Below are positions 1 through 64,000 of a stretch of 64,000 bases of DNA, piece by piece. Position 1 is the first letter of the stretch. The number at the start of each line of letters is the position of its first letter. A program made the position numbers and the translations under genes. Source of the DNA: Deltaproteobacteria bacterium RIFCSPHIGHO2_01_FULL_43_49 (GTDB lineage Bacteria > UBA10199 > SPLOWO2-01-44-7); contig MGRG01000012.1 in the NCBI GenBank assembly GCA_001798075.1, positions 91,852 through 155,851 of the forward strand, written 5' to 3'. Below the pieces are notes generated by a model. That model was not told where the DNA came from, did not search any database, and worked only from the letters and a program-made list of their open reading frames with translations.

Positions 1-576
1 AACAAAAGATATTTTTCCCCTCAGGAAATCAGCGCGACGCTTGAAAAGAGTGCCAAATTTTATAGCTGTGCCAAAAAAGGCGATGCAACGGTTCAATTCG
101 AAATTCAGCCGGATGGTCGTGTATTGGAAGCAGAATTGACTGAGAGTCATGGTTTATCTCTAGTACAAAGGGCTTGTGTCATTACGGCTGCACAAGTTTT
201 TCGTTTTTCACCCTTTGAAGAGTCAGAAACAAAAGGCCATACTCATATTTTTCGTTTTGAAACCCATCGATTTGAAGACCTGCGGCATTCCAAGAGACGG
301 GGTAGTGTTGATACCTATCTAAAATTAGCAAATTCTTTTATCCTCAAACAAAATTATCCAGAGGCGATTACGGCACTTCATATGGCGCTAGAGATCGATC
401 CTAAAAATGCAATGGCATATCGATCTTTGGGAGTGGTGCATTCCAGAATGGGTGAGACAAAGAAGGCCATGGAGGCCTACAGGAGATACCTTGAGTTAGC
501 ACCAGATTCTAAAGAAGCACCCTACATCAAGCAAATGCTACAGGAACACGGGAAGACCTCTCCTCGAAAAAAGTAA
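1..576 (+). CDS. TPR-repeat protein with TonB-C-like N-terminal region (5' partial, open to window edge)
   Basis: Frame 1 has no stop from base 1, so the gene starts upstream of the window; the ORF-track start at 124 is an internal TTG. TPR-like C-terminal half (NYPEAITALHMALEIDPKNAMAYRSLGVVHSRMGETKKAMEAYRRYLEL). N-terminal segment ATVQFEIQPDGRV resembles a TonB C-terminal domain. Confidence 0.5.
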   Translation, partial: NKRYFSPQEISATLEKSAKFYSCAKKGDATVQFEIQPDGRVLEAELTESHGLSLVQRACVITAAQVFRFSPFEESETKGHTHIFRFETHRFEDLRHSKRRGSVDTYLKLANSFILKQNYPEAITALHMALEIDPKNAMAYRSLGVVHSRMGETKKAMEAYRRYLELAPDSKEAPYIKQMLQEHGKTSPRKK

Positions 577-590
577 GATAAACATTGTTC

Positions 591-2003
591 CTACACCGCT
601 GCCGGGGTAGTGTGGGGAGCTTTTGTATCCGCCATTGGTCCAAATCTTCTAACAACACCTAAAGTCGCTCTGACCAGAAGATTTTGATTCTGATTCAACC
701 GATCCCAAAGCCTTTTTCTATCTTCAAGACTCAAATCCCTTCTTTTCAAAGCTCTAGCTGCAATCCCCACTTGTTGAGTGTTCGCTGGCAAAATTTCTGA
801 ATCGGAGAAAGCAGTAAAAATCAGGGAATAGGCATAGGCAAACTCAAATGCCATGTGGGGATCCTTTTCCGTTTCTACCTGCCAGGCAGCCCAGTCATAA
901 AGGATCTGTGCGCCGTGCGGGACAAATTTTTCAACCGCGTAAATGGCGTAAGAAAACGCATCTGCTCTGATTTCATTTGGCAAATGATTATTCTTTGCGA
1001 TGTCTAAAAGGGCAAGCGCTCCATCTATAATTTGCTCCGTATAATGCATAGTGTCGATCAAATCGTTCCCATGAAGCGCTAAAATACCTCCAACCATAAT
1101 CAAAAAGTCGTGCCTATCTGATGTTAAATGTCCTTCAATTGTTTTCAAAAAAGAAAGCGCCCAAGGATTGGCTCTGAAACCCAAAAGATTCGCCAAAATT
1201 CGCCTGCCGGTTCTTCTTAGTTCCCCGTCGGATTCCACACAAGCTTGTCCAAACAATTTTTCGGCAGGGGGTCTTAATCCTTCCAAAATAGCACTACGGT
1301 CATTTATTTCGTCGGACAGCTGAGTCAGACGAGTCATCAAAGTTTCGTGCCAAAGCTCAAGGGCTGATATTCTCCTGTAGGCAGGCGCCCTGTCATCTCT
1401 CCAAACTCTTTCCAAGTTCGTTTGTATTTCCTCCTTCGAGGTGCCAGGGGTCATGCCAAAATCTCCTAAATCATGGGCAAGACGAAAACGATCTTGCATC
1501 TCAGGATCGCGTCTATATGCCATTCTAACGATCATTTCATGCTGGCTACCGATGCGAATGCGCTGAGCAAATGCATCACTTGTCAGACCAACCGGTCTTG
1601 CCGGTCTTCCCGGTTGACGCAATTGTAAAAGCCGTGTGTCCAATATTTTTTTACCTTTCTTTTCAACAAGACTCTCTTTGATTGCGGCTCTTCCCAAAGC
1701 ATAATGACCACTTCTCAGGTTCTCAAGATTATTCGCAAAACCCCCTCTTGCGTAGTCTAGTCTCACCCTCGCATTATGATCATCATAGGGTCCCGAAATA
1801 TGGACGAATGACATAAGAATTCTTTTAGTAAACATGCCTGCAGTAAAAACATCTGCAACCGCTGCTAAACTCTCATAATCTTCTTCATTTGAAGCGAAGT
1901 CAGGTTTTGTATCTAAGGCGTGCCAGAATTCTTTCGGGCCGACCAGTAGGGCATCAACCAATGGGGTAACCGCATTTGTAATAAGAACCTGTGATCCAGT
2001 CAT
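591..2003 (-). CDS. hypothetical protein (470 aa)
   Basis: Long intact ORF with ATG start, convergent with the upstream TPR gene; no motif recognised by eye. Confidence 0.55.
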   Translation of the reverse strand: MTGSQVLITNAVTPLVDALLVGPKEFWHALDTKPDFASNEEDYESLAAVADVFTAGMFTKRILMSFVHISGPYDDHNARVRLDYARGGFANNLENLRSGHYALGRAAIKESLVEKKGKKILDTRLLQLRQPGRPARPVGLTSDAFAQRIRIGSQHEMIVRMAYRRDPEMQDRFRLAHDLGDFGMTPGTSKEEIQTNLERVWRDDRAPAYRRISALELWHETLMTRLTQLSDEINDRSAILEGLRPPAEKLFGQACVESDGELRRTGRRILANLLGFRANPWALSFLKTIEGHLTSDRHDFLIMVGGILALHGNDLIDTMHYTEQIIDGALALLDIAKNNHLPNEIRADAFSYAIYAVEKFVPHGAQILYDWAAWQVETEKDPHMAFEFAYAYSLIFTAFSDSEILPANTQQVGIAARALKRRDLSLEDRKRLWDRLNQNQNLLVRATLGVVRRFGPMADTKAPHTTPAAV

Positions 2004-2100
2004 AAAGCCTCTCTACAAGCGAGTCGTATAAAACATCTCGCGCTAAGTCAAATCATTTTGCCAAGCAACTTTTTTTGAATAGTGGCGATAGTATAGGTGT

Positions 2101-2874
2101 ATGCTTTCGGCCGCACAAATCTTTTTAGGAGTGGGACCTGCTATTTATTCAAATCCCATTTTAGCAGGTGAGGCAATAGCAAGTGCTCCTATATTGGGTG
2201 CCGAAGTGATCACCTTAGCCGATGCCTATGAAAACGTGTATCGAAAAAGGGGCATCCTTTTTCGAAGGAGTTTAGATGAATATAGAGAGGGTCTCAAAGA
2301 AGGAAATGATTACAAGACCTCGAGAGCCAAAGCGTCTTTAGCCAAACATGTTACAGCAACAAGTCTGAAGGTATGGAAGCAAATCCTTGCCAAGATTCAA
2401 AAGACCGGCTGGGCCACTTCTGGAGGCTTGTTTGCGACACCACAAGCCAAGTGGAAAATCGTCACCAATAACTTCTTTAAAAGTCTCAAAAACGTCAGTA
2501 TCATTGCAAGACGGCCGGGAGAGACTCTATCATTTAAGCCTCCCTGGATCAATTTCCCGCCGACCCCTTGTGATTTCGATTTTTTGTATGACAATATTGG
2601 ACAGCAGGTCGGTTACATTGGATACCATGATGAAGCTGACAAATTTATCTTAACGGATATAAGGGTGTATCGTCCGCGCGAGGGTATTGGATCAGCAGTG
2701 CTTAAGTGGCTTGCCCAACGTGCTGCAAATAGGGGTCGCAGATTTGTTCTTAAGGATGTTGAGAATCCCACTATCAATCGGATTGTCATAAGAGAAAAGA
2801 TATTTGAGGGACGGCCTCGACACATTCTCAAAGACGGCGCGCTGAACATTACAGGTAGGCCAAGAAAATACTAA
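2101..2874 (+). CDS. hypothetical protein, possible GNAT-like C-terminal region
   Basis: ATG start; C-terminal stretch REGIGSAVLKWLAQRAANRGRRFVL loosely resembles the acetyl-CoA binding motif of GNAT acetyltransferases. Weak. Confidence 0.4.
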   Translation: MLSAAQIFLGVGPAIYSNPILAGEAIASAPILGAEVITLADAYENVYRKRGILFRRSLDEYREGLKEGNDYKTSRAKASLAKHVTATSLKVWKQILAKIQKTGWATSGGLFATPQAKWKIVTNNFFKSLKNVSIIARRPGETLSFKPPWINFPPTPCDFDFLYDNIGQQVGYIGYHDEADKFILTDIRVYRPREGIGSAVLKWLAQRAANRGRRFVLKDVENPTINRIVIREKIFEGRPRHILKDGALNITGRPRKY

Positions 2875-3382
2875 AGAATCCAATCGCTCTCTTGGGTTTT
2901 AGGGGTGGTGGTTCCATGAGTTGTCGAATGGCGTTGAATAAGGAACGGATATGGGTGTCATGTTGAGCAACTTTCTGCTCTATTTCATTTAGTTTTCTAA
3001 AGAGCTCTTTGTGTTGAGATAACATCTCTCGCATTTTTACAAAAGCCCGGACTACATAAATGCTGACCTCGACGGCTCTTTGGCTGTTTAGAATAGATGC
3101 CGCCATAACTGCTCCATGTTCTGTAAAGGCATAGGGTAACCCTTTGTAAAACTTTAGGTTTTTGAGGTGGTCACAATTTGTGACCAGTTCATTTTTCTCT
3201 TCCTCAGACAATTGGATTATGAAATCTTGTGGAAACCGCTGTCGATTGCGCTTCACCGCTTGGTTAAAGACCTTAGTTGGAACCCCGTAGAGCGTCGCCA
3301 AATCAACATCCAGAATGACCTTTTCTCCACGTATGAGAAAAATCCGGTGGGTAATGTCTTCAGTCGGAATCAAATCATTCAT
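2849..3382 (-). CDS. ORF6N-domain protein (phage-associated putative DNA-binding protein)
   Basis: IRGEKVILDVDLATLYGVPTKVFNQAVKRNRQRFPQDFIIQL...LPYAFTEHGAVMAASILNSQRAVEVSIYVVRAFVKMRE matches the ORF6N domain pattern as I recall it. Confidence 0.7.
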   Translation of the reverse strand: MNDLIPTEDITHRIFLIRGEKVILDVDLATLYGVPTKVFNQAVKRNRQRFPQDFIIQLSEEEKNELVTNCDHLKNLKFYKGLPYAFTEHGAVMAASILNSQRAVEVSIYVVRAFVKMREMLSQHKELFRKLNEIEQKVAQHDTHIRSLFNAIRQLMEPPPLKPKRAIGFFSIFLAYL

Positions 3383-3547
3383 GGTTTCTTCTTAAGCAAA
3401 CCGTGTGCCAGTTTTAACGGTGTTAAAATGGCTTTGGTAGTGAGTAGGTGACCGATTTGAAGCAGCTACTGACGGGAAATTGGCAGGCAAGCCATGGTTG
3501 ACTTAAAGCTAGTGTCATGACAAAAAGCGCAAATCTTGGAGGTCTCT

Positions 3548-4705
3548 ATGAATGAAGCTGTGATTGTCGCTGCAGTACGCTCACCAATGGGAAGGGCTAA
3601 CAAAGGACAGTTTATCCACACACGCATTGATGACTTAGCAGCCGAAGTGATTCGTGCTGCACTTGCCAGAGTTCCGCAGATCAAACCGGAAATGGTTGAA
3701 GATGTTTTGATCGGTTGTGCGATGCCGGAAGGGGAGCAGGGCCTCAACGTTGCCCGCAACATCAGTTTTTTAGCCGGCATTCCTTTTGGTGCCGGCGCTG
3801 TGACGGTGAATCGTTTCTGTGCTTCCTCTTTAACAACAATCAATATGGCTGCCGATGCGGTTTTGAGTGGCGGGGCCGATATTTGTGTGACCGGCGGGAT
3901 CGAATCGATGAGTCATGTTCCGATGGGCGGGTTTAATCCAAGCCTCAATGAAAAACTTTTTGGTGATGGAAAACCGGCGGCCTACATCGGAATGGGAGAG
4001 GTCGCAGAAATTTTGGCAACAAAATATAAAATTTCTCGTGAAGAACAAGACAGATTTTCCCTCGGCTCTCATCAAAAAGCAATCAAGGCGCAAAAAGAAG
4101 GAAAATTGAAAAAAGAAATTTTGGAATGCTCTACGGTTCAAGCCGATGGTTCGATCAAAAAAGTTTTAGTCGATGAAGGTCCGAGAGAAGATACGACACT
4201 TGAAAAATTGGCACAGTTGAAGCCGGCCTTCAAGGCCAATGGTACAGTGACTGCAGGAAATTCTTCACCCCTCACCGATGGAGCGGCGTGTGTGATTGTG
4301 ATGTCGGCTGCCAAAGCAAAACAGCTTGGAATCAAACCTTTGGCGAAAATTAGGAGTTGGGCAGTGGCCGGAGTCGATCCAGCCCTCATGGGAATTGGTC
4401 CTGTGGATGCTGTGCCGAAAGCGTTAAAGAAAGCAGGGATGAAACTCTCCGATGTTGATTTGTTGGAACTCAACGAAGCTTTTGCTGTCCAGGTCTTGGC
4501 GGTATCGAGAGATTTGAATTGGGACATGACGAAACTCAATGTCCATGGGGGCGCGATTGCTTTGGGTCACCCGCTAGGGTGTAGCGGTGCTCGAATCATG
4601 GCAACCCTCCTCAATGCCTTGGAAATCTACAACAAGGCGATCGGCCTGGAGACATTGTGTGTCGGCGGCGGCCAAGGTGTGGCGACCATTGTTGAAAGAC
4701 TATAA
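3548..4705 (+). CDS. fadA: acetyl-CoA C-acyltransferase (thiolase)
   Basis: Thiolase signatures (VAAVRSPMGRANKG, NRFCASSLTTINMAADAV, C-terminal GLETLCVGGGQGVATIVE). ATG at 3548 with GGAGG 5 nt upstream; the track start at 3536 is TTG. Confidence 0.9.
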   Translation: MNEAVIVAAVRSPMGRANKGQFIHTRIDDLAAEVIRAALARVPQIKPEMVEDVLIGCAMPEGEQGLNVARNISFLAGIPFGAGAVTVNRFCASSLTTINMAADAVLSGGADICVTGGIESMSHVPMGGFNPSLNEKLFGDGKPAAYIGMGEVAEILATKYKISREEQDRFSLGSHQKAIKAQKEGKLKKEILECSTVQADGSIKKVLVDEGPREDTTLEKLAQLKPAFKANGTVTAGNSSPLTDGAACVIVMSAAKAKQLGIKPLAKIRSWAVAGVDPALMGIGPVDAVPKALKKAGMKLSDVDLLELNEAFAVQVLAVSRDLNWDMTKLNVHGGAIALGHPLGCSGARIMATLLNALEIYNKAIGLETLCVGGGQGVATIVERL

Positions 4706-6954
4706 TGTTATCGATCAAAAAAGCAGCGGTGATTGGTTCGGGAGTCATGGGGTCTGGAATTGCGGCCCATTTGGCCAACTGCGGGATTCCTTCTTATCTG
4801 TTGGATGTTGTTCCTCCCGATTTAGAAAAAATTCGGAAAGCTAGCCCAGCTCATTTATATGATGCCGATGACATTCGTCTCATCACTGTGGGACTATTGG
4901 ACCAAAATTTAGAAAAACTCAGAGAGTGCGACTGGATCATTGAGGCCGTCACCGAAAAGCTCGATGTCAAAAAAAATCTCTACAACAAAATCAAACCCTA
5001 CATTAGAGATTCTGCTTGGGTCTCTTCAAATACTTCTGGTCTTCCACTAAATGAATTAAAGTTTCGCGATAAATTCTGCATCACACATTTTTTCAATCCG
5101 CCACGCTATTTGAAGCTGATCGAAGTTGTTGGGGAAGCCAAAGAATTAGTGGAATTTATCGAAGAAAAATTGGGAAAAGGTGTTGTGAAGGCCAAAGATA
5201 CTCCTAACTTCATTGCCAATCGTATTGGTGTGTTTCATGTTTATGACTGCTTTCACATGACTTATGAAAAAAACTGGCCCCTTTCAAATGTGGAAAAAGT
5301 GATGGGACCTGCCACACTTCACCCCAAGAGTGCTGCTTTTAGAACATGTGATTTGGTGGGGTTGGATACGCTAAGCCTCGTTGCCAAGACTTGTTATGAT
5401 GGATGTAAAGAGGATGAGAACCGAAATCGCTTCAAAAACCCTGCCTTTTTGGACCAGATGATTGCCAAAGGATTGGTAGGTGCCAAAGTTGGCCAAGGTT
5501 TTTACAAAAAGGATAAAGAGACGAAGGAGATTTTGGCAATCAATTTACAAACACTAGAGTACGGCCCTCAACAAAAATTCAGAGCTGATTCTTTGGGCAA
5601 AGTTCGGGAAATGACAGAGCCTGCTGAAAAACTTCGCACCGTTGTCTTTGCTGATGATGAAGCAGGGCAGATCGCCTGGCCCTTGATGTCGAACATGCTG
5701 GTCTATGCTGCCAATCGCGTTCCAGAAATTTCAGATTCGATTGAAGATGTGGATAGAGCATTGCGCTGGGGATTTGGTTGGGAGCTCGGTCCTTTCGAAA
5801 TGTGGGATGCCTTGGGAGTTCCCCAGGTGGTAGAGCGTTTGCAAAAAGAGGGGCGTGCGGTTCCAAAATTGGTTCAAGAAATTCTAAAAAAAGGTGGAAA
5901 GTTTTATCCAAAGCCCAATCTGACCTTTTTGAAATCTCGCAAGGCTAATGGCGGTGTGGTCGAGAGCAATGCCGGCGGCTCCATTGTCGATTTAGGCGAT
6001 GGCGTTTTCTGCGCTGAGTTTCAATCCAAGATGAATGCCATCGATGGGGATGTCATAGAAACGATCAATAAAGCCCTCGCTAGGGCTGAGAAAGAGGGAT
6101 TGGGAGTAGTTATTACAAACGAGGGTGAGAATTTTTCAGTGGGTGCCAATTTGATGCTCATTTTACTCACCGCCCAACAAAAAGATTGGAAGCAACTCGA
6201 CTACATCGTTCAGGAATTTCAAAAAACGATGCAGAAAATTAGGTTTAGTCCAAAACCAGTAGTGGCGGCCCCGTTTAATTTGGTTTTAGGCGGAGGTTGT
6301 GAGGTTTGTCTCTCCGCCGCTCATATTGAGGCCCATGCTGAAACCTACATGGGTTTAGTGGAAGTCGGTGTCGGCATTCTTCCTGCCGGTGGCGGTTGTA
6401 AAAATATGATTCTGCGTTGGGAAGAAAAATTAACAAAACCCAAAAGCCCTCAAAATATGATTTGGTTTTCTCCGCTCGATGGCGGTGTTTTTCCAAAAGT
6501 GGGCAAATCTTTTGAGATGATTGCAATGGGAAAAGTTGCGACCTCCGCCAAAGAGGGAAAGAAATTTGGGCTTTTGAGAAAAAGTGATGGCGTTACTTTG
6601 AATAGAGATAATTTAACTCAGGCAGCCAAGAAAAAAGTTTTGGAACTTGCCAAAAATTATCAGCCCCCAAAAATGCGTGAAGATATTCAGCTGCCGGGCC
6701 GGGGTGGAGAAGTTGCTCTTGTCAGCGGTGCCCATGCTTTCTATTTGCGTGGCGAAATTAGTGATCACGATATGCTGATTGCCAAAACGGTTGCCCATGT
6801 TTTGGCGGGTGGCGATATGCCAACAATCCACTATACCTCCGAGCAGCATATTTTGGATTTGGAACGGGAAGCCTTCCTCAAACTCTGCGGTGAAGAAAAG
6901 ACTCAAGCCCGCATGCAGCACATGCTGATGAACGGAAAACCGCTTCGTAACTAG
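4705..6954 (+). CDS. fused 3-hydroxyacyl-CoA dehydrogenase / enoyl-CoA hydratase
   Basis: N-terminal NAD Rossmann motif AAVIGSGVMGSGIAAHLA; C-terminal crotonase-like region (VVAAPFNLVLGGGCEVCLSAAH). Start ATG overlaps the thiolase stop (TAATG), so the two are an operon. Confidence 0.9.
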   Translation: MLSIKKAAVIGSGVMGSGIAAHLANCGIPSYLLDVVPPDLEKIRKASPAHLYDADDIRLITVGLLDQNLEKLRECDWIIEAVTEKLDVKKNLYNKIKPYIRDSAWVSSNTSGLPLNELKFRDKFCITHFFNPPRYLKLIEVVGEAKELVEFIEEKLGKGVVKAKDTPNFIANRIGVFHVYDCFHMTYEKNWPLSNVEKVMGPATLHPKSAAFRTCDLVGLDTLSLVAKTCYDGCKEDENRNRFKNPAFLDQMIAKGLVGAKVGQGFYKKDKETKEILAINLQTLEYGPQQKFRADSLGKVREMTEPAEKLRTVVFADDEAGQIAWPLMSNMLVYAANRVPEISDSIEDVDRALRWGFGWELGPFEMWDALGVPQVVERLQKEGRAVPKLVQEILKKGGKFYPKPNLTFLKSRKANGGVVESNAGGSIVDLGDGVFCAEFQSKMNAIDGDVIETINKALARAEKEGLGVVITNEGENFSVGANLMLILLTAQQKDWKQLDYIVQEFQKTMQKIRFSPKPVVAAPFNLVLGGGCEVCLSAAHIEAHAETYMGLVEVGVGILPAGGGCKNMILRWEEKLTKPKSPQNMIWFSPLDGGVFPKVGKSFEMIAMGKVATSAKEGKKFGLLRKSDGVTLNRDNLTQAAKKKVLELAKNYQPPKMREDIQLPGRGGEVALVSGAHAFYLRGEISDHDMLIAKTVAHVLAGGDMPTIHYTSEQHILDLEREAFLKLCGEEKTQARMQHMLMNGKPLRN

Positions 6955-7064
6955 TTGATCTTACTTGATAATTTCCAACTAAAAAAAAATTTTAAAAAAT
7001 TTTAGCAACAAATTTAGAATTCTGCCGATAATAAGTGTAAGGGGATGAATTTTAGGAGGTTTAT

Positions 7065-7400
7065 ATGTCAGGTATTGAGTGTAAAAAAGGAACTGGTTTT
7101 CTCGATTTTGATCTGGCTAGATCTTGTAAGGAAGAGTTGGAGCAAAAACACAAGAAGCCCTTTCACATAGCAGTGTCAGAAGTAGGGATGTGGTCAAACC
7201 TTTATGTTCGAGAAGGTTTACAAGAAAATTGTGCTACAGATGCTGTCTTTAAAGATTTTATGGGTGATAACGAAGCGGCGGCAAGGGATTGTGCCAATTC
7301 GTTAATGGTTTTAGCAGGCAAACCGCATGTTACTATACGTGCTTTAGTCAATCGCATCTTTTCCGATCATTGGAAGGTCGAATTGATGAAAAAGAAATAG
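7065..7400 (+). CDS. hypothetical protein (111 aa), first small cassette
   Basis: ATG with AGGAGG RBS upstream; no recognisable domain. Confidence 0.45.
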   Translation: MSGIECKKGTGFLDFDLARSCKEELEQKHKKPFHIAVSEVGMWSNLYVREGLQENCATDAVFKDFMGDNEAAARDCANSLMVLAGKPHVTIRALVNRIFSDHWKVELMKKK

Positions 7401-7402
7401 TA

Positions 7403-7456
7403 CTAAATTGTTTTTGCGAGGCCGGCGGTTTTCTTTTGTAAAGTTTCCAAATTATT
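7403..7456 (-). pseudogene. 3' remnant of a paralog of the 115-aa gene at 9026-9373 (encodes ..NNLETLQKKTAGLAKTI*)
   Basis: Reverse-complement translation matches the C-terminus of the 9026-9373 product (LETIQKKTTQLAKSV*). Immediately follows the stop of the 7065-7400 cassette. Confidence 0.6.
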
Positions 7457-7514
7457 CAATTCTTAATAAAAAATAGAACTTTAAGAATTCAAATATCTCT
7501 GTTATGATCAATCC

Positions 7515-7826
7515 GTGGCCATAGATAAGATTCGGAACTGCCTCGGCAATTTAAAATTCACGAGCCACGCCAAAAATGGGATGTTAAAGGAAGAGTTAGG
7601 CGAAATTACCGAATCTGATATTCGAGAAGCGTTAGTTCAAGGGGAAGTGATTGAGAGTTATATGGAGGATCAACCTTATCCAAGTTTTTTAGTCTATGGA
7701 GAGACAAGCCAGAAGAGACCGTTGCATGTTGTTTGCGCTCCGATTGTTGAGGAGACTACATTAGTTATTATAACTGTTTATGAACCTGATCCGACCAAAT
7801 GGATCAAGTTTCGAAGGAGGATTTGA
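7515..7826 (+). CDS. DUF4258-family protein (toxin-like component of a two-gene module)
   Basis: EVIESYMEDQPYPSFLVYGETSQKRPLHVVCAPIVEETTLVIITVYEPDPTKW matches the DUF4258 pattern as I recall it. GTG start (uncertain). Confidence 0.7.
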   Translation: MAIDKIRNCLGNLKFTSHAKNGMLKEELGEITESDIREALVQGEVIESYMEDQPYPSFLVYGETSQKRPLHVVCAPIVEETTLVIITVYEPDPTKWIKFRRRI

Positions 7827-8053
7827 TGAAATGTGTTTTTTGTAAAGGATCTTTGGTTAAGAAGATGGTGGAAGAGGAAGTTAAAGCGGGCAATGATCAT
7901 ATTTTAGCTGAGGTGGAAGCAGAAGTTTGCGTCAACTGTCATGAACGTTATTTTCCACAAGGAACCATTGACTATCTTCAAAAGCTTAAAAAAGAGCTGA
8001 AGAATAAAAAGGAACAGTTCAAACCGGTGGGGCAAGTTTTTCGAGCAGCCTGA
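7826..8053 (+). CDS. YgiT-type zinc-finger protein (MqsA-like antitoxin-type partner)
   Basis: MKCVFCKG...EVCVNCHERYF has two CxxC pairs. ATG overlaps the DUF4258 stop (TGATG), with AGGAGG upstream. Confidence 0.65.
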   Translation: MKCVFCKGSLVKKMVEEEVKAGNDHILAEVEAEVCVNCHERYFPQGTIDYLQKLKKELKNKKEQFKPVGQVFRAA

Positions 8054-8079
8054 AATAAAACCACTTCGCAGATAAGAAA

Positions 8080-8166
8080 TTAAACAGTTTTTGCGAGGCC
8101 GGTAGTTTTTTTCTGAAGCGTTTCCAACCGAGACAAATAAGAATCCAACTGGCCGATTTGCCTTTG
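8080..8166 (-). pseudogene. 3' remnant of a paralog of the 115-aa gene (encodes ..RQIGQLDSYLSRLETLQKKTTGLAKTV*)
   Basis: Reverse-complement translation aligns with the C-terminus of the 9026-9373 product (QKIGRLDSYLSRLETIQKKTTQLAKSV*). Follows the stop of the zinc-finger gene. Confidence 0.65.
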
Positions 8167-8192
8167 AGGAACTGATTGCGTTTGTCCAATGG

Positions 8193-8438
8193 ATGGATTA
8201 TGCTGATGGTGTGAAAAAGATGACTAAGAAAGAGGGCAAAGCTTATTTGAAAAGATGGAGAGAGGTGCGTTCTATTTTGGCCAAAGAATGGCAGAGGCCA
8301 TCGTTGGCAGAAAGGTTTAAAGAATTTCTATTTTTACTCGACAATTGGTCTTTCTTTTCCTCCTATGAAAAGGGCGTAAAACGCGGCAATATTTCAAATA
8401 ACTGGGCACGGTTGAGAAGACGAGTTCAACATGGCTAA
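8193..8438 (+). CDS. hypothetical protein (81 aa), upstream partner of nucleotidyltransferase-fold gene
   Basis: ATG start; 8-nt overlap with the next gene; no recognised domain. Confidence 0.4.
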   Translation: MDYADGVKKMTKKEGKAYLKRWREVRSILAKEWQRPSLAERFKEFLFLLDNWSFFSSYEKGVKRGNISNNWARLRRRVQHG

Positions 8439-9018
8439 GGTGCAAAGCCTTTCAAAACCATTTCAAATTGCCTTAAAAGATCTATTTACTTGGTTTCATT
8501 CTTCCAAAGTTCGTGGATTAGTTATTGGAGGGGTAGCGTTGGCTTTTTTGGGGCGTCCCCGTTTGACGAAGGATATTGACGCGTTGGTGATGGTGAATTT
8601 GGATGATGTGGAAAGTTTTTTGAAATCAGGGCGACATTATAGCTTTGTTCCGCGTATCTCGGACCCTATTGCTTTTGCAAAGAAAAATCGGGTGCTACTT
8701 TTGAAACATACAAGAACAAAACTACCAATAGACATTTCTTTAGGAGCGCTTTCGTTTGAAGAAGAAAGTTTTCAACGAAGTAAAAAATTTTATGAGGGAA
8801 ATTTATCTATTCGATTTCCGACAACGGAAGACTTGATTATCATGAAAGCGGTTGCCCATCGCCCCCAGGATTTGGCAGATGTTGAAACACTTTTGTTGGT
8901 AAATCCCAGGGTGGATCTGAGACGTATTCGCAAGTGGGTTAAGGAGTTTGCAAAAGTTCTCGAGATGCCCGAGTTACTTCAAGATTTAGAAAGACTTTTG
9001 AAGGAGACAAAGAAATAA
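8431..9018 (+). CDS. nucleotidyltransferase-fold protein (pol-beta superfamily, AbiEii/MNT-like)
   Basis: LVIGGVALAFLGRPRLTKDIDALV resembles the GG...D.D nucleotidyltransferase motif; C-terminal IMKAVAHRPQDLADVETLL. Confidence 0.5.
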   Translation: MAKVQSLSKPFQIALKDLFTWFHSSKVRGLVIGGVALAFLGRPRLTKDIDALVMVNLDDVESFLKSGRHYSFVPRISDPIAFAKKNRVLLLKHTRTKLPIDISLGALSFEEESFQRSKKFYEGNLSIRFPTTEDLIIMKAVAHRPQDLADVETLLLVNPRVDLRRIRKWVKEFAKVLEMPELLQDLERLLKETKK

Positions 9019-9025
9019 TCCTCTT

Positions 9026-9373
9026 TCAAACGCTCTTTGCTAATTGTGTAGTTTTCTTCTGTATTGTTTCCAGCCGAGACAAATAAGAATCTAACCTGCC
9101 AATTTTCTGGTTGAGTGTTCTGGCTTTCAAATGCCATTTTTTGCCATCGACTGCTTTTAGTTTGGTAACCAATTCACTTTTAGCTTTTGTTGTGCGCTCT
9201 TTTTCTTTTTTCAGTTTGGCCTCACGCTCTTTGAGAAAACTTTTGGCAAACTCTTTGAAAGCAGCTTTGAAAGCTTTTTCACCCTCGGACGAAGTTCTTT
9301 TAAGCTTTTTCTTTTTAAACTCTGGGTTCTTTTTTAAAAACTGACCCCAAGTAAACTTGTGTGCTAACGACAT
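9026..9373 (-). CDS. lysine-rich coiled-coil hypothetical protein (115 aa); its 3' end is the repeated unit of the cassette array
   Basis: Intact ORF with ATG; highly charged K/E-rich sequence; its last 25 codons recur as remnants at 8080-8166 and 7403-7456. Confidence 0.5.
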   Translation of the reverse strand: MSLAHKFTWGQFLKKNPEFKKKKLKRTSSEGEKAFKAAFKEFAKSFLKEREAKLKKEKERTTKAKSELVTKLKAVDGKKWHLKARTLNQKIGRLDSYLSRLETIQKKTTQLAKSV

Positions 9374-9493
9374 AAATCCTCCAATTCAAAGTGGGCGGGA
9401 CTATTATGGAATCGGGCATAAAAATCAAGGGACTTTTTTAGTTGACTAAAATGGTGTTTAAGGAGATCCAAACCTCAAGAAAAGGGGGTTTTT

Positions 9494-9871
9494 ATGGCTT
9501 ACACCAACATCAAACCAAAAGAAGCTTATCAGAGGACAAAAGAGGGATATACCTATCTGGATGTCCGCACCGTTGAGGAATTTCAGGCAGGGCACGCCAA
9601 GGGAGCTGTGAACGTTCCTATCATTTTAAAAACACCGGCTGGGCGTGAGCAAAATCCCAATTTTTTGACCGTTGTTCAGGAAAAATTCCCAAAAGGGACC
9701 AAGTTGGTGATTGGTTGTCATTCGGGTGGGAGGTCAGGGATGGCTTGCCAGGTGTTGCAACCACTAGGCTATGAAGTTTTCAATATCGCCGGCGGTTTTG
9801 GAGGAGGTGTCGATTCCGAAACAGGCGAGACGATCAAAGGTTGGAAAGAGGAAGGACTCCCCGTGGAATAA
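9494..9871 (+). CDS. rhodanese-domain sulfurtransferase
   Basis: Rhodanese fold with active-site Cys in VIGCHSGGRSG. Confidence 0.85.
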   Translation: MAYTNIKPKEAYQRTKEGYTYLDVRTVEEFQAGHAKGAVNVPIILKTPAGREQNPNFLTVVQEKFPKGTKLVIGCHSGGRSGMACQVLQPLGYEVFNIAGGFGGGVDSETGETIKGWKEEGLPVE

Positions 9872-9873
9872 TT

Positions 9874-10635
9874 ATGTTGCTAGCGGTCGACGTTGGAAAT
9901 ACCAACATTACATTAGGGCTTTTCGAAGATGCCAATCTCAAACACCATTGGCGCATGGAAACTGCGCGTGCGCGAACGGCCGATGAATTTGGGATTTTGT
10001 TCAAGCAGCTCTTTGATTTGGTTAAAGTTGATTTTCGCATCATCAAAGGGATTGCAATTTCAAATGTTGTTCCACAGCTGCAACATATTTTACTCACCAC
10101 ATGCCAGAGATATTTTGACCGCGAGCCATTATGGGTGACCCCCAAAACCGCAAAAATTCCTTTGCGTGTTGATCATCCCGAAGAGGTTGGTGCTGATCGT
10201 TTGTGCAATGCGGTGGCCGCCTGGGAAAAATTCAAACAGGCAACGATTGTTGTCGATTTTGGAACGGCAACCACTTTGGATATTGTCACAGCCAAAGGAG
10301 AATATGGTGGGGGAGCCATCGCGCCTGGCATTGGGATTGCTAATCTAGCTCTCACCAAAGCCGCGGCGAAACTTCCTCGTGTGGAAATCGATAAACCCAA
10401 ACGAGTTGTGGGCCGCAACACGGTAGAATGTATTCAGGCAGGACTTTATTATGGCTATGTTGGCCTTGTGGATCACTTGATTGAATTGAGTATTAAGGAA
10501 GAAGGTGTGCCAATGAAGGTGGTGGCAACAGGAGGACTCGCTTCCCTCATCGCCAAAGAATCCAAAAAGATCGAAAAGGTCGAACGATTCTTAACTCTCG
10601 AAGGCCTCTATTTTATTTGGAAGAAAAATTCTTAA
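9874..10635 (+). CDS. coaX: type III pantothenate kinase
   Basis: N-terminal LLAVDVGNTNITLGLF and overall CoaX pattern; ATG 3 nt after the rhodanese stop. Confidence 0.9.
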   Translation: MLLAVDVGNTNITLGLFEDANLKHHWRMETARARTADEFGILFKQLFDLVKVDFRIIKGIAISNVVPQLQHILLTTCQRYFDREPLWVTPKTAKIPLRVDHPEEVGADRLCNAVAAWEKFKQATIVVDFGTATTLDIVTAKGEYGGGAIAPGIGIANLALTKAAAKLPRVEIDKPKRVVGRNTVECIQAGLYYGYVGLVDHLIELSIKEEGVPMKVVATGGLASLIAKESKKIEKVERFLTLEGLYFIWKKNS

Positions 10636-11723
10636 ACCCAATTCGGAAATAATTTTTGAATAGCGGAATGAATAGCTTTGCCATTTCTTGTTTGGAGCCC
10701 CAGTTTAAGTGCAGGGTCTGAGGCGAGCGCCTTTTCAATTCCTTGATTCGCTAATTTCAAAAGGTAAGGGAGTGTTGCCGTGGTTAAGGCCTCTGTAGAA
10801 GTGCGCGGCGTTAAAGCGGGCATATTTGTTACACAGTAATGAATCACACCGCGTTCTTTATATGTTGGTTCTGCGTGAGTCGTTGGTCTGGATGTCGCAA
10901 CACATCCTCCCTGATCAATGGCTACATCAACAATGACAGACCCTTCATCCATCGCTCCAACCATTTCTTTGGTGATTACAATCGGGGCTTTGTCGCCGGA
11001 GACCAAAACAGCACCGACAACTAAATCCGATTTCTGTGCCCATTGGGAGACTGATTGAGGCGTTGATGCAATCGCCTTAACTTTTCCGCCAAATTTTTGT
11101 TCAATCAATTTTAGTTTTGCTTCTTTGATATCCAAGACCACCACTTCGCTTCTCAATCCGAGGGCTACTTCTGCCGCGTTGAGTCCCACATGCCCTGCAC
11201 CAATCACTGTTACCAAACCTTTTCGCGTTCCGGTAACACCACCCAACAATAAACCTTTGCCACCATGATTGGAGTGCAAAAGATAAGTTCCAATTTGAGT
11301 GGCAATACGACCGGCGACTTCGCTCATGGGAGTTAGAAGAGGTAGTTCTCCATCAGAGAGTTCCACTGTTTCATAGCCAATACCCGTCACTTTGTTTTGG
11401 CAGAGGGCCTCCATCAAGGGAGGGACGCTGGCCAAATGAAGATAAGTAAAAAGGGAGAGCCCCGGTTTTAAATATCGATATTCACTTTCAACGGGCTCTT
11501 TGACTTTGACGATCAGTTCGGCTTGCTCCCAGACGGCAGTACCATCTCCCAAAAGAGTAGCGCCGGCCCCCTTATAGTCATCATCCTTAAACCCGCTGGA
11601 AAGTCCCACATTTTGTTGAACAAGGACTCTGTGGCCCTCTTGGACGAGTTTTGCCACTCCCTGAGGGGTCACCGAAACTCTGGTCTCTTTGGTCTTAATT
11701 TCCTTAGGAATTCCGATAATCAT
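10632..11723 (-). CDS. ald: alanine dehydrogenase
   Basis: MIIGIPKEIK..., LFTYLHLAS, LLTPMSEVAGR, VIGAGHVGLNAAEVA, VDVAIDQGG all match alanine dehydrogenase. Start taken at the internal ATG (MIIG). Confidence 0.9.
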   Translation of the reverse strand: MIIGIPKEIKTKETRVSVTPQGVAKLVQEGHRVLVQQNVGLSSGFKDDDYKGAGATLLGDGTAVWEQAELIVKVKEPVESEYRYLKPGLSLFTYLHLASVPPLMEALCQNKVTGIGYETVELSDGELPLLTPMSEVAGRIATQIGTYLLHSNHGGKGLLLGGVTGTRKGLVTVIGAGHVGLNAAEVALGLRSEVVVLDIKEAKLKLIEQKFGGKVKAIASTPQSVSQWAQKSDLVVGAVLVSGDKAPIVITKEMVGAMDEGSVIVDVAIDQGGCVATSRPTTHAEPTYKERGVIHYCVTNMPALTPRTSTEALTTATLPYLLKLANQGIEKALASDPALKLGLQTRNGKAIHSAIQKLFPNWV

Positions 11724-11874
11724 AGCGAGTGGCTTGTATCTTAAACTCAAAAGGTAGTCACTACCTTTCTGTAAATTTTACCAAAAGGTAGCGTCTACCT
11801 TTTGATGATGCGCTGCAGCAATTTAATGCGGGCCACCTAGCAACATTCCTTACTTTCTGTCGATAAGGATAGTG

Positions 11875-14800
11875 ATGTTAAAACACCTCCATTTTTTGCT
11901 GATTCTTGGATTGACGACCCTCACTTTGACAGCTTGTCCCGACAACAAACTGGGTGTCAGTGGCGGAACCTCTCCCAATTTGGTTGGCACTCCTGAGACC
12001 GTTCTTACCATCAAAGATTCTTCGCAACTTATTGGTGGTCCCAACGCTCAAGGACGCCTCGGCGATGTTTTGCTTTCCAATTCAAAAATCAAAGTCATTA
12101 TTCAAAAGCCAAATAAGTCGGCAGGGATTGGATCTTTCGGTGGCACGATCATTGATGCCGATCGGGTTCGATTTGGTGGGGAAGGGGCTGATCGTTGGCA
12201 AGAGCTTTTTCCTCTCGTGAATGTGGAGTGGACCGTTAATTATTTTACCTACGGTGTTTTGGCGGATGGCTCCGATGGGGGAGCACAAATTTTGCGCGCT
12301 CAAGGGATCATTGATGTTTATGATTATCTCGATTTGGATTTCATTGCTGATGCCGCTTCTGCAGTGCTCAACCAACAAATCACTTTTGCCGATCGCTTTG
12401 ATGACAGAAGAGATCCCTTCAATATCGATCCCAATCTCAAAGATCTTTATGCAGGGGTAATTACTGAATATCGTTTAGATCCAAGTGCCAATCATGTGAA
12501 AATCGAAACAACCTTCACGAATCCTTCGGACCACCCCATCTCCATGCCCATTGGTGATTTTTTGGTCGGGGGTGGTGAGTTGCAACTCTTGATTCCAGGA
12601 ATCGGTTTTTCTCCTGCTCCCACAATGCAGTTGGGGCAAAACACGCCGGCGATTATTTATGCCGGTTTTCCAGGTGTCGATGTCTCTTACGGCTATTTTT
12701 ATGACCCTTCTTCTTTTCTCCAACCAAAGGTTGAGGAAGATGAAGAAGAGCAATTTTATACTACCACTTCTGTGAGCTACGCGGGGCTCACCGGTGTTTT
12801 GCTCGGGGAAGAATTTTTAAAGATTTTACCTTTGGGAAGTCACGCTTCCCCCGAGGTTCATTTTACGATTCTTCCAAAAAGTGAACGAACAATCACTCGT
12901 TATTTTGTGGTGGGGGATGGCTCTGCCGGGTCTGTTTTGGATGAGGGGCTTAAAGTTTTGAAAGTACCAACCGCTAGCTTATCTGGACAAGTTGTCACGC
13001 CAAATGGAGCCTCCATTGAGGGAGCTACCGTGGCGGTAAAAAAATTGGGAGGGGGAACAATCGTTACCTACACTAGCGATGCCGAAGGTCGTTTTTCAGG
13101 ATTGCTCCCGACGGGTGAGGGAAAAGTTGGAAAACTTTTTGGCGATGGCAAATATGAACTGTGGGTGGACAAAAAGGGTTATCATGAAAATGAAACCGTT
13201 CGCGCTGGGAATTGTGCCCCTTCTCAAATTGATTTGACGAAACTCAGTGGTGCACAAATCGTTTGTAAACTTGGAGAAACAGGTTTTGTGAAACTAGCGG
13301 GTGGTGTGACAGACGCCGCAACAGGCTCCAATATACCTGCGAGACTTACCATTATTGGTCAAGACCCTAGTCCAGAGACAGCCGGTTCTGGAACTTTTTC
13401 CGACACTGATATTTTTTCTAAACCTTTTGGAGTTGTTGATGTGGAATTTGTAAATGCCAAAGGGACATTTGGTCTCACGTCGAACGATTATATGGAGCTA
13501 GAGCCAGGTTTTTATCGTTTTGTTTTTTCTCATGGGACAGAATATTCGGTGGTGGAAAGGGATGTCAACGTTAATGCTGGTGGTGCAGTGACGTTAGAAC
13601 AAATTATTTTAAAAAAAGTAGTTGATTCAAAAGGGTTTGTCTCATCTGATTTTCATATTCATGCGTTGCCCAGTGCCGACAGTGCTTTCAGCATTGAAAG
13701 AAGGGCCTTGGCGGCAGCAGCGGATGGGCTCGATGTTTTGCAAAGTTCCGATCACGATTTTTTAACAGATTATGCGCCGGTGGTGGCAAAACTTATCAAA
13801 GAGGGAATTTTAAAACCAGACAGTATTCAAACACTGGTGGGTGATGAAATTACTCCCAATCATTTTGGTCACATTCACGCCTTTCCACTGACTCCCAATT
13901 TTGATGATGTTGATCATGGGGCCATTGATTGGTCCTCGCATAGTTGGGATGAAATGTCTCCCGCACCCGATTATGTTCTCTCGCCAAAAGAAATTGTAGC
14001 CAAAGCGCTTCAAGATCCTGGTGAAGAGGTCATTCAAATTAATCACATTGCCGATAGTTCTTTAAGTATTCCGGTGGCGACCGGTTGGCTCACCACACCC
14101 ATTTATGAAAATAAATTTAAAATCCCTGCCTTTGTTTCTTACGCTGATCCCATCGAGAGACGCTTGGCCGCTCCAACAGACAGAGCGCCAGCTCCTCCTT
14201 ATGGCATGGGTGCTTCCGATCTCATTTTGGACACCTTCACGGCGATGGAACTGACCATCGGCCCTGAAATGAATGGAAATGCCCTCTGGGAGGTGGCTCT
14301 CCCCACCTGGTTTAATCTTCTGAATTTAGGTTTGGCTCCCACCGCGACCGCTAATTCCGATAGCCATCATGAAATCAAAGTACCATTGGGCATTCCCAGA
14401 AATTTTGTGGCGATGGATGTCGACCCCAGAGACGGTTTGAAAGATAGCTTTGCTGCAATTAATGAAGAAGTTTACGCACATAATATTAATGATCGAAAAG
14501 TCGTTGTCTCCGCAGGGCCTTATATTTCAATGACTGCTTTCAATGCCGATGGAGGTGTAGCGGGTGTGGGAGAAATAATTAAGGGTAATTCAATCCGTTT
14601 TGATATCGAAGTACAAGCTCCCAGTTGGGCCTGGTTTGATACGATTGAAATTTACGCCAATACAGAGCCATTGCCTGCAGAAGACTCAGGTCGTTTTGCC
14701 TTGAGAGATGAGGCAAGTGATCCTGCGCAATTTGCAAAGCCCTATCATATCCCTCATTATATTTATGATTCGGTTAAGCGGTACAAACTTTCTGACGGGA

Positions 14801-15171
14801 CATTAAAAAATTGGTCTGAGAAAGATGGTAAAATTACGGCAAAAGTGGAACTGACCATCAATATAAAAGAAGATACTTGGGTTGTGGTAGCGGCGAGAGG
14901 GACACCCAGCACAGAAGGCTATCGATCGTTGTTTCCAATCGTCCCTGTTGTTTTGAAGGATCCCAAGGATCCCCCAAAGGATTTTGATCCGACCCAGTTA
15001 GAGGAATTTCACAAAGATAAGAAAAAAGTGGGTGGTGCTGCCTGGGCCTTCACCAACCCCATTTTTATCGATGTCGACGGTGACACCGATCAAGACGGTT
15101 TTCCCTTTGAAGCCAAGTGGGTGCGAGAGGGATATTCCAAGTTAAAACCCTTTGTTCAGACAAAGCAATAG
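11875..15171 (+). CDS. large lipoprotein with carboxypeptidase-regulatory-like and PHP-like metal-dependent phosphoesterase regions
   Basis: Lipoprotein signal (LTLTAC); SLSGQVVTPNGASIEGATVAV...DAEGRF is CarbopepD_reg-like; FHIHALPSADS...GLDVLQSSDHD and NSDSHHE resemble PHP-domain motifs. Confidence 0.65.
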   Translation: MLKHLHFLLILGLTTLTLTACPDNKLGVSGGTSPNLVGTPETVLTIKDSSQLIGGPNAQGRLGDVLLSNSKIKVIIQKPNKSAGIGSFGGTIIDADRVRFGGEGADRWQELFPLVNVEWTVNYFTYGVLADGSDGGAQILRAQGIIDVYDYLDLDFIADAASAVLNQQITFADRFDDRRDPFNIDPNLKDLYAGVITEYRLDPSANHVKIETTFTNPSDHPISMPIGDFLVGGGELQLLIPGIGFSPAPTMQLGQNTPAIIYAGFPGVDVSYGYFYDPSSFLQPKVEEDEEEQFYTTTSVSYAGLTGVLLGEEFLKILPLGSHASPEVHFTILPKSERTITRYFVVGDGSAGSVLDEGLKVLKVPTASLSGQVVTPNGASIEGATVAVKKLGGGTIVTYTSDAEGRFSGLLPTGEGKVGKLFGDGKYELWVDKKGYHENETVRAGNCAPSQIDLTKLSGAQIVCKLGETGFVKLAGGVTDAATGSNIPARLTIIGQDPSPETAGSGTFSDTDIFSKPFGVVDVEFVNAKGTFGLTSNDYMELEPGFYRFVFSHGTEYSVVERDVNVNAGGAVTLEQIILKKVVDSKGFVSSDFHIHALPSADSAFSIERRALAAAADGLDVLQSSDHDFLTDYAPVVAKLIKEGILKPDSIQTLVGDEITPNHFGHIHAFPLTPNFDDVDHGAIDWSSHSWDEMSPAPDYVLSPKEIVAKALQDPGEEVIQINHIADSSLSIPVATGWLTTPIYENKFKIPAFVSYADPIERRLAAPTDRAPAPPYGMGASDLILDTFTAMELTIGPEMNGNALWEVALPTWFNLLNLGLAPTATANSDSHHEIKVPLGIPRNFVAMDVDPRDGLKDSFAAINEEVYAHNINDRKVVVSAGPYISMTAFNADGGVAGVGEIIKGNSIRFDIEVQAPSWAWFDTIEIYANTEPLPAEDSGRFALRDEASDPAQFAKPYHIPHYIYDSVKRYKLSDGTLKNWSEKDGKITAKVELTINIKEDTWVVVAARGTPSTEGYRSLFPIVPVVLKDPKDPPKDFDPTQLEEFHKDKKKVGGAAWAFTNPIFIDVDGDTDQDGFPFEAKWVREGYSKLKPFVQTKQ

Positions 15172-15214
15172 TCCTTCCTTGCTGCACTCTGAAATTTAAG
15201 CTATTTTGGCTCGC

Positions 15215-18211
15215 ATGCGACGGGTCTTTGGGGTTGTTTTTCTTTTCTTCACATTTTTTAGTTTTCAAACAGTTGAGGCAGGCCTTTTTCACCCCTTTAA
15301 AGGTTGGCGAACGATCGATATCCAGCATTTTTCAATTCACTATCATCAATCCATTGAAGAGGTCGCTCAAAGGGCGGCAGGCTATCTTGAAGAGGCCCAC
15401 GAAAAACTCTCTCCTCAATATCAATGGAAACCATGGGGAAGGACTCAGATTGTTCTGACCGATAATTTTGACGACTCAAATGGTTTGGCCAGTGTTTTGC
15501 CATACAATTGGATTTTGTTGAGGGTCGTACCGCCGGAACCCGAAAGTTCTTTGGCGATGTATGATGACTGGCTCAAAACGTTGATCACACATGAATACAC
15601 ACACATCCTTCACCTCGATGCCTACGGCGGTTTTTGGAAACCGGTTCACTGGATTCTTGGAAAATTGGTCGCTCCAGCAGGCTTAACCCCCAACTGGGTC
15701 AAAGAGGGAACGGCTACTCTTGAAGAGACCGAGGAAACAGAAGGTGGAAGGGGAAGAGCCGCCTATAGTGAGATGCTCCTTCGCACCGCCATTCTCAACA
15801 AACAATTTCCAACCATTGATCGTGCAGCTGGTGTCCATTGGAAATGGCCCGGCTTTCAAACCCCTTATATTTTTGGTGTGAAATTCATGCAGTATTTAAA
15901 AGAGCGTTTTGGCGAAGAAAAATTTCAGGCTTTTCATAAAAAAACACAGCGCAATTTTTTCATCGGAGCCATCAACTCTCATGCTAGGACTCTTTTTGGA
16001 AAAAGTTTTTATGAACTTTGGAAAGATTGGAAGAAAGAGCTCGAAGAAAAATATGAGGGGTGGGAATCCAATGTCAGACAAAAAGGTTTGACAGAAGTAG
16101 AACGTTTTTTAAGCGGAAAAGAATCTTTTTATCTCCCAACCTTTTCGAGAGATGGAGAAAAGCTTGCCTATGTGACATTGAGTCCAAGAAAAGCCAGCAC
16201 ACTTTGGCTAAAAGATCTAAAAGGTGGAAAACCAGAAAAATTAGGGGAGAGAACGCCAAGCCAAATCAGTTTTTCACCCGATGGAGGCTCTCTTGTTTTT
16301 TCTTCGATGGCAACGCATAAACGTTTTTATCGCTATTACGATCTCTTTCAAGTCGACCTCAAAACAAAAAAGTCTAAAAGACTCACGCATGGAAAAAGGG
16401 CCAGAGATCCCGACTTCAGTCCTGATGGTTCAAAGATATTGTTTGCAGCCGGTGAAGGTGGAACCGATTCTTTAAAAGTTTTTGATGTCGAGACACGGGA
16501 AATAACATCGTTAGTTGAAGCTTCTCCTTTCACGCAGTTTGCAAATCCTCGTTTTTCTCCCGATGGCTCGCAATTTGCGGTGGTGCGCTTCCAGAATCGT
16601 GTGGGTTGGGAATTGTGTCTCTACAGAGCGGATGGATCTTTTATCAAACAGCTTACCAAAAACGGTCTTTCTGTCGAATCGAGACCGACCTGGAGTCCCG
16701 ATGGTCGCTTTGTTTTGTTTAGTTCCGATGAAGATGGGGTCAATAATTTTTATGCCTATGATTTGACGACAGAAAAGAAACAACGTTTAACACAAGTCCT
16801 CACCGGTGTTTTTCAACCAGCCTTGTCGCCCGATGGAAACACTTTGTTGGCAAGATATTACAATGGAGATGGGTATGATATCAGGAAAGTTCCATTGGAT
16901 GGACTAATGACCGTGGACTCTGGACCAAGGACTAAAGATAAGAAAATAAAAAATGAAAAGAGTGAAGAAGGGTTAAAGGCTAATGCGACCGATGTACAAC
17001 CCACTTCGCTTGCGCGATCGCAACAAAGCGAACCACAAGTCACAGATTACGAGCCTCATAAATATAATCCTTTTCGGGGGTCGCTTTTTTTACCGCGATA
17101 CGTGTTGCCAGGATTTATTGTTCTGGACAATGGATTGTTGGTCTCTGGGGCAACGGGCGGGAACGATCCTTTACACTATCACAACTGGATTGGGGGTGCC
17201 ACTTATCGCACCGATGCCAAGCATCTCGGCTATTTTGGGCGTTATACTTTTAGCCGTTATCAACCCACTTTTGGAATAGGAATCGATGACTCTGCTGTCG
17301 ATTTTGGAACGCTTAGTTTTTCCACCGGAAACACCTATCATTTTTATGAAGAAAGAAGACAGGCTTATGCCTTCTTTTCTGTCCCCTTGGGAACAAGACA
17401 AGCCGTTGGGGCGAGTTATTTTTATGAAGATCGCATGCCGATCACTGGAATTTTAGCTAACGAAGCGGCGGCACTCAATTTAGGAATTTTTTCCGGTATC
17501 AACATAAACTATGTCTATGGTGATCGTACAGCCTATCCAGCTTCTATAAGCCCAACAGAAAAAGGGCGGACTTTGAGGCTTAATGGGACAATTACTGATG
17601 GACGATTGGGTGCAAATGAACAAAATGAACAAAAGATTTTTTCAGGGGACTATCGTGAATATATTCCTCTTGGAAAAAATCATGTGATTGCGATGCGTGC
17701 CGCCGGCGGCATTGCCTTTGGTGATGCCATTCTTCCAGGGACATTTAGTTTGGGTGGTTCCCTGGGCGAAGGGGCTTTAACGGGAGGGACTTCCTCTCGC
17801 AGTTTCAGTTTGCGGGGACTTCCTCTTTCCACATTGGTGCGAGACAAGGTCATGCTGTTATCGACAGAATATCGACTTCCGTTGGTTTCTCCGCAAAGAG
17901 GTTTAGGGACCTGGCCCATTTTTCTAAACAATCTTCATCTAGGATTTTTTGCCGACTATGGAGATGCGTGGGGGAGGGCGACCGATCCCACTAAAAATGG
18001 GTTGAGAGATTTCTTTGACGATTTCTTTTTGGGAGTTGGAGCAGAATTGAGGGGTGATTTTGTAATCGGTCACGGACTTCCCTTAACCGGCAGAGTCGGT
18101 TATGCGCGTATTATGGTCAACCGAGATCGTTTGGGAAATTTGAGAGATCCCTTTTTGAATAATCTCGTCAGAAACGGAATGTTTATCTTGCAATGGGGAA
18201 GCTCTTTTTGA
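15215..18211 (+). CDS. secreted multidomain protein: HExxH metalloprotease-like N-domain, TolB/PD40-like beta-propeller repeats, Omp85-like C-terminal region
   Basis: Signal peptide; HEYTHILH (HExxH); repeated SPDG motifs (FSPDGSKILFAA, FSPDGSQFAVV, WSPDGRFVLFSS, LSPDGNTLLA); glycine/aromatic-rich C-terminus ending in F. Confidence 0.6.
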   Translation: MRRVFGVVFLFFTFFSFQTVEAGLFHPFKGWRTIDIQHFSIHYHQSIEEVAQRAAGYLEEAHEKLSPQYQWKPWGRTQIVLTDNFDDSNGLASVLPYNWILLRVVPPEPESSLAMYDDWLKTLITHEYTHILHLDAYGGFWKPVHWILGKLVAPAGLTPNWVKEGTATLEETEETEGGRGRAAYSEMLLRTAILNKQFPTIDRAAGVHWKWPGFQTPYIFGVKFMQYLKERFGEEKFQAFHKKTQRNFFIGAINSHARTLFGKSFYELWKDWKKELEEKYEGWESNVRQKGLTEVERFLSGKESFYLPTFSRDGEKLAYVTLSPRKASTLWLKDLKGGKPEKLGERTPSQISFSPDGGSLVFSSMATHKRFYRYYDLFQVDLKTKKSKRLTHGKRARDPDFSPDGSKILFAAGEGGTDSLKVFDVETREITSLVEASPFTQFANPRFSPDGSQFAVVRFQNRVGWELCLYRADGSFIKQLTKNGLSVESRPTWSPDGRFVLFSSDEDGVNNFYAYDLTTEKKQRLTQVLTGVFQPALSPDGNTLLARYYNGDGYDIRKVPLDGLMTVDSGPRTKDKKIKNEKSEEGLKANATDVQPTSLARSQQSEPQVTDYEPHKYNPFRGSLFLPRYVLPGFIVLDNGLLVSGATGGNDPLHYHNWIGGATYRTDAKHLGYFGRYTFSRYQPTFGIGIDDSAVDFGTLSFSTGNTYHFYEERRQAYAFFSVPLGTRQAVGASYFYEDRMPITGILANEAAALNLGIFSGININYVYGDRTAYPASISPTEKGRTLRLNGTITDGRLGANEQNEQKIFSGDYREYIPLGKNHVIAMRAAGGIAFGDAILPGTFSLGGSLGEGALTGGTSSRSFSLRGLPLSTLVRDKVMLLSTEYRLPLVSPQRGLGTWPIFLNNLHLGFFADYGDAWGRATDPTKNGLRDFFDDFFLGVGAELRGDFVIGHGLPLTGRVGYARIMVNRDRLGNLRDPFLNNLVRNGMFILQWGSSF

Positions 18212-19560
18212 ATAAGTTCCAAGTTCCAAGTTCCAAGTTCCAAAAAAATTCTCTAATTTCCAGACATCTAAAAATTGGAATTTGGATTTTGGTATTTATT
18301 TGGAATTTGGTGCTTGGTACTTGGAGCTTCGCTAGGGAGTTGCCGCCTATTTTGCAGGTGCTTGAAAGAGAACCCTCCAATTTAGAAGACATTGAAGAGC
18401 TTGTTGATTTTCGCTGGTATGATGTCGCGTGGGAAGCTCTTAAACAATACCCCAAAGAAGAAAAAGTTTTATTTTTGAAAGCAAAAACCCTTGCAGGCTT
18501 AAAAAAATATGATGAAGCCCTTCAACTCTTTGATTCTTTAATTCGCGATGTGCAAAATCCTGAGATAAGAAGAGACTGTATCTTAAGGAAGGCTTATATA
18601 TTGACACGTCTCAAGCGTTACAATGAAGCGACTCAAATTTATGAAAATCTCATCAAAAATATTCCAGTTGCAAAAATGCAGAGAAAATTATCTGCGCGAG
18701 CATTCAAGGTAGCGTTAGAAGCAAGAAATTATCAAAAGGCCTTACAACTTTTGAAGGGAATGGGCCCTGCCGAAACGAGTTGGTGGAGAGGGTGGTGTCT
18801 CTTTCGTTTAGGACGTTCACAAGAAGCATTAAAACAATGGAGTCTCTTTACACCCAAACGACACAAAGAATTCTACACCCAGGCTTTGTTTTGGAAATCT
18901 TTTATTTTGGAAGAATTAGGGAAAACAACGCAGGCAAAACCACTTTTGCAAGAACTGGTGACCAAATATCCCCTTTCATTTTATGGGATCCTGGCGCTCC
19001 ATAAACTGTATCCAGACGGCAAGAAAAAATCTCCAGAAATTCCAAAACCAAACGGTTTGGAACAAAAATTCCCTCTTGAGTTTCAAGGGGAGATTAAGCG
19101 TGAGGCAAAAGTGAGAGGGCTCGAACCCTATTTAGTCTTTGCTCTTGTTTGGCAGGAATCAAGATTTCGGGATTGGGTCATCAGTCCTGTTGGGGCTATC
19201 GGGTTGATGCAATTGATGCCTCAGACTGCTTTGCAATTGGCAAAGGCTTCCAAGATAAAACATTTTCACTTAGCCGATATTTTGGAACCCTCGACCAATA
19301 TCAAACTCGGCTCCTTTTATCTAAAATTTCTAAAGCAGTTGTTTTCCAATCAGATCCCCTATGTTTTGGCCGCCTATAACGCGGGCGAAGAAGCGGTAAG
19401 CCGCTGGCTCTCTTCGAGAGAAGACGAATCGGTTGAAATTTTTATTGAAGAGATCCCCTTCGACGAGACCCAAAAATACGTCAAAAAGGTCCTGGCCGCC
19501 TATTGGCTCTACCATTTGGTCTACAACGGCAAGCTGCCCGAAACACTTTTTCATGAATGA
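18193..19560 (+). CDS. lytic transglycosylase (SLT domain) with TPR-like N-terminal region
   Basis: SLT signature LVWQESRFRDWVISPVGAIGLMQLMPQTA and AAYNAGEEAV. Start uncertain; a heptanucleotide repeat lies in codons 8-17 if ATG 18193 is used. Confidence 0.75.
   Translation: MGKLFLNKFQVPSSKFQKNSLISRHLKIGIWILVFIWNLVLGTWSFARELPPILQVLEREPSNLEDIEELVDFRWYDVAWEALKQYPKEEKVLFLKAKTLAGLKKYDEALQLFDSLIRDVQNPEIRRDCILRKAYILTRLKRYNEATQIYENLIKNIPVAKMQRKLSARAFKVALEARNYQKALQLLKGMGPAETSWWRGWCLFRLGRSQEALKQWSLFTPKRHKEFYTQALFWKSFILEELGKTTQAKPLLQELVTKYPLSFYGILALHKLYPDGKKKSPEIPKPNGLEQKFPLEFQGEIKREAKVRGLEPYLVFALVWQESRFRDWVISPVGAIGLMQLMPQTALQLAKASKIKHFHLADILEPSTNIKLGSFYLKFLKQLFSNQIPYVLAAYNAGEEAVSRWLSSREDESVEIFIEEIPFDETQKYVKKVLAAYWLYHLVYNGKLPETLFHE
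18214..18241 (+). repeat. (AAGTTCC)x4 heptanucleotide tandem repeat
   Basis: Four perfect tandem units read directly from the sequence, just after the upstream gene stop and inside the 5' end of the SLT ORF. Confidence 0.9.
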
Positions 19561-19674
19561 GTGTTTGACACGTTTTTGGGTACTTGTTAGAGGCGGCTTG
19601 TGTTTCCTACCCGCCTCCTTTCTTTAAGCCAAAATTGCCAGTCAATGTCAATGCTTATCAAAAGGAGAAACATT

Positions 19675-20667
19675 ATGAAAAATCTGCTTTGGGTTATCGT
19701 TTTAAGTTTTCTTGCCTGCAGCCAACCTTTAAAAACCTCTCCGTCCGGTGCTATGATAAAGATCGACGGTTCCAGCACCGTCTTTCCAGTCACCGAAGCG
19801 GTCGCCGAGGAATTTCAAAAGGCCAAGGAAGGTGCGGTCAAAGTGACAGTCGGCATCTCCGGAACCGGAGGAGGTTTTAAAAAGTTTTGCAGGGGAGAAA
19901 CAGATATTTCAGATGCCTCCAGACCGATTCTCAAAAAAGAAATGGATGACTGTAATTCAGGCGGGATCAAGTATATTGAGCTTCCGGTAGCTTATGATGC
20001 CTTAACCGTGATGATTCATCCTTCCAACACATGGGCAACAAAAATGACCGTTCAGGACCTTAAAAAAATCTGGGAGCCCACTGCGCAAGAAAAAATAACA
20101 AAATGGAATCAAGTTCGGCCCAACTGGCCCGATCAACCGATCAAACTTTATGGAGCCGGGGCTGACTCTGGCACGTTTGATTACTTTACAGAGGCCATTG
20201 TTGGCAAAGCAAAGTCGAGCCGGGGAGACTATACCGCGAGTGAAGATGACAATGTTTTGGTTCAAGGCATTGCCAATGACAAAAATTCTCTGGGCTACTT
20301 TGGATTTGCCTATTATGTTGAAAATCAAAATAAGTTAAAAGCAGTAGCCGTTGATGGAGGCAAAGGAGGTATTTTGCCTTCGCAAAAAACCGTTGAAGAT
20401 GGTACCTATGAACCACTTTCCAGGCCAATCTTTATCTACATCAACAATAAATCGTTGGATAGAAAAGAGGTAAAAGAGTTTGTTGAATTTTATCTGAAGA
20501 ATGCGGCGAAGCTCGTGCAAGAAGTTAAATATATCCCATTGCCAGCCAAAGCTTATGAAATGGTCTTGGGAAATTTTCAAAAAGGTAAAATCGGGACCGT
20601 CTTTGGTGGTAAATCTGAAGTGGGGCTCAAAATTGAAACCCTTTTACAGCGCGAAGCGAAATACTGA
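19675..20667 (+). CDS. pstS: phosphate ABC transporter substrate-binding protein
   Basis: Signal or lipoprotein-type N-terminus (FLACS) and PstS pattern ([19 protein letters not shown]). ATG at 19675 with AAAGGAGAAA upstream. Confidence 0.9.
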
Positions 20668-21526
20668 TCGCATCATAGCAGCGCTACTCTTTCTAGCCGC
20701 TCTCTCCTCGATAGCCATTACCGCGGGGATTGTGGGGATACTCGCCTATGAATCGCTGAGTTTTTTTAAGAATGTCTCCATTATTTCTTTTTTGACCGAT
20801 TCCCAATGGACTCCACTCTTTGATGACGCTCATTATGGAATTCTTCCTTTAGTGACGGGAACTTTAGTGACAACAACGGTTGCGATGCTGGTTGCCTTGC
20901 CTATTGGCACGATCACTGCCGTTTATTTAAGTGAATATGCCCACTTGAGGGTGCGCGAAACGGTGAAGCCCTTTTTGGAATTGCTGAGCGCTGTCCCAAC
21001 CGTCGTTTATGGCTATTTTGCCCTTTTGTTTGTCACTCCGCTTCTCCAACAAATCTTTCCAGACCTATCTGGTTTTAATATGTTAAGTGCCGGCTTGGTG
21101 ATAGGAATCATGATTATCCCCTATGTCAGTTCGGTCAGTGAAGATGCCATGCGTGCTGTGCCGATGAATCTGCGGGAAAGTTCCTACGCCTTGGGAGCTA
21201 CGAGATTGCAGACGGCTTGGAAGGTTGTAGTTCCCTCCGCTTTTTCTGGCATAGCCGCTGCTTACATTCTTGGAATTTCACGGGCTATTGGTGAAACAAT
21301 GGTTGTTGCTATCGCTGCCGGCATGCAACCTAATTTGACTCTCAATCCCATGGAACCTGCGGCAACCATCACCGCTTACATTGTTCAAGTAAGCCTGGGA
21401 GATCTGCCACACGGAAGTATTGGCTACCAAACCATCTTTGCGGCCGGTCTCACTCTTTTTTTGATGACACTTGTCTTTAACCTGATTGGACACATACTCC
21501 GCAAACGTTTTCGGGAAATTTATTAA
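20555..21526 (+). CDS. pstC: phosphate ABC transporter permease
   Basis: Multi-TM permease with PstC-like sequence. Start ambiguous: ATG 20555 overlaps pstS by 113 nt; a TTG near 20640 is an alternative. Confidence 0.8.
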   Translation: MKWSWEIFKKVKSGPSLVVNLKWGSKLKPFYSAKRNTDRIIAALLFLAALSSIAITAGIVGILAYESLSFFKNVSIISFLTDSQWTPLFDDAHYGILPLVTGTLVTTTVAMLVALPIGTITAVYLSEYAHLRVRETVKPFLELLSAVPTVVYGYFALLFVTPLLQQIFPDLSGFNMLSAGLVIGIMIIPYVSSVSEDAMRAVPMNLRESSYALGATRLQTAWKVVVPSAFSGIAAAYILGISRAIGETMVVAIAAGMQPNLTLNPMEPAATITAYIVQVSLGDLPHGSIGYQTIFAAGLTLFLMTLVFNLIGHILRKRFREIY

Positions 21527-21528
21527 AT

Positions 21529-22398
21529 ATGGCCTCTTACGCAAAAATGATTGCTGCAGGGAAAAGATGGGACAAGCTCTTCATTCTCGTTGGCCTTTCT
21601 TCCATGCTGGTGGGGTTGATTACGTTATCTGCATTGATCATCGATTTAGCTATTGATGGAGTGCCCCGCCTTTCTTTGAATTTTTTTACCTCTTTTCCAT
21701 CCCGCTTTCCTGAGGAGGCGGGGATTTTGTCTGCATGGGTTGGAACATCGCTTGTGATGTTAGTGACGGCACTCAGTGCCGTTCCATTGGGCATTGCGGC
21801 AGGTATTTATCTTGAAGAATATTCAAGAAAAAACTGGCTGACCGACTTCATTGAAATCAACATCGCTAATTTGGCTGGAGTCCCCTCCATTATTTATGGT
21901 TTGATGGCCTTGGGGCTTTTTGTCTATCAATTGCATTTAGGGCAAAGCATTTTGACGGCAGGGCTTACTTTGGCACTGTTGATTTTGCCAATGGTCATCA
22001 TGGCAACTCGCGAAGCGATTCGCTCCGTCCCAACGGCAATGCGAGAGGCCGCCTATGCAGTGGGGAGCAACAAATGGGAAGTGGTCAAAGATCATGTTCT
22101 CCCCTATTCTACCGGCGGGATTTTAACAGGAGTGATCATAGGGCTTTCGAGAGCGATCGGCGAAACTGCCCCTCTCATCACCATTGGAGCGTTGACGTTC
22201 ATCGCTTTTCTTCCCAAATCCTTAATGGACCCTTTTACCGTGATGCCGATTCAGATGTTTAACTGGGTATCCAGACCTCAAGAAGCGTTTCATTTCAATG
22301 CAGCAGCCGCGGGTCTTGTTTTGATGGCGATGACCTTAGCGATGAACGGCCTTGCCTTTTACATCCGTTTTCGCTTTAGAAAGAAAATAAAATGGTAA
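21529..22398 (+). CDS. pstA: phosphate ABC transporter permease
   Basis: PstA-like permease directly after pstC. Confidence 0.9.
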
Positions 22399-23156
22399 AA
22401 CACAATGGAATAAAAGCAGAAGTCAAAAATCTCAATTTTTATTATGGCACTAAACAAGCCCTCAAAAATATTAGTCTGACCATTCCTGAAAAAAAAGTGA
22501 CTGCATTTATTGGCCCTTCTGGTTGTGGCAAGACAACCTACCTAAGATGTTTCAACCGGATGCATGATCTTTATGCAGGCAACCGTTATGAGGGGAAAAT
22601 CATTTTACACCCCGATGGGGTTAACATCGTTGATCTAAACTTGGATCCTATTGAAGTGAGAATGCGTATTGGGATGGTCTTTCAAAAACCAAACCCGTTT
22701 CCAAAATCGATTTACGAAAATGTGGCCTATGGGCTCAAAATCCGCGGACTAAAAGGGGTGAGTGAAAAAGTGGAAAAGGCGCTCAAGGAAGCGGCCTTGT
22801 GGGATGAAGCTAAGGATCGTTTGAATGACCATGCTTTCAACCTCTCTGGAGGTCAGCAGCAGCGTTTGTGCATTGCTAGGGCTTTGGCAACCAACCCGGA
22901 AATCCTTCTGTTTGACGAACCAACCTCTGCACTCGATCCCATCGCCACCGCCAAGATTGAAGAATTGTTTACGCAACTAAAAGAGCGAGTCGCCATCATT
23001 ATTGTAACACACAACATGCAACAGGCGGCACGAGTTGCCGACAAAACGGCGTTTCTTTACTTGGGGGAACTAATCGAGTATGGAGATACAAAAACTCTCT
23101 TCACGAATCCAAAAGAGAAACGAACAGAAGACTATATTACAGGAAGATTTGGATAG
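22392..23156 (+). CDS. pstB: phosphate ABC transporter ATP-binding protein
   Basis: Walker [13 protein letters not shown] signature LSGGQQQR, Walker [13 protein letters not shown]. Confidence 0.95.
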
Positions 23157-23168
23157 GAGGAAGAACGA

Positions 23169-23849
23169 ATGAACTTACATACAGACAAACGATATGAAGA
23201 GGGGCTGCAAAGCCTTAAAGAACTGATTCTCAAAATGGGTGAGGTTGTGGAGGAAATGATCGCCCTTGCGATGAAGTCTCTGGTCGATCGCAATTCCAAC
23301 CTTGTTCAGGAAGTGATTCAGAGAGATCCGGAAGTCAATGATCTGGAGATCGCCATTGATGATCGCTGTTTGGAACTGCTAGCCCTACATCAGCCTGCAG
23401 CCTCCGACCTTCGGTTCATTACCATTGGGCTGAAAATTAGCAAAGATTTGGAGCGTATTGGTGATCTCTCGGTCAATATCGTGGAAAATGCCTTGGAGAT
23501 TAATAAGGAACCTGCTTTAAAACCCTATATCGATCTTCCCAAGATGGCTTCCAAATCCCAAACCATGGTCAAAGATTCACTCGATGCCTTTGTCAAAAGG
23601 GACATCCTACAGGCAGAAAGGGTGTGCAAGGTTGATGATGAAGTTGACGATCTCAATGACCGCATTTTTGGTGAATTGGTTGCCATTATGAAAAAAGACC
23701 CAGAGTCCATTTCAAGAAGCACAAGACTCATTTCTATTGCAAAACATTTGGAGCGGATTGCCGATCATGCAACGAATATTGCCGAAGAAATCATCTTTAT
23801 GGTGAAAGGGAAAGATATCCGCCACGGCAAAATATCATTTGAGGAGTAG
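23169..23849 (+). CDS. phoU: phosphate transport system regulator PhoU
   Basis: PhoU two-repeat helical pattern (DLERIGD and HLERIADHATNIAE). Confidence 0.9.
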   Translation: MNLHTDKRYEEGLQSLKELILKMGEVVEEMIALAMKSLVDRNSNLVQEVIQRDPEVNDLEIAIDDRCLELLALHQPAASDLRFITIGLKISKDLERIGDLSVNIVENALEINKEPALKPYIDLPKMASKSQTMVKDSLDAFVKRDILQAERVCKVDDEVDDLNDRIFGELVAIMKKDPESISRSTRLISIAKHLERIADHATNIAEEIIFMVKGKDIRHGKISFEE

Positions 23850-24710
23850 TTTTTCAATTCCTTCAAAAACGGCAATAAGATGGCGGACATTTGAGACAAA
23901 GTCGATTTTGGAGACATCGATTGTCAAAACAGGGCCTTGGTACCAACCGGTCTTTTGTAAAACATCAGCAAATTGATCGTAGCGGTTATTGAGCGCTTTT
24001 ACTAAACGCACCAGCCCTTGCGGCAAGTCCTCTTTCTTATCGGGAACCAATTCTTCTTTTCTTTCTCGTTCACGAATGTTGGTTAACAACATTTCAGAAG
24101 AACCTTTCAATAAAATCATCAAGTGTGGCCTAGGAAGAGAATCAAAATCTCTTCTTAAACGCTCTTCGATATTTTGTAGGCCTTGAGCATTTAAAAACGG
24201 AATCTCCATGTCATTGTGCAACACTTCGCAGAAAGCATAACGATCGGCAAAAGGGGAGCCGTCAATGCAGGTGGAACCTTTCAAGTGGGCCACCGTTTGA
24301 AGCTGCATTTTGCGAAGGTCCAAGTAAGCGTGCTGGATATCGAGGGCCGCCTTTTCCAAATCTTTTTTGTGAAAATCCGATGGGTCTTCTAAAAAGTTGT
24401 TGATGGCTGCGTAGTAACCCCCAAGAGTTCTTTTTGCTGAGTCTTTGGCTGTGTTGAGAAGCGGATAGATCATATAATTGTGAGGGATATGATCTTCAAA
24501 ACCCTCATCCGGGAGTTCAAAAAGGGCATTCATCCCCGTGTTGAACGCCAAAAATTTTACGAGAGAACTTTTTCCTGTGCCAATATTGCCGACACACGTA
24601 ATCAAAATCTGATTTTGAGAAAAAAATTGGTGGAGCCTTCGCTCCACAGAGGTGAGACGATTTGGAATCTGATGGCGGGGTATATTTTCATCCGCAATGA
24701 GGTCAAGCAT
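23835..24710 (-). CDS. deoxynucleoside kinase family protein (P-loop)
   Basis: P-loop VGNIGTGKSS; DRY-like segment; overall dNK-like layout. Confidence 0.55.
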   Translation of the reverse strand: MLDLIADENIPRHQIPNRLTSVERRLHQFFSQNQILITCVGNIGTGKSSLVKFLAFNTGMNALFELPDEGFEDHIPHNYMIYPLLNTAKDSAKRTLGGYYAAINNFLEDPSDFHKKDLEKAALDIQHAYLDLRKMQLQTVAHLKGSTCIDGSPFADRYAFCEVLHNDMEIPFLNAQGLQNIEERLRRDFDSLPRPHLMILLKGSSEMLLTNIRERERKEELVPDKKEDLPQGLVRLVKALNNRYDQFADVLQKTGWYQGPVLTIDVSKIDFVSNVRHLIAVFEGIEKLLLK

Positions 24711-25473
24711 TGTTTCTCCTCGCGGCGATTATCCTTCTTACTTTTTCGCGGATTGTTGCTGCTGCCACATGGACATAGTCGGGGTGATCAACCATATCGA
24801 TTTCAGCTGGCAAAACAATCAAATCGATATCAGGTGGGACGATAGCAATTTCTTGATAGCGTGCGGTCACCTTTTTCCAATTGGTAACTAAGTGTTCGTA
24901 GCATTCATGAATTTCTTTTAAGTAACCGGGCTGGATGGAGGCAGCATAACCATCTCCATCTTTGGCTCTTTTTTCCCTTCTTTTTTCCAAAAGCTCCGGT
25001 TCGGAGCGCAAATAGACCATCAAATCAGGCAGCCGAATGTGCTCTTTTTCCAGAACTTGTCTTAGCATTGTTTTGTAGAGATTGGCATGGGCCTCGGGCA
25101 TCTCACCCGACTGAATCATTCTTTTGACAAAAACTTCTGGGCCATCCAAAAAAGGTCTATCCTCAACAACCAAAACGCCATGGGAATTTTCTCTAGTCAT
25201 CAAATGACGGATCTCTCTTTGTTGTTGGGTACGCATATAGAGAAAAGCGATCTCTGTTGGAAAAATGTTAGCGAGTCGATCTTGATAAAATAAAGCAAGG
25301 CATTGATCGGCTAAAGAATCTTTTTCAATTCTTTCCGAAAAAGTGTGTAGCTCGCCATTATCGAGAAGTAATTCCAAATCTTTTTTGTAAGGATCTTTCG
25401 AGAGGGCATTCATGAGGGTTGTTTTTCCCGAAAAGAGATTCCCCATGATGCCAATATGAAAATTTCTGGTCAC
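24703..25473 (-). CDS. deoxynucleoside kinase-like P-loop protein (second paralog)
   Basis: P-loop GIMGNLFSGKTTL; adjacent to the first dNK-like gene and to dgt. GTG start. Confidence 0.5.
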   Translation of the reverse strand: MTRNFHIGIMGNLFSGKTTLMNALSKDPYKKDLELLLDNGELHTFSERIEKDSLADQCLALFYQDRLANIFPTEIAFLYMRTQQQREIRHLMTRENSHGVLVVEDRPFLDGPEVFVKRMIQSGEMPEAHANLYKTMLRQVLEKEHIRLPDLMVYLRSEPELLEKRREKRAKDGDGYAASIQPGYLKEIHECYEHLVTNWKKVTARYQEIAIVPPDIDLIVLPAEIDMVDHPDYVHVAAATIREKVRRIIAARRNNA

Positions 25474-25485
25474 GCACCCTGTCTA

Positions 25486-26667
25486 TCAAACGCGCTCTTC
25501 AGGGTCAAATAACTTTTTGTACTCTTGTAGGGCGAAGCGGTCGGTCATACCGGCGATATAATCGCAAATGTGGCGTTTGAGGTCGTTGTTTTTCTTAATG
25601 CGGCTATAAAATTCATCCGGCAAGATTTTGGGATTGCCTAAATAGGCGTTGAATAGATCTGTGATCGTTCTTTTGGCCTTTTCAGCCATTCTTTCAACCC
25701 GCCAATGGCAATACATATTTTCGAAAAGAAATTTTTTGAGCTCTGCCGTCTTTTTTTGCGTTTCCGCACTTAAACCGACGACATTTTTTCCTTTGGCGCG
25801 CACCTCTTCCAGTGTTGCGATCTTTTTTTCGGTAAACCTTTTTCTTGTTTCGGTTTGCAGATCATCCACCAGTCTATGAATTAATTTGCTAACCGTTCGA
25901 AAACGCTTGACCTTGTCAGGTGCTTGAGGGAATTTTTTGGTGATTTCAGAAAAAATTTCTCGCCACAATGCAACCTCTTCCAACATTTCAAAGGTCAACA
26001 TTCCATATTGCAAACCATCATCTAAATCGTGATTCATATAGGCGATCTCATCGGCAAAATTGACTATTTGGGCTTCCAAAGTGGGATAGCCGACTTTTTT
26101 TAGTTCCTCATCATCCTCTGGTTTGTCGTATTCTGAGGAGTGTTTCAAAATGCCTTCGAGCACTTCAAACGAAAGGTTCAGTCCTAAAAAATCGGGATAA
26201 CGTTCTTCCAATTGTGTGACCACACGATAGCTTTGCTTGTTATGTTCAAACCCACCGGCGTCTTCCATCAAGACATTCATTGCCGCTTCACCCGCATGAC
26301 CAAATGGTGTATGGCCCAAGTCATGTGCCAGGGCAATCGTTTGTGCTAAATCTTCATTCAGTCTCAGCATTCTTGCGATGCCACGCGAAATTTGGCTCAC
26401 TTCCAAACTGTGTGTTAGCCGAGTGCGATAGTAATCCCCTTCATGATTGATAAAAACTTGAGTCTTGTATTCAAGGCGTCGAAAAGCGGTGGAATGAACA
26501 ATCCGATCGAGATCTCTTTGAAAACGGGTTCTGAAAATACATTCGTCTTCTGTATGTTGGCGACCGAGACTTTTTGAAGAAAGTTGGGCATACGGCGCCA
26601 ACAGATCTTTTTCCCTCTCTTCATAGGCTTCACGGTTATGCAACGGGGCGGACTTTTGTTCCGGCAT
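25486..26667 (-). CDS. dgt: dGTP triphosphohydrolase-like HD-domain protein
   Basis: HD motif region RLTHSLEVSQISRGIA...ALAHDLGHTPFGHAGE. Confidence 0.85.
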   Translation of the reverse strand: MPEQKSAPLHNREAYEEREKDLLAPYAQLSSKSLGRQHTEDECIFRTRFQRDLDRIVHSTAFRRLEYKTQVFINHEGDYYRTRLTHSLEVSQISRGIARMLRLNEDLAQTIALAHDLGHTPFGHAGEAAMNVLMEDAGGFEHNKQSYRVVTQLEERYPDFLGLNLSFEVLEGILKHSSEYDKPEDDEELKKVGYPTLEAQIVNFADEIAYMNHDLDDGLQYGMLTFEMLEEVALWREIFSEITKKFPQAPDKVKRFRTVSKLIHRLVDDLQTETRKRFTEKKIATLEEVRAKGKNVVGLSAETQKKTAELKKFLFENMYCHWRVERMAEKAKRTITDLFNAYLGNPKILPDEFYSRIKKNNDLKRHICDYIAGMTDRFALQEYKKLFDPEERV

Positions 26668-27202
26668 GGTTTACCCCCTCCATTTCTTTAACGTAGGATT
26701 TCAAAACTTCTTTGGAAAAATTCAATGGGTCGATGTCATAATCTTTCAGTCCTTTTGTCAAAACAGGTGTGTTGGCACTGGAGATGTTAATGCCTGTATG
26801 GATCAAACAGGAAACAGGCGAAGAGGTTGCCACAGAGACTGAGAGTTTTGCGTTGTCATCATACAAATCATTTCCTTTTCTTTGAACGTTTCTGCATGAA
26901 GGATTTTTGTGAAGTAAATCATGGAGAATGGCAATTAACAACCGTTGCCTCAACACCATTCTTTCTAAATCTTTGTCAAAGTGTTCCACAATGAAATGAA
27001 GCATATCTTCGCTAAAGATCGGTGCATTACGAGCCACATCTTCAAGGTCTACCATTTTTTCGATAGGGACATTGGCTGGTCCTATGAAGGAGGCGATCAC
27101 ATCCCCTTTAATGTGTGTAAAATCGCGAATCCAGTTGGATCGAAGCTGGATTCCATCATAGAGAATGGGGGTGTCGATAAAGCGACTTTTCATCGTTGCC
27201 AT
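26636..27202 (-). CDS. hypothetical protein (188 aa), first gene of the dNTP-metabolism cluster
   Basis: Intact ORF with ATG, overlapping the dgt start by 32 nt; no motif recognised. Confidence 0.45.
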   Translation of the reverse strand: MATMKSRFIDTPILYDGIQLRSNWIRDFTHIKGDVIASFIGPANVPIEKMVDLEDVARNAPIFSEDMLHFIVEHFDKDLERMVLRQRLLIAILHDLLHKNPSCRNVQRKGNDLYDDNAKLSVSVATSSPVSCLIHTGINISSANTPVLTKGLKDYDIDPLNFSKEVLKSYVKEMEGVNHAGTKVRPVA

Positions 27203-27254
27203 AAGCCAAAAAGGTCATTATCTCAGTCTATGTAAGGAAGCAACTTTTTTGAAA

Positions 27255-27393
27255 AGGTGCCGATAGATTCCCGCGGGCAAGCCCGTGGTATTCTGGGTCT
27301 CGAGTTTTAGGGAATCTACCCAGCCGCCAAAGGCGGCGAGAGGGGGAGGCTCCATCCCCGCCTTGGCGGGGTGGAGGGGGCGACGCGAGCCCC
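27255..27393. repeat. GC-rich compound palindrome in a divergent intergenic region (candidate structured RNA or regulatory DNA)
   Basis: Nested inverted repeats: AGATTCCC...GGGAATCT enclosing CGGGC-AA-GCCCG, then GCCGCC-AAA-GGCGGC and CCCCGCC-TT-GGCGGGG; a TATAAT hexamer sits 10 nt before the downstream ATG. Confidence 0.4.
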
Positions 27394-27408
27394 TATAATA
27401 GACTCATT

Positions 27409-28194
27409 ATGTTGTCTTCAATACAGGTGAGCGCCTCTTTAGCCGGAGAAGTTGGGTTTTGGGGGCAGGCTGTTTTGCTTGCTCCTAGTGGGTTGCATGC
27501 CGCTTTGCAAACCGGTTTTGATCCTGCTCAAAATGATTTAGAAGAGATTCAGGGTGTCTTACACCCTTTACGAAAAGCTCTTCTTGCGCAACATGTTGAT
27601 TTGTTAGACGTGCCGCCTTCCTTCGAAATTGGTGACAGAGAAAACGCCGCAAACCTTAAAAAAATAGCCACTTCATTTCAAGCCATTCCTCATCATCCAT
27701 ACATGGCGGCAGCCAATGCTGTTTTTTTTGGAGGCGCTCTTCGGTTTGCCACGACAAAAGATGTTTTGGAAAAAATGGCCGTCATTACAGGCCCCCCAAA
27801 TCCTTTTTATGTTTTAGTTGCTCCTGTGATTACTGCTTTTTTTATTTGGGGCGGCGAAATGGAAAGTGCTGCATTGATGCATCGAGATTTGGGAGATATT
27901 TGGATTCGCTCTGATCAGGTAGATAAAGCGAGAGAGGCCTATTGCAAAGAGGGAGATATTTGTTTGAGGTGGGCTGAAGAATTATCAAGGGAGTCAGGAA
28001 TTATACAGGGTGAGGATTCTGAGTTCCGGGCCTATTGTTTGGCGAATCAATATGTACAAAAACTGAGGCTTGCAAAAGAAGCTTACCAAAGAGCAGAATC
28101 GGAAGAGGATTTAAAAAAAATTAGAAGATTTATACAAGAAGGGGAGCGCGAAGCAGAGCATTTACGAATGCGCGCTACTTTTGCAGGCCTTTAG
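27409..28194 (+). CDS. hypothetical protein (261 aa)
   Basis: Intact ORF with ATG; no recognised domain. Confidence 0.5.
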   Translation: MLSSIQVSASLAGEVGFWGQAVLLAPSGLHAALQTGFDPAQNDLEEIQGVLHPLRKALLAQHVDLLDVPPSFEIGDRENAANLKKIATSFQAIPHHPYMAAANAVFFGGALRFATTKDVLEKMAVITGPPNPFYVLVAPVITAFFIWGGEMESAALMHRDLGDIWIRSDQVDKAREAYCKEGDICLRWAEELSRESGIIQGEDSEFRAYCLANQYVQKLRLAKEAYQRAESEEDLKKIRRFIQEGEREAEHLRMRATFAGL

Positions 28195-28196
28195 AT

Positions 28197-28886
28197 TTAA
28201 AAGCGGTGGCTGATTTTTTCGGAAAGATCGTTAGCTTTAAAAGCAGCTAGCGTTCTGGCACAGGACTCGCAAACTCCACACATCTTTTCTTTTCCTTCGT
28301 AGCAACTCCAAAAATTATCGAGAGGAAGATCGAGTTCAATGAGTTTTGCAACCATCTCTTTTTTATTTATTTCTTGAACGTAGCTTTTAACTTTTGGAGG
28401 ATAAAGAAGGGTGGAGAGTTCCAGGGCGCGGTTTAGGCGATGGACATAATCAGAACTATTATCGGGAAAAGTGGCGGCCTCTTCGCGGTTAAAGCCGGTG
28501 ATAATCGTTGTTGCGCCTAAACTTTCCGCAAAAGAAGCCGCGATGTTTAAAAAAACGCCATTGCGGTTGGGGACCCAAACAGCCTCCGCTGATTTTTCGG
28601 TTGCCTTTTTGTCTTTGAGTTTTTCCAAATCGCTAAAACGGGGGAGCAAAGTCGTCGTATGGGTCAGGGCATTTTCACCTAAACTTTTAAGCCAAGGGAG
28701 TTCCACAACCTGATGTTTAATCCGCCAAAGCTTTGCGATTTTTTGTGCCGCTTTGGTTTCTTGGTTGGCTGCTCGCTGGCCGTAGTTGAAGGTAAGTGCC
28801 AAGACCACTTCATGATATTGCTTTGCAACGGCCGTCGAAAGGTAGGAATCTAATCCACCAGAAAGTAGAGTAACAGCGCGATCCAT
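28197..28886 (-). CDS. queC: 7-cyano-7-deazaguanine synthase
   Basis: PP-loop LLSGGLDSYLS and C-terminal zinc-binding cysteines (CGVCESCARTLAAF). Confidence 0.9.
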   Translation of the reverse strand: MDRAVTLLSGGLDSYLSTAVAKQYHEVVLALTFNYGQRAANQETKAAQKIAKLWRIKHQVVELPWLKSLGENALTHTTTLLPRFSDLEKLKDKKATEKSAEAVWVPNRNGVFLNIAASFAESLGATTIITGFNREEAATFPDNSSDYVHRLNRALELSTLLYPPKVKSYVQEINKKEMVAKLIELDLPLDNFWSCYEGKEKMCGVCESCARTLAAFKANDLSEKISHRF

Positions 28887-29402
28887 TTATCGTGCAGAAG
28901 GTCTTTTGCCTAAGCCTCTGAGCCTTTTTTCTAAATCGCCAAGTCTTACATTCAGCCTTGCTACATCTTTTCGGGTCGGAAAGTTGAGCATGGAGACCAA
29001 CTCAGAGCCTTTGTTCATCGCCAGCTTTTTGGCTTGTTTGGCCACATTGCTTTTTTCGATTTTGCTAAGGCAGGTTGCAAGACTTTTTTTGGCTTCTTTG
29101 ACCAGGCGGTTTCTATCAGGAAGGATATCGGCACGGCTTATCGTGTTTACGATTCCATCCGCAAAATATTTTACTTCTTTGGTAATCTGGTTTCTCTTTT
29201 TGAGGGCTAAGTGGATGATGTCGCGATGAGTTAGCCCTGTTAATTTCCTTTCCCACTTTGGTGGAAGGGTGTGTTTGAACTGCTTGTAGGCCCACTGAGC
29301 CTGTTTTTCGAGCGTGTTCAGGGCATGGTCAAAAGTTCTCAAACTGAGCGGAAACAGGCTGTGATTTCCTTTCCCTGCCCTCGCTTTGGTTCTTTTTTTC
29401 AT
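28887..29402 (-). CDS. hypothetical protein, possibly phasin-like
   Basis: Charged helical protein with C-terminal ARLNVRLGDLEKRLRGL reminiscent of phasin family C-termini. Weak. Confidence 0.35.
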   Translation of the reverse strand: MKKRTKARAGKGNHSLFPLSLRTFDHALNTLEKQAQWAYKQFKHTLPPKWERKLTGLTHRDIIHLALKKRNQITKEVKYFADGIVNTISRADILPDRNRLVKEAKKSLATCLSKIEKSNVAKQAKKLAMNKGSELVSMLNFPTRKDVARLNVRLGDLEKRLRGLGKRPSAR

Positions 29403-29513
29403 AGTTATCTCCTTGTTTTATATAGTAATCCTATACGTTATTACGCACCGTGTCAATTCCTGTTTTTAGCTTATTTTTTTGCCCCGTCAACCTGATTTAA
29501 ATCAGCTTTCAGC

Positions 29514-29544
29514 ATACCGCACGGTACCAGGTACCTGGCGGTAT
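29514..29544. repeat. REP-like palindrome (ATACCGCACGGTACCAGGTACCTGGCGGTAT)
   Basis: Near-perfect 31-bp palindrome abutting the RAYT stop codon. Confidence 0.8.
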
Positions 29545-30206
29545 TAGAGAACCACTTTTATTCGATTTGCAAGCCCATTTACTTGGTTCACCATCGCCGA
29601 AACCCGGCGTGATGTTGTCGCCTTAGATTCTTCCAAGAGGTTATGAGTTTTATCGGAAGGCAGCGGCGTCATAACAAGTTCTCTGTAAACTCTTTTACGT
29701 TTTTCATCATCGTTCACTAGGCCAAGGTAAGAAGGATGAAATTCTAATAATTCGTTTGGTGTGCCAAATGCATAGTAGGTATAACCACTCCATAACCAAT
29801 CTTCTGGTCTGATTACAAGTCCAGCAGATAGGGAGTTTCTATGCTGATAACGTAAACAAGCTAACGCATAGCGATCATTAGGAATGATATTGCTTCGATA
29901 TCGATGGGCCCAAAAGTGCCCGATTCTGTTATGCCGCTGATTAAAATCTTTAGCATATTTTAAACAAAGTTCCTGCATGATTTGGTCGATAAAATATCCC
30001 GTATGGGTGGAGAGGAGGAGATGGATATGCGAATGAAGCAGTTCATAATTATAAAGCCTGAATGCAAACTTCTCTTTAACCGCAGCTAACATTTCCAAGA
30101 ATATTTTGAAGTCTTCTTCTGTCTGAAGCAAATGCTCTTTGTTATTACATCGCAAAATGGTGTGATAATGAATGTCATCACCTTTGATTCGTGGCGCTCT
30201 AGGCAT
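29544..30206 (-). CDS. REP-associated tyrosine transposase (IS200/IS605 Y1 HUH family)
   Basis: HUH motif HSHIHLLL, conserved Tyr region (HFWAHRYRS), typical ~220-aa size. Confidence 0.85.
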   Translation of the reverse strand: MPRAPRIKGDDIHYHTILRCNNKEHLLQTEEDFKIFLEMLAAVKEKFAFRLYNYELLHSHIHLLLSTHTGYFIDQIMQELCLKYAKDFNQRHNRIGHFWAHRYRSNIIPNDRYALACLRYQHRNSLSAGLVIRPEDWLWSGYTYYAFGTPNELLEFHPSYLGLVNDDEKRKRVYRELVMTPLPSDKTHNLLEESKATTSRRVSAMVNQVNGLANRIKVVL

Positions 30207-30224
30207 GGCAAAACTCCTTTCCCA

Positions 30225-30283
30225 CTTACCGTGTGGTACCTGGTACCAGGCGGTACCGTGGGGTACCTGGTACCGAGTGGTAA
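30225..30283. repeat. REP-like palindrome doublet
   Basis: GTGGTACCTGGTACCAGGCGGTACC followed by GTGGGGTACCTGGTACCGAGTGGTA, directly upstream of the RAYT start. Confidence 0.8.
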
Positions 30284-30383
30284 TGCGAAAGGCGTGCCAA
30301 AATGAAAGGCTTTAGTTTTCAATAGGTTAGATTTTTTGGGGGTGCTGCAACTGACGAAATATGAACAGGTGCCGACGGATTTT

Positions 30384-30412
30384 TACCACCAGGTACCTGG
30401 TACCTGGTGGTA
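30384..30412. repeat. REP-like palindrome (TACCACCAGGTACCTGGTACCTGGTGGTA)
   Basis: Near-perfect palindrome sharing the GGTACC(W)GGTACC core. Confidence 0.8.
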
Positions 30413-30444
30413 TTTTTGGTGGTACTTTAAATTTCCTGATAAGT

Positions 30445-30963
30445 TCACTTAGGCTTCAGCCAGTCTATATTGACGTTGCTACCATCTGAGAGACGTGCAA
30501 GCACCACTCCGCTCAGCTGTTTAGTAAGTGCTAAAACAGTAGCAGTGTTGCCACCGGGTATAATTTTGTCTTTTTCTGGATTTTTCATTAAGTCTCTGTG
30601 ATTTACTTTAGAACCTACTATGAACTTTTCTCCAAACTTGTTTTCGGAGGATGTGATTCTAGGTATAATGGTTATTTTATTTCCATCAGAGAGAATTTCA
30701 GTTCCCGGATCAATATCTACAAATTTAATTTTAGGTGGCACTGTTCCAAAACGATTAACGATTGAGTTGTGGATGGCCTTTGCAGATATTCCTGTATATT
30801 TTGCCCACCCCGCCAAATCATAAATAGGCAGACCGTTGTCCTTAGCTATTTGTTCTACAAGTTTTCCCGCCTTTGCAGGATCGGTTACCACCCCTTGCTG
30901 TAGTAGAACGTCAGCTAATGTGTCTCCTTTTGATGCGACATAGCTAAAAATGGGGATAGTCAT
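30445..30963 (-). CDS. hypothetical protein with possible LysM-like N-terminus
   Basis: Intact ORF with ATG; YVASKGDTLADV is weakly LysM-like. Confidence 0.4.
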   Translation of the reverse strand: MTIPIFSYVASKGDTLADVLLQQGVVTDPAKAGKLVEQIAKDNGLPIYDLAGWAKYTGISAKAIHNSIVNRFGTVPPKIKFVDIDPGTEILSDGNKITIIPRITSSENKFGEKFIVGSKVNHRDLMKNPEKDKIIPGGNTATVLALTKQLSGVVLARLSDGSNVNIDWLKPK

Positions 30964-31234
30964 AACGTCCTCCTTTGTTGTACCAACATCAAATTACAGC
31001 AAATTGCGTGCCAAAACGTACGCACTTTTCGGGCCAGCCTCAGCATAAGAATTAGTTATGATTTTATTATGGTTTTTAGTTTCATTGAATTTTTACACAT
31101 GCTCAGAGCATCTCGGAATGGGTGAAAATGTACCATTTTTCTGCTGGAAACTTTTTTATTTTGGGGGCAACATTTCTATTGCTCAAAGTGTCATCAAAAT
31201 TTTGACGCTTTCCAATTTTATCTGACGATCAACA

Positions 31235-31335
31235 TCACTTCAAATCTTTAATCTTTAGCTGAATGGTTTTGATGTTGAGGTAGGTGTTCCATTGAGGGAC
31301 AAAGGCGATGTTGCCGCTACTTAGTGTTTACCGCC
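31235..31335 (-). pseudogene. duplicated 3' remnant of recJ (encodes ..GNIAFVPQWNTYLNIKTIQLKIKDLK*)
   Basis: Reverse-complement translation matches the true RecJ C-terminus (GGNVAFVPQWNTYQNQKTIQLKIKDLKRI*); about 80% nucleotide identity to 34118-34205 by eye. Confidence 0.7.
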
Positions 31336-31456
31336 AGATACCTAGTGGTACAGTGCACCAGATCCTGAATAGACACGTAGTGTCAACGCAATCGCCTGAG
31401 ATCGAATAGTTAATTATAACTTGACAGTATTTGAGGCCAAAATAGACTTGTGCTGT

Positions 31457-31849
31457 GTGAAAATTCTATTCGTTTGCGAATACAACGCTTGTCGGAGTCA
31501 GATAGCTGAGGGGCTGGCCCGTGCGCTCCTTCCGGAAAATTTTTCAATAACGAGTGCCGGTATTTATCCTGGTGAGTTGAATTGGGTCACCATTGAAGTA
31601 ATGAAGGAGATCGGGATCGACATCTCAACCCAGAGGTCCAAGTTGCTTGCAGAAGTATTGGACAGGCGTTTTGATCAAGTAATTGTCCTGGCAGAAGCGG
31701 CATGGAGGGCGGTCGAGATGTTAAAAACCGACCACAAATTGCTTTGGCCCTTTCCTGATCCAGCATGCGATCCCGGCGATGCCGAAGCGGTGAAAGGACG
31801 AATCCGCAGAGTTCGAGATCAGTTGAGAGAGAGGATTTTAACCCTATGA
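31457..31849 (+). CDS. low-molecular-weight phosphotyrosine phosphatase / arsenate reductase family protein
   Basis: CX5R P-loop VCEYNACRSQ near the N-terminus. Start taken at GTG 31457 (track start is TTG 31421). Stop overlaps the otsA start (ATGA). Confidence 0.7.
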   Translation: MKILFVCEYNACRSQIAEGLARALLPENFSITSAGIYPGELNWVTIEVMKEIGIDISTQRSKLLAEVLDRRFDQVIVLAEAAWRAVEMLKTDHKLLWPFPDPACDPGDAEAVKGRIRRVRDQLRERILTL

Positions 31850-34104
31850 AGTTTTCCCGTTTTGGGATTTTAGTCATCGGTTCTTTGCTGGTTGTTGTTG
31901 TCGGCATCTCTTTTATCCATTTTCAGCGAGAGCAGACCGCTCTTCGCGATGACCTCAACCGACGCGCCCGTGTGATCTCAAAAAGCCTCGCGCCGCCTGC
32001 AATCCGTATCTTGAAGAATCCCCCCGCCATTGACGAAGAAGACGTTGCGGAGCGGTTGGAGGGGCAGGGTCGTACTATCGGACTCATGATTTGCAACCTT
32101 GAGGGAAAACCGATCGCATTGTCGTCGACACTGACTGACACAGTAACCTGCAACGATGAGGTCATGGCCACGTTGGAAAGCGGAAAGGAATCTATTTTAC
32201 TGGATGAAATAGGGGGTCAGTCGCTCCACCGCCTGATTTTGCCATTGAAAGATCGCACCGGTTCTCTTCTTGGCACCCTTACCATCGTTCACGATTCCTC
32301 ATACATTACCAAACGGGTCACGTCCGCAGTCACCTGGATGACCCTCAGCCTCGCCATTTTGGCGATTGTCATTGCTCTTGGAACCTATCTTGCCTCTCGT
32401 CGCTCATTCCAAAGGTCGGTCACTCAGCTCCTCGACTGGATGAAATCATCGAAGAGTGCGGAAGACCTCCCTCCACCCACCGAATCTCTTTTGAGACCTG
32501 TCTCCAGGGAGGTTGAAAAGCTGACCGCGCGGCTACGGGCGGCCAAAGAGACAGCCAAAGAGGTTTCGGAGGCAAATCGTGTGAGTAATCTTTGGACTGG
32601 GGCACGACTCAAGGGTCACGCTACGTTTTCTATCGGAAATAAATCGCTGATCGTTGTTTCCAACCGGGAACCATACATGCATGTCAAGAAGGAGGGAAAA
32701 CAGCGAGTCATCATCCCTGCCAGCGGTCTTGTAACAGCCCTCGATCCCGTCCTTCGGGCGACGAGCGGTATCTGGATTGCCCACGGGTCAGGAGAAGAGG
32801 ACCGCGACTTTGTGAATAGTGAGGACAAGATTCTGGTACCGCCAGAGTCTCCGCTTTATACGCTTCGCCGGATCTGGCTCACGCGAGAAGAAGAAGAGCG
32901 ATACTATTATGGCTTCTCCAACGAGGCAGTCTGGCCCCTCTGCCATCTCACCCATCACCGTCCACATTTTGAGGAGAAGGACTGGCAGTCTTACATAAAG
33001 GTGAATGAGAAATTTGCCGACGCTGTCCTCCAAGAATGTGGCAAAGACCAACCGTTTGTCCTAGTTCAGGATTATCATTTTACCCTGCTCCCAAAGTTGA
33101 TTCGCGAGAGGCGGCCGGATGCCGTGGTTGGCCTTTTCTGGCACATTCCCTGGCCTACGCCTGAATCGTTTCAAATCTGTCCCTGGAAACGAGAGATATT
33201 GGAAGGGATGCTGGGAGCAAATTTTGTAGGTTTTCATCTGCAATCGTACTGCAACAACTTCCTGGACACTGTAAACAGCCTTCTCCCTGTGCGAATTGAT
33301 TGGGATCGACCTGGCATCCTTCACAATGAAGGCTTAACAACGGTCAAACCGTTTCCCATTGGCGTCCAGTTGTGGTCGGAGCGAGGAGTCGCTTCAGATG
33401 AGAGATTTCGGGAAAAAGCAAATATGTGGCGGAAGGAGTTGGAGTTAAATGCCAAGCGTCTGATCGTGAGCGTTGATCGGCTCGATTACACCAAGGGGAT
33501 TCCAGAGAGGATTGGTGCCATTGATCGGTTTTTGGAAAAGTATCCAGCCCATCGGGGAAAAGTTGTCTTTGTTCAACTTGCGGCCCCCAGCCGGGTTCAC
33601 ATCCCCCGTTACAGAGAATTTGTGACAGAGGTGGAGGGGCTTGTGGAACAAATCAATTGGAGACATGGGACAGAAGACTGGAAACCGATTCTTTTTCTCA
33701 AATCGCATCATGACCCCGAAACAGTTTATACCTTTCTGCGGATGGCCGATGTTTGCATCATTAGCTCTCTTTCAGACGGCATGAATCTTGTCGCCAAGGA
33801 ATTTGTCGCGGCGCGAGAAAAGGGAGATGGAGTGTTGATCCTTTCGGAATTTACCGGGGCCGCTCGGGAGTTTCAAGACGCGTTGCAGATCAATCCCTAT
33901 GCCCGTGCCGACTTTGCCGAGGTCATCAGGGTGGCCATTGAGATGCCGATGGAAGAGCAAAAAAAACGGATGAGCCGGATGAAAGCACAGGTCATAGAGC
34001 ACAATGTCTACGGATGGGCCGCGAATCTTATCACGGAAATGACTCAAACTGTAGAAGTCGGCATTTCATCCCGTCAAGATTTTCAAACAAGCAAGTACCT
34101 TTAA
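31846..34104 (+). CDS. otsA: trehalose-6-phosphate synthase (GT20) with ~265-aa N-terminal membrane-anchored extension
   Basis: GT20 catalytic region from about 32640 (LIVVSNREPY, FWHIPWPTPE, ANFVGFHLQSY); two predicted TM helices upstream (FGILVIGSLLVVVVGISFIHF; VTWMTLSLAILAIVIALGTYLA). Confidence 0.85.
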   Translation: MKFSRFGILVIGSLLVVVVGISFIHFQREQTALRDDLNRRARVISKSLAPPAIRILKNPPAIDEEDVAERLEGQGRTIGLMICNLEGKPIALSSTLTDTVTCNDEVMATLESGKESILLDEIGGQSLHRLILPLKDRTGSLLGTLTIVHDSSYITKRVTSAVTWMTLSLAILAIVIALGTYLASRRSFQRSVTQLLDWMKSSKSAEDLPPPTESLLRPVSREVEKLTARLRAAKETAKEVSEANRVSNLWTGARLKGHATFSIGNKSLIVVSNREPYMHVKKEGKQRVIIPASGLVTALDPVLRATSGIWIAHGSGEEDRDFVNSEDKILVPPESPLYTLRRIWLTREEEERYYYGFSNEAVWPLCHLTHHRPHFEEKDWQSYIKVNEKFADAVLQECGKDQPFVLVQDYHFTLLPKLIRERRPDAVVGLFWHIPWPTPESFQICPWKREILEGMLGANFVGFHLQSYCNNFLDTVNSLLPVRIDWDRPGILHNEGLTTVKPFPIGVQLWSERGVASDERFREKANMWRKELELNAKRLIVSVDRLDYTKGIPERIGAIDRFLEKYPAHRGKVVFVQLAAPSRVHIPRYREFVTEVEGLVEQINWRHGTEDWKPILFLKSHHDPETVYTFLRMADVCIISSLSDGMNLVAKEFVAAREKGDGVLILSEFTGAAREFQDALQINPYARADFAEVIRVAIEMPMEEQKKRMSRMKAQVIEHNVYGWAANLITEMTQTVEVGISSRQDFQTSKYL

Positions 34105-35807
34105 ATTCTTTTGAGGTCTTTTATCTTTAATTGGATTGTTTTTTGATTTTGGTAGGTGTTCCATTGGGGGACAAAGGCGACATTGCCCCCCTTAAGTGTC
34201 AACGGATGGTTGTTGCTCATATTAAACCCGATTGCTTCCAATGTGGTTTCCAAATCGGTCACTTTGAATTTCAAATGTTTTTCGCCCACGACACGCAAGT
34301 CATTAAATTTTAGATCGTTGCAGGCAAAAACCGGTTCTGGATTTTTGATTCCAAAAGGTTTGAGAGACCCCAATTCTTCAAGAAACTTTGCTTGAATGTC
34401 ATTTAATTTTAATTCGCAATCGATATTCAAGAAAGGCTTAAATGGTTCTTCCAAGACTTTTTGTTGGAGTGCCTTTTCGAAACGTTCTTCAAATTGGCTT
34501 AAATTTGTTAGCGAAACCGTAAGGCCGGCCGCTTGTTTGTGCCCACCAAATTGCTCTAGCAAATCGGAACAGGCCTCTAAAATTTCAACAATGTGTACTC
34601 CGGGAATGCTTCTTGCCGAACCTCTCGCAAAATCTTTTTCGATCGCCAAAGCAATAGAGGGGCGGTAATAATTTTCTGCGAGTTTGGAAGCGACCAATCC
34701 GACGATGCCCGGATGCCAATCTTTTGAAGAAACAACAAAACCGTTTTTTGCTAATTTATCTTCCGCCTGTCTAAAAGCTTCTCTCACATGTTTTTCCTGC
34801 ATCGCCTGTCTTTCTTGATTGCATTGGTCTAAAATCTTAGCAAGCTTACTAGCCCTTTCTAAATCGGCAGCACAAAGCAGATCCAAGCCCAGAGAGGCTT
34901 TGGCGATCCGACCACCGGCATTGATGCGGGGTGCTAATCGAAATCCAATATCGGATGGCTCCATGGTTTTACCGCCATCTAACTTACAGACTTCTTTCAG
35001 CGCGATGATGCCCATTTTTTTTGTGACTGCTAACTCTTTGAGCCCATAAGTCACCAAAATCCGGTTGATGCCGGTCAAGGGCGCTAAATCACCGACGGTT
35101 CCCAGTGCCACAAGATCTAAATGTTGCCTTAAGTTTGGCTCCCCATTTTTGAAGAGACCCTCCTCCCGCATTTTTTGACGTAGGGCTATGAGCAACATAA
35201 AAACAACACCGACACCGGCAAGCTCTCTGCCAGGTGTTCCTTCTTTCAACATCTGCGGATTGATGAAAGCAAAAGCAGGAGATTTCCTCGAATCCAATTC
35301 GTGATGATCGGTAACAATCACATCCAACCCATTTTTTTTAGCCCATTGAAGTGCATCCTGCGACTTTGTGCCGCAGTCGGCTGTAATAATGAGCGAAATC
35401 TTTTTGGCTTTCAGCTCCTCCAAGGCTTTGATATTGATTCCATAACCTTCTTGAATTCGGTCAGGGATATAAACAGTGAGGGGCAAGCTCAACTCAGTAA
35501 AAAATGTTTGAAGAAGTGCGGAAGAAGTAAGTCCATCGACATCATAGTCTCCATAAACAGCAATCGATTCTCGATTTTGGATGGCTTGAATCAAACGCCG
35601 GACAGCTTTTTCCATATCTGGAAAAAGAAAGGGGTTGGGCAAATCTTTTAAAGAAGGCTTCAAAAAAGCTTGTACCTTTTCTGGTTCGTCAATGCCACGA
35701 TTAATAAGGATTTGCGCAGTAACCCAAGAGATTCCCAGCGCTTCAGCTAAACGCTTCTGGAGTGATGGGTTAGGGGACGAAATCCTCCAGGTTTTTTGCA
35801 GGGGCAT
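34101..35807 (-). CDS. recJ: single-stranded-DNA-specific exonuclease RecJ
   Basis: DHH-family motifs (VYGDYDVDGLTS, DHHE) and RecJ-like overall sequence. Confidence 0.9.
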   Translation of the reverse strand: MPLQKTWRISSPNPSLQKRLAEALGISWVTAQILINRGIDEPEKVQAFLKPSLKDLPNPFLFPDMEKAVRRLIQAIQNRESIAVYGDYDVDGLTSSALLQTFFTELSLPLTVYIPDRIQEGYGINIKALEELKAKKISLIITADCGTKSQDALQWAKKNGLDVIVTDHHELDSRKSPAFAFINPQMLKEGTPGRELAGVGVVFMLLIALRQKMREEGLFKNGEPNLRQHLDLVALGTVGDLAPLTGINRILVTYGLKELAVTKKMGIIALKEVCKLDGGKTMEPSDIGFRLAPRINAGGRIAKASLGLDLLCAADLERASKLAKILDQCNQERQAMQEKHVREAFRQAEDKLAKNGFVVSSKDWHPGIVGLVASKLAENYYRPSIALAIEKDFARGSARSIPGVHIVEILEACSDLLEQFGGHKQAAGLTVSLTNLSQFEERFEKALQQKVLEEPFKPFLNIDCELKLNDIQAKFLEELGSLKPFGIKNPEPVFACNDLKFNDLRVVGEKHLKFKVTDLETTLEAIGFNMSNNHPLTLKGGNVAFVPQWNTYQNQKTIQLKIKDLKRI

Positions 35808-35816
35808 AAATTAACA

Positions 35817-36743
35817 CTACGCTTTTTTGCCAACCAAAAATTGAAAACGAGGCGCTGCTTTGTACATTGCGAGATAAATGGGACAGGCAATCGAAAAAGT
35901 GGAATAGGTTCCCGTGACGACTCCGACAATCAACGCTAGCGCAAAATCTTTGATGGTCGCCCCACCCAAGAAGTAAAGAACAATACAAACAAAAAGGGTG
36001 CTCAAAGAGGTGATGAGTGTTCGCGATAAGGTTTCGTTGATGCTGGTATTAACAATTTCTTCTACCGTGTCGGGGGCAATCAATCTTGTATGTTCACGAA
36101 TGCGATCAAAGACAATAATGGTATCATTAATAGAGTAACCGACAATTGTTAAGCAAGCAGCCAAGATCGTGAGATTGAATTCCAATTGCAAAAGGGCAAA
36201 AAGTCCCAACGTCACCATCACATCGTGAAAGAGAGCAACAATGGCCCCTGGTGAAAAATAAAAGTCGAAGCGAAAACCGACATAAACAAGCATGCAAAAC
36301 AGAGAAAATAAAACAGCCAGTGTTCCTTTGCGACGCAGTTCCTGGCCCACTTTGGGGCCAACGATCTCTTCTTGTTCTAAAATTAATCCCTCTTCTCCAA
36401 ACGCCTTTGCCAATTCTGGAGTGACGGTGGTTGAGAGGGAGGCGGATTCTTCAGAAGGTTTAGCAACTTTGATCACCAGTCTTCTTTCTTGGGGGTTACC
36501 GTAGCGAACAACGGAGGCATCGCCCAGCCCCAAATTGGCAAGCAGATTTCGTACTTCTGTCTCGGAAACCTCTTTTGGAAATTGATATTGAAGTTTCACG
36601 CCACCCATAAAGTCAGTTCCGTAGTTAAGCCCGCGCGTGAAAAGAAGAAAAAGGCTAGCTCCGACAATCAAAGAAGACAAAATCAAAAAGAGAAAACGAT
36701 TTTTTACAAAAGGGAAATTCGGCGTTTCTTTAAAAATACGCAT
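35817..36743 (-). CDS. secF: protein translocase subunit SecF
   Basis: SecF-like membrane protein directly downstream of secD. Confidence 0.9.
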   Translation of the reverse strand: MRIFKETPNFPFVKNRFLFLILSSLIVGASLFLLFTRGLNYGTDFMGGVKLQYQFPKEVSETEVRNLLANLGLGDASVVRYGNPQERRLVIKVAKPSEESASLSTTVTPELAKAFGEEGLILEQEEIVGPKVGQELRRKGTLAVLFSLFCMLVYVGFRFDFYFSPGAIVALFHDVMVTLGLFALLQLEFNLTILAACLTIVGYSINDTIIVFDRIREHTRLIAPDTVEEIVNTSINETLSRTLITSLSTLFVCIVLYFLGGATIKDFALALIVGVVTGTYSTFSIACPIYLAMYKAAPRFQFLVGKKA

Positions 36744-36745
36744 GG

Positions 36746-38491
36746 TTAAATACTAATCCTCGCAATTTTGCGCCTTGATAAAAAGAATTCATAAACTGTT
36801 TTTGTCATCGTGACAGCGGTAAGGAGGTTACACATAAGGCCTATCATCAAGGTGACCGCGAAACCGCGAATTGGTCCTGTTCCGAACTGATACAAAATAA
36901 TCCCTGCGATGATTGTTGTTAAATTGGAATCCATGATGGCTCGCACGGCATTGCTGTAACCCGCTTCTACGGCGGCTCTTGGTTGTTGGCCAGCTTTCAG
37001 TTCATCTCGAATGCGCTCAAAAATAAGGACATTGGCATCGACCGCCATACCGATTGTCAAAGCAATTCCCGCCATGCCAGGGAGTGTGAGGGTTGCTTGA
37101 AACATTGCGAGCAAGGCGAAAATAAAAAGTGTGTTGATGAGGACCGCCGCGTCGGCCAACAATCCGGAAAGATTGTAATAAACCACCATAAAAATAACGA
37201 CGAGAAGAGTTCCTATCAACATCGCCTTCAAGCTTTTTTGAATCGAATCGGCACCCAGTGTCGGGCCAATCACCGTTTTGGTTGCCTCTTGGAGTCTGGC
37301 GGGTAGAGCCCCTTCTTGCAAAACCAATGTCAAATCTTTTGCCTCTTTGAGTTGTGATTGTCGATCCAAATTGCCGCCCAGGTCGATTTTGCACTGACCA
37401 TTTAAAATCGGTTCTCTAATTTGTGGGGCCGACATGACATTGCCATCCAGCATGATGGCCAATAATTCCTTCACATGCGCTTTGGTCAATTCGCCAAAAT
37501 TTTTGGCCCCCTCAGGGCTGAAAGTCAGGCTGACATAGGGTTGAGAGGTCTGTGGGTCAATTTGGACTTGAGCATTTTTGAGCATGTCACCGGTGATGTA
37601 GGACGTTTGCTCTAGAAGGTAAGGGAGTGCTTGAGTCACCTGTCCTGTTGCACTGTCGCGAGTCAGTTCAAAAGCAATTTCTGTTCCTTCCGGCAACTTG
37701 TCGTTCAAAATTTCGTTTAGTTTTTTCACATCATCTGCACTATAAGCGATTGGCAAATTATTTTCTTTTCTGGCGTTTCCAATCAAATCACCCAATGTCT
37801 TGCTCTCCAACTTTCCACTCACCAGCTTGAATTCCAACTTGCCTGCTTGCTGGATGACTTTGATCGCTCTTTCAGGGTCTTTTACACCCGGAAGTTCCAC
37901 AATAAGTCTTGTATCCCCTTGCTGTTGGACTGTTGGTTCTGAAAGACCATAGCGATCGATACGATTGCGCACCGCTTGGACCGCCTGCGAGACCACATCT
38001 TTTCTAACAAGACTTTCATATTCTGGATCGAGGCTGAAATTTGCCATCGGTTGCGGTTGCAAGGTGGAACCCTTTTTTACAAGGGCAGTTTTATAATCTT
38101 TAGCAACCAGCTCGAGTGTGGTTTGCAAATCACTATCGGATTTAAAAGTAAACTGGAGTTGATGACTTGCCGGATCGCGTTTCCAATCGGCAGGTTCGAT
38201 GTTTCGTTTTTTAAGATCTCTCAAAAGGTCTTGCGCTAACAGATCTACCTTTGTGGCAATCCCTTCTTCCACCATCACATCCATTTCGATATAAATCCCG
38301 CCGCGCAAATCCAAACCTAGGTTTAAACCTTTTTCCGGGAAGAAATCAAAATACCAGGGAATCGGCTTTTGTTGTGATTCGAGTTCCTGTCGGATTTGTG
38401 GGAATTTGAAGAAAGTGGGAACCAGTGCATAGATGGCCAACACAACGGAACCTAACATTCCCCCAATTTTCCACTTCCATGAAGAAGTCAT
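36746..38491 (-). CDS. secD: protein translocase subunit SecD
   Basis: SecD pattern (GLDLRGGIYI) and multi-TM C-terminal region. Confidence 0.9.
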   Translation of the reverse strand: MTSSWKWKIGGMLGSVVLAIYALVPTFFKFPQIRQELESQQKPIPWYFDFFPEKGLNLGLDLRGGIYIEMDVMVEEGIATKVDLLAQDLLRDLKKRNIEPADWKRDPASHQLQFTFKSDSDLQTTLELVAKDYKTALVKKGSTLQPQPMANFSLDPEYESLVRKDVVSQAVQAVRNRIDRYGLSEPTVQQQGDTRLIVELPGVKDPERAIKVIQQAGKLEFKLVSGKLESKTLGDLIGNARKENNLPIAYSADDVKKLNEILNDKLPEGTEIAFELTRDSATGQVTQALPYLLEQTSYITGDMLKNAQVQIDPQTSQPYVSLTFSPEGAKNFGELTKAHVKELLAIMLDGNVMSAPQIREPILNGQCKIDLGGNLDRQSQLKEAKDLTLVLQEGALPARLQEATKTVIGPTLGADSIQKSLKAMLIGTLLVVIFMVVYYNLSGLLADAAVLINTLFIFALLAMFQATLTLPGMAGIALTIGMAVDANVLIFERIRDELKAGQQPRAAVEAGYSNAVRAIMDSNLTTIIAGIILYQFGTGPIRGFAVTLMIGLMCNLLTAVTMTKTVYEFFLSRRKIARISI

Positions 38492-38493
38492 AG

Positions 38494-39962
<1,469 letters not shown>

Positions 39963-40011
39963 TTATATTTTTGATTTATGTTTTTGATTTTTAATTTTTG
40001 ATCTTTGATTT

Positions 40012-41010
40012 TCATAAAATTAGCATGCAATCTCCATAACTGAACAAGCGATACTGCTTCGTAATGGCTTCTTGGTAAGCCTGCAAGATAAATTCTCTGT
40101 TCGCAAAAGCAGAGACCAAAACAATCAGCGTCGATTCTGGTTGATGAAAGTTAGTCAAGATTCCATCCACTATTTTGAATGGATATTCAGGATAAATAAA
40201 AAGATCGGTTAGGGATTTATTCCAATCACTTTCTAGTGCTCGAACAACTGTTGTTCCCACAGCAATGACACGTCTTCCTTCTTTTTTAGCTTGGTGGATG
40301 ATATCGGCAGTCTCTTTCGGTACCGAAAATTTTTCTCCATGCATTCTATGTTGTGTGATGTCTGATGAACGAATTGGCAAAAAAGTGTCGGTAGAAACAT
40401 GAAGGGTCACAGAAGTTGTTTGCACACCACAATCAATGATTTTTTGCAAAAGTTCTTGGCTAAAATGAAAACTGGCGGTAGGGGCGGCGGCAGACCCAGA
40501 GATTTTGGCAAAAATCGATTGATAACGTTCACGATCAATATCTGTGTAATCTTGTTTTGTTTTTCGCTGGATGTAGGGCGGAAGAGGGGGTAATCCCCAT
40601 TTTTCAATTTGTTGCTCACTATTTTCCCCTTCGAATTCTACCGTGCAATCTTCAGCAGTTTTCTCTAAAATTTTTCCAAAAAAATCATCTCCGAATTGGA
40701 GTCTTAAACCCTCTTTTACTTTTTTGAGTGGTTTTCCAAGACACCGCCAAACATTTTCTCCCAATTTTTCCAAAAGCAGCAATTCGATATTTGTCCCTTG
40801 AGCCAGGATTCTTGCAGGGAAAACTTTTGTGTTGTTAAAAACCAAAACATCTCCCTTGCTCAAAAAATCAGGAAGTTCTTTAATAGAATGATGTGCCCAT
40901 TTTTTTGGCACGCGGTTCAAAACCATCATCTTGCTCGCATCCCGCTCCGTAAGCGGTTGTTGGGCAATGAGCTCTTTGGGGTAGTTGTAAGAAAAAAGTT
41001 TCAAATCCAT
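40012..41010 (-). CDS. queA: S-adenosylmethionine:tRNA ribosyltransferase-isomerase
   Basis: QueA-like sequence (DLKLFSYNYPKELIAQQPL, PPYIQR). Confidence 0.9.
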   Translation of the reverse strand: MDLKLFSYNYPKELIAQQPLTERDASKMMVLNRVPKKWAHHSIKELPDFLSKGDVLVFNNTKVFPARILAQGTNIELLLLEKLGENVWRCLGKPLKKVKEGLRLQFGDDFFGKILEKTAEDCTVEFEGENSEQQIEKWGLPPLPPYIQRKTKQDYTDIDRERYQSIFAKISGSAAAPTASFHFSQELLQKIIDCGVQTTSVTLHVSTDTFLPIRSSDITQHRMHGEKFSVPKETADIIHQAKKEGRRVIAVGTTVVRALESDWNKSLTDLFIYPEYPFKIVDGILTNFHQPESTLIVLVSAFANREFILQAYQEAITKQYRLFSYGDCMLIL

Positions 41011-41023
41011 AATTAACGCGTGT

Positions 41024-41062
41024 GGTGAGAAAGTGATGGACAGGACCCGTCACTTTCTCACC
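41024..41062. repeat. 16-bp-stem hairpin between the SpoIID-like gene and queA
   Basis: GGTGAGAAAGTGATGG / CCGTCACTTTCTCACC with loop ACAGGAC; no adjacent U-tract on either strand. Loop resembles the CAGGACCC motif of the covarying element. Confidence 0.6.
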
Positions 41063-41065
41063 TTC

Positions 41066-42160
41066 CTAATATAATTTTCGCAAAGTGGCTTTGGGATAGT
41101 AGTGTTCCAAAATAGTTTTGTAATCGGCTCCTTGGTCGGCCATGCCTTTTGCCCCCCACTGGCAAAGCCCTACGCCATGGCCATAACCGGTTCCTTTGAA
41201 AACGACATGACGGTTGTTCAATTCCACATCAAACCAAGTACTTTTTAAATTTTTAAAACCCAAAGTATTTCGCAAGTCGGTTGCTTTCAAATAAAGGTTG
41301 TTTTCGTCTGTTTCGATAATGATCATGGCATTTCGGGGGGAGTCATCAAAGCGCTCCAACTGGATTGAAACAATTTTTGAACCGGTCAACCCCCTGTTTT
41401 TCAGTGCGTTAAGAAGTTGGTGGTGAGAAAGGGTTAATTCCCAATCTTGATGCGGCGAATCTTTGCAATAATGATCAATAATGCTGCTGGATATTTCCTT
41501 TTTGCCCCACACTCTGGGTGCTACCTCTGTTTGTCCACCACAAGTGCTGTGAAAATAGGCAGGAAACATTCCAAGATACCAGAGGACTTCACCTCTTGTG
41601 GCATCCACCGCCTCTTTGACAATATTATCTTGAGTTGTTCCCAATGATCCTTTGTAGACTTGATCGGCGGTATCAGATTCCAAATCATAACTCCCGCTTT
41701 GACGGCGTTGCTTTTGTCTAAAAAGGGCATAAGTTCTGGCTGCCACCACTTGAGCCTTAATCGCTTCCTCAGGCCAGCTAGAAAAAATTTCACCATGCAC
41801 GAGCCCTACCAAATAGTCCTCCAGAGGCAACTCATTGAGGACGAGCAATTGATTATTCGAATCTTTTTTGATTTCTAACCAACCTTTAAATTGTTTCCCT
41901 TGAATTTCGACCGCTTCCGTTCGGCTGCCGATTTTGATCACAGGATAGGAAAAAGTTTGGCTTCCAACTTTGAACCCATTTTCCGTGGAGGTAACCAGGG
42001 CAGGGCTGTCGATAAAATGACTAATGGGACGCGGTTCATTCCCTAATAGCCACAAATTTTCACCCTCAACAGTCAATTTTGGAAGGTCCTTGAAAATAGC
42101 AACCCGAACGGAAGGGATAACAAGCAGAGAACACAAAATCAGACTCTTCAATCTTTGCAT
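41066..42160 (-). CDS. SpoIID/LytB-domain protein
   Basis: Signal peptide; SpoIID-like region (VVAARTYALFRQ, YFHSTCGGQTE). Confidence 0.8.
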   Translation of the reverse strand: MQRLKSLILCSLLVIPSVRVAIFKDLPKLTVEGENLWLLGNEPRPISHFIDSPALVTSTENGFKVGSQTFSYPVIKIGSRTEAVEIQGKQFKGWLEIKKDSNNQLLVLNELPLEDYLVGLVHGEIFSSWPEEAIKAQVVAARTYALFRQKQRRQSGSYDLESDTADQVYKGSLGTTQDNIVKEAVDATRGEVLWYLGMFPAYFHSTCGGQTEVAPRVWGKKEISSSIIDHYCKDSPHQDWELTLSHHQLLNALKNRGLTGSKIVSIQLERFDDSPRNAMIIIETDENNLYLKATDLRNTLGFKNLKSTWFDVELNNRHVVFKGTGYGHGVGLCQWGAKGMADQGADYKTILEHYYPKATLRKLY

Positions 42161-42211
42161 GTCGGTTCTCTAACATAACTACTTGAATTGACAAAGAATT
42201 TATTCTTGCTG

Positions 42212-42300
42212 CTTGGTGAGTGGGTGGCCCGGAGTGTTTGTTGTGGGGTTTAGTTAGGGGCCCCCACAAAAACACGGAGGGACAGGCCCTACTCACCAAG
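42212..42300 (+). repeat. palindromic structured element, copy 1
   Basis: Conserved core TGGGTGGCCCGGAGTGTTTG.TGTGGGGTTTAGTTAGGGGCCCCCACA.AAACACGGAGGG.CAGG shared with 60460-60546; outer stem CTTGGTGAGT / ACTCACCAAG is complementary. Confidence 0.65.
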
Positions 42301-42305
42301 CCAAG

Positions 42306-42335
42306 GAAGCAACATTTTTGGGGATTTGCCGATAA
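42306..42335 (+). promoter_or_regulatory. conserved 30-bp box (GAAGCAACATTTTTGGGGATTTGCCGATAA), candidate ECF-type promoter or operator
   Basis: 27 of 30 positions identical to 46416-46445; AAC at the -35-like position and CGA about 17 nt downstream. Confidence 0.35.
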
Positions 42336-42430
42336 GTATAGTGTGGCCGACGACCACTGAGACTCTAATTAGAATTGACACTCTGTGTCGGCACCCTTAA
42401 AATTCGATGCAAAAGAGGAATCATTCCAAA

Positions 42431-43951
42431 ATGTTACGACTCTCCATACCGGTCAAGGTCCTTTTGGCCGCAGGCTTTGGTTATGTTGCCATTCTTTTCG
42501 CGACCACCTGGGCCACTTTGGTTTACTCTCTCGACACTCAGGACCTCTGGCTGGGAATAAAAATTGAACATTGGTTTCTGATCGGAGAAATTTTCTTCGT
42601 CGTTTTAGTGGCCACCATTACCTCCTATTTTTTACTGGATCGTCCCTTGAACAAGTTGACCGAGATCATGAACAAGGCCGGAGAGGGAGATTTCTTAATC
42701 CGTGCTCCCAACAATCGCTCGGACGAAATCGGCATGTTGGCAGACAATTTTAATAAGATGCTAGCAAGAGTCACCGATCTCTCCGCCAACAAAATCCAGA
42801 CCGATCACGATTTGATCATTGTTCAAGAAGAGTTGAAGTACAAAAAGAGTTTAGAGGAGAAGACAAAACTTATTGAAAGGGCAAATCACACTCTCGAAAA
42901 TCTTGTCAAAGATTTATCCCTTCTTTACGAAATTGGGCAGAGTATTAACCAAACAATCGATCTAGAACAACTCTATCAAGTCATTGGAGATGTTTTGAAA
43001 CGCAATTTAAGGTTGAAAAATTTTTCTTTGATGGTTTGGAACGACAAACATCAAGTTTTAACCGTCAAAACGGTCTTCGGTTTTGAAAAAGACTCCAAAG
43101 TAAAACAGATGACATTCCAAGCAGGAGAGGGAATTGCCGGAGAAGTTTTGAAAACGGGAAAAACGATTTATGTTGGCGATGTAAAAAAGGAAACGCGCCT
43201 TGTTGAAAGGGGTCTTGAGTTATTGGGCTCCATATTGTCCGTGCCGTTAACCTATAAGGGTGAGACACTGGGTGTTATTAATTTTGGCAGAGACAAGACC
43301 TATTCTTTCACCAATCATGATGTGAAAATGCTGACCTTGGTTGCCAATCAGGTTGCCCTCGCGATGGCGAATGCCAGACTCTACACGCAAACCAGAGAAC
43401 TTTCCGTGACCGACGAACTGACCGGTGTTTTCAATCGCAGACACTTTGCGCAAGTTTTACAATTGGAGTGGAAAAGGGCAGTCCGTTTTAAACGAGAACT
43501 TTCTTTGCTTATGATCGATGTCGACTATTTCAAACGCTACAATGATACCTATGGGCATTTGAAAGGAGACGAGGCCTTAAAAGAAATTGGAAAGATACTG
43601 ATTGCCAATTTGCGTGAGGTTGATACCGTCGCCCGCTTTGGTGGGGAAGAATTTATTGTGCTCCTGCCCGATACCGATAAGCGTGGCGCTCAAGCGGTGG
43701 CTGAAAAATTAAGACATCTTGTTCAAGAAAAAATCGAAGCGATCACGATTAGTGTGGGAGTGGCAACGTATCCCGATGATGTGACCGAGATGGATGACTT
43801 GATTGACCATGCCGATATCGCTCTTTATAACGCCAAAGACAAAGGCCGCAACCGGGTGTTGACCTACACGGGCGGTAAACCCCCAGAATCTTTAAATCCC
43901 CCCTCCGAAGAAAAACAAGATTCCAACATCAAACCAAGGTTAGTGCATTAA
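42431..43951 (+). CDS. diguanylate cyclase with TM, HAMP and GAF regions
   Basis: GGEEF active-site motif (RFGGEEFIVLLPDTD); HAMP-like LNKLTEIMNKAGEGDFLIRAP; two N-terminal TM helices. ATG 42407 is an alternative start. Confidence 0.85.
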   Translation: MLRLSIPVKVLLAAGFGYVAILFATTWATLVYSLDTQDLWLGIKIEHWFLIGEIFFVVLVATITSYFLLDRPLNKLTEIMNKAGEGDFLIRAPNNRSDEIGMLADNFNKMLARVTDLSANKIQTDHDLIIVQEELKYKKSLEEKTKLIERANHTLENLVKDLSLLYEIGQSINQTIDLEQLYQVIGDVLKRNLRLKNFSLMVWNDKHQVLTVKTVFGFEKDSKVKQMTFQAGEGIAGEVLKTGKTIYVGDVKKETRLVERGLELLGSILSVPLTYKGETLGVINFGRDKTYSFTNHDVKMLTLVANQVALAMANARLYTQTRELSVTDELTGVFNRRHFAQVLQLEWKRAVRFKRELSLLMIDVDYFKRYNDTYGHLKGDEALKEIGKILIANLREVDTVARFGGEEFIVLLPDTDKRGAQAVAEKLRHLVQEKIEAITISVGVATYPDDVTEMDDLIDHADIALYNAKDKGRNRVLTYTGGKPPESLNPPSEEKQDSNIKPRLVH

Positions 43952-44613
43952 GTTTTTTGCAAGAGATCCCGCACTTTCTTCATATCTTCCCAAACAGGCC
44001 TTTTTGCATCGGGGTTTCGGAGTAAAAAGGCAGGGTGGTAGGTAGGCATGACTTTGATTCCTCTAAACTCCTGCCACTGACCTCTCATCGCAGAGATTTT
44101 TTGGTCAGTTTCCAAGAGATATTGAAAGGCAACCGAACCTAAACAAACAATAACCTTTGGTTTGATCGTTTCGATTTGCTGATGCAAAAATGGAATACAG
44201 GTTGCCGCTTCATCCGGCAGTGGCGCTCTGTTTTCAGGAGGGCGGCATTTGGCTATATTCGCAATATAGACAGTGCTTCTTTTGAGGCCCATTGCCTCAA
44301 TGATTTTGGTGAGCAATTGACCGGCACGGCCGACAAAAGGCTCTCCTTGAATATCTTCATCACGCCCGGGGCCTTCGCCAATAAACATCAATTGAGCCTT
44401 GGGACTTCCCACACCAAAGACGATGTTTTTGCGCCCCTCGCAAAGCCGGCAGCGCTTGCAATCACCAATCTCGGCACGAATTTCTTCAAGGGTTTTTGGT
44501 TTTTCTGAGCCACCTTTTTTTGATTCCCCTTTAGGCACCCATTCCAGGCCTAGCTGCTTTTGATAAAGGAGGCTTTGTTTTAAATCTTGCACTAACTTTG
44601 TGATATCTGACAT
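43948..44613 (-). CDS. uracil-DNA glycosylase, family 4
   Basis: CKRCRLCEGRKNIVFGVGSPKAQLMFIGEGPGRDED...GRAG matches the family 4 UDG pattern. Confidence 0.85.
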   Translation of the reverse strand: MSDITKLVQDLKQSLLYQKQLGLEWVPKGESKKGGSEKPKTLEEIRAEIGDCKRCRLCEGRKNIVFGVGSPKAQLMFIGEGPGRDEDIQGEPFVGRAGQLLTKIIEAMGLKRSTVYIANIAKCRPPENRAPLPDEAATCIPFLHQQIETIKPKVIVCLGSVAFQYLLETDQKISAMRGQWQEFRGIKVMPTYHPAFLLRNPDAKRPVWEDMKKVRDLLQKT

Positions 44614-44643
44614 ATGTATTGATGTTGCCGGCTTGGCTACCTG

Positions 44644-44775
44644 GCGATGAGGGCGCCGAAAGTACGTGATATTTTTTGGGTCGGCCCAAAAAATTCGCTC
44701 GACTCTCGCCCCGCCAGTCTTTTATCCCGATAAGGTGTGGCGGGGCTGCGAGACGACTTTCGTCCCCCTCATCGC
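44644..44775. repeat. GC-rich compound palindrome between the UDG and phospholipase-C-like genes
   Basis: 20-bp outer inverted repeat (GCGATGAGGGCGCCGAAAGT / ACTTTCGTCCCCCTCATCGC) enclosing hairpin TTTTTTGGG-TCGG-CCCAAAAAA and a second imperfect inverted repeat. Confidence 0.5.
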
Positions 44776-44809
44776 CACGCCACGCCGGCAACAGTCAATA
44801 ACGAATGAA

Positions 44810-45733
44810 ATGTTTCTTGTCTATCTTACAATTATAATTCTCGGTCTGTTTCTGGATCCCATTGTTGCGCACGCCTGGGGCCCAGGAACGCATCTTGATA
44901 TTGCTCTGACTGTTTTGCAACATTCTTTTTGGGCGTTGCCGACTGTTCGTGCCCTCATTGAAACTTATCGTGACGACTTTATCTACGGGGCTGTCAGCCC
45001 CGACATCATCGTTGGAAAAAAGTATGCGGGGGCCATTTATCACTGTCACAACTGGTCGATTGGCAAACTCATTTTGGAAGAGGCTCAAACCGACATGGAA
45101 CGGGCCGCGGCGTGGGGTTATCTCACACACCTTGCCGCCGACACGGTGGCCCATAATTATTTTGTACCCTTTAAAATCATTCGCAGTTTTTCGACACGGT
45201 CTCTTTCTCATGTTTATTGGGAGATGCGTTATGACCTTCATATTCCAGATCATTGTTGGAAAGAGTTTAAACATGTCATCCGCCAGGACTACAGACCTTT
45301 TGATCATCTCTTAGAGCGCGTTTTGAAGAAAACAATTTTTTCTTTTCGCACCAACAAAAAGATTTTTAATAGCATTTTAATTCTGCAAAAAATGAAGCAA
45401 CTTCGTTTTGGGCTTAAAGTTTATGCAAAAGCCTCCCGGTGGGAATTGCCAGAAAGAGATAGGAGACACTATAAAGAATTGACTTTAGAGACGATTAAAG
45501 ATTTTTTGCGCCACCCCCAACAAGCAAAATGTTTAAAAGCTGATCCGGCAGGACAGAGAAAATTACTTTATGCCGCGGAGACGAGAAAACAACTAAAAGA
45601 CTTCACAAAAGAAAAGAGGCGTAACAAAGAAATCACTCAATTTCTCGAATCAGTAAAACAAAAACTCCATCGCGGCCTGTTTGATTCAACAGTGAGCCTA
45701 CCAAATCTTTACGATTTCGCTAACTATCGTTGA
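44810..45733 (+). CDS. zinc-dependent phospholipase C-like protein
   Basis: Signal-like N-terminus then HAWGPGTHLDIA, GAVSPD, THLAADTVAHNYF. Start taken at internal ATG 44810 because the track ORF start lies inside the palindrome. Confidence 0.65.
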   Translation: MFLVYLTIIILGLFLDPIVAHAWGPGTHLDIALTVLQHSFWALPTVRALIETYRDDFIYGAVSPDIIVGKKYAGAIYHCHNWSIGKLILEEAQTDMERAAAWGYLTHLAADTVAHNYFVPFKIIRSFSTRSLSHVYWEMRYDLHIPDHCWKEFKHVIRQDYRPFDHLLERVLKKTIFSFRTNKKIFNSILILQKMKQLRFGLKVYAKASRWELPERDRRHYKELTLETIKDFLRHPQQAKCLKADPAGQRKLLYAAETRKQLKDFTKEKRRNKEITQFLESVKQKLHRGLFDSTVSLPNLYDFANYR

Positions 45734-46243
45734 GGGTTCACACAGACGGCCTTTTCCTTCATAGCCACAAGCCAGCTCACCGCTGTCTGGCTCCAAAACT
45801 TTGTAGCCCAATTCTTTAAGACGCCCAATGTTCCACTGCGTTGCCTTGTGTTCCCACATATGAACATTCATCGAAGGGCAAAACAAAACGGGTGCGCGTG
45901 TGGCGAGCAAAATGTTGGTGAGCAAATCATTGGCCAAACCGTGAGCTGCTTTGGCAATAAGATCAGCCGTGGTTGGTGCAATGACAACAATGTTTGCTTT
46001 ATCAGCCAGCGCAATGTGTCCAATTTTTTGCTCTTGGGTAAGGTCAAACAAATCAGTGTGGACCGGATTGTGAGAGAGAGTTTGAAGGGTTAAAGGGGTT
46101 ACAAATTCTTTGGCGGCACCTGTCAAAACCACATGGACATCAGCCTCTTCTTGAACCAGCAGGCGCACCAACTCACAGCTCTTATAAGCCGCAATTCCAC
46201 CCCCAACCCCCAAAACAACGGTTTTGTTTTTTAGCGAATTCAT
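45698..46243 (-). CDS. coaC: phosphopantothenoylcysteine decarboxylase (flavoprotein, stand-alone CoaC)
   Basis: Flavoprotein fold (VVLGVGGGIAAYKS, PTTADLIAKAAHGLANDLL, PSMN); no CoaB domain attached. Confidence 0.8.
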   Translation of the reverse strand: MNSLKNKTVVLGVGGGIAAYKSCELVRLLVQEEADVHVVLTGAAKEFVTPLTLQTLSHNPVHTDLFDLTQEQKIGHIALADKANIVVIAPTTADLIAKAAHGLANDLLTNILLATRAPVLFCPSMNVHMWEHKATQWNIGRLKELGYKVLEPDSGELACGYEGKGRLCEPSTIVSEIVKIW

Positions 46244-46415
46244 TTCAAAGAGGGCAAATCACAATAACTTATGAAAAGCCATGAAATTTTAAAATACATC
46301 GGATTTGGAACATAATGCTTTAAAACTTAGACATTCCGAACTGGTTTTGAATAAATTCTATTTATTTTTCAATGAGTTACCAATAAAATTTCTGGCCCAT
46401 TTTTTGTATGCTTTT

Positions 46416-46445
46416 GAAGCAACTTTTTTGAGGATTTGCCGAAAA
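46416..46445 (+). promoter_or_regulatory. conserved 30-bp box copy 2 (GAAGCAACTTTTTTGAGGATTTGCCGAAAA), candidate promoter of the four-gene operon
   Basis: 27 of 30 identical to 42306-42335; ends about 20 nt before the operon start codon, followed by RBS AGGAGAGG. Confidence 0.35.
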
Positions 46446-46465
46446 CAATTAGGAGAGGTTTTTTA

Positions 46466-48046
46466 ATGGCTGAGAAGTGTCAATTAATTAGTAAATTATC
46501 AGTGTCACCCTCCATACTGCTCGGTAGTTTTCTTTATGATATCAGCAAGTTAGGTGGAAATCCTGGGGAGCTAGACACCTGTGACCTAAAGGTTTTCCAA
46601 AAGGAATTGGGTATTTCTTTGCCCCAAAAAGCATTTCTCGACAAATTTGGAAAAGGGGATTCGTTTAAACTCATTGAAGCCTCTGAATTTCTTTATAATC
46701 AGTATTTATATGCCCCCAACAATAAATATTATGCGTTTTACCCCAAATATTTCAGCAATCAGACCCATGCGGATCTCGCAGAAGTGGCTCTTCGTGACCT
46801 AAAAACGACCCTGGAACCTATCGTCGAAGTAGGAGTCCTCAAAAAAATTCCTATCTACGAGCGCATCTTGAAAGAACCGGCCCTGGCAGAATGGCTTTCT
46901 GTTGATGAAAAAGAAAAAATTGGAGCAGACATTGCAAAAATTCGTGAACTTTTTGAAGAAAAGAACTGGAAAGACCTCTACCCCCGCATGGACACTTTTG
47001 AAGTATCTCTCCCTGATTTGTACGAGACGATTAGCCAACGAGCTCAGGATAACGTTAAATTTTGGGAAAGGGCTGTTGTTGCAACGGAAGTTGTTCACAA
47101 TGTGTTATTTATCGGGGCCGGTGTTGCAGTGGGAATCGTTGCTGGCCCTGTGGCAGCTGTTGGTGCGACACTGGCATTCGGTTTATCTTCCCTCGCCTCC
47201 GAAGAAACTGCCAAAGCTATTTCACAAGATGACTATACATGGCAAAATGCTTTGAAATCTTTTGGCTATCACGCACCGTTTGATATTATCAAAAGTGCCG
47301 CTTTCCTATTTCCGCCACTCAAGGCTGCAACCATCTTTGTGGGAGCCACTTTTGTGGAAGTTGCGGCAGACCCATTTGGAGAACCGAAACCTGTTGTTGA
47401 CCGTTTGATTGATGGAGGTTTTTCAGCTCTGGTTGCAGCGGCCACTTTTTTCGTTGGGAAAAAAGCCGGCGAAAAACTGGGGCCTTATTTTGCAAAATAT
47501 TTTAGAAGAGCCATCCAGCCAGTTCCGGAGTCACCTCAACTTGTCAGACCAACAGTTGTTGAAACTCGAACGGCTACTTCTCCCTCGCCACCTGTTGAAC
47601 CGCCTCCTCCAAAAATGGAAGTGGAGCCTGCACCGCCACCCCCCACCCCCAAACCAAAAAGGGTCGAAGCCAGACCCAAAAATGGTGGCCCTAATGGAGC
47701 ATCGCATTCAGAGAAGGTCTTGCACACCATCAAGAAAACACGATTTGCAGAAGATTGTTTTGAAAAGCTCACACCGTTGGTTAAAGGAAAAATGGAGGAG
47801 TTTGTTGCAACACTCGTTAATAAATTAAATTTCGGAGTTCCTATTGCAAAAATTGCTAATGTCATGCGGAACAAGGATTTCGCCGGTGTTTGGGAAGGAC
47901 GTTTCATGTCTGCTAGCAATGCGAGAGTCTATTTTAAAATCACCGATGATCCCAATGGTTCCAAAATAGTTGAGATTCTCGGTTATTCTTTAGGAGAAGC
48001 CGATCGCATTGCTATTTTACAGCATTTTGCTGGTGGGAGGCATTAA
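46466..48046 (+). CDS. operon gene 1: membrane-type protein with Gly/Ala-rich hydrophobic segments, Pro-rich linker and RelE/ParE-like C-terminal domain
   Basis: ATG 46466 with AGGAGAGG RBS; hydrophobic segments (VLFIGAGVAVGIVAGPVAAVGATLAFGL; FSALVAAATFFVG); linker SPSPPVEPPPPKMEVEPAPPPPTPKPK; C-terminus AGVWEGRFMSASNARVYFKITDDPNGSKIVEILGYS resembles the RelE/ParE toxin pattern. Confidence 0.6.
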   Translation: MAEKCQLISKLSVSPSILLGSFLYDISKLGGNPGELDTCDLKVFQKELGISLPQKAFLDKFGKGDSFKLIEASEFLYNQYLYAPNNKYYAFYPKYFSNQTHADLAEVALRDLKTTLEPIVEVGVLKKIPIYERILKEPALAEWLSVDEKEKIGADIAKIRELFEEKNWKDLYPRMDTFEVSLPDLYETISQRAQDNVKFWERAVVATEVVHNVLFIGAGVAVGIVAGPVAAVGATLAFGLSSLASEETAKAISQDDYTWQNALKSFGYHAPFDIIKSAAFLFPPLKAATIFVGATFVEVAADPFGEPKPVVDRLIDGGFSALVAAATFFVGKKAGEKLGPYFAKYFRRAIQPVPESPQLVRPTVVETRTATSPSPPVEPPPPKMEVEPAPPPPTPKPKRVEARPKNGGPNGASHSEKVLHTIKKTRFAEDCFEKLTPLVKGKMEEFVATLVNKLNFGVPIAKIANVMRNKDFAGVWEGRFMSASNARVYFKITDDPNGSKIVEILGYSLGEADRIAILQHFAGGRH

Positions 48047-50418
48047 TGACCACTATTAATTTTGGCTTTATTGAAGCAGCCATCACTGCAGCCCAGGCAG
48101 CCCAAGCGGCTTCTAATAGGGCTGAATTAGATGCCGCATTGGAAAAATTGGGGAGGGCGATCCATCCCCTGGATACCTTTGCTGATGGCAATCTATCCCC
48201 CTTGGTGGAAAGGCTGACGAGTGGTAGAAGAGCTGTCACTGAAGCAGAACTGAATCAAGTTATCAGGACTATCAACGATGCCGGGGATAAATACCGGGCA
48301 AGTTCAGGCACAAAGGAATCAAAAGCCAGCAGTGCGCACACAGGGCACGGTGTTCATGGAAGCCCCAATCCTTATCTTATTCAAGTAGGTCAGTCTAAAA
48401 CTTTTTCCCCGCGCCCTAACCAAGCCTACATCGCACGGAAAGCAGTGAGCCATTTTAGAGAAGAACACAGAGGTTTTTTTCGCCTCGATACAGGTGAGGG
48501 TAAAACACCAACATACGGATTCATCATTCAAGAACTTCGCAAAGAACTTCCCGATGAATACCAAGAGGCACTTGTTGTCATGGGTTGCCATCAAGCAGAA
48601 CCCGCTCGCAAATTGGCAGAGACGATGAAACATATGTTTCGTGATGAAAAAATCATGTTTTTAGAGGGAGGTATTGAAGCAGAAGATTTTAAAAGAGTTA
48701 CTTTTGTGGTGGGGACCTATCAACAACTAGCACAAAAATCGAGTATTGACGTTTTGAAAGAATGGGCTGGTCAAAAAAGAATTCTTTTTGTCTTGGATGA
48801 AGCGGACATGGTTGTTTTCAAAGGTATTGCAGAAGATGAACATCGAATGGCTACTTGGATTCGTCTCTTGATCGACTTTGGAGTCTTTACACAACATGGG
48901 CATTATCTTGCCAGAACACGGCATCGACTGTTGGGGGCCTCTGCAACCCTTGATCGCCCTGATGAAATTTCTCTCTCAACTGTTTGGGGTCCTGGAAATG
49001 TTTTCTATCATACACCGATGGCAGAGGGGGTTCGGCGCGGCACTCTTGTGCCCGTGGTTGGTCATGTCTTAGAAATGGATGTTCCAGAAAAAGAAAAACA
49101 TCTCTTCAGGGATTTTACGAAGATTGTGGATGGTAAGATTGTGGTTGATAAAACAAAAGTGATGTCTGCCTGCGGCAGTGATCATGCTGTTAAAACATCG
49201 GTTCGAGCTGTGATCGATCATATGAAGATGAAGATTGGTGCTGGAACGACAAAGGGTGAAGCAGTGCGGCGTGGGATCGGTTATGCCATGGACACCACTG
49301 CCTTGGAAAAACACATGCGCTGGCAGCAAGAATTATTTGGGTTGGTAGAGGTTATTTTCCAAATTTATCAAGGCTTGGCTGCATCAAAACCAATGCATGT
49401 TGATACAATCCTCGCTCATCTTGGTGGTCTGGAGAAACTAGATGCGTTTGGTCAAACTTTAAAACGGTTTCTCTATGCTAGAGAATGGAAAACGGTGGAA
49501 TCCCTTTACAGAAAGGCGGTCAGTTCTTTAAAAAATGGGAGAAAAGAAGGTATTTCGGAATTGTTCACTACTCTCTATTCTATTTTGAATGTTGATGTTC
49601 GCAGAATCAAAGGAAGACCTTTGGTGGCCACGGCTGTCTGGCAAAGTATGGACATGGATCGTGAAGGCAAAAAAATTCCTCGTGAGGCTCGTCGCACTCA
49701 ATATCTCAACAAATTTGGTGATCGGGAACTAACGATGAAGGGCTTCAATGCTGGGGTGATCGACATGCTCTGGAGCATTGGGATGTTGGACAGAGGTTTC
49801 GACGAACCGATGGCAAGCTTAATTGTTGATAATGCCCCTAGTTCATCGAGAAGAGAAGTGGTGCAAAGGGCAGGCCGTATCATGCGACCACCCGACCCCA
49901 AAAATCCTAAAGATCATAGTCAAAAACCAGAATCTATTTATATTACACTGACACCCAATTTGGAAGCCCACCATCTCGATGTGGCCAGAAAAGATTTAGC
50001 CCGAGTTTTTGGTACCGAAGTAGATCCTGAGCTCAATATCATTAAGATTCGCCCTACCAAAGAAGGGGATTTTGAGTGGCGTACTCCCGATCCTGTTCAA
50101 CTTGATTTGGGAGGTGATAAAAAAGTCCATTTAGTGTTGGTTGGGGCTAGAACCGTGGAGGCATTGGTTCATTTTTTAAAAGGACGTTATGGGAAAGATT
50201 ATGATCCCGAAATTTTGGCCTTCGATGCCGGTGTTGGGGTTGAAGAAGTTGATGATTTATTGCGGGCCATTCGTTTTCCCAAGGAATCCAGATTACGTGC
50301 CTTTTTAAAAAATTGGCGTGCCGATGATGCAACAATCCACCAAATCATGGCAATCTATCACTCCGATCTTGCCGACATGAAAACGGTCTATGGTAACGCC
50401 TGGAGGATTGTGCAATGA
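48046..50418 (+). CDS. operon gene 2: SF2 helicase / ResIII-type ATPase
   Basis: Motif I LDTGEGKT (about 48490), motif II LDEADM (about 48796), motif III SAT (about 48934), motif VI QRAGRIMRP (about 49861). Start overlaps the gene 1 stop by 1 nt. Confidence 0.75.
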   Translation: MTTINFGFIEAAITAAQAAQAASNRAELDAALEKLGRAIHPLDTFADGNLSPLVERLTSGRRAVTEAELNQVIRTINDAGDKYRASSGTKESKASSAHTGHGVHGSPNPYLIQVGQSKTFSPRPNQAYIARKAVSHFREEHRGFFRLDTGEGKTPTYGFIIQELRKELPDEYQEALVVMGCHQAEPARKLAETMKHMFRDEKIMFLEGGIEAEDFKRVTFVVGTYQQLAQKSSIDVLKEWAGQKRILFVLDEADMVVFKGIAEDEHRMATWIRLLIDFGVFTQHGHYLARTRHRLLGASATLDRPDEISLSTVWGPGNVFYHTPMAEGVRRGTLVPVVGHVLEMDVPEKEKHLFRDFTKIVDGKIVVDKTKVMSACGSDHAVKTSVRAVIDHMKMKIGAGTTKGEAVRRGIGYAMDTTALEKHMRWQQELFGLVEVIFQIYQGLAASKPMHVDTILAHLGGLEKLDAFGQTLKRFLYAREWKTVESLYRKAVSSLKNGRKEGISELFTTLYSILNVDVRRIKGRPLVATAVWQSMDMDREGKKIPREARRTQYLNKFGDRELTMKGFNAGVIDMLWSIGMLDRGFDEPMASLIVDNAPSSSRREVVQRAGRIMRPPDPKNPKDHSQKPESIYITLTPNLEAHHLDVARKDLARVFGTEVDPELNIIKIRPTKEGDFEWRTPDPVQLDLGGDKKVHLVLVGARTVEALVHFLKGRYGKDYDPEILAFDAGVGVEEVDDLLRAIRFPKESRLRAFLKNWRADDATIHQIMAIYHSDLADMKTVYGNAWRIVQ

Positions 50419-51725
50419 GTGTAAGTGTTGTCACTCCTGCAGGATATGTTACCGGCCTACTTGGTAATCTGGAGACCCTAAGTGTTGCCGGTCAAGAATC
50501 AGACATTGCAGAGGTCTTAAACGATTTATTTCCTCAAGTAGATCGTCTTGGTAATGCTGAACTTGGACAGCGTTTAAAAAAAGTAGCAACCGCGTTGCAA
50601 AATGGTGATTATAAAAGAACTCAATGGTTACAATCTTCATTATATCGTGAACTCACTGATCTTCAAGCAGCACTCCAAAGTGGTCAAGCTATTGAAGAGG
50701 CATTGCAAGCAAGACAAGCTGCTCAAGCGTTAAAAAAAATAGAAGGACCAGGCGGCGGGCGATTTACCTCTTCCATTACTGCAAGACCAGTTCAAAGAGT
50801 TTCTGTTGGACCACCACCAGTCATTGAATGGGAGAAGTTTGGATCTAGAAGGTATCCTGCACCGCTCCCCCCAAGTGAAGAGGTGAATACAGCGGGCAGA
50901 CGATTGGCTTATGTTGTCAGTTACGTTGCCGGAATGGCAGGTCATGGGGAATTCACGGCTGATACAGAAGATTTTTATAGCATCAGTTCTGAGATGCGCA
51001 GACGTATCGAAAAAGCGTTATTCGTTCCCAAAGCATTGGGCCAGTTTCCAACACGGGATGCAAGATCGATTATTATCAAAGCCCATCAATTAGAGCCGCT
51101 TTATGGAAGATTAGTTCAAGAACTTCTGATCCAATCTATTTTTGAATCACAGGGTTGGTCGTTGGGCGTTCCACTCTCCGATGCCCCGTGGGATCTCTCT
51201 TTTTTGTATGCCTTGAGACGCTATGGTGCGATGCAGTTGTTGGCCTCCGAAGAGAAAGCAAAAGAAGTGTCGGAAGACAAAGCGCTCATTCGCGTTGTGC
51301 AAGGCAAAGTCAGTTTGGAAGCGGTGAACTGGCATCCAGGCAAAACCCGTCGCGAAGTTTTTGAGCCTTGGTTACAAGGGATAGCCAGCAGAAATGGTAA
51401 CAATGAAAAACTTTTAGAGAGACAACGCAAATATATTGGCGATGGAATTTTGCGTGCAACAAATTGGCAGCCTCCTCGCAATGGCGCTGGTTGGGAGCCG
51501 CAACTCCAATGGATGGTCAGGCGCTGGATTGCCCATTTTCATTTTGGTGCTTTGCCGGCCCGGGGACTTCCATTTAAAACCGATGTGATCATTCGTTTTG
51601 CAATGGCGAAACACCCAACAAAACTAGATTTAACTTTTGCGAGAGCTTTGTTGGCCATGATGCGTGATTATTATTCAAAGGCAGAATTACAAGCCATGGG
51701 GGATTTTATACCGAGGGATAAATGA
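50415..51725 (+). CDS. operon gene 3: hypothetical protein (436 aa)
   Basis: 4-nt overlap (ATGA) with the helicase stop; no recognisable motif. Confidence 0.6.
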   Translation: MSVSVVTPAGYVTGLLGNLETLSVAGQESDIAEVLNDLFPQVDRLGNAELGQRLKKVATALQNGDYKRTQWLQSSLYRELTDLQAALQSGQAIEEALQARQAAQALKKIEGPGGGRFTSSITARPVQRVSVGPPPVIEWEKFGSRRYPAPLPPSEEVNTAGRRLAYVVSYVAGMAGHGEFTADTEDFYSISSEMRRRIEKALFVPKALGQFPTRDARSIIIKAHQLEPLYGRLVQELLIQSIFESQGWSLGVPLSDAPWDLSFLYALRRYGAMQLLASEEKAKEVSEDKALIRVVQGKVSLEAVNWHPGKTRREVFEPWLQGIASRNGNNEKLLERQRKYIGDGILRATNWQPPRNGAGWEPQLQWMVRRWIAHFHFGALPARGLPFKTDVIIRFAMAKHPTKLDLTFARALLAMMRDYYSKAELQAMGDFIPRDK

Positions 51726-54700
51726 GTATTGTTATCTCAAGGGGTTTAGCAGCACTTCAGTCTCAGATGGCAGAAGGTCTTGCCCGACTAACAGCTGACA
51801 ATGCCGCACTTTTTCAACCAGATTCTTCGTCTTCTTATGAAAACCCTGCTTTGTTAGCTGCGCAACGTTACACAAAAGAAGAACCAAGGAAAATTTCGCC
51901 CGGCATTTTCCTTCACGACATGCACGGGGCCTTGAAAAAAGTTGCCGGTTCTCGTTTCGTTGCTAAAACTCCAGAGAATGAAGACAAAGCATTTTTAAGG
52001 GCTATCGTGGGTGGTCTTTCCCTCTTTTTGGGGAAAATGGACGCGCAAAGTGAAACAGAGATTGCAGGAATGGTAGATCAAGTAATCTCGCAGATTGCAG
52101 ACCCTGCCATTCAAAAGCTTATTTTGGGTGCCGGCATTGCATTGCCAACTTCTTCCACAACGTCTGTAGCTGTTTCAGCTCCTTTAACGGTCTTGCCACC
52201 TGTTGTAGCCGCACCACAACCTCCTGCTCCAACTGTTGCTGCTCCTATCACGACAACTCTTACCCCTTTTGACTATCATCCAAACAGTGAAGAGAGGTTG
52301 GATGCTGAGTTTGAATATCGTCTCGCGAATGTTCACCAGCGCATTCAAGATGCAAATATTTCCTGGCCCTATGATTTTGTCAGATGGTGTCGCTCCCTTT
52401 ATCTTTTGGCAGGTGAGTTGCCAAATGGAGATGCAGCAAGGGTACGTGGAAATATCACCCGTGGTTTAAGAAGAATCAACGAGTTAGCCTCCATCAGTGT
52501 CGAAGATATTCGTCGCCTGTTAGGTCCTTCTGCGATGGCAGTGGGTCGTTACCCCGAAGGAATTTCGCAAGATTGGCCACGAGATATATCCAATGATTTT
52601 GGTTCTGCCATTATTGCTGTCCACGATGTCGGTGAAACTGTCATTGCCAACAAAGCAGCCCTCCTCTGGAAGGCAAGCACTGGCTTAGAAAATCAAGATG
52701 AGATTAGAGGTGATTTGGTTTCGATCCTGCGTCGTTTCGAAATAGCTTTGTTATCGGGAAGAGAAACAGATCATGAGGAAATAGAAAAAGCGCTTGATGA
52801 AATTGCGTTGAAAATTCCGGAAGCCAAACGCCCGGAAATGTTCTTAAAGAAAGAAACAGTACCACAGCCTTCACCCATCCCGTTAGAACCCATGTCGCAA
52901 GCAGAGTGGGTACAAAAAAGTTTGGATTTTTTGGTTTATGAAAAATCAAAATGGGGAAGTATGGAAGGAGAACTCTCCAATCAATTAGAGCATCTTTTTA
53001 AATTATTGAAAGTCGAAGAGGCTTTAGCACCACGTGCACCAGAGCTGTTGGGATTGGCATTTCAACTGATGTTATCTTATCGCCAGATGGTGGGGGTATC
53101 CGGAATAGAAGCTTTGGCATTGGGTAAAGATCCCAGCCTACCGATCAGTTTTGAAGACAGGGCTAAAGCCTTTGACATGATGAAGGCTGCCCACAACCAG
53201 CTCGATCTTCTTCAAGAGTGGGGTGATGCCTATAATAAAGATCCAAAAGCTTATCAACCGTTGTTCGGTGAAAATGGTCTTGCCGAAATAGTCTCTCGCT
53301 ACATCGTTCATGCTCGAGGAGGATCCCAAAACCCACTTGAAGAAGCGAGTGGAAATTTTGTTCAAGCACACCCTGAGTTGAAACTTTCAACTGCTATGGC
53401 CCGCAGGTTACTATCCTATTTTGTTGGGCTAACAGATGGAACTTTTAACGAGGCTTTCTTACAAGAAGTGTTAGGGGCCAAACCTAAGGCTCAAGAAGCG
53501 GCTGGACCAGAGCTTGATTTAGAAAATACCCCATTTTTGGATGTTGATCCAAATAAATACACTCCCTATGGGCGCGTTTTTGGAAAAGTTGTTCTGGATG
53601 GAGGAGTCATCCGAGTAGGCGGTGGCAAAAATAGACCTGGGATCTTTTTTGGGATTTATTTGACAACCTTAGAAAAGATTTACCGAAAATACCGTGAACA
53701 AGTTCGCACATCCGGTAGCAGTAGTTTCGAGTCGGCCTATACATTGGCCGTGAAGCAGGAAAAATATCAAGAAAGATATAGAAAAGACTATGAAAAATTG
53801 TTTGGGGATCTTCTTAGATTGCTGGGTGAAAATAAGGATATGGCCGATTTGGTGGAAACAGCAATTTTGTCTGGTAAGACTCAGTTAAAGGTACCTGAAA
53901 AGCAAGCAATACCTACAAGTGGCGGCCCTCCCATGGAACGACCTGTGGAAGAGGCGCCTACTGCAGCGCTAGCGCCAACACCAGCTCCAGTTTCAGTACC
54001 ACCATCGGTTGAAGTATCGAGACCAGCTGCAACAAGGGTTGATGAAGCCGTCTTTGCCGGTGCCGCACTCGTTTCACCCGATGCTCCTCCTGCCGAAGCT
54101 AACCCCTTTATCGAAGCAGCTGCAATAGTATCAGAGTTTGTTCCACCCCCAGCAGAGGTAGTTGTATCTTCAGGAGTTGCCGTAGTCGAAGTGCCACCAC
54201 CTGTTGAAACAGCGACAATTCCAGCGATCGAAGAAGAAATATTAATTGTAGATGAAGTAGAGGTAGAAACATTTCCAGCGATTCTAGCCCCCTATATTAC
54301 TAAATGGTCCCTGGGTGAAGTTGAGAAAAAAGTATTGCAAGATATGTGCGCGGTAACTTCACCAGAAGCTGTTTTGAAAGCTCTGGATAATATTGAACAA
54401 AACAGTTGGGAGAGTGAGGAGCGAAAAAGAAAGATTCTGACAGAATATGCAAGGGCTTTAGAACTTGGAAGAATAACAGAGAGAGGTAAAAAAAGAGTTG
54501 TAGAGCTTCTGGCCTCTAAGGAAAATTTTGGGAGGGTGAGACTTCTCCTATCTGTTGCCGCTGCAAAACCGACCAGTCTGGTTTTGGATCAGATTATTCC
54601 AGACCCCATTCAGTTGGGCAAAAAGGGGGGGCGATATCTAGATATTGACTTTAAATCTTACCCTCCTGTAGCTGTGGTTCGGCCTGCAATCACTCTTGCA

Positions 54701-57145
54701 GAAGGATTATACGAAGAAATAGCCGTCATGCCGAGTGGGCGTTCCGTATTGATTAGAGGACCTTTTAAAGGGGATGCCATTGATATCGGAATAGATCACG
54801 GGCAGCTCCAGAAAGGGATCGGTGGTCTTTTAGGTGAATTGGCAAGGGCTCAAGGGGCCATTGAAAGTGGCGCGCGAACCTCTCTCTTGCTCCTCGTTTT
54901 TAACGAAAATGGCATGACACCGCGTGCCCGAAAATACTTTTTTAGCCAGCACCCTCAAGGCACTTTGATTGAATGGTATGGAAACACTTTTAGTCGGTGG
55001 TCTTTAGAAAAATATGACGATGAAATTATGCTGCAGGAAACCCGTTTTGATAGAGAAGGGAATAAAATTTCTGAAAAACTTAATTCTATTGAAACATTCG
55101 AAGGAGAAGTAGAAGTTCATTTTGTTACAGCCAATGATCGCAATCCCCACACGGAACGCCTGATAGAAAAACCAACCACGCGAGCAATTGAAGATTTAAG
55201 GGCGATGGGAGAATCCAAAGAAGCGATTCGTTTGAAAGTTGTTCGGGATGCGGCCATTAACGCCGTCGGTTTTCTCAATCCCAATCACCCCGATGCAGAT
55301 AAAGTCATCGAAGTGGCTAAGAAGTTTGGTCAATCTCGTCTTAGTAAGAGACAAATTGTTGAATTGAAAGAGGAGCTGGATGCAGTTGTCATTGAAATAG
55401 AACATCGCTTTGACTCCACAATACCTCCTAAAGCTGTCGAATTGGCAGCCCTTGTGGGTGTAGAAAAATTAACTCAGTTGCTGACAATAAAAGGAATCTC
55501 TTCTGAAAATGTCGATGAATTGATCCATCACCTCTTGGTTTTAAAAACCAAGTTCAATGGAGAAGTCATTGTCAAAATAGTCGATCAATTGTTGGAAGTG
55601 AGTACAAAAAATCTCGCCCACTTTACAACACTTCTCAACCGCCTTGCTCAACTAGAAAGACTAGTAAGACAACGGGGTTTAAACATCACCGATATCACTT
55701 TAAAACCAGAAACCCTTTATGGTGGATGGGCCCTGACTTTGGATGGAAAGGTCATCTTGATCGGTTCTACTAAGGGGGAACCTTTTCATGTCCCATTCCC
55801 ATTGGGCGGGACAATGAAACAGGCTGAAGGGATTGCCGGAGCTTTAGCTCCCAATTTCGAAAGGGTAGAAGATGCGATTTTAGAAGGGAATGTGAGTGGC
55901 TTGCTTTTAATGTTGGTTGGAGAAGATGGAATTACCGAGCAAGGTAGAGACTCACTTTGGACAACCTTTGGATCCGATGCAGAAGTCTGGGTTCTCAAAA
56001 TAACCAATGATCAACAGGCCGATCATTATATCTTCAAAAAGAATAAAGAGGGCCCTTTGGCCGAATCGCTGGGAGAAGAAATTTATGAGGTGATCTCCTT
56101 TGCTCGTGAAGAAGAAGAAATTAAAATTGAAAAACTGGAACGAAAAGAAAGCCGTCAGGTCGTCAGTCCACTTTTGCTTGCAAAAAGAATTCTCGGTGTT
56201 GTGAAGCCCAAACCTTCTCCAGAGGGTGCACCAGCAAAGAAGCGTTGGGAACACATTGACGCGGATTTTGCAAAAATCTTTGCTGATCATGAGGTTACTG
56301 CACAACAAATTTGGGGACCTTTGAGCGAAATTGTGAATGATGAACGTGTTTTGAAAAAAGGAGATGCATTTATTGATTTGATGGAGTTTGCCGATCAGTT
56401 AAATGGAACCTTTGAAGCTCATTTAATGCCAATGAGTGCCTTGGCAACGGGAATTCAAATTGGAGAGCCCGTTTTTCCGGGAATAGACTTGCTCAAATGG
56501 AGAGATTTAATCGAAACTTCGACATTAGGAATCCAAGAAGCACTGTTTGATCTTAGTGACACAGAAGAAGAGGGAATCGCAAAAATCGTAAAGATTCCCC
56601 AACATCTGCATGAGTTTCATCTTTTGCTTCATCAGATTTTGATGGTTGAACTAAACGGTTATCGCAACCTCCTTAATCGGTTAGACAGTGTGAAGGCTTC
56701 AAGCGACATCCCGCCCGATTTGGCAAGACAAAAGGAATTGATTGAAACACTTCGAGGGCGTGCTGCAGATTTGGGAAAATACCTGGGGGCCGATTTCTTT
56801 AAAGAGCTCAATAAGATTCGGACCATCATGCAAAACAGAATCAATTACTTTAATGAAGTGTTGAAACCCAAGATTTTTGAATTTCAAACGAGGGATGATT
56901 TGGAGCTTCCTTCTTCGAATCCAATAACATCCGACCTCTATGCTTTTGTGGATAAATATGGTTTTAAACGGGGAAGGGAGGCAGAGCATGGAGTTCTCTT
57001 TGTAAATCCAGCTACAGGAATAACCGTAAATCTGCCCTACGACGATAAAGGTCTTGATCCACGCACGATGAAAAACTCCAGATCGGATGCTATAAAAGCT
57101 GTCGAAGAATCTTTGCGTAAAGAAGGCCGCATGCCCCCTGCTTAG
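51722..57145 (+). CDS. operon gene 4: giant hypothetical protein (1,807 aa) with Pro/Ala/Val-rich linkers and an internally duplicated ~95-aa module
   Basis: 4-nt overlap with gene 3; low-complexity linker at about 53910-54250; paired modules at about 54730-54990 and 55740-56000 share GxxxLLxLVxExGxT; no catalytic motif recognised. Confidence 0.65.
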   Translation: MSIVISRGLAALQSQMAEGLARLTADNAALFQPDSSSSYENPALLAAQRYTKEEPRKISPGIFLHDMHGALKKVAGSRFVAKTPENEDKAFLRAIVGGLSLFLGKMDAQSETEIAGMVDQVISQIADPAIQKLILGAGIALPTSSTTSVAVSAPLTVLPPVVAAPQPPAPTVAAPITTTLTPFDYHPNSEERLDAEFEYRLANVHQRIQDANISWPYDFVRWCRSLYLLAGELPNGDAARVRGNITRGLRRINELASISVEDIRRLLGPSAMAVGRYPEGISQDWPRDISNDFGSAIIAVHDVGETVIANKAALLWKASTGLENQDEIRGDLVSILRRFEIALLSGRETDHEEIEKALDEIALKIPEAKRPEMFLKKETVPQPSPIPLEPMSQAEWVQKSLDFLVYEKSKWGSMEGELSNQLEHLFKLLKVEEALAPRAPELLGLAFQLMLSYRQMVGVSGIEALALGKDPSLPISFEDRAKAFDMMKAAHNQLDLLQEWGDAYNKDPKAYQPLFGENGLAEIVSRYIVHARGGSQNPLEEASGNFVQAHPELKLSTAMARRLLSYFVGLTDGTFNEAFLQEVLGAKPKAQEAAGPELDLENTPFLDVDPNKYTPYGRVFGKVVLDGGVIRVGGGKNRPGIFFGIYLTTLEKIYRKYREQVRTSGSSSFESAYTLAVKQEKYQERYRKDYEKLFGDLLRLLGENKDMADLVETAILSGKTQLKVPEKQAIPTSGGPPMERPVEEAPTAALAPTPAPVSVPPSVEVSRPAATRVDEAVFAGAALVSPDAPPAEANPFIEAAAIVSEFVPPPAEVVVSSGVAVVEVPPPVETATIPAIEEEILIVDEVEVETFPAILAPYITKWSLGEVEKKVLQDMCAVTSPEAVLKALDNIEQNSWESEERKRKILTEYARALELGRITERGKKRVVELLASKENFGRVRLLLSVAAAKPTSLVLDQIIPDPIQLGKKGGRYLDIDFKSYPPVAVVRPAITLAEGLYEEIAVMPSGRSVLIRGPFKGDAIDIGIDHGQLQKGIGGLLGELARAQGAIESGARTSLLLLVFNENGMTPRARKYFFSQHPQGTLIEWYGNTFSRWSLEKYDDEIMLQETRFDREGNKISEKLNSIETFEGEVEVHFVTANDRNPHTERLIEKPTTRAIEDLRAMGESKEAIRLKVVRDAAINAVGFLNPNHPDADKVIEVAKKFGQSRLSKRQIVELKEELDAVVIEIEHRFDSTIPPKAVELAALVGVEKLTQLLTIKGISSENVDELIHHLLVLKTKFNGEVIVKIVDQLLEVSTKNLAHFTTLLNRLAQLERLVRQRGLNITDITLKPETLYGGWALTLDGKVILIGSTKGEPFHVPFPLGGTMKQAEGIAGALAPNFERVEDAILEGNVSGLLLMLVGEDGITEQGRDSLWTTFGSDAEVWVLKITNDQQADHYIFKKNKEGPLAESLGEEIYEVISFAREEEEIKIEKLERKESRQVVSPLLLAKRILGVVKPKPSPEGAPAKKRWEHIDADFAKIFADHEVTAQQIWGPLSEIVNDERVLKKGDAFIDLMEFADQLNGTFEAHLMPMSALATGIQIGEPVFPGIDLLKWRDLIETSTLGIQEALFDLSDTEEEGIAKIVKIPQHLHEFHLLLHQILMVELNGYRNLLNRLDSVKASSDIPPDLARQKELIETLRGRAADLGKYLGADFFKELNKIRTIMQNRINYFNEVLKPKIFEFQTRDDLELPSSNPITSDLYAFVDKYGFKRGREAEHGVLFVNPATGITVNLPYDDKGLDPRTMKNSRSDAIKAVEESLRKEGRMPPA

Positions 57146-57573
57146 GCCTTTTCCCTTTTGGCGAGGTAGTCCAACACAGATTTGGCAAAGAGTTCGAAGT
57201 CGCTTAGATGTTGCTTAAGAACGCTATAAATTTCTTTGTCATCCGTTTCCCAATAAAGATGCACCAAGCGGTTTCTCATTTTTGCCATTTTTCGCAATTT
57301 TGTGAGAAAGCCCTCGGTGACCACTCCATTTTCCACGAGTACTTTAAAGCTGTCGGCATAGTCCTTTGGCGCTCTAAAGCCAAATCTGGAGATGAGATGG
57401 TTTGTCAAATCAAGACATGTCTCTAAAGCATATTGGAGATTGAGGCGAGCGCTGTCTTTTTTCATCGCATCTTTTAGGAAATCAGCCTCAGAAAATGCGC
57501 CGAGTTCTTTCAACTTTAAAACATATTGACGAAGCCGATCTACGAGCATTGTTACTTTTTTTATATCAACCAT
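57142..57573 (-). CDS. hepT: HepT-like (DUF86) toxin
   Basis: Rx4HxY motif (RNRLVHLY) near the C-terminus; overlaps the upstream MNT gene by 8 nt. Confidence 0.8.
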   Translation of the reverse strand: MVDIKKVTMLVDRLRQYVLKLKELGAFSEADFLKDAMKKDSARLNLQYALETCLDLTNHLISRFGFRAPKDYADSFKVLVENGVVTEGFLTKLRKMAKMRNRLVHLYWETDDKEIYSVLKQHLSDFELFAKSVLDYLAKREKA

Positions 57574-58015
57574 GCGTCAACCCTTGTTCGCGAATCGTTC
57601 GCAAACGTTCCGAGCAATAGTTATCGATAAAAAATTTGAAATCAAAATAATGTTTGCGTGTTCGCTCTTCATAATTTGCTCGTATAGTATCCGAAATTGC
57701 GTAGAGTAATTTGCCGTCTGTGATTACTTTTCCTTGAAAATCAAGAGGGGCATCATTGATAATTCGAACATCAAACTCAAACGTTGGAAAGGAACCTTCC
57801 AAAAGGTCTTCGATCTCAATTTCAAAATCCCATCGATTCTTTCCAAAGTGTTTTGTATTAATAACCAAAGCAATATCGACATCACTAAGGGGCGTGGAGT
57901 TGCCTGTTGCGTAGGAACCATGCAAATAAACAAGTTCCAAAAAGGAATTTTTTTTTGCTAATTCTCGGAAGGCCCTCCCCAAATTTTCTTTATCCTGAGG
58001 TTTCATGACACTCAT
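57566..58015 (-). CDS. mntA: MNT-type nucleotidyltransferase antitoxin
   Basis: Nucleotidyltransferase motif LHGSYATGNSTPLSDVDIALV immediately upstream of hepT. Confidence 0.8.
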   Translation of the reverse strand: MSVMKPQDKENLGRAFRELAKKNSFLELVYLHGSYATGNSTPLSDVDIALVINTKHFGKNRWDFEIEIEDLLEGSFPTFEFDVRIINDAPLDFQGKVITDGKLLYAISDTIRANYEERTRKHYFDFKFFIDNYCSERLRTIREQGLTHG

Positions 58016-58065
58016 TATAGCGAATATGCTTAAAGTTTCAACCCATTTTCATTTTCAACAATACA

Positions 58066-59232
58066 TTATAATGACTTCTTGAGGGCTTCTTTGATTCTTT
58101 GGATACCTTCTTTGATGGATTCGGTGTCACAGGCGTAAGAAAGTCGCAAATAGCCTGGGGCGCCAAAGCCTTCGCCGGCAACCACAGCAACGTGGGCTTC
58201 TTCTAAAAGGGTGTCGGCAATTTGTTGCGAAGGTTTTTTAAAGGCTGTGATATTGGGGAATAAATAAAAAGCCCCTTGGGGTTTGAAGCAGGTGACACCT
58301 GGAATTTTTGTCACCAGCTCGAACATCAGGTTGCGTCTTTTTTCAAATTCCTTACGCATTTTTTCTATTTCACCATCACAATCGTTGAACGCCGTCACAG
58401 AGGCCCTCTGAACAAAAGTGGCAATCGAAGTAATTTCTTGGCTCTGTAAAATCTTCATTTTGTCGATCAGTTCTTTTGGGCCGGCGGCAAATCCCATCCG
58501 CCAACCGGTCATTGAATAAGCTTTGGAAGCACCATTGATCAAGATCGTTTGATTGCGCATGGCAGGTGCCGCCTCTACGAAAGAGGCTTGTTTGAAACCA
58601 TCGTAAGTTAGTTTTGAATAAATTTCGTCCGACAAAACCCAGATTTTTTTCTTGGTACAGATGTCGCCAAATTCTTTTAGCTCTTCTTTTGTATAACAAG
58701 CTCCTGTTGGGTTGGAGGGAGAATTAAGGATGAGCATTTTTGTTTTAGGGATAATCGCTTTCTCGAGTTGTTGCGGTGTCATTTTAAAACCGGCCTTGTC
58801 ATCGGTTTGAATGATAACCGGTTTGCCACCCGCCAACAAAACCTGATCGAGATAAGAGACCCAATAAGGAGCAGGGATAATCACTTCATCTTCATTATCA
58901 ATCAAAACCTGAAGAACAATATAAATAGATTGTTTCGCTCCACAGCCGACAATGATTTCGTCTGGTGAATAATCGAGCCCGTGATCTTTTTTGAGTTTTT
59001 GCGCGATGGCTTGGCGCAGTTCTGGAATTCCAGGCACCGGGGCATATTTTGTCCAATTTTCATCGAGCGCTTTTTTGCAGGCCTCTTTAATTTTTTCAGG
59101 CGTTGGGAAATCGGGCTCCCCGGTGGTGAAATCAATCACCTTGATTCCCTTGGCTTTTAGCTCCCTGGCCTTGGCCGCCGCCGCCAAAGTCGAAGAAGGT
59201 TTGATGTTTAAAATTCGCTTTGAAAATCGCAT
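58066..59232 (-). CDS. PLP-dependent aminotransferase (aspartate aminotransferase-like, class I)
   Basis: Class I aminotransferase pattern with PLP-lysine region NGASKAYSMTGWRMGF. Confidence 0.85.
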   Translation of the reverse strand: MRFSKRILNIKPSSTLAAAAKARELKAKGIKVIDFTTGEPDFPTPEKIKEACKKALDENWTKYAPVPGIPELRQAIAQKLKKDHGLDYSPDEIIVGCGAKQSIYIVLQVLIDNEDEVIIPAPYWVSYLDQVLLAGGKPVIIQTDDKAGFKMTPQQLEKAIIPKTKMLILNSPSNPTGACYTKEELKEFGDICTKKKIWVLSDEIYSKLTYDGFKQASFVEAAPAMRNQTILINGASKAYSMTGWRMGFAAGPKELIDKMKILQSQEITSIATFVQRASVTAFNDCDGEIEKMRKEFEKRRNLMFELVTKIPGVTCFKPQGAFYLFPNITAFKKPSQQIADTLLEEAHVAVVAGEGFGAPGYLRLSYACDTESIKEGIQRIKEALKKSL

Positions 59233-59274
59233 ACTTATTAAAAAGGCGTCGGACGCCTTTTAAGGGCATAGTGA

Positions 59275-59757
59275 TTATTTTAATTTCGATTTTAGAAGTT
59301 TTTCCACTTGTGGGTGGATCATCCCTTTGCAAGAGCCTCCAAACGTTAAAATCTCTCGTATAAATGTTGAGCTCAGATGGGAATATTTTCCCTCTGTCAT
59401 CATAAAAATGGTTTCCAGTGAAGGGTAGAGGGCTTTGTTGACCAATGCCATTTGCGATTCATATTCATAGTCACTCATGTTGCGAATACCTCTCAGTAGT
59501 GTGCGAACTTTTCTTTGTTTTGCAAAATCGACCAACAAACCGTTAAAAGAAACAACTTCAATTTTATCTTTATAAGCTTTAAGAAGTTTTGCCAATAAGT
59601 CCACACGTTCTTTAACATTTAGGATTGGTTTTTTGGAGGTATTGGTTGCAACAGCAACAACGAGTTTGTCAAAAATTTTCAAACCCCGCTCAATGATATT
59701 GAGATGTCCCATCGTGGGAGGATCAAATGACCCGGCACAAATTGCAATTTTATCCAT
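59275..59757 (-). CDS. coaD: phosphopantetheine adenylyltransferase
   Basis: N-terminal ICAGSFDPPTMGHLNIIERG (T/HxGH motif). Confidence 0.9.
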   Translation of the reverse strand: MDKIAICAGSFDPPTMGHLNIIERGLKIFDKLVVAVATNTSKKPILNVKERVDLLAKLLKAYKDKIEVVSFNGLLVDFAKQRKVRTLLRGIRNMSDYEYESQMALVNKALYPSLETIFMMTEGKYSHLSSTFIREILTFGGSCKGMIHPQVEKLLKSKLK

Positions 59758-59759
59758 GA

Positions 59760-60305
59760 TTATCCTCTCTTCAAAAAACTGACCAAGGTTTGTCCATATT
59801 TTCTTTCGTCCGTCAAGCGCAAGCCCTCTATTGCTCCAATTGGTTCCTTGGGATGGTGCTCTACTATAATAATTGTTTCATCGTGCAGAAGAAAGCTATT
59901 TGCCAGTTTGTTTAATGTTTTTTTGACGAAACGTTTTTCATAAGGGGGGTCGACAAAGATAAGATCGAATTTTTTTTGTTTTTTAGAAAGAATAGCGATT
60001 GTCTTTGCCGCCGACAGGTAAAAGACATTGGCTCTATCGGCAAAGCCACATAGATCAATATTTTTGCCGATCAATTTTAAAGACTCTTTGGAATCATCCG
60101 CAAAAACAGCTTCTTTAGCCCCTCGGCTTAAAGCCTCAATCCCCATAGAACCGGTCCCTGCAAAAAGATCCAAAACAGTCCAATCGGTGACATCAAAAAG
60201 GATATTGAAAACCGCCTCTTTGACCTGATCGAGTACGGGCCTGATGAGATTGGATTTAGGGCTGGCAAGTCGCCTCCCTTTGGCTTCACCTGCAATCACA
60301 CGCAT
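59760..60305 (-). CDS. rsmD: 16S rRNA (guanine966-N2)-methyltransferase
   Basis: SAM-binding LDLFAGTGSMGIEALSRGA and DPPY motif. Confidence 0.85.
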   Translation of the reverse strand: MRVIAGEAKGRRLASPKSNLIRPVLDQVKEAVFNILFDVTDWTVLDLFAGTGSMGIEALSRGAKEAVFADDSKESLKLIGKNIDLCGFADRANVFYLSAAKTIAILSKKQKKFDLIFVDPPYEKRFVKKTLNKLANSFLLHDETIIIVEHHPKEPIGAIEGLRLTDERKYGQTLVSFLKRG

Positions 60306-60322
60306 TTATTTACCTCCGTTTT

Positions 60323-60411
60323 GTTGAAAATGACGGGCTCCGGGTCGGCTTGCTGCACGCCCTCCCGACAGATCGGGCTGACAGCTGCGCCGACCACCCG
60401 TCATTTTCAAC
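60323..60411. repeat. GC-rich palindromic element in the rsmD leader region
   Basis: Perfect 14-bp inverted repeat GTTGAAAATGACGG / CCGTCATTTTCAAC separated by a GC-rich 61 bp with internal complementarity; lies 18 nt upstream of the rsmD start, adjacent to its GGAGG RBS. Confidence 0.55.
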
Positions 60412-60459
60412 TTCACATTTTTCGGAGCACCTATGCGAAAACACCCTATCTTAATGATT

Positions 60460-60546
60460 GGAGTGAATGGGTGGCCCGGAGTGTTTGCTGTGGGGTTTAG
60501 TTAGGGGCCCCCACAGAAACACGGAGGGGCAGGACCCGTTCACTCC
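60460..60546 (+). repeat. palindromic structured element, copy 2
   Basis: Same core as 42212-42300 with a different but still complementary outer stem (GGAGTGAA / TTCACTCC). Confidence 0.65.
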
Positions 60547-60651
60547 ACTCAATATTATTAAGGTGTTTTCGCAAAGGTCGGAGAAGTCTATGCATAGAAC
60601 TTGCATTAATTCAAAAGACAAGCTATGGCGAGCGAATAATAAGGAGGATTC

Positions 60652-61470
60652 ATGAAACGCAAATTTTGGCATTGGGCTTTTTTATTAGCTTTGACCCTGT
60701 CACCCGTTCTGGCAGAGGCTGCCAAGACAACCTATGTCTACACCGACAGACGCTTTCATTTCGTGAAGCGTGTTGAGATGGACAAAGAGGAACTCAAAGA
60801 ACGTCAAGTGAACCATCCTTACACCTTCACCGATTTGCAGCTCAGAGATATGTTGGCAGGTGTTAAATTTAGCAGACAGCTTGTTTTCAAAAAAGAGGTT
60901 CAAGAAGATGCTGTTTTCAACCAGGCAAATTTGGATTTTTTAGTGCCACACCTTGTTCAGGCTTTTAAAGAATCGCAACCCAACGAAGAAATTGTTTTTG
61001 CTTTTATCACTCATCGATCAAAGTTTGTTGTGAGAGACGACCAGCTAACGATTGTGCGTTCGTGGGTGGAAGGGAATCAGCTTCATATGGAATTTCGCAA
61101 GCTGATGGCCAAGGTTGATGTGACGAACTACGACAAGTTGGGCGATGTGAATCAGGCGATGAATCGGGCGCAAGGCTTGCGCGTTGCTTTGGAATTAACA
61201 CCGGGTCAGCAGTATGGCAGAAGCACCGATGAGGTTTTGTTGACCATTCCTTCTGCTTCTGCTGTGGCGAGTGCTCTTGAAAAACCAAAAGAAGAAAAGG
61301 CCAAAGAAGAGAAGAAAACGGCCAAGGTTGAGAAAAGGACGACAGTTTCTGAGCCGGTTAGTGGTTCTGCTGCCGATCGGTTGAAACAACTAGATCAACT
61401 CAAAAAACAGGGGCTTATTAGTAAGGAAGAATACCAACAAAAGCGCCAGGAAATCTTGAATCAGCTGTAG
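60652..61470 (+). CDS. secreted hypothetical protein with SHOCT-like C-terminus
   Basis: Signal peptide (LALTLSPVLAEA); C-terminal LDQLKKQGLISKEEYQQKRQEIL is SHOCT-like; AAGGAGG RBS. Confidence 0.55.
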   Translation: MKRKFWHWAFLLALTLSPVLAEAAKTTYVYTDRRFHFVKRVEMDKEELKERQVNHPYTFTDLQLRDMLAGVKFSRQLVFKKEVQEDAVFNQANLDFLVPHLVQAFKESQPNEEIVFAFITHRSKFVVRDDQLTIVRSWVEGNQLHMEFRKLMAKVDVTNYDKLGDVNQAMNRAQGLRVALELTPGQQYGRSTDEVLLTIPSASAVASALEKPKEEKAKEEKKTAKVEKRTTVSEPVSGSAADRLKQLDQLKKQGLISKEEYQQKRQEILNQL

Positions 61471-61483
61471 GCGAAAAAAATAG

Positions 61484-61505
61484 CGGGTCCTGCCCCTCCG
61501 TGTTT
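61484..61505 (-). repeat. inverted partial copy of the palindromic element core
   Basis: CGGGTCCTGCCCCTCCGTGTTT is the reverse complement of the 3' part of copy 2 (AAACACGGAGGGGCAGGACCCG) and is followed by a T-run, just after the SHOCT gene stop. Confidence 0.6.
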
Positions 61506-61568
61506 TTTTGTTCAGAAGCAACTTTTTTGGCGCCCCGCCGAAGAACCCATCAGAAAGGTCTTATTTCC

Positions 61569-63332
61569 ATGAATGCACCTTTAACGAGTTTATTTCTAAA
61601 TCCAGGCATGGTTGCCAATCTTGGTGTGCCTAACATTTTGTCGGGGTTGCCCCCAACAGTGGAACTGGGTTCGGTAGTTGAGGGTTTTGGCCAAGCCATT
61701 GAACATGCTGCTCCAAATTATTTTACTGATTGGGCGGAGTCTGCTCGACGTCTACAAGAGCTATTACAAAGAGGTGGAACTCCTGAAAAATTTCAACGCC
61801 TTCAAAGTTCTTTATCAGGCATCATTGACGAACTGGGGGAAGACGAATTGAACGCCGTTTTGGCCAAAACCGGCTGGAAACCTTCAGAACAATTTTTAAA
61901 AGATCGTTCCCCCGTGAAAATTGAGACGACGATGGCTTATGTAGATGCAACTGCAGGTGTTGTCATTCATGAACTGGCCGAACTTGTTGCTGCGGAGAGT
62001 GTCAGCCGACCAGGAAGTAAGACTGAGGCAACGTATGACTCGGCAGAGTGGATCAAGGATCGCATGACCGATTTAGGTTTTAAGGATATCATCCTGCTCG
62101 AGGCGGAGAACAGTAATCCCAGTGTTTTTGGCCAAATTGTCGTCGATCCCAAAGCACCAACTGTTCTTTTCTATGCCCATCATGATGTGAAACCCCCTGG
62201 AGGGGAGTGGAAACAGGTAGATCCTTTTAAAGCAGAAGTGCACAATGGTAGATTATTTGGAAGAGGGGCAGCCGATGACAAAGCAGGTATTATGGCTATT
62301 TTGTCTGCTGTGCAGGCGTATCAAGATGCCGGTTTAAAACTCCCTGTTAACGTCGCTGTACTGTTTGAAGGGGAAGAAGAAATCGGCTCTCCACATTTAG
62401 ATAAAATTCTTGAAGTGTTAAAAACCAGGGTTCAAGATTTTCAACCCAATGTTGTGGTGACTTGCGATTCCATGAATATGAAGGTTGGACTCCCCACTGT
62501 AATAGCAAGCACTCGTGGGATTGCCGATCTGATGGTGACCGTCCAGTCGGTAGCTCAAGGTTCCCACGCTGGTCGCAATAGTTATGCCATGGATGCTTAT
62601 CAAGCCTTCTCAGCATTGATCTATAATATGATAGGCTCTTACGGAGAACTTTATGTTTGGGGATTGACCGATTGTGCCCCCGAAATTCCAATAAGTTTTC
62701 GAAAAAGTTTAGATAAGCTTGCAGAACTTATTACATTGGATGAATTGCGTGATGCAGCTCACATGTCGCATGATGCCAATTTTTTAGTCCCCCGAGAAGA
62801 ACCGACTGTCCAAGATGTTTTGGGTCATACCTGGCGTGGTTACGCGATGAAGATTTTAGCAGTGCAAGGAGCTCAAGATATCGAAAACGCGGCTGGTATG
62901 ATTGTTCCTAAAGTTAAAACGTTAATTCAATTGCGAATTCCTCCCCGTGTTGATTCAGTCCAAGCGGCACTAATTTTAATTAAAACTTTACAAGAAAAAG
63001 CACCCAAGGGGGTACGTGTTGATATTGTTGTGGCGGGGGAAATCGTTGATCCTTGGGAGACAAAAATTGATGGCCCTGCTGCCAATGCTTTACTCAGTGC
63101 TTTAGACATGGGTTATGGAAGAGAAGCGGTCTTGGGTGGTTCGGGTGGGGGGATCGGTTTTTTAAGTATTATTGGAAAACATTTTCCAGAGGCAACCGTG
63201 TTACCGATTGGAACAGAAGATCCTCTTTCCAATGCGCACGGTCCCAACGAGAGTGTAGCCATAGAAAATGTTATAGGGACAGCCCGCTCGATTGTCGCCT
63301 TTCTTTATAATATCTCGAGGCGTTTAGGGTAG
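61569..63332 (+). CDS. M20-family metallopeptidase (dipeptidase-like) with N-terminal extension
   Basis: M20 motifs (FYAHHDVKPPG, GRGAADDKAG, FEGEEEIGS). Start taken at internal ATG; uncertain. Confidence 0.75.
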   Translation: MNAPLTSLFLNPGMVANLGVPNILSGLPPTVELGSVVEGFGQAIEHAAPNYFTDWAESARRLQELLQRGGTPEKFQRLQSSLSGIIDELGEDELNAVLAKTGWKPSEQFLKDRSPVKIETTMAYVDATAGVVIHELAELVAAESVSRPGSKTEATYDSAEWIKDRMTDLGFKDIILLEAENSNPSVFGQIVVDPKAPTVLFYAHHDVKPPGGEWKQVDPFKAEVHNGRLFGRGAADDKAGIMAILSAVQAYQDAGLKLPVNVAVLFEGEEEIGSPHLDKILEVLKTRVQDFQPNVVVTCDSMNMKVGLPTVIASTRGIADLMVTVQSVAQGSHAGRNSYAMDAYQAFSALIYNMIGSYGELYVWGLTDCAPEIPISFRKSLDKLAELITLDELRDAAHMSHDANFLVPREEPTVQDVLGHTWRGYAMKILAVQGAQDIENAAGMIVPKVKTLIQLRIPPRVDSVQAALILIKTLQEKAPKGVRVDIVVAGEIVDPWETKIDGPAANALLSALDMGYGREAVLGGSGGGIGFLSIIGKHFPEATVLPIGTEDPLSNAHGPNESVAIENVIGTARSIVAFLYNISRRLG

Positions 63333-64000
63333 GTCGGAAATAATTCGCAGCCTTTTTTGGTGACAGTAACAATATCTTCAATGCGCACGCCACCGGTTTT
63401 TCGGTAGTAAAGACCAGGTTCCACAGTGACGATTTGACCCTCTTCAAGATAAAAATCTCTCGCAGTCATTCGCACGGGCTCTTCATGAATTTCTAGCCCA
63501 ATCCCATGGCCCGTGCCGTGAATGAAACCTTGTTTCACTCCGTTGATCTCTTTTGTGGGATAACCTTGGGCTTGAAAATATTTTTGGATCGCTTGATGGA
63601 TTGTTTTGCCATTGATGCCCGCCTTAATTTTTGAAATTGCCATTTCTTGCGCAAACTTCACGGCCGCATATTGTTTTTTTAACTGAGGGGTAGCCCTCCC
63701 TTTGCAAAAAGTTCTGGTCGCATCGCCATAAAATCTCGTTTTATCGGAGCGGGGAAAAATATCGACGATGATGGCTTGATTGGGTCTCAAAGGCCCAGAG
63801 CCAACGCAGTGGGGGTCGGTTGCTTGCAAACCTCCTGCAACAATGATGTCGGTGGTACGAAACCCAAGTTCCAACAAAAAGCGATCCAATTCAAATCGCA
63901 ATCGCTCCGAACTTAAAATTTTTCCTTTCCAGTAGAGTTGACCCTTTTTGATTTGAGACTCTCTTAAGATTTTTTCTGCCAAACCAATGGCTCTAAAGAC
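63305..64000 (-). CDS. M24-family peptidase (Xaa-Pro aminopeptidase/dipeptidase-like), 5' partial at window edge
   Basis: M24 catalytic region (HGTGHGIGLEIHE, VTVEPGLY, GVRIEDIV); reading frame open to base 64000, and the track start is an internal TTG. Confidence 0.8.
   Translation of the reverse strand, partial: VFRAIGLAEKILRESQIKKGQLYWKGKILSSERLRFELDRFLLELGFRTTDIIVAGGLQATDPHCVGSGPLRPNQAIIVDIFPRSDKTRFYGDATRTFCKGRATPQLKKQYAAVKFAQEMAISKIKAGINGKTIHQAIQKYFQAQGYPTKEINGVKQGFIHGTGHGIGLEIHEEPVRMTARDFYLEEGQIVTVEPGLYYRKTGGVRIEDIVTVTKKGCELFPTYPKRLEIL

What the first reader, a model, noticed from the sequence alone, without database searches (positions are those of the whole stretch)
42212..42300. Palindromic ~88-bp element with compensatory stem changes between two copies, suggesting a structured RNA
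The two copies share a near-identical ~65-bp core, but their outer stems differ and stay complementary: copy 1 GTGAGTGGG / CCCTACTCAC, copy 2 GTGAATGGG / CCCGTTCAC. That is one compensatory G:C to A:U change plus G-U and U-G wobbles valid only in the plus-strand RNA. Both copies sit in divergent intergenic regions 105-190 nt upstream of plus-strand genes (the GGDEF gene and the SHOCT gene). Covariation argues for selection on RNA secondary structure, not a plain DNA repeat.
Basis: seen in the sequence. Interest (0 to 1): 0.65.

Follow-up and report, generated by a model that had tools for sequence, protein, structure and literature searches.

The report
Dispersed nested hairpin DNA repeat family
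The two 81-bp hairpin copies are real and their stems do co-vary, but they belong to a family of dozens of palindromic repeats scattered through this uncultured bacterium's genome (even inside a gene), so they look like REP/MITE-type selfish DNA and not a dedicated regulatory RNA.

Summary
Two copies (42216-42296 and 60463-60543) are 90% identical and fold into long hairpins with compensated stem differences.

The RNA-leader reading is not supported. The same about 68-nt core ("K") occurs in about 53 distinct copies in 389 kb of DNA from the same species (Deltaproteobacteria bacterium RIFCSPLOWO2_01_44_7). These copies:
- lie in both orientations relative to genes;
- often abut stop codons;
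- include one fixed in-frame copy inside a YgfZ/GcvT-like gene;
- include half copies, one at window 61473-61509.

A relative with the same gene order has short, element-free spacers at both window sites and no K in 57 kb. At copy 1, a near-consensus promoter that partly recurs in the relative lies between K and the GGDEF gene.

K has an almost invariant apex (loop, bulged G, GGA/GGA internal loop). Its basal stems differ between copies but stay paired (96.9% of cells). It is nested inside other recurrent palindromic modules in a fixed order (D>B>C>X>K).

Best reading: a lineage-specific, REP/REPIN/MITE-like hairpin repeat, probably mobilised in trans as single-stranded DNA. Copies after stop codons probably also act as terminators. 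No Rfam match, no target-site duplication and no transposase were found. The inverted conservation pattern and the nesting are unusual. Interest is moderate.

The parts
42211..42301 (+). K copy 1, whole hairpin. The shared 81 nt are 42216-42296. Layout: copy-specific basal stem GCTTGGTGAGTGGG / CCCTACTCACCAAGC; TGG 42225-42227; CCC 42228-42230; GGA internal loop 42231-42233; inner stem 42234-42248 with a bulged G; apical loop TTTAGTTAGGGGC 42249-42261; return arm 42262-42275; GGA 42276-42278; GGG 42279-42281; ACAGG 42282-42286.
   Evidence: structure spans 42211-42301; CM 104.7 bits; pair counts
60463..60543 (+). K copy 2, the shared 81-nt core. It has a fully paired B/X-like basal stem TTGGAGTGAATGGG / CCCGTTCACTCCA at 60458-60548.
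   Evidence: (CM 112.7 bits)
60421..60586 (+). Composite D(B(K)) hairpin around copy 2. D-left is TTCGGAGCACCTATGCGAAAACACC and D-right is GGTGTTTTCGCAAAGGTCGGAGAAG. The same 165-nt composite recurs at about 80% identity in L026, L045, L047 and L048.
60321..60412 (.). Neighbouring palindromic module C (GTTGAAAATGACGGG ... CCCGTCATTTTCAAC). It carries a different 65-nt cargo, K2. The same cargo occurs in L019 and L030, in the opposite orientation to the window copy.
61473..61509 (-). Half copy of K. Only the 3' arm is present, with an A-tract/T-tract basal arm (…AAACACGGAGGGGCAGGACCCGCTATTTTTTT on the - strand). It starts 2 nt after the SHOCT stop codon.
   Evidence: (nhmmer 23.8 bits, model positions 62-98)
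42375..42403 (+). Context: sigma-70-like promoter TTGACA-17-TAAAAT between K copy 1 and the GGDEF gene. The TTGACACTCTGTGTCG part is shared with the syntenic relative.

Best explanation
The element is one member of a lineage-specific family of dispersed, hairpin-forming DNA repeats. In kind it resembles REP/REPIN, BIME, MITE and Rickettsia palindromic elements.

Shown:
- An almost invariant core of about 68 nt (GGG-TGG-CCC-GGA-GTGTTTGYYGTGGGG-TTTAGTTAGGGGC-CCCCACRRAAACAC-GGA-GGG-ACAGGA-CCC) sits at the apex.
- A basal stem of about 12-24 bp differs between copies but stays paired.
- This unit is often nested inside further recurrent palindromic modules, in the fixed order D>B>C>X>K.
- The family has spread through intergenic DNA, and once into a coding gene, in this species.
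- The two window insertion sites are empty in a syntenic relative.

Inferred:
- Copies are made by a trans-acting enzyme that recognises the conserved asymmetric features of one strand folded as single-stranded DNA. These features are the apical loop, the bulged G, and the GGA/GGA and TGG/ACAGGA internal loops.
- The rest only has to pair. Pairing is kept by selection for mobilisation competence, by template-switch correction between the arms of quasipalindromes, or by both.
- Where a copy lies right after a stop codon with A-tract and T-tract arms (20 of 52 classified copies), it probably also works as a bidirectional intrinsic terminator or a 3'-end stabiliser.
- The two window copies lie between divergent genes. 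Copy 1 lies upstream of the predicted GGDEF promoter. Both are most likely passengers with little or no regulatory role.
For: 1. Copy number and spread. The 20-mer of the apical loop hits 42 metagenome loci. Those loci belong to the same species as the window. The covariance model R1 finds about 53 distinct full copies in 389 kb.
2. Copies lie in both orientations relative to genes and in all spacer types.
3. In about 23 copies one end of the element lies within about 11 nt of a stop codon (17 on the antisense side, 6 on the sense side).
4. There is an in-frame copy inside the YgfZ/GcvT-like gene. It adds 21 aa relative to 11 homologues, and all cluster members carry it.
5. Half copies exist: window 61473-61509, L018 3046-3106 and L032 7451-7511.
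6. The sites are empty in the syntenic relative GCA_030648035.1, and that relative has no K copy in 57 kb.
7. Nesting is modular, with alternative cargo (K2) in the same C arms.
8. The hairpin is maintained: 96.9% of cells are paired and 132 cells have changes on both sides. A diverged copy (L033 6583) has three to four inner pairs replaced, with the bulged G kept.
9. There is no Rfam family in the window or in 98 kb of loci.
10. Literature: REPIN hairpins show compensatory changes (PMC3116915). Rickettsia palindromic elements insert in frame, and the pneumococcal BOX, RUP and SPRITE repeats insert into one another (PMC10969869).
Against: - No mobilising enzyme was identified. Only about 10% of a genome was searched, so this is a weak negative.
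- No target-site duplication was found. Two-nt flank identity occurs in 5 of 53 copies, which is chance level.
- No presence/absence polymorphism within the species was found. Mobility is therefore inferred from distribution and from a relative that is only 61% identical in SpoIID.
- The conservation pattern (invariant apex, variable base) is the reverse of REPINs and of MITE terminal inverted repeats.
- The core is about 95-100% identical between copies, including unpaired positions, while adjacent spacers in old composites have diverged by an estimated 30% or more (read by eye). That implies strong selection on the core, which could reflect a host function and not only mobility.
- The modest + strand bias in wobble pairs is compatible with an RNA role.
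Confidence: 0.68

Rival explanations
1. K is a functional structured RNA motif: a cis-regulatory leader, an attenuator or a multi-copy sRNA module. Its stems are kept by selection on RNA folding.
For: - Covariation is strong.
- Unpaired purine-rich loops are invariant.
- G:U cells outnumber A:C cells (27 against 12), and the + strand is the more stable one.
- Both window copies lie upstream of + strand genes.
Against: - Orientation relative to transcription is mixed. Among copies next to stop codons the mRNA would mostly carry the - strand (17 against 6).
- Downstream genes are unrelated to each other.
- There is an in-frame copy in a coding gene.
- Half copies exist.
- The orthologous spacers in a relative lack the element.
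- At copy 1 the predicted promoter, part of which recurs in the relative, lies downstream of K.
- There is no Rfam match.
Confidence: 0.08
2. K-bearing hairpins are primarily host terminators or mRNA 3'-end stabilisers: a family of unusually large bidirectional intrinsic terminators. They would have spread by duplication or gene conversion, and dedicated mobility would not be the main driver.
For: - 20 of 52 classified copies have an A-tract before the hairpin and a T-tract after it.
- In about 23 copies one end of the element lies within about 11 nt of a stop codon.
- In L018, copies occupy successive spacers of a same-strand gene string.
- The genome's ordinary short terminator-like hairpins (for example CAAAAGGTAG-cgt-CTACCTTTTG) resemble the T-type arms.
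Against: - The two window copies and 10 others lie in divergent spacers, where no terminator is needed.
- B-, X- and other-type arms lack T-tracts.
- One copy is inside an ORF that must be read through.
- Convergent spacers are under-represented, with 4 copies.
- A terminator does not need a 13-nt invariant loop or invariant internal loops.
Confidence: 0.14
3. K is a small element that specifically invades the apical loop of existing hairpins (terminators and other palindromic repeats). The variable, complementary 'outer stem' of each copy would then simply be the stem of the invaded hairpin.
For: - K is flanked directly by arms of several unrelated palindrome families (B, C, X, T and unique ones), always at a GGG|CCC junction.
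- The same C arms carry either K or K2.
- Empty short-loop hairpins ending in GGG/CCC exist, for example ATAGATTCCCACGGG-tttg-CCCGTGGGAATCTAT.
- The net insertion in the YgfZ-like gene is about 21 aa, or 63 nt. This is close to the core alone and not to core plus arms.
- There is no target-site duplication.
Against: - Most 'unique' arms still follow one pattern (A-tract, then about 5 variable bp, then YGGG). They therefore look like diverged versions of one arm family and not like unrelated targets.
- The nesting order is fixed, which random loop invasion would not produce.
- A pre-existing 17-bp palindrome inside a coding region is unlikely.
- No empty B or D hairpin was seen.
Confidence: 0.1

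Closest known systems
REP / REPIN elements mobilised by RAYT (TnpA_REP) transposases, and their mosaic arrangements (BIMEs) in Enterobacteria and Pseudomonas
   Same: - Dozens of copies per genome, almost all extragenic and often just after stop codons.
- They form hairpins about 80-100 nt long in single-stranded DNA or mRNA.
- Compensatory changes keep the hairpin (PMC3116915).
- Singlet or half copies occur as decay products.
- They cluster and form mosaics with other palindromic modules.
- A GTAG tetranucleotide is present in the T-type arms (AAAAAGTAGYGGG).
   Different: - The conservation pattern is inverted. REPINs have conserved ends and a variable spacer at the apex. K has an invariant apex and variable basal arms.
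- No RAYT was found in the held DNA.
- There is no sequence similarity.
- K tolerates a position inside a coding gene.
Rickettsia palindromic elements (RPEs)
   Same: Palindromic repeats of about 100-150 bp that can sit in frame inside conserved protein-coding genes without destroying them (PMC10969869). One reading frame of the K sense strand is open (GGPECLLWGLVRGPHKNTEGQD). It is translated inside the YgfZ-like protein.
   Different: Only 1 of about 53 K copies is intragenic, whereas RPEs were found 44 times in genes of R. conorii. The lineage is unrelated and there is no sequence similarity.
Bacterial MITEs and modular repeats that insert into one another (pneumococcal BOX, RUP, SPRITE; Neisseria Correia; ERIC)
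   Same: - Short, non-coding and multi-copy.
- Fold into stable hairpins.
- Found bunched together and nested.
- Some carry terminator-like features (SPRITE).
   Different: MITEs are defined by conserved terminal inverted repeats and target-site duplications matching a parent IS. Here the termini vary, no duplication is seen, and no parent IS is known.
Rho-independent (bidirectional) terminators
   Same: In T/C-type copies an A-tract, a G+C-rich hairpin and a T-tract lie immediately after stop codons.
   Different: The hairpin is about 45 bp long with conserved internal loops and a 13-nt loop. Many copies lack T-tracts or lie where no terminator is needed.

Membership tests
REP/REPIN-RAYT | High-copy, mainly extragenic palindromic repeats within one genome | tested here: met
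   About 53 distinct copies in 389 kb of the same species. All but one are intergenic.
REP/REPIN-RAYT | Two inverted, highly conserved REP ends flanking a less conserved spacer | tested here: not met
   The invariant columns are in the apical core, and the basal arms are the variable part.
REP/REPIN-RAYT | A cognate RAYT (Y1 HUH transposase) gene, usually flanked by REPs | tested here: inconclusive
The held DNA is only a fraction of the genome, and the query is distant from RAYTs.
REP/REPIN-RAYT | Conserved GTAG tetranucleotide next to the palindrome | tested here: inconclusive
   GTAG is present in T-type arms (for example c13, c14, c26, c30, c31). It is absent from B, X and many other arms.
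MITE | Conserved terminal inverted repeats shared by all copies | tested here: not met
   The termini fall into at least four arm classes plus unique ones.
MITE | Target-site duplication flanking each copy | tested here: not met
   Direct flank identity is at chance level: 2 nt in 5 of 53 copies and 3 nt in 3 of 53. The palindrome boundaries were set heuristically.
Cis-regulatory structured RNA (leader or riboswitch-like) | Fixed orientation and position in the 5' UTR of a coherent set of genes | tested here: not met
   Both orientations and all spacer types occur, and many copies lie at 3' ends. At copy 1 a promoter is predicted downstream of K.
Cis-regulatory structured RNA (leader or riboswitch-like) | Conservation at orthologous loci in related species | tested here: not met
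   The syntenic relative has spacers of 101 nt and 67 nt without K.
Cis-regulatory structured RNA (leader or riboswitch-like) | Covariation supporting a defined secondary structure | tested here: met
   This feature is shared with mobile single-stranded-DNA hairpins, so it does not discriminate.
Any Rfam family | Score at or above the gathering threshold | tested here: not met
   No hits in the window or in 98 kb of loci. Only chance miRNA-hairpin matches at E of 4-5.
Integron attC sites | Arrays of same-orientation sites separating short cassettes, with R''/R' boxes (RYYYAAC/GTTRRRY) | tested here: not met
   Orientation and spacing are mixed, and the flanking genes are housekeeping genes. 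Only the C arms vaguely resemble GTTRRRY.
Intrinsic terminator | G+C-rich hairpin followed directly by a T-tract at a gene's 3' end | tested here: inconclusive
   True of the A-tract/T-tract class (20 of 52) and of many copies next to stop codons. Not true of the two window copies. The simple terminator scan found none at either window copy. Function was not tested.

The most novel reading that the evidence does not exclude
K is the active module of a previously undescribed kind of hairpin element. Its recognition determinants would sit at the apex of the hairpin, and it would propagate by entering or rebuilding the tips of other hairpins. That would produce nested composites of 200-280 nt (D(B(C(X(K))))). 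It would need no RAYT/IS200-type enzyme and would leave no target-site duplication. Alternatively, the invariant purine-rich internal loops and the 13-nt loop are a binding site for a host protein, used genome-wide on one strand.
Probability: 0.18. Interest if true: 0.7.

Novelty: new variant of a known kind. Interest (0 to 1): 0.38.

Why it matters
As a case of the general class (REP, MITE, RPE) the finding is ordinary. It shows that stem covariation between two copies cannot by itself be read as an RNA gene.

The family is still worth a note for three reasons.
- It comes from an uncultured deltaproteobacterial lineage with no described repeats.
- It reverses the usual conservation pattern: the apex is invariant and the ends vary. 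That raises the question of what recognises it and how new complementary arms arise.
- It builds strictly ordered nested hairpins with a second 165-nt repeat (E) alongside.

It also breaks short-read assemblies. The Logan contigs L003-L005 start 146 nt upstream of the GGDEF gene, inside the copy 1 hairpin. It creates chimeric protein calls such as P0238. Both points are relevant to MAG quality for this group.

Tried and rejected
- Rfam at gathering threshold on the window and on 11 loci, and at E <= 10 on 42100-42450. Nothing but chance miRNA-hairpin matches.
- A genome-contig scan with the loop 20-mer gave 0 hits.
- Two viral-contig scans gave 0 hits.
- The search for related loci with SpoIID in genome contigs found only relatives of <= 46% identity. 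These were useless for empty-site comparison.
- blastn of the window against the loci found no orthologous overlap, only the 165-nt composite.
- An all-against-all comparison of the loci looking for insertion polymorphisms found only 100%-identical overlaps.
- PDB alignment of the YgfZ-like protein to locate the insertion was ambiguous. It was resolved with close homologues.
- Cluster members of that protein were checked for an empty allele. All carry the insert.
- The target-site-duplication test was negative.
- The IS200-type transposase search was negative but weak.
- Integron attC, CRISPR repeat, retron msr/msd and group II intron readings were rejected on arrangement and on the lack of Rfam hits.
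- A sigma-70 scan at copy 2 found no promoter. The TTGCAT-17-TATGGC candidate downstream of the composite is my own reading only.
- The E module was checked for promoters. None was found, and it is itself a hairpin of about 190 nt.

Full report
**1. The observation**

The repeat finder returns one two-copy family at 42216-42296 and 60463-60543. Both copies are on the + strand, 81 nt long and 90% identical.

Each copy with 10-nt flanks folds into one long hairpin:
- + strand: -53.0 and -58.5 kcal/mol, z = -4.5 and -7.0, with no shuffle of 200 as stable.
- - strand: almost as stable, at -50.3 and -53.3 kcal/mol.

Besides the compensated G:C to A:T change in the outer stem, the two copies carry a second compensated change in the inner stem. 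This is T42241:A42269 against C60488:G60516. In both copies the palindrome continues past the shared 81 nt with copy-specific sequence.

Copy 2 is embedded in a much longer palindrome, 60421-60586. A separate hairpin lies just upstream at 60321-60412.

**2. It is a large family**

Rfam has no match in the window at gathering thresholds. At E <= 10 around copy 1 there are only chance miRNA-hairpin matches.

The window comes from Deltaproteobacteria bacterium RIFCSPLOWO2_01_44_7, a Rifle groundwater MAG (GCA_001798515.1). The 20-nt apical-loop sequence GGGGTTTAGTTAGGGGCCCC behaves as follows:
- It is absent from 185,579 representative genomes and from viral contigs.
- It occurs in 42 JGI metagenome loci, giving 44 distinct copies.
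- Those loci belong to the same species as the window. A protein encoded on one of them carries NCBI accessions of this very MAG.

A covariance model built from 40 copies (A1, R1) finds about 53 distinct full copies in 389 kb of held DNA. Only two of these are in the window. nhmmer additionally detects a half copy at window 61473-61509 on the - strand. It starts 2 nt after the SHOCT stop codon and has only the 3' arm.

**3. Anatomy**

The alignment shows an almost invariant core:

GGG-TGG-CCC-GGA-GTGTTTGYYGTGGGG-TTTAGTTAGGGGC-CCCCACRRAAACAC-GGA-GGG-ACAGGA-CCC.

The unpaired features do not vary. They are the 13-nt loop, a bulged G in the inner stem, a symmetric GGA/GGA internal loop and an asymmetric TGG/ACAGGA loop.

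Two adjacent inner pairs switch between T:A and C:G in a coordinated way (UA 27/CG 10 and UA 30/CG 8, with 2-3 exceptions each).

The basal stem differs almost completely between copies, yet it stays paired. Examples are AAAAGTTAAGAGGGG/CCCCTCTTAACTTTT, AATTTTTAGATGATGGG/CCCGTCATCTAAAAATT and GTTAAGTGGCGGG/CCCGCCACTTAAC.

On a 29-pair structure:
- 96.9% of cells are standard pairs, against 43-57% when the 3' partners are slid by 1-3 columns.
- 132 cells have changes on both sides, against 38 +/- 6.5 in shuffles.
- 10 pairs show double changes.

The basal stem beyond the core is typically 12-24 bp, with a median of about 14. Covariation is therefore real and strong.

**4. RNA or single-stranded DNA?**

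G:U cells outnumber A:C cells by 27 to 12 in the RNAalifold table. The + strand fold is the more stable one in 44 of 53 copies with RNA parameters and 52 of 53 with DNA parameters. Much of that asymmetry sits in the shared core, so the copies are not independent observations. G:T wobble also stabilises DNA hairpins, so the question stays open on this evidence.

Compensatory changes in hairpin arms are documented for REPINs, which are mobile DNA (PMC3116915). From general knowledge, template switching in quasipalindromes can copy a change from one arm to the other with no selection on RNA.

**5. Context argues against a dedicated regulatory RNA**

With a simple ORF-based gene model (approximate), copies are intergenic but in every arrangement:
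- between co-directional genes: 20 antisense and 12 sense;
- in divergent spacers: 12;
- in convergent spacers: 4.

In about 23 copies one end of the element lies within about 11 nt of a stop codon. In 17 of these the mRNA would carry the - strand, and in 6 the + strand.

In L018 successive spacers of a same-strand gene string each hold a copy.

One copy (L033 6577-6680) lies inside a YgfZ/GcvT-like gene, in frame. It reads GLGDPQCWPWGFVRGPHGNTEGQDP. The protein is 340 aa, against 296-322 aa for its 55-62%-identical homologues. The alignment places a net +21 aa exactly there. All members of its 90% cluster carry the insert, including the NCBI proteins of this MAG. Even this copy has its own 17-bp basal stem, GGAGAGAAAGGGTTGGG/CCCGACTCTTTCTCTCC. 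It also has three to four inner pairs replaced while keeping the bulged G.

**6. The two window sites are empty in a relative**

MAG GCA_030648035.1 (SpoIID 61% identical) keeps the local gene order: GGDEF-SpoIID-QueA-Tgt-YajC-SecDF-RecJ, and SHOCT next to the methyltransferase. The spacers compare as follows:

| Spacer | Relative | Window |
|---|---|---|
| GGDEF-SpoIID | 101 nt | 246 nt |
| Methyltransferase-SHOCT | 67 nt | 346 nt |

R1 finds no copy in 57 kb of that genome.

The relative and the window share a TTGACACTCTGTGTCG motif upstream of the GGDEF gene. In the window it is the -35 part of an 11-of-12 sigma-70 match, TTGACA-17-TAAAAT, at 42375-42403. This lies downstream of K. If that promoter is used, K copy 1 is not in the GGDEF leader.

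At copy 2 the scan finds no promoter. A TTGCAT-17-TATGGC candidate downstream of the composite is my reading only.

**7. Nesting**

The arms next to K fall into recurrent classes:
- A-tract/T-tract arms (GGTGAAAAAGTAGYGGG...CCYRCTACTTTTTCACC, with the related C arms GTTGAAAATGACGGG...CCCGTCATTTTCAAC): 20 copies.
- B arms (TTGGAGCGAAGGGG...CCCCGAAGCTCCAA, with a GAA/GAA internal loop): 10 copies.
- X arms (GGTGGAGTGGTGGG...CCCGCCACTCCA): 7 copies.
- Others: 15 copies.

Modules are nested in a fixed order, D>B>C>X>K. The resulting hairpins are 200-280 nt long, with MFE of -95 to -139 kcal/mol. Window copy 2 is a D(B-like(K)) composite. It recurs at about 80% identity in four other loci.

The C arms can carry a different 65-nt cargo, K2. 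It is found at window 60335-60399, in L019 and in L030.

A 165-nt repeat, E, has 10 copies at 93-99% identity and is itself a hairpin of about 190 nt. It sits just 5' of the D/B hairpin in 8 loci.

This mosaic of palindromic modules resembles BIMEs and the pneumococcal BOX/RUP/SPRITE clusters, which insert into one another (PMC10969869).

**8. What was not found**

- No target-site duplication. Flank identity is at chance level.
- No transposase.
- No within-species presence/absence polymorphism.

Empty short-loop hairpins ending in GGG/CCC, and terminator-like hairpins such as CAAAAGGTAG-cgt-CTACCTTTTG, do exist in the genome. The idea that K enters existing hairpin tips therefore stays open. 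Against it, most 'unique' arms follow one pattern (A-tract, about 5 variable bp, YGGG), and the nesting order is fixed.

**9. Verdict**

The claim of structural constraint is right. The inference 'structured regulatory RNA, not a DNA repeat' is not supported.

The best-supported reading (about 0.68) is a lineage-specific family of dispersed hairpin repeats of the REP/REPIN/MITE/RPE kind. The family is probably copied as single-stranded DNA by an unidentified trans-acting enzyme that reads the invariant apex. Copies behind stop codons probably double as bidirectional terminators or 3' stabilisers. The two window copies lie between divergent genes, copy 1 upstream of the predicted GGDEF promoter, and are most likely passengers.

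It is not a member of any named family:
- The REPIN conservation pattern is reversed.
- The MITE criteria (conserved terminal inverted repeats, target-site duplication) are not met.
- Rfam has nothing.

I rate it a new variant of a known kind, of moderate interest. The inverted conservation pattern, the ordered nesting and the source of new complementary arms are the parts worth following.

Noticed in passing
window 60321-60412: A separate perfect-armed palindrome (C arms GTTGAAAATGACGGG/CCCGTCATTTTCAAC) carries a 65-nt cargo 'K2'. K2 is unrelated in detail to K but also starts with GGGTGG and ends with CCC. The same cargo is found in L019 and L030, in the opposite orientation to the window copy.
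   Followed up: partly
window 61473-61509 (-): A half copy of K (3' arm only, with an A-tract/T-tract basal arm) starts 2 nt after the SHOCT stop codon. It lies in the 98-nt spacer before the M20 peptidase gene.
   Followed up: yes
L022 4874-5038; also L047 (two copies), L010, L019, L045, L021, L043, L013, L028: A 165-nt repeat 'E' has 10 copies at 93-99% identity and folds into a hairpin of about 190 nt. In 8 loci it lies about 220 nt 5' of the D/B/K hairpin. It has no Rfam match and no promoter match. It is absent from the window.
   Followed up: partly
window 29495-30432 (also L021 10667-10705): A cluster of four GTACC-rich palindromes (for example TTACCGTGTGGTACCTGGTACCAGGCGGTA) with long inverted arms 710-840 nt apart. 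This is a different repeat family. One 18-bp-stem copy occurs elsewhere in the genome.
   Followed up: no
window 42375-42390 and L129 9917-9932: TTGACACTCTGTGTCG (with the internal palindrome GACAC-N3-GTGTC) is shared upstream of the GGDEF gene in two species whose SpoIID proteins are 61% identical. It overlaps the -35 of the predicted promoter and may be an operator.
   Followed up: partly
window about 46400-57100 (L001 14013-21545, L006 1-6494): A four-gene + strand cluster: a 526-aa protein without Pfam hits, a 790-aa ResIII/DEAD helicase, a 436-aa protein and an 1807-aa protein, both without Pfam hits. It is followed by a HepT/MNT toxin-antitoxin pair. The layout resembles a defence island between the two K copies.
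   Followed up: no
P0121 residues 73-81 (L033 about 6400-6430): The K-bearing YgfZ-like protein also has a 9-aa insertion (PPLQPGGRS) that is absent from all 11 aligned homologues. Its origin is unknown.
   Followed up: no
L003-L005 (Logan contigs) and P0238: Short-read assemblies break inside the K hairpin: the contigs start 146 nt upstream of the GGDEF gene, inside copy 1. One ENA contig jumps from the YgfZ copy into another K copy, producing a chimeric 178-aa protein call.
   Followed up: partly
window 7405-9105 and 31245-34199: Two further direct-repeat families: three 78-nt copies at 64-77% identity spaced 677 and 946 nt apart, and two 83-nt copies at 77% identity 2872 nt apart. They may be paralogous gene segments.
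   Followed up: no

What the first reader, a model, noticed from the sequence alone, without database searches (positions are those of the whole stretch)
42306..42335. Conserved 30-bp upstream box shared by the GGDEF gene and the four-gene operon
GAAGCAACATTTTTGGGGATTTGCCGATAA (42306-42335) and GAAGCAACTTTTTTGAGGATTTGCCGAAAA (46416-46445) are identical at 27 of 30 positions, while the flanks are unrelated. Both lie upstream of plus-strand transcription units. The layout (AAC, then about 17 nt, then CGA) loosely resembles ECF sigma-factor promoters. This predicts co-regulation of a c-di-GMP synthase and the candidate system by one sigma factor or regulator.
Basis: seen in the sequence. Interest (0 to 1): 0.6.

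Follow-up and report, generated by a model that had tools for sequence, protein, structure and literature searches.

The report
Clade-wide alternative sigma-factor promoter box
The 30-bp box is real, but it is not a private link between the two genes: it is one promoter type (AAGCAAC, T-run, 14-nt spacer, GCCGATAA), probably read by one alternative sigma factor, that precedes at least nine transcription units here and the same genes in related uncultured groundwater bacteria.

Summary
Observation confirmed: the two 30-mers (42306-42335, 46416-46445) match at 27/30 and the similarity stops at their ends. They are the two most similar copies of a bipartite motif, cAAGCAAC-TTTTTT-N8-GcCGATAA. The motif occurs 9-10 times in the 83 kb I could read (about 0.8 expected by chance). 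Every copy is intergenic, has a fixed 14-nt spacer and points at a downstream gene or a short terminated transcript.

Both boxes are conserved by descent. A box-1 equivalent precedes the GGDEF orthologue in 5 of 5 sister lineages (54-70% aa identity, genome GC 40-60%). A box-2 equivalent precedes the orthologous operon in 3 of 3 lineages. CAAC and CGA are invariant in 20/20 sites while spacer sequence drifts.

The -10 half equals the sigma-28 (FliA/WhiG) consensus GCCGATAA, with the same geometry as the P. aeruginosa fliC promoter. The -35 half (AAC plus T-tract) looks like an ECF promoter. Ordinary sigma-70 and sigma-54 promoters also exist here, so this is a distinct, very dense alternative-sigma regulon: genes without known families, c-di-GMP signalling genes and candidate small RNAs.

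The sigma factor itself could not be reached. I lean sigma-28 family (0.5) over ECF (0.33). This is a new variant of a known kind, of moderate interest.

The parts
42306..42335 (+). Box 1. -35 element AAGCAAC at 42307-42313, T-tract and spacer at 42314-42327 (14 nt), -10 element GCCGATAA at 42328-42335. Predicted +1 near G 42343.
   Evidence: Geometry matches (-36)TCTAAAG(-30)-N14-(-15)GCCGATAA(-8) of P. aeruginosa fliC. Conserved upstream of GGDEF orthologues in L208-L212.
42375..42403 (+). Second, sigma-70-type promoter (P2) of the GGDEF gene: TTGACA-N17-TAAAAT, 11/12 match.
   Evidence: Conserved in L209. Distant orthologues L001 and L002 have only this type of promoter.
42431..43951 (+). 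HAMP-GAF-GGDEF diguanylate cyclase gene. It is annotated from ATG 42407, but ATG 42431 with RBS AAGAGGA is the more likely start because P2 would initiate downstream of 42407.
   Evidence: Pfam. A 506-aa version is called in other assemblies. Promoter position.
46416..46445 (+). Box 2. -35 element AAGCAAC at 46417-46423, 14-nt spacer, -10 element GCCGAAAA at 46438-46445. Predicted +1 near G 46453, at the 5' edge of the Shine-Dalgarno AGGAGAGG.
   Evidence: Equivalents precede the orthologous operon or gene in L208, L213 and L214.
46466..57145 (+). Four-gene operon driven by box 2: orphan 526-aa protein, SF2 helicase of 790 aa, unknown 436 aa, unknown 1807 aa. With the HepT/MNT pair (57142-58015) it forms an insertion of about 11.8 kb relative to sister genome L210.
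2062..2091 (+). Further copy: CAAGCAAC-TTTTTTTGAATAGT-GGCGATAG. ATG 2101 lies 2 nt after the predicted +1, so the mRNA is probably leaderless. The gene (257 aa) has no Pfam family.
7002..7031 (+). Further copy: TTAGCAAC-AAATTTAGAATTCT-GCCGATAA, 33 nt before ATG 7065 (111-aa protein, no Pfam family).
11837..11866 (+). Further copy: CTAGCAAC-ATTCCTTACTTTCT-GTCGATAA. ATG 11875 follows the predicted +1 (G 11874) directly, so the mRNA is probably leaderless. It encodes a 1099-aa lipoprotein-like CarboxypepD_reg protein and precedes a + strand cluster running to about 20667.
27237..27266 (+). Further copy: GAAGCAAC-TTTTTTGAAAAGGT-GCCGATAG, with a 142-nt GC-rich leader before ATG 27409 (261 aa, no Pfam family).
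61515..61544 (+). Weak or possible copy: GAAGCAAC-TTTTTTGGCGCCCC-GCCGAAGA. It lies inside the annotated 5' end of the peptidase M20 gene, 24 nt upstream of an in-frame ATG at 61569.
   Evidence: (20 bits against 30-41 for the others).

Best explanation
Each box is a promoter read by RNA polymerase carrying one alternative sigma factor, most probably a sigma-28 (FliA/WhiG) family member whose -35 specificity has shifted from TAAA to GCAAC. Sigma region 4 would bind AAGCAAC (about -36 to -30). The T-tract at -29 to -24 would shape the spacer. Regions 2 and 3 would bind the extended -10 GCCGATAA (-15 to -8), flipping out the invariant A of CGA. Transcription would start about 8 nt downstream, near 42343 for the GGDEF gene and near 46453 for the operon. 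When this sigma factor is active, the c-di-GMP synthase, the helicase operon and at least seven neighbouring units are switched on together. Those units are mostly proteins with no known family, plus two short terminated transcripts. The GGDEF gene additionally keeps a sigma-70 promoter for basal expression. Shown here: motif, copy number, intergenic and co-oriented placement, fixed spacing, and conservation at orthologous loci. Inferred: that it is a promoter, the start sites, and the identity of the sigma factor.
For: (1) There are 9 strong copies plus 1 weak in 82.7 kb against 0.8 expected. All are in the 10.6% of sequence that is non-coding (P about 2e-9), all point at a downstream gene, and the spacer is always 14 nt. 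(2) Footprint for box 1: the GGDEF orthologue has GCAAC/ACAAC-N14-nnCGATA in 5 of 5 sister lineages at 70, 67, 62, 57 and 54% aa identity, with genome GC from 40 to 60%. The spacer sequence is not conserved, and each match has chance P <= 0.007. (3) Footprint for box 2: the same holds in front of the orthologous operon in L208, L213 and L214, in different genomic contexts. (4) L137, about 75% nt identical, keeps 27/29 of the promoter at the -5144 site while the sequence just upstream is unalignable. (5) In 20 sites not ascertained by the metagenome pattern, CAAC and CGA are invariant. (6) The -10 equals the sigma-28 consensus GCCGATAA, and the heptamer-N14-octamer geometry equals that of P. 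aeruginosa fliC in the solved open complex (PMC12784957). Within the sigma-28 family the central CGA is conserved while the -35 differs between clades: T(A/C)AA against CTCA (PMC12871210). (7) With sigma-28 numbering, the predicted +1 is a G preceded by T at 5 of 9 sites. At two sites the ATG starts 1-2 nt after it, which fits leaderless mRNAs. (8) Sigma-70-type (TTGACA-N17-TAnnnT) and sigma-54-type promoters serve the housekeeping operons here, so this is a separate class. (9) A large non-flagellar sigma-28 regulon that includes small RNAs has a precedent in Bdellovibrio, with TTAAG-N16-CCGATA at 92 of 140 attack-phase promoters (PMC3627812). (10) In a metagenome scan, positions the pattern left free are enriched for the motif (GC before CGATA in 26% of hits against about 5% expected). 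Downstream genes there include two PilZ proteins, kinases and many proteins without a family.
Against: The -35 element (AAGCAAC) shares only the two A's with sigma-28 -35 elements (TAAAG, TCTAAAG, TTAAG). AAC plus a T-tract is the hallmark of ECF promoters. No flagellar, chemotaxis or fliA/flgM gene was found behind any copy, nor anywhere in the 2.4 Mb fetched. It is unknown whether the organism has a flagellum or a FliA homologue. There are no transcript data, so start sites are predictions. All copies in the window and in the sister loci lie on one strand (7/18 against 0/18 upstream regions, p = 0.008), and a simple regulon model does not predict that.
Confidence: 0.5

Rival explanations
1. 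The box is a promoter for an ECF (group 4) sigma factor. Sigma region 4 would read GCAAC (the 'AAC' motif), the T-tract would bend the spacer, and region 2 would read CGA(TAA).
For: ECF promoters typically have AAC in the -35, a homopolymeric T-tract at -26 to -29, and short -10 elements such as CGTA, CGTC or CGAC. Examples are sigmaW tGAAACnTTTt...CGTA, sigmaV GCAAAC...CGTC and sigmaX ...CGAC (PMC5758882). Here aGCAACnTTTTT sits at the same position, and AAC-N16-CGA has the sigmaW spacing.
Against: The -10 is an eight-base element with a conserved G at -15 and TAA after CGA. It is identical to the sigma-28 consensus and longer than the ECF elements described. Density is about 1 per 9 kb, which extrapolates to hundreds of promoters per genome, well above the usual size of ECF regulons (own knowledge). 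No sigma/anti-sigma operon was found behind a motif copy. The ECF genes in L128, L155 and L166 are not downstream of their motif hits, though this sample is small.
Confidence: 0.33
2. The box is an operator for a DNA-binding transcription factor (activator or repressor), not a sigma recognition site.
For: The conserved intergenic motif is shared by several genes. The GGDEF gene has an independent sigma-70 promoter downstream, so an upstream activator site is conceivable there.
Against: The motif is asymmetric, being neither palindromic nor a direct repeat. It has two blocks at a fixed 14-nt spacing typical of -35/-10 pairs. It always has one orientation relative to the gene. It lies 5-40 nt from most start codons, leaving no room for a separate promoter. 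Two ATGs coincide with the predicted +1. Most sites have no sigma-70-like promoter nearby.
Confidence: 0.06
3. The box is a variant housekeeping promoter, or a fragment of a dispersed or mobile repeat (REP/MITE) with no specific regulatory meaning.
For: There are many copies. A 75-nt palindromic REP-like element abuts box 1 and the -357 copy.
Against: Canonical sigma-70 promoters serve carD, valS, HepT/MNT and others. Only the two blocks are conserved, and flanks and spacer are not. Most copies lack the REP-like element, and one REP copy (60463-60537) has no box. The boxes are conserved at orthologous positions across lineages with 54-70% protein identity and 40-60% GC, which dispersed repeats would not be.
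Confidence: 0.04

Closest known systems
Sigma-28 (FliA/SigD) class-3 flagellar promoters, e.g. P. aeruginosa fliC: TCTAAAG-N14-GCCGATAA (PMC12784957)
   Same: The -10 octamer is identical, including the extended -10 GC and the CGA core. The architecture is the same: heptamer, 14-nt spacer, octamer. A/T-rich sequence follows the -35, as in E. coli TAAAGTTT (own knowledge for the E. coli consensus).
   Different: The -35 is AAGCAAC instead of TCTAAAG/TAAAG. No flagellar or chemotaxis genes were seen behind it. Promoter density is far higher.
Bdellovibrio bacteriovorus attack-phase FliA regulon: TTAAG-N16-CCGATA (PMC3627812)
   Same: A sigma-28-type -10 drives a large, mostly non-flagellar regulon of uncharacterised proteins and small RNAs in a 'deltaproteobacterial' lineage, alongside c-di-GMP biology.
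   Different: The -35 differs (TTAAG against GCAAC). The Bdellovibrio motif was mapped by 5' end sequencing, whereas here there are no transcript data and no evidence of a predatory lifestyle.
WhiG (sigma-28 family) promoters of Actinomycetota: T(A/C)AA-N16-GCCGATAA and CTCA-N16-17-GCCGAACT (PMC12871210)
   Same: This shows that within the sigma-28 family the -10 CGA core stays fixed while the -35 changes between clades, and that regulons diversify beyond flagella. There is a link to c-di-GMP signalling.
   Different: WhiG activity is controlled by c-di-GMP through RsiG. Here the only link is that a GGDEF gene (and PilZ genes in relatives) lies downstream of the motif.
ECF promoters with a -35-proximal T-tract: B. 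subtilis sigmaW tGAAACnTTTt-CGTA, sigmaV GCAAAC-CGTC, sigmaX CGAC (PMC5758882)
   Same: An AAC-containing -35, a homopolymeric T-tract at the same position, AAC-N16-CG spacing, and close adherence to consensus.
   Different: The -10 here is the eight-base GCCGATAA instead of a four-base CGTx. No autoregulated sigma operon was found. The apparent regulon is much larger.

Membership tests
Sigma-28 (FliA/WhiG) dependent promoter | -10 element GCCGATAA with conserved central CGA | tested here: met
   Box 1 matches 8/8 and box 2 matches 7/8. CGA is invariant in 20/20 sites, with T and A after it in 19/20 and G at -15 in 16/20. Consensus taken from PMC12784957 and PMC12871210.
Sigma-28 (FliA/WhiG) dependent promoter | -35 element TAAA / TCTAAAG / T(A/C)AA | tested here: not met
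   The -35 is AAGCAAC, and only the AA dinucleotide aligns with TCTAAAG. The family does tolerate -35 changes (WhiG1 CTCA), so this lowers the membership claim without excluding it.
Sigma-28 (FliA/WhiG) dependent promoter | Spacing: -35 heptamer, 14 nt, -10 octamer (equivalent to TAAA-N15-GCCGATAA) | tested here: met
   The spacer is exactly 14 nt in all 20 sites, the same as P. aeruginosa fliC.
Sigma-28 (FliA/WhiG) dependent promoter | A sigma-28-family sigma factor encoded by the genome | not testable with these tools
   Only about 83 kb of the 175-kb contig could be read. tblastn with approximate FliA, RpoE and SigW sequences found no candidate in the clade's loci.
Sigma-28 (FliA/WhiG) dependent promoter | Regulon contains late flagellar and chemotaxis genes | tested here: inconclusive
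   None was found among about 45 downstream genes examined. The sample is small, and non-flagellar sigma-28 regulons exist.
Sigma-28 (FliA/WhiG) dependent promoter | Transcription start about 8 nt downstream of the -10 octamer | not testable with these tools
   No transcript data. Indirect support: T-G at -1/+1 in 5 of 9 sites, and two ATGs 1-2 nt after the predicted +1.
ECF (group 4) sigma promoter | [quoted passage not shown] | tested here: met
   CAAC is invariant in 20/20 sites. Feature defined in PMC5758882.
ECF (group 4) sigma promoter | -35-proximal homopolymeric T-tract (about -29 to -26) | tested here: met
   T is present in 80-85% of sites at five consecutive positions right after CAAC. 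The feature is not universal among ECF groups.
ECF (group 4) sigma promoter | Short group-specific -10 such as CGT(A/C) or CGAC | tested here: inconclusive
   The CG core is present and CGA occurs in sigmaX promoters. However, the conserved element here spans eight bases and matches sigma-28.
ECF (group 4) sigma promoter | Autoregulated sigma/anti-sigma operon preceded by the motif | tested here: inconclusive
   Not found in the sequence available. ECF genes in L128, L155 and L166 are not downstream of motif copies. The organism's own sigma genes were out of reach.
Dispersed repeat (REP/MITE) | Conservation along the whole unit including flanks, palindromic structure, no fixed relation to gene starts | tested here: not met
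   Similarity is limited to 30 nt and only two blocks are conserved. Copies always point at a gene start and are conserved at orthologous loci.

The most novel reading that the evidence does not exclude
An uncultured groundwater lineage (NCBI 'Deltaproteobacteria bacterium RIFCSPLOWO2_01_44_7' and relatives spanning 40-60% GC) uses a sigma factor of hybrid specificity, with an ECF-like -35 and a sigma-28 -10, as a second global sigma. It would drive several hundred promoters, about one per 9 kb. These would serve proteins with no known family, c-di-GMP makers and receivers, small RNAs, leaderless mRNAs and even mobile islands that carry the promoter with them. That would be a Bdellovibrio-like two-programme life cycle in a clade where none has been described.
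Probability: 0.3. Interest if true: 0.6.

Novelty: new variant of a known kind. Interest (0 to 1): 0.45.

Why it matters
The motif gives a sequence-only handle on a whole regulon in a lineage known only from metagenomes. Any gene behind cAAGCAAC-T6-N8-GcCGATAA can be assigned to one co-expressed programme. This immediately groups dozens of proteins with no known family, a diguanylate cyclase, PilZ receptors, candidate small RNAs and a helicase-containing island of unknown function. It also offers a natural example of how promoter specificity drifts in the sigma-28/ECF part of the sigma-70 family: the -10 is kept and the -35 is replaced. For the specific finding, it corrects the inference. Shared regulation of the GGDEF gene and the operon is likely, but it is not evidence of a functional partnership between them.

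Tried and rejected
1. Sigma-54 reading of GG...GC inside the box: the spacing is wrong. Genuine TGGCAC-N5-TTGC sites exist elsewhere.

2. The A/T-rich TATAGT-like hexamer just after CGATAA as a sigma-70 -10: no usable -35 lies at 16-18 nt, and the hexamer is absent at several sites.

3. Riboswitch or known RNA in the leaders: Rfam found nothing in the window, and only a tRNA in the flank. The box-1 leader folds no better than shuffles (z = -0.3).

4. Finding the sigma factor or flagellar genes: tblastn with approximate FliA, FliC, RpoE, SigW and RpoD sequences against 2.4 Mb of fetched loci gave nothing relevant.

5. Footprinting box 2 through the first operon gene failed because that protein has no detectable homologue among 5.8 billion proteins. 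I used the helicase instead.

6. The genome-contig scan with the GGDEF protein reached only distant relatives (47% identity or less) that lack the box.

About half of its 118 hits look like chance matches inside genes.

8. PADLOC: the operon is not a known defence system, with only a weak PbeA-like helicase match.

9. Taxonomy beyond the NCBI label could not be resolved. My recollection that these MAGs fall in GTDB phylum UBA10199 is unverified.

Full report
**Observation.** They are identical at 27/30, and none of 100 shuffles gave two matches. The repeat finder delimits the similarity to exactly these 30 nt. Both are intergenic and upstream of + strand genes. The first gene is a HAMP-GAF-GGDEF protein. 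The second unit is a four-gene operon: an orphan 526-aa protein, an SF2 helicase, and unknown proteins of 436 and 1807 aa.

**The pair is not unique.** The 3' end of box 1, GCCGATAA, occurs once more in the window at 7024-7031, again 14 nt downstream of AGCAAC and just upstream of a gene. A search for AGCAAC-N14-nnCGATA with at most one mismatch was run over the window plus the roughly 9 kb I could fetch on each side (82.7 kb in total). It found nine strong copies against 0.8 expected. In window coordinates of the 30-mer start they are -5144, -4212, -357, 2062, 7002, 11837, 27237, 42306 and 46416, with a weak copy at 61515. All nine lie in the 10.6% of the sequence that is non-coding, all have a 14-nt spacer, and all point at a downstream gene or a short terminated transcript. 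Pairwise identity among copies runs from 16 to 27 of 30. Box 1 and box 2 are simply the closest pair, followed by pairs at 26 and 25.

**It is a distinct promoter class.** The organism has ordinary sigma-70-type promoters. Examples are TTGACG-N17-TATAAG before carD, TTGACA-N17-TAGATT before valS and TTGAAA-N16-TATAAT before HepT/MNT. It also has textbook sigma-54 sites: TGGCAC-N5-TTGC at 3396-3410 and 30999-31013, and a one-mismatch site at 30285-30299. The housekeeping operons use those promoters. The boxed units mostly encode proteins without a Pfam family. The GGDEF gene has both kinds. A TTGACA-N17-TAAAAT promoter (11/12 match) sits at 42375-42403, between box 1 and the start codon. This also argues that the true start codon is ATG 42431 and not 42407.

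**Source and relatives.** The window comes from NCBI MAG GCA_001798515.1, contig MGSO01000008.1. The organism is labelled 'Deltaproteobacteria bacterium RIFCSPLOWO2_01_44_7', with sibling assemblies, and also occurs in JGI and ENA groundwater assemblies.

**Metagenome scan.** Positions the pattern left free are enriched for the motif: GC before CGATA in 26% of hits (about 5% expected), T after CAAC in 59%, and A after CGATA in 51%. About 40 hits are intergenic and followed by an RBS and ATG. They come from contigs of 37-57% GC. Downstream genes are mostly without a Pfam family. Those with a family include two PilZ proteins, an FHA protein, a Ser/Thr kinase, a cNMP-binding histidine kinase and an FGE-sulfatase-like protein.

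**Phylogenetic footprints, the decisive evidence.**
- *Box 1.* The GGDEF protein has full-length orthologues from 71% down to 50% identity, with SpoIID-GGDEF synteny conserved. In five of five sister lineages the intergenic region contains one copy of the motif on the coding strand:
  - L209 (70%): CTAGCAAC-TTTTTTAAAAAAGC-GACGATAA
  - L208 (67%): GACACAAC-TTTTTGGAAAGGCT-GCCGATAA
  - L210 (62%): TAAGCAAC-ATTTTTGTGCCATT-GACGATAA
  - L211 (57%, GC 40%): CACGCAAC-TATTTTTAAAAATT-GCCGATAT
  - L212 (54%, GC 60%): CGAGCAAC-AATTTCGACGTGGC-ACCGATAA

  Each match has a chance probability of 0.007 or less. More distant orthologues (47%) have only the sigma-70-type promoter.
- *Box 2.* L208 has CACGCAAC-TTTTTTGAAGAAGT-CCCGATAA in the same syntenic slot, 9 nt before an ORF weakly homologous to operon gene 1. 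Orthologous helicase operons in other genomic contexts are preceded by GGCGCAAC-N14-ATCGATAG (L213) and AAAGCAAC-N14-GCCGATGA (L214).
- *Small-RNA site.* L137, about 75% nt identical, keeps 27/29 of the promoter at the -5144 site, while the sequence immediately upstream is unalignable.
- *Consensus.* Across 20 sites not ascertained by the metagenome pattern, the consensus is cAAGCAAC-TTTTTT-gaAaatnT-GcCGATAA, with CAAC and CGA invariant.

**What kind of promoter?**
- *The -10 half is sigma-28-like.* It is the sigma-28 consensus. In the P. aeruginosa sigma-28 open complex the fliC promoter is (-36)TCTAAAG(-30), a 14-nt spacer, then (-15)GCCGATAA(-8), with GC as the extended -10 and A-11 flipped out (PMC12784957). 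That is exactly the geometry found here.
- *The -35 can vary in that family.* The central CGA is conserved while the -35 differs between clades: T(A/C)AA for WhiG2 and CTCA for WhiG1. Regulons have also diversified beyond flagella (PMC12871210).
- *A large regulon has precedent.* In Bdellovibrio, TTAAG-N16-CCGATA marks 92 of 140 attack-phase promoters, including small RNAs and many uncharacterised genes (PMC3627812).
- *The -35 half is ECF-like.* AAC followed by a homopolymeric T-tract at about -29 to -26 is what Gaballa et al. describe for ECF promoters: sigmaW tGAAACnTTTt...CGTA, sigmaV GCAAAC...CGTC and sigmaX ...CGAC (PMC5758882).

The element is therefore a chimera in sequence terms. I lean to a sigma-28-family factor for three reasons: the -10 match is eight bases long, the geometry is identical, and the regulon is far denser than typical ECF regulons (about 1 site per 9 kb here and in the sister loci). 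The ECF reading remains a serious rival. I could not reach any sigma or flagellar gene of this organism.

**Predicted mechanics.** With sigma-28 numbering, +1 falls 8 nt after the octamer.
- *Box 1:* G 42343. This gives an 88-nt leader that itself contains the sigma-70 promoter P2.
- *Box 2:* G 46453. This gives a 13-nt leader that starts at the Shine-Dalgarno sequence.
- *Start-site context:* at five of nine sites the predicted +1 is a G preceded by T.
- *Leaderless mRNAs:* at 2062 and 11837 the ATG begins 1-2 nt after the predicted +1. The second encodes a protein with a lipoprotein-type signal peptide starting at that ATG.
- *Short transcripts:* the two copies in the upstream flank are followed by about 105 nt and about 55 nt ending in strong hairpin-plus-T-run terminators. 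Neither has an Rfam match.

**Context of the operon.** In sister genome L210 the flavoprotein gene directly follows, and overlaps, the aminotransferase-CoaD-RsmD genes. In the window, about 11.8 kb (box 2, the four genes and HepT/MNT) is inserted between them. L208 has the insertion's left end. L213 and L214 carry the operon elsewhere, each with the motif. So the operon behaves as an island circulating within this clade and carries the clade's promoter type with it. It is not a recognised defence system.

**Verdict.**
- The promoter interpretation is strongly supported by inference, through placement, architecture and deep conservation.
- Co-regulation of the two units is likely but not exclusive to them.
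- The sigma factor's family is unresolved between sigma-28-like (favoured) and ECF.
- Unexplained: every copy in the window and in the sister loci is on the same strand (p = 0.008), although other metagenome contigs have copies on both strands.

Noticed in passing
window 42213-42289; also 60463-60537. Further copies lie about 380-450 nt upstream of the window start and about 7.9 kb past its end (L087, L089).: A GC-rich imperfect palindrome of about 75 nt (…GGTGAGTGGGTGGCCCGGAGTGTTTGTTGTGGGGTTTAGTTAGGGGCCCCCACAAAAACACGGAGGGACAGGCCC…) occurs four times in 83 kb at 87-96% identity. It is REP/MITE-like. It abuts box 1 and one other motif copy but is not part of the promoter.
   Followed up: partly
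window 3396-3410 (-), 30999-31013 (-), 30285-30299 (-): Sigma-54-type promoters (TGGCAC-N5-TTGC; the third has one mismatch). They lie upstream of - strand genes encoding an ORF6N-domain protein, a 172-aa unknown and a Y1 transposase-like protein. Matches at up to one mismatch number 13 against 5 expected.
   Followed up: partly
window 46244-58065: The four-gene operon plus the HepT/MNT toxin-antitoxin pair is an insertion of about 11.8 kb. It splits an aminotransferase-flavoprotein operon that is contiguous in sister genome L210. Orthologous operons sit in other contexts in L213 and L214.
   Followed up: partly
window 46466-48046: The first operon protein (526 aa) has no detectable homologue among 5.8 billion proteins. 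The only similarity found is a weak N-terminal match to the syntenic ORF in L208. The helicase has just 13 orthologues at 41-57% identity.
   Followed up: partly
L087 17000-17146 (-) and 16120-16214 (-), i.e. about 5.1 and 4.2 kb upstream of the window start: Two motif copies are followed by short ORF-free stretches of about 105 and about 55 nt that end in strong intrinsic terminators. These are candidate small RNAs with no Rfam family. The first is partly conserved in L137.
   Followed up: partly
L087 about 16950-16975 (-), aligned with L137: A sigma-54-like element (TTGGCTCTAAATTTGCA) upstream of the 122-aa ORF that follows the first candidate small RNA is perfectly conserved between the two species.
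   Followed up: no
window 2099-2103 and 11874-11877: The start codons of the 257-aa and 1099-aa proteins lie 1-2 nt after the predicted transcription start. These are probably leaderless mRNAs.
   Followed up: partly
window 42407 against 42431; 61500 against 61569: The start codons are probably called too far upstream. For the GGDEF gene, sigma-70 P2 would initiate after 42407. For peptidase M20, a weak motif copy lies inside the annotated 5' end, and an in-frame ATG follows at 61569.
   Followed up: partly
whole window and sister loci L208-L212: All motif copies lie on the + strand, which is the strand with positive GC skew. The split is 7/18 against 0/18 upstream regions, p = 0.008. This is not explained.
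   Followed up: partly
window about 30210-30330 (upstream of the - strand gene 29544-30206): Repeated GGTACC-containing units (ggtaccaggtacc…cggtacc) lie next to the sigma-54-like site upstream of the Y1 transposase-like gene. They may be an enhancer-binding-protein site or a transposon end.
   Followed up: no

Follow-up and report, generated by a model that had tools for sequence, protein, structure and literature searches.

The locus described here raises the question of what an SF2 helicase does when its gene is enclosed by genes of no recognisable family, and whether the cassette that these genes form is a housekeeping or a defence-like one. The window analysed, that is, the whole stretch of DNA, comprised 64,000 nucleotides of contig MGRG01000012.1 (positions 91,852 to 155,851, forward strand) of Deltaproteobacteria bacterium RIFCSPHIGHO2_01_FULL_43_49 (assembly GCA_001798075.1). 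The cassette and its downstream neighbours were mapped as follows:

46466..48046, plus strand: gene 1, upstream and poorly conserved, 526 aa from the ATG at 46466 (the mechanical ORF starts at TTG 46436)
48046..50418, plus strand: SF2 (ResIII-type) helicase/translocase, ATG start, 790 aa
50415..51725, plus strand: gene 3, obligate partner of the helicase, 436 aa
51722..57145, plus strand: gene 4, giant protein, 1807 aa
57142..58015, minus strand: toxin-antitoxin pair, HepT (57142-57573; Pfam HepT-like, 2e-32) and MNT (57566-58015; Polbeta, 5e-18)

For gene 1, the ATG at 46466 was considered a more likely start than the TTG at 46436. The overlaps that a first-pass annotation of this DNA had reported at the two ends of the helicase gene were both real: the gene-1 stop and the helicase start share TAATG (48044-48048; 1-nt overlap), preceded by GGGAGG as the ribosome-binding site, and the helicase stop and the gene-3 start share ATGA (50415-50418; 4-nt overlap). 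The junction between genes 3 and 4 is also an ATGA (51722-51725; 4-nt overlap). The helicase is translationally coupled to its neighbours. The family libraries recognised a catalytic domain in the helicase alone among the four genes, which made it reasonable to regard it as the likely enzymatic core, as had been proposed.

A predicted ResIII-type motor with three private additions

The helicase gene was divided into the following parts, all on the plus strand:

48046..48396: N-terminal helical bundle (aa 1-87) and disordered linker (aa 88-117)
48397..49044: RecA lobe 1 (R123/Q126, motifs I, II and III, LDRPD)
48487..48507: DTGEGKT of motif I (RLDTGEGKT, aa 146-154)
48796..48807: DEAD of motif II (LDEADM, aa 250-255)
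48940..48948: motif III (SAT, aa 299-301)
49045..49611: start of RecA lobe 2 and family-specific insertion
49612..49953: remaining part of RecA lobe 2, which includes motif VI and the region of motif V (IDMLWSIGMLDRGFDEP)
49864..49890: motif VI (QRAGRIMRP, aa 607-615)
49954..50415: conserved linker after motif VI (aa 637-700) and C-terminal helical domain (aa 701-790)

Motifs I, II, III and VI, all quoted in the first-pass annotation, were present in order over two RecA-like lobes, which places the protein in superfamily SF2, and they were invariant in every relative: residues G150, G152, K153, D251, E252, D254, A300, T301, Q607, G610, R611 and R614 are kept in 13 of 13 family members. The LDRPD directly after motif III, also invariant, is an R-x-D element of the ResIII/XPB type. 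In Pfam, ResIII (PF04851) matched aa 120-253 with 39.2 bits (cut-off 22.5), assigning the motor to the ResIII clade, while DEAD matched aa 130-303 with 28.8 bits, just over its cut-off of 26, and Helicase_C matched aa 559-614 with 27.5 bits (cut-off 23.5). As read from its sequence, the ORF encodes an intact SF2 motor that is of the ResIII type, lies nearest to HsdR, Snf2 and XPB, and is predicted to hydrolyse NTP.

The family carries three private additions to this motor. The first is a bundle of helices at the N-terminus, carried on a flexible linker; Pfam gave no match for the bundle. The bundle core (aa 6-86) was modelled by AF2 as helices at 6-21, 25-38, 40-46, 50-58 and 66-86 with a pLDDT of ~80, and residues 88-106 of the linker had values below 50. 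Bundle and linker show the lowest conservation within the helicase, their pairwise identities in the family being 28% and 21%, against 55-61% for the motor. Since the motor starts at ~aa 118, with R123 and Q126 invariant, the N-terminal extension amounts to ~115 aa and not to the ~150 aa initially assigned to it.

The second addition, an insertion of ~190 aa in RecA lobe 2, had been overlooked in the architecture first described. It consists of a beta/alpha part (~aa 345-416) followed by a helical domain (aa 417-522) that was confidently modelled (AF2 pLDDT 85-97 across aa 380-530), and had no match in Pfam. The insertion is missing in the nearest outgroup protein, P0177, for which hhalign left a gap over those columns, and in ordinary ResIII relatives, in which Helicase_C directly follows RecA1. 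Profile matches of archaeal XPB/Rad25 from the PDB span the lobe 2 stretch that follows it (49612..49953).

The third addition is the C-terminal helical domain, preceded by a linker (aa 637-700) that AF2 modelled poorly. The claim that some 180 residues after motif VI had no recognisable similarity held in that these ~175 aa matched nothing in Pfam or the PDB; however, they are conserved within the family (46-52% pairwise identity) and common to the outgroup helicases P0033/P0177 and P0034-P0041, in which the profile was covered up to positions ~800 of 819.

A small family set apart from named helicases

Homologues of the helicase numbered 14 among 5.8e9 clusters, and when 1.84 billion representative proteins were scanned exhaustively with an HMM, only 8 full-length clusters were recovered, beyond which E-values jumped from 5e-175 to 7e-42, so that the family stands cleanly apart from other SF2 proteins. 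All 8 came from metagenome genomes of uncultivated "Deltaproteobacteria"; the hosts are an uncultivated groundwater/sediment lineage. In an alignment of 13 sequences, identities ranged from 40 to 57% across 99-100% of the length. Members are collinear over the full length, including bundle, insertion and C-terminal domain, and have a gene-3 homologue downstream. The best sequence relatives in the PDB were archaeal XPB and the type ISP enzymes LlaBIII and LlaGI, and the structural neighbours included HsdR, Snf2/INO80, CSB, SauUSI, XPB, Mfd and RadD. For the distant relatives P0034-P0040, the best PADLOC models were mREase_IV and REase_I.

The family belongs to no named housekeeping or defence helicase family. 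XPB/Rad25 was rejected, as ERCC3_RAD25_C scored 11.8 bits against a cut-off of 27 and the helicase has R-P-D where RED is required. PbeA aligned best over aa 558-619 only, ~60 residues of a profile of ~680 positions (E 1e-12), and the scan of the larger ORFs throughout the window turned up neither dnd nor pbeBCD genes. The model for DndFGH-type restriction (TIGR04095, dnd_restrict_1) reached 38.8 bits against an NCBIfam cut-off of 600, whereas HamB, DruE, DrmA and ZorD gave no match at E <= 1 in PADLOC-DB v2, and neither DUF1998, HamA nor other such partner domains were present. The HMM comparison placed the helicase outside HamB, DruE and DrmA, with PADLOC returning weak partial matches to PbeA only. 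Type I HsdR was discarded on the lack of a nuclease domain, the helical bundle at the N-terminus and the lack of a methylase or specificity gene in the cassette. As for housekeeping helicases (RecG, RhlE, RecQ and others), NCBIfam yielded only the sub-threshold TIGR04095 and a spurious AcsD.

Gene 3 is the constant partner of the helicase

Gene 3 is always co-encoded and translationally coupled with the helicase: a homologue of ~430 aa lies downstream of the helicase gene in 11 of the 11 related loci fetched, L001-L010 among them. Its product, for which no known fold and no similarity to nucleases or to Bax1 was found, has a helical bundle (aa 8-109) at the N-terminus, which a disordered Pro-rich linker (aa 106-130) connects to an all-alpha domain of ~300 aa. 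The absence of the Bax1 (DUF790) nuclease fold led us to reject an XPB-Bax1 pair. In the outgroup protein P0177, helicase and gene-3 domain form a single polypeptide, its helicase part aligning with the helicase family at an hhalign E of 3e-33 and its C-terminus with aa 128-299 of gene 3 at a probability of 86% (E 4.7e-6). Because of this natural fusion, the helicase is predicted to bind gene 3. Together, these two genes very probably encode an active motor of the ResIII type and its partner.

Genes 1 and 4 differ in conservation

Gene 1 contains, in the numbering of the ORF, a hydrophobic Gly/Ala-rich stretch (aa 213-253) and a Pro-rich linker (aa 361-420), and ends in a small domain of ~110 aa. 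It had been taken for a toxin-domain protein, but neither Pfam, NCBIfam, PADLOC or PHROGs nor the PDB or hhalign supported this view, and gene 1 as a whole had no match in the family libraries or the PDB. Its sole clear homologue is the L009 gene at the equivalent position (25% identity, E 2e-38). By eye and in a MAFFT alignment, the protein upstream of the helicase in L007 has a C-terminal motif similar to that of gene 1.

Gene 4 encodes one of the largest proteins in the host genomes, with ~1230 conserved aa at the N-terminus, a variable C-terminal part and Pro/Ala-rich linkers. A domain of ~110 aa is duplicated within it (nt 54689-55024 and 55694-56014), and no match was found in any family library or the PDB. 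Gene-4 homologues follow gene 3 in the window, L001, L002, L005, L007 and L009, and the gene-4 proteins of the related loci, present in most of them, measure 1800-2400 aa. The conserved unit is helicase and gene 3, with or without gene 4, rather than the four-gene operon initially envisaged. No known effector domain, nuclease or methylase was detected in any cassette protein.

A stable site and a fast-diverging cassette

The cassette lies at the same site, between a flavoprotein gene and aminotransferase-coaD-rsmD, in three diverged genomes, those of the window, L007 and L009. As their GC contents are 0.44, 0.49 and 0.56, this shared site indicates long vertical inheritance, unusual for defence systems. 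The cassette nevertheless diverges faster than its flanks, as the following identities to the syntenic L007 and L009 illustrate:

Flanking genes: 64-80%
Helicase: 51-56%
Gene 3: 47-48%
Gene 4: 38-42%
Gene 1: 25% or less

Its composition also varies: L003 has two gene-3 paralogues, L001 and L002 carry an additional gene-4 N-terminal module, and gene 4 was lost or replaced in L006 and L010. The GC of the cassette (0.44-0.455) equals the genome background, it has no flanking repeats, and no copies were found on phages, plasmids or viral contigs. The first-pass annotation had named clear orthology to a housekeeping helicase such as RecG or RhlE, in conserved synteny, as what would speak against its reading; the site is syntenic with housekeeping genes in the three genomes, but no RecG/RhlE-type NCBIfam match, and hence no housekeeping orthologue, was obtained.

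The HepT/MNT pair is convergent with gene 4 and overlaps its end, has a GC of 0.398 against 0.44-0.455 in the cassette, and is missing from this site in L007 and L009. HEPN/MNT pairs adjoin the cassette in L002, L006, L010 and L008, and such pairs abut it in 4 distinct locus arrangements. The loci are few, and the association may simply stem from genomes rich in toxin-antitoxin systems. We treat the pair as a neighbour and, at most, as a candidate component. AAA_14/DUF4143 genes occur near the cassette in L006, L010 and L008. In L006, a HicB-like gene follows a large AAA protein.

Possible roles of the cassette

The favoured reading, to which we give somewhat less than even confidence, is that the cassette is a defence-like module for nucleic-acid surveillance, lineage-restricted and not described before, rather than a core housekeeping machine, and that the active motor and its gene-3 partner form its nucleic-acid translocase core. 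We counted in favour of a defence-like role the divergence gradient, the modularity of the cassette and the HEPN/MNT and AAA_14/DUF4143 neighbours, and against it the lack of an effector domain, of PADLOC matches beyond PbeA, of repeats and of mobile copies, the stable site and the native GC. Helicase and gene 3 would form a stable complex, in which the motor would supply ATP-driven translocation or remodelling on nucleic acid, most likely dsDNA given its nearest structural neighbours (HsdR, Snf2/INO80, CSB, SauUSI and XPB), and gene 3 would serve it as adaptor or as regulator. Target recognition or effector activity may come from the giant, fast-evolving gene 4 and, in loci that have it, from gene 1, and docking may be the task of the N-terminal bundles, which are weakly conserved and sit on flexible linkers. 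More tentatively, helicase, gene 3 and gene 4 may constitute an undescribed multi-protein nucleic-acid-targeting system, in which a ResIII-type translocase would be coupled to two novel folds, one of which would be a hypervariable sensor/effector of ~2000 aa; this system would be confined to the lineage of the hosts and repeatedly associated with HEPN/MNT modules.

Alternatively, the cassette might be a lineage-specific DNA-maintenance machine, in which the giant protein would be a scaffold and helicase and gene 3, much like XPB-Bax1, Mfd, RadD or Snf2-type remodellers, would take part in repair, nucleoid remodelling or events coupled to transcription. We regard this as possible but rather unlikely. 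It accords with the stable chromosomal position amid housekeeping genes in three diverged genomes, the native GC without mobile-element signatures, structural neighbours such as CSB, Mfd, RadD, INO80 and XPB, and the ~430-aa partner encoded alongside, as in archaeal xpb-bax1. It is difficult to reconcile with a family extremely rare even within the metagenomes of its own clade, with partners that diverge faster than the flanks and a gene 4 lost or replaced in two loci, and with an all-alpha gene 3 and the absence of any matching NCBIfam housekeeping model.

An RNA helicase or RNP remodeller, possibly acting in concert with the adjoining HEPN-type RNase toxins, is improbable. The literal D-E-A-D of motif II, the S-A-T of motif III, the marginal DEAD score and the frequent proximity of HepT/HEPN RNase modules suggest it, yet a DEAD-box assignment was rejected because ResIII outscores DEAD, motif VI reads QRAGRIMRP (QRxGR) and not HRxGRxGR, and LDRPD is of the ResIII type; moreover, the top neighbours in sequence and structure are dsDNA translocases, and the toxin-antitoxin pair is missing from the two syntenic loci. 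Still less probable is a toxin-delivery or polymorphic-toxin operon with toxin domains at the C-termini of genes 1 and 4 and an accessory helicase: by eye these ends resemble RelE/ParE and HicA, respectively, gene 4 varies in its C-terminal part and L006 has its HicB-like gene, but no toxin family matched in Pfam, NCBIfam, PADLOC or the PDB, hhalign to RelE, YoeB and ParE did no better than reversed controls, no secretion-system genes or immunity-gene arrays lie nearby, and gene 1 does not share the conservation of the helicase. That the helicase is a diverged RecG, RhlE, XPB, HsdR, PbeA, HamB, DruE or DrmA has almost no probability, since the matches to PbeA, dnd_restrict_1 and RecA2 of XPB (1e-7) are weak, partial and far under thresholds, PADLOC was blank for HamB, DruE, DrmA and ZorD, the exhaustive search left a clean gap, and the defining partner genes of those systems are missing.

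If the predicted complex is functional, a familiar restriction- or XPB-type SF2 motor would be joined to two families without sequence or structural relatives, making a new helicase-centred system, and a genuine multi-protein targeting system would be a novel type of machine against invaders or for genome surveillance, without known effector chemistry. Should the cassette turn out to be a clade-specific maintenance factor, the known range of SF2 proteins would grow only modestly. Little practical use is to be expected, since the hosts are uncultivated and the family very rare.

Comparison with known systems

Snf2/INO80 remodellers differ from the helicase, which has no Pfam SNF2-related domain, has ResIII-like motifs and belongs to a bacterial host without nucleosomes. 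PbeA is the ResIII-like motor of archaeal Dnd-Pbe phosphorothioate-dependent defence, in which it works with several partner proteins (PMC6459918); it was the only PADLOC family matched by the helicase (E 1e-12 to 3e-4), through a partial and generic motor match. With the ResIII motors of restriction enzymes (type I HsdR such as EcoR124I, type ISP LlaBIII/LlaGI and type IV SauUSI), the helicase shares ResIII as top sequence family and the R-x-D element past motif III; it differs in having no nuclease domain and no methylase or specificity subunits nearby, in its private bundle, RecA2 insertion and C-terminal domain, and in its partners, gene 3 and gene 4, both without a known fold.

XPB has an N-terminal accessory domain, a RED after motif III and a thumb early in lobe 2. 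The helicase departs from archaeal XPB/Rad25 and Bax1 in that the match is limited to motifs V-VI, the helicase is ~300 aa longer and has R-P-D for R-E-D, and gene 3 is all-alpha. Nevertheless, among solved structures archaeal XPB comes closest to it in sequence (profile E 1e-7), and the N-terminal addition, the R-x-D past motif III and the early lobe 2 insertion correspond in position, as does the adjacent gene for a partner of ~430 aa.

Helicase sequence, domain organisation and classification

The product of the ORF at 48046..50418 (+ strand, 790 aa) was 100% identical to a database protein (P0001/OGQ04418.1). The four SF2 motifs read by eye in the first-pass annotation were all recovered, RLDTGEGKT at aa 146-154, LDEADM at 250-255, SAT at 299-301 and QRAGRIMRP at 607-615, and its observation of an SF2 helicase, as well as the interpretation of the ORF as such, proved right. 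Curated Pfam cut-offs were exceeded for ResIII (39.2 bits), DEAD (28.8) and Helicase_C (27.5), and the catalytic residues were invariant among 13 homologues. The protein was modelled with AlphaFold2 from the 13-sequence family alignment (mean pLDDT 75), and the following parts were distinguished:

aa 6-86, helical bundle with the lowest conservation in the protein (28% pairwise identity)
aa 88-117, disordered linker (pLDDT <50 over aa 88-106)
aa ~118-333, RecA lobe 1, in which an invariant LDRPD after motif III represents the ResIII/XPB-type R-x-D element
from aa ~334, RecA lobe 2, into which a beta/alpha segment and a helical domain (aa 417-522) are inserted; pLDDT >90
aa 523-636, remainder of lobe 2, containing motifs V and VI; 61% identity
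aa 637-700, conserved linker, poorly modelled
aa 701-790, C-terminal helical domain (46% identity)

The helical domain within lobe 2 (aa 417-522) showed 48% identity. The N-terminal extension measures ~115 aa instead of the 150 proposed earlier, and the large insertion inside the motor had been overlooked. None of the accessory parts had a match in Pfam or among PDB sequences.

By sequence profile, the nearest solved relatives of the helicase were archaeal XPB/Rad25 (E 1e-7, with the match confined to motifs V-VI), together with XPBII and two type ISP enzymes, LlaBIII and LlaGI. PADLOC returned only partial matches to PbeA (E 1e-12, best stretch ~60 residues), NCBIfam only dnd_restrict_1 (38.8 bits; cut-off 600) and PHROGs a generic "DNA helicase". 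Taken together, these results identify the protein as a ResIII-type SF2 motor. Of the SF2 subfamilies proposed for comparison in the first-pass annotation, the ResIII type thus stood, whereas HamB, DruE and DrmA were not matched, nor was any other defence helicase in PADLOC. Orthology to a housekeeping helicase, named there as the contrary outcome, was not seen either, NCBIfam yielding no housekeeping equivalog. As the helicase could be placed in none of the named families, its belonging to one of them is effectively excluded.

Rarity of the helicase and its relatives

When 5.8e9 protein clusters were searched by word index, 14 homologues of the helicase were retrieved, 41-57% identical and all collinear over the full length; the same collection held 12 homologues of gene 3 and 4 of gene 4. 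Scanning 1.84e9 representatives exhaustively with a helicase HMM gave 8 full-length clusters and 2 fragments, after which E-values broke from 5e-175 to 7e-42. Beyond this break came first the nearest outgroup in the database, P0033/P0177, and then ResIII helicases of 1000-1700 aa (P0034-P0046), which have RecA2 and the post-motif-VI region in common with the helicase, also derive from "Deltaproteobacteria" MAGs and are, in at least three cases, encoded by stand-alone genes. No helicase homologue was found in the phage, plasmid and viral-contig collections searched. A scan of genome contigs with one single protein as query returned one locus.

The helicase and gene 3 as a conserved unit

The overlaps claimed for the helicase gene are real, TAATG with gene 1 (46466..48046, +) and ATGA with gene 3 (50415..51725, +; 436 aa), and a further ATGA overlap was found between gene 3 and gene 4, which encodes a giant protein (51722..57145, +; 1807 aa). 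The cassette was compared across 11 loci, namely the window and ten related loci (L001-L010). A gene-3 homologue lay directly downstream of the helicase in all 11, followed by a gene-4 homologue of 1800-2400 aa in the window, L001, L002, L005, L007 and L009, with a conserved N-terminal part of ~1230 aa and a variable C-terminal part. In L006 and L010, gene 4 was replaced by a HEPN/MNT pair and an AAA_14/DUF4143 gene, to which L006 added a 1026-aa AAA protein and then a HicB-like gene. Gene 1 had a clear homologue only in L009 (25% identity). The conserved unit comprises the helicase and gene 3, most often accompanied by gene 4.

Several loci showed variations on this arrangement. Some are modular expansions: L001 (13538-15784 and 15712-22434) carries the N-terminal module of gene 4 in one additional copy, and L002 (20473-22463) encodes another protein that has the first ~190 aa of gene 4 in common with it. 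Two gene-3 paralogues occur in L003 (12586-15182; diverged, 25% identity) and likewise in L004. The 1898-aa upstream protein of L003 was considered as a gene-4 equivalent and discarded, no HMM similarity being found. AAA_14/DUF4143 ATPase genes lie near the cassette in L006 (7942-9210), L010 (9380-10648) and L008 (739-1908) and, in L013 (2857-4062), close to a stand-alone gene distantly related to the helicase.

That the helicase and gene 3 act as one physical unit finds its strongest support in their fusion in the outgroup protein P0177 (MDO8527467.1, 910 aa). This protein aligned to positions 123-805 of the helicase profile (hhalign E 3e-33), without an N-terminal bundle or the helical insertion corresponding to aa 417-522, and its C-terminus (aa 716-881) aligned to gene 3 aa 128-299 with a probability of 86% (hhalign E 4.7e-6; hmmsearch 6.7e-7 within the protein set assembled in this analysis).

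For gene 3 itself, a Bax1-like nuclease was considered and rejected, and a fold search against viral structures gave nothing significant. The N-termini of the helicase, gene 3 and gene 4 have an architecture in common, a bundle followed by a disordered linker. A docking domain common to the three was nevertheless rejected as unproven, because reversed-sequence controls scored as well (hhalign E 0.003-0.004, against 0.002-0.01) and HMM cross-searches were not significant.

Gene 1 and gene 4

Gene 4 had no match in any family library searched or in the PDB. It contains Pro/Ala-rich linkers and an internally duplicated domain:

54689-55024 and 55694-56014 (+), ~110-aa domain at gene 4 aa 990-1101 and 1325-1431 (pairwise BLASTP E 5e-8, 29% identity)

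In the window and its syntenic relatives L007 and L009, and not in L001, L002 and L005, the last ~80 aa of gene 4 (56900-57142; ...YGF...AIKAVEESLRKEGRMPPA) are conserved. On visual inspection alone they resemble HicA; a HicA-like domain was rejected, with Pfam, NCBIfam, PADLOC and PDB all negative. In L006, the HicB-like antitoxin gene lies downstream of the large AAA protein found in place of gene 4.

The gene-1 product has a single very hydrophobic segment, a linker rich in Pro and, at its C-terminus, a small domain. Within 46436-46468, the mechanical ORF start is TTG 46436; ATG 46466, preceded by a ribosome-binding site (AGGAGAGG), is the more likely start. The C-terminal domain (47702-48043) carries the motif G-[VT]-W-E ... 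FK[IM]T ... EI[LI], which reappears in the upstream protein of both syntenic loci, L009 (~1080-1354) and L007 (~3270-3552), and appears RelE/ParE-like by eye. Such a toxin domain was rejected after negative searches of Pfam, NCBIfam, PADLOC and PDB; hhalign against toxins was no better than controls, though this test is a weak one.

Chromosomal site and toxin-antitoxin neighbours

The window, L007 and L009 have the same site in common, flavoprotein / cassette / aminotransferase-coaD-rsmD; their GC content is 0.44, 0.56 and 0.49, respectively. Identity of L007 and L009 to the window fell from 64-80% in flanking genes to 51-56% in the helicase, 47-48% in gene 3, 38-42% in gene 4 and 25% or less in gene 1. 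The cassette thus changes faster than its surroundings, and it is modular. Its GC equals the genome background, and neither flanking repeats, tRNA nor Rfam elements were found as signatures of mobile elements; the matching composition and the lack of repeats imply an old cassette, passed on vertically within this sub-clade. When metagenomes were scanned for empty sites, with the SHOCT lipoprotein next to the cassette as query, contigs of 1-3 kb only were returned.

One toxin-antitoxin pair adjoins the cassette in the window:

57142-58015 (-), HepT/MNT toxin-antitoxin pair, convergent with gene 4 and overlapping its 3' end

This pair has a GC of 0.398, against ~0.45 for the cassette, and is missing from L007 and L009. 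Pairs of the HEPN/MNT kind lie directly beside the cassette in the window, in L002, in L006/L010 and, as two copies, in L008, at differing positions and with 22-40% identity among pairs. Within the 283 kb of DNA examined, a small sample centred on cassettes, MNT genes occurred only beside them, a suggestive confinement.

Elsewhere, the window carries ordinary housekeeping genes (beta-oxidation, alanine dehydrogenase, tgt/queA, secDF, recJ and a glycosyltransferase of the GT20 family, trehalose-6-phosphate synthase-type), a 470-aa ORF without Pfam match (591-2003, -) and a 1099-aa ORF with only a CarboxypepD_reg domain (11872-15171, +).

Possible role of the cassette

The helicase is an intact ResIII-type SF2 motor of a tiny private family, with an obligate partner, gene 3, fused to it elsewhere, and a giant protein, gene 4, often associated. 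The motor would work inside a complex, with specificity or effector function probably residing in gene 3 and gene 4. A defence-like surveillance role is tentatively indicated by the motor, which is of the restriction type, by the gradient of divergence, by the modular build and by the neighbouring toxin-antitoxin and AAA_14 genes. A lineage-specific DNA-maintenance role, somewhat unlikely in our view, would fit the stable chromosomal site, the native composition, the lack of any known effector in the cassette and the lack of homologues on mobile elements. The motor is expected to translocate on or remodel nucleic acid, probably dsDNA, an RNA-directed role being improbable. A toxin-delivery operon is more doubtful still: no toxin family was detected in gene 1, leaving the "toxin-domain" context of the first-pass annotation without support.

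The practical value of the system is limited by its great rarity and its uncultivated hosts. The fusion of helicase and gene 3 provides a clear, testable prediction. Compared with known systems, the motor is of a familiar ResIII-type SF2 kind, and the novelty lies in its appendages and its obligate partners.
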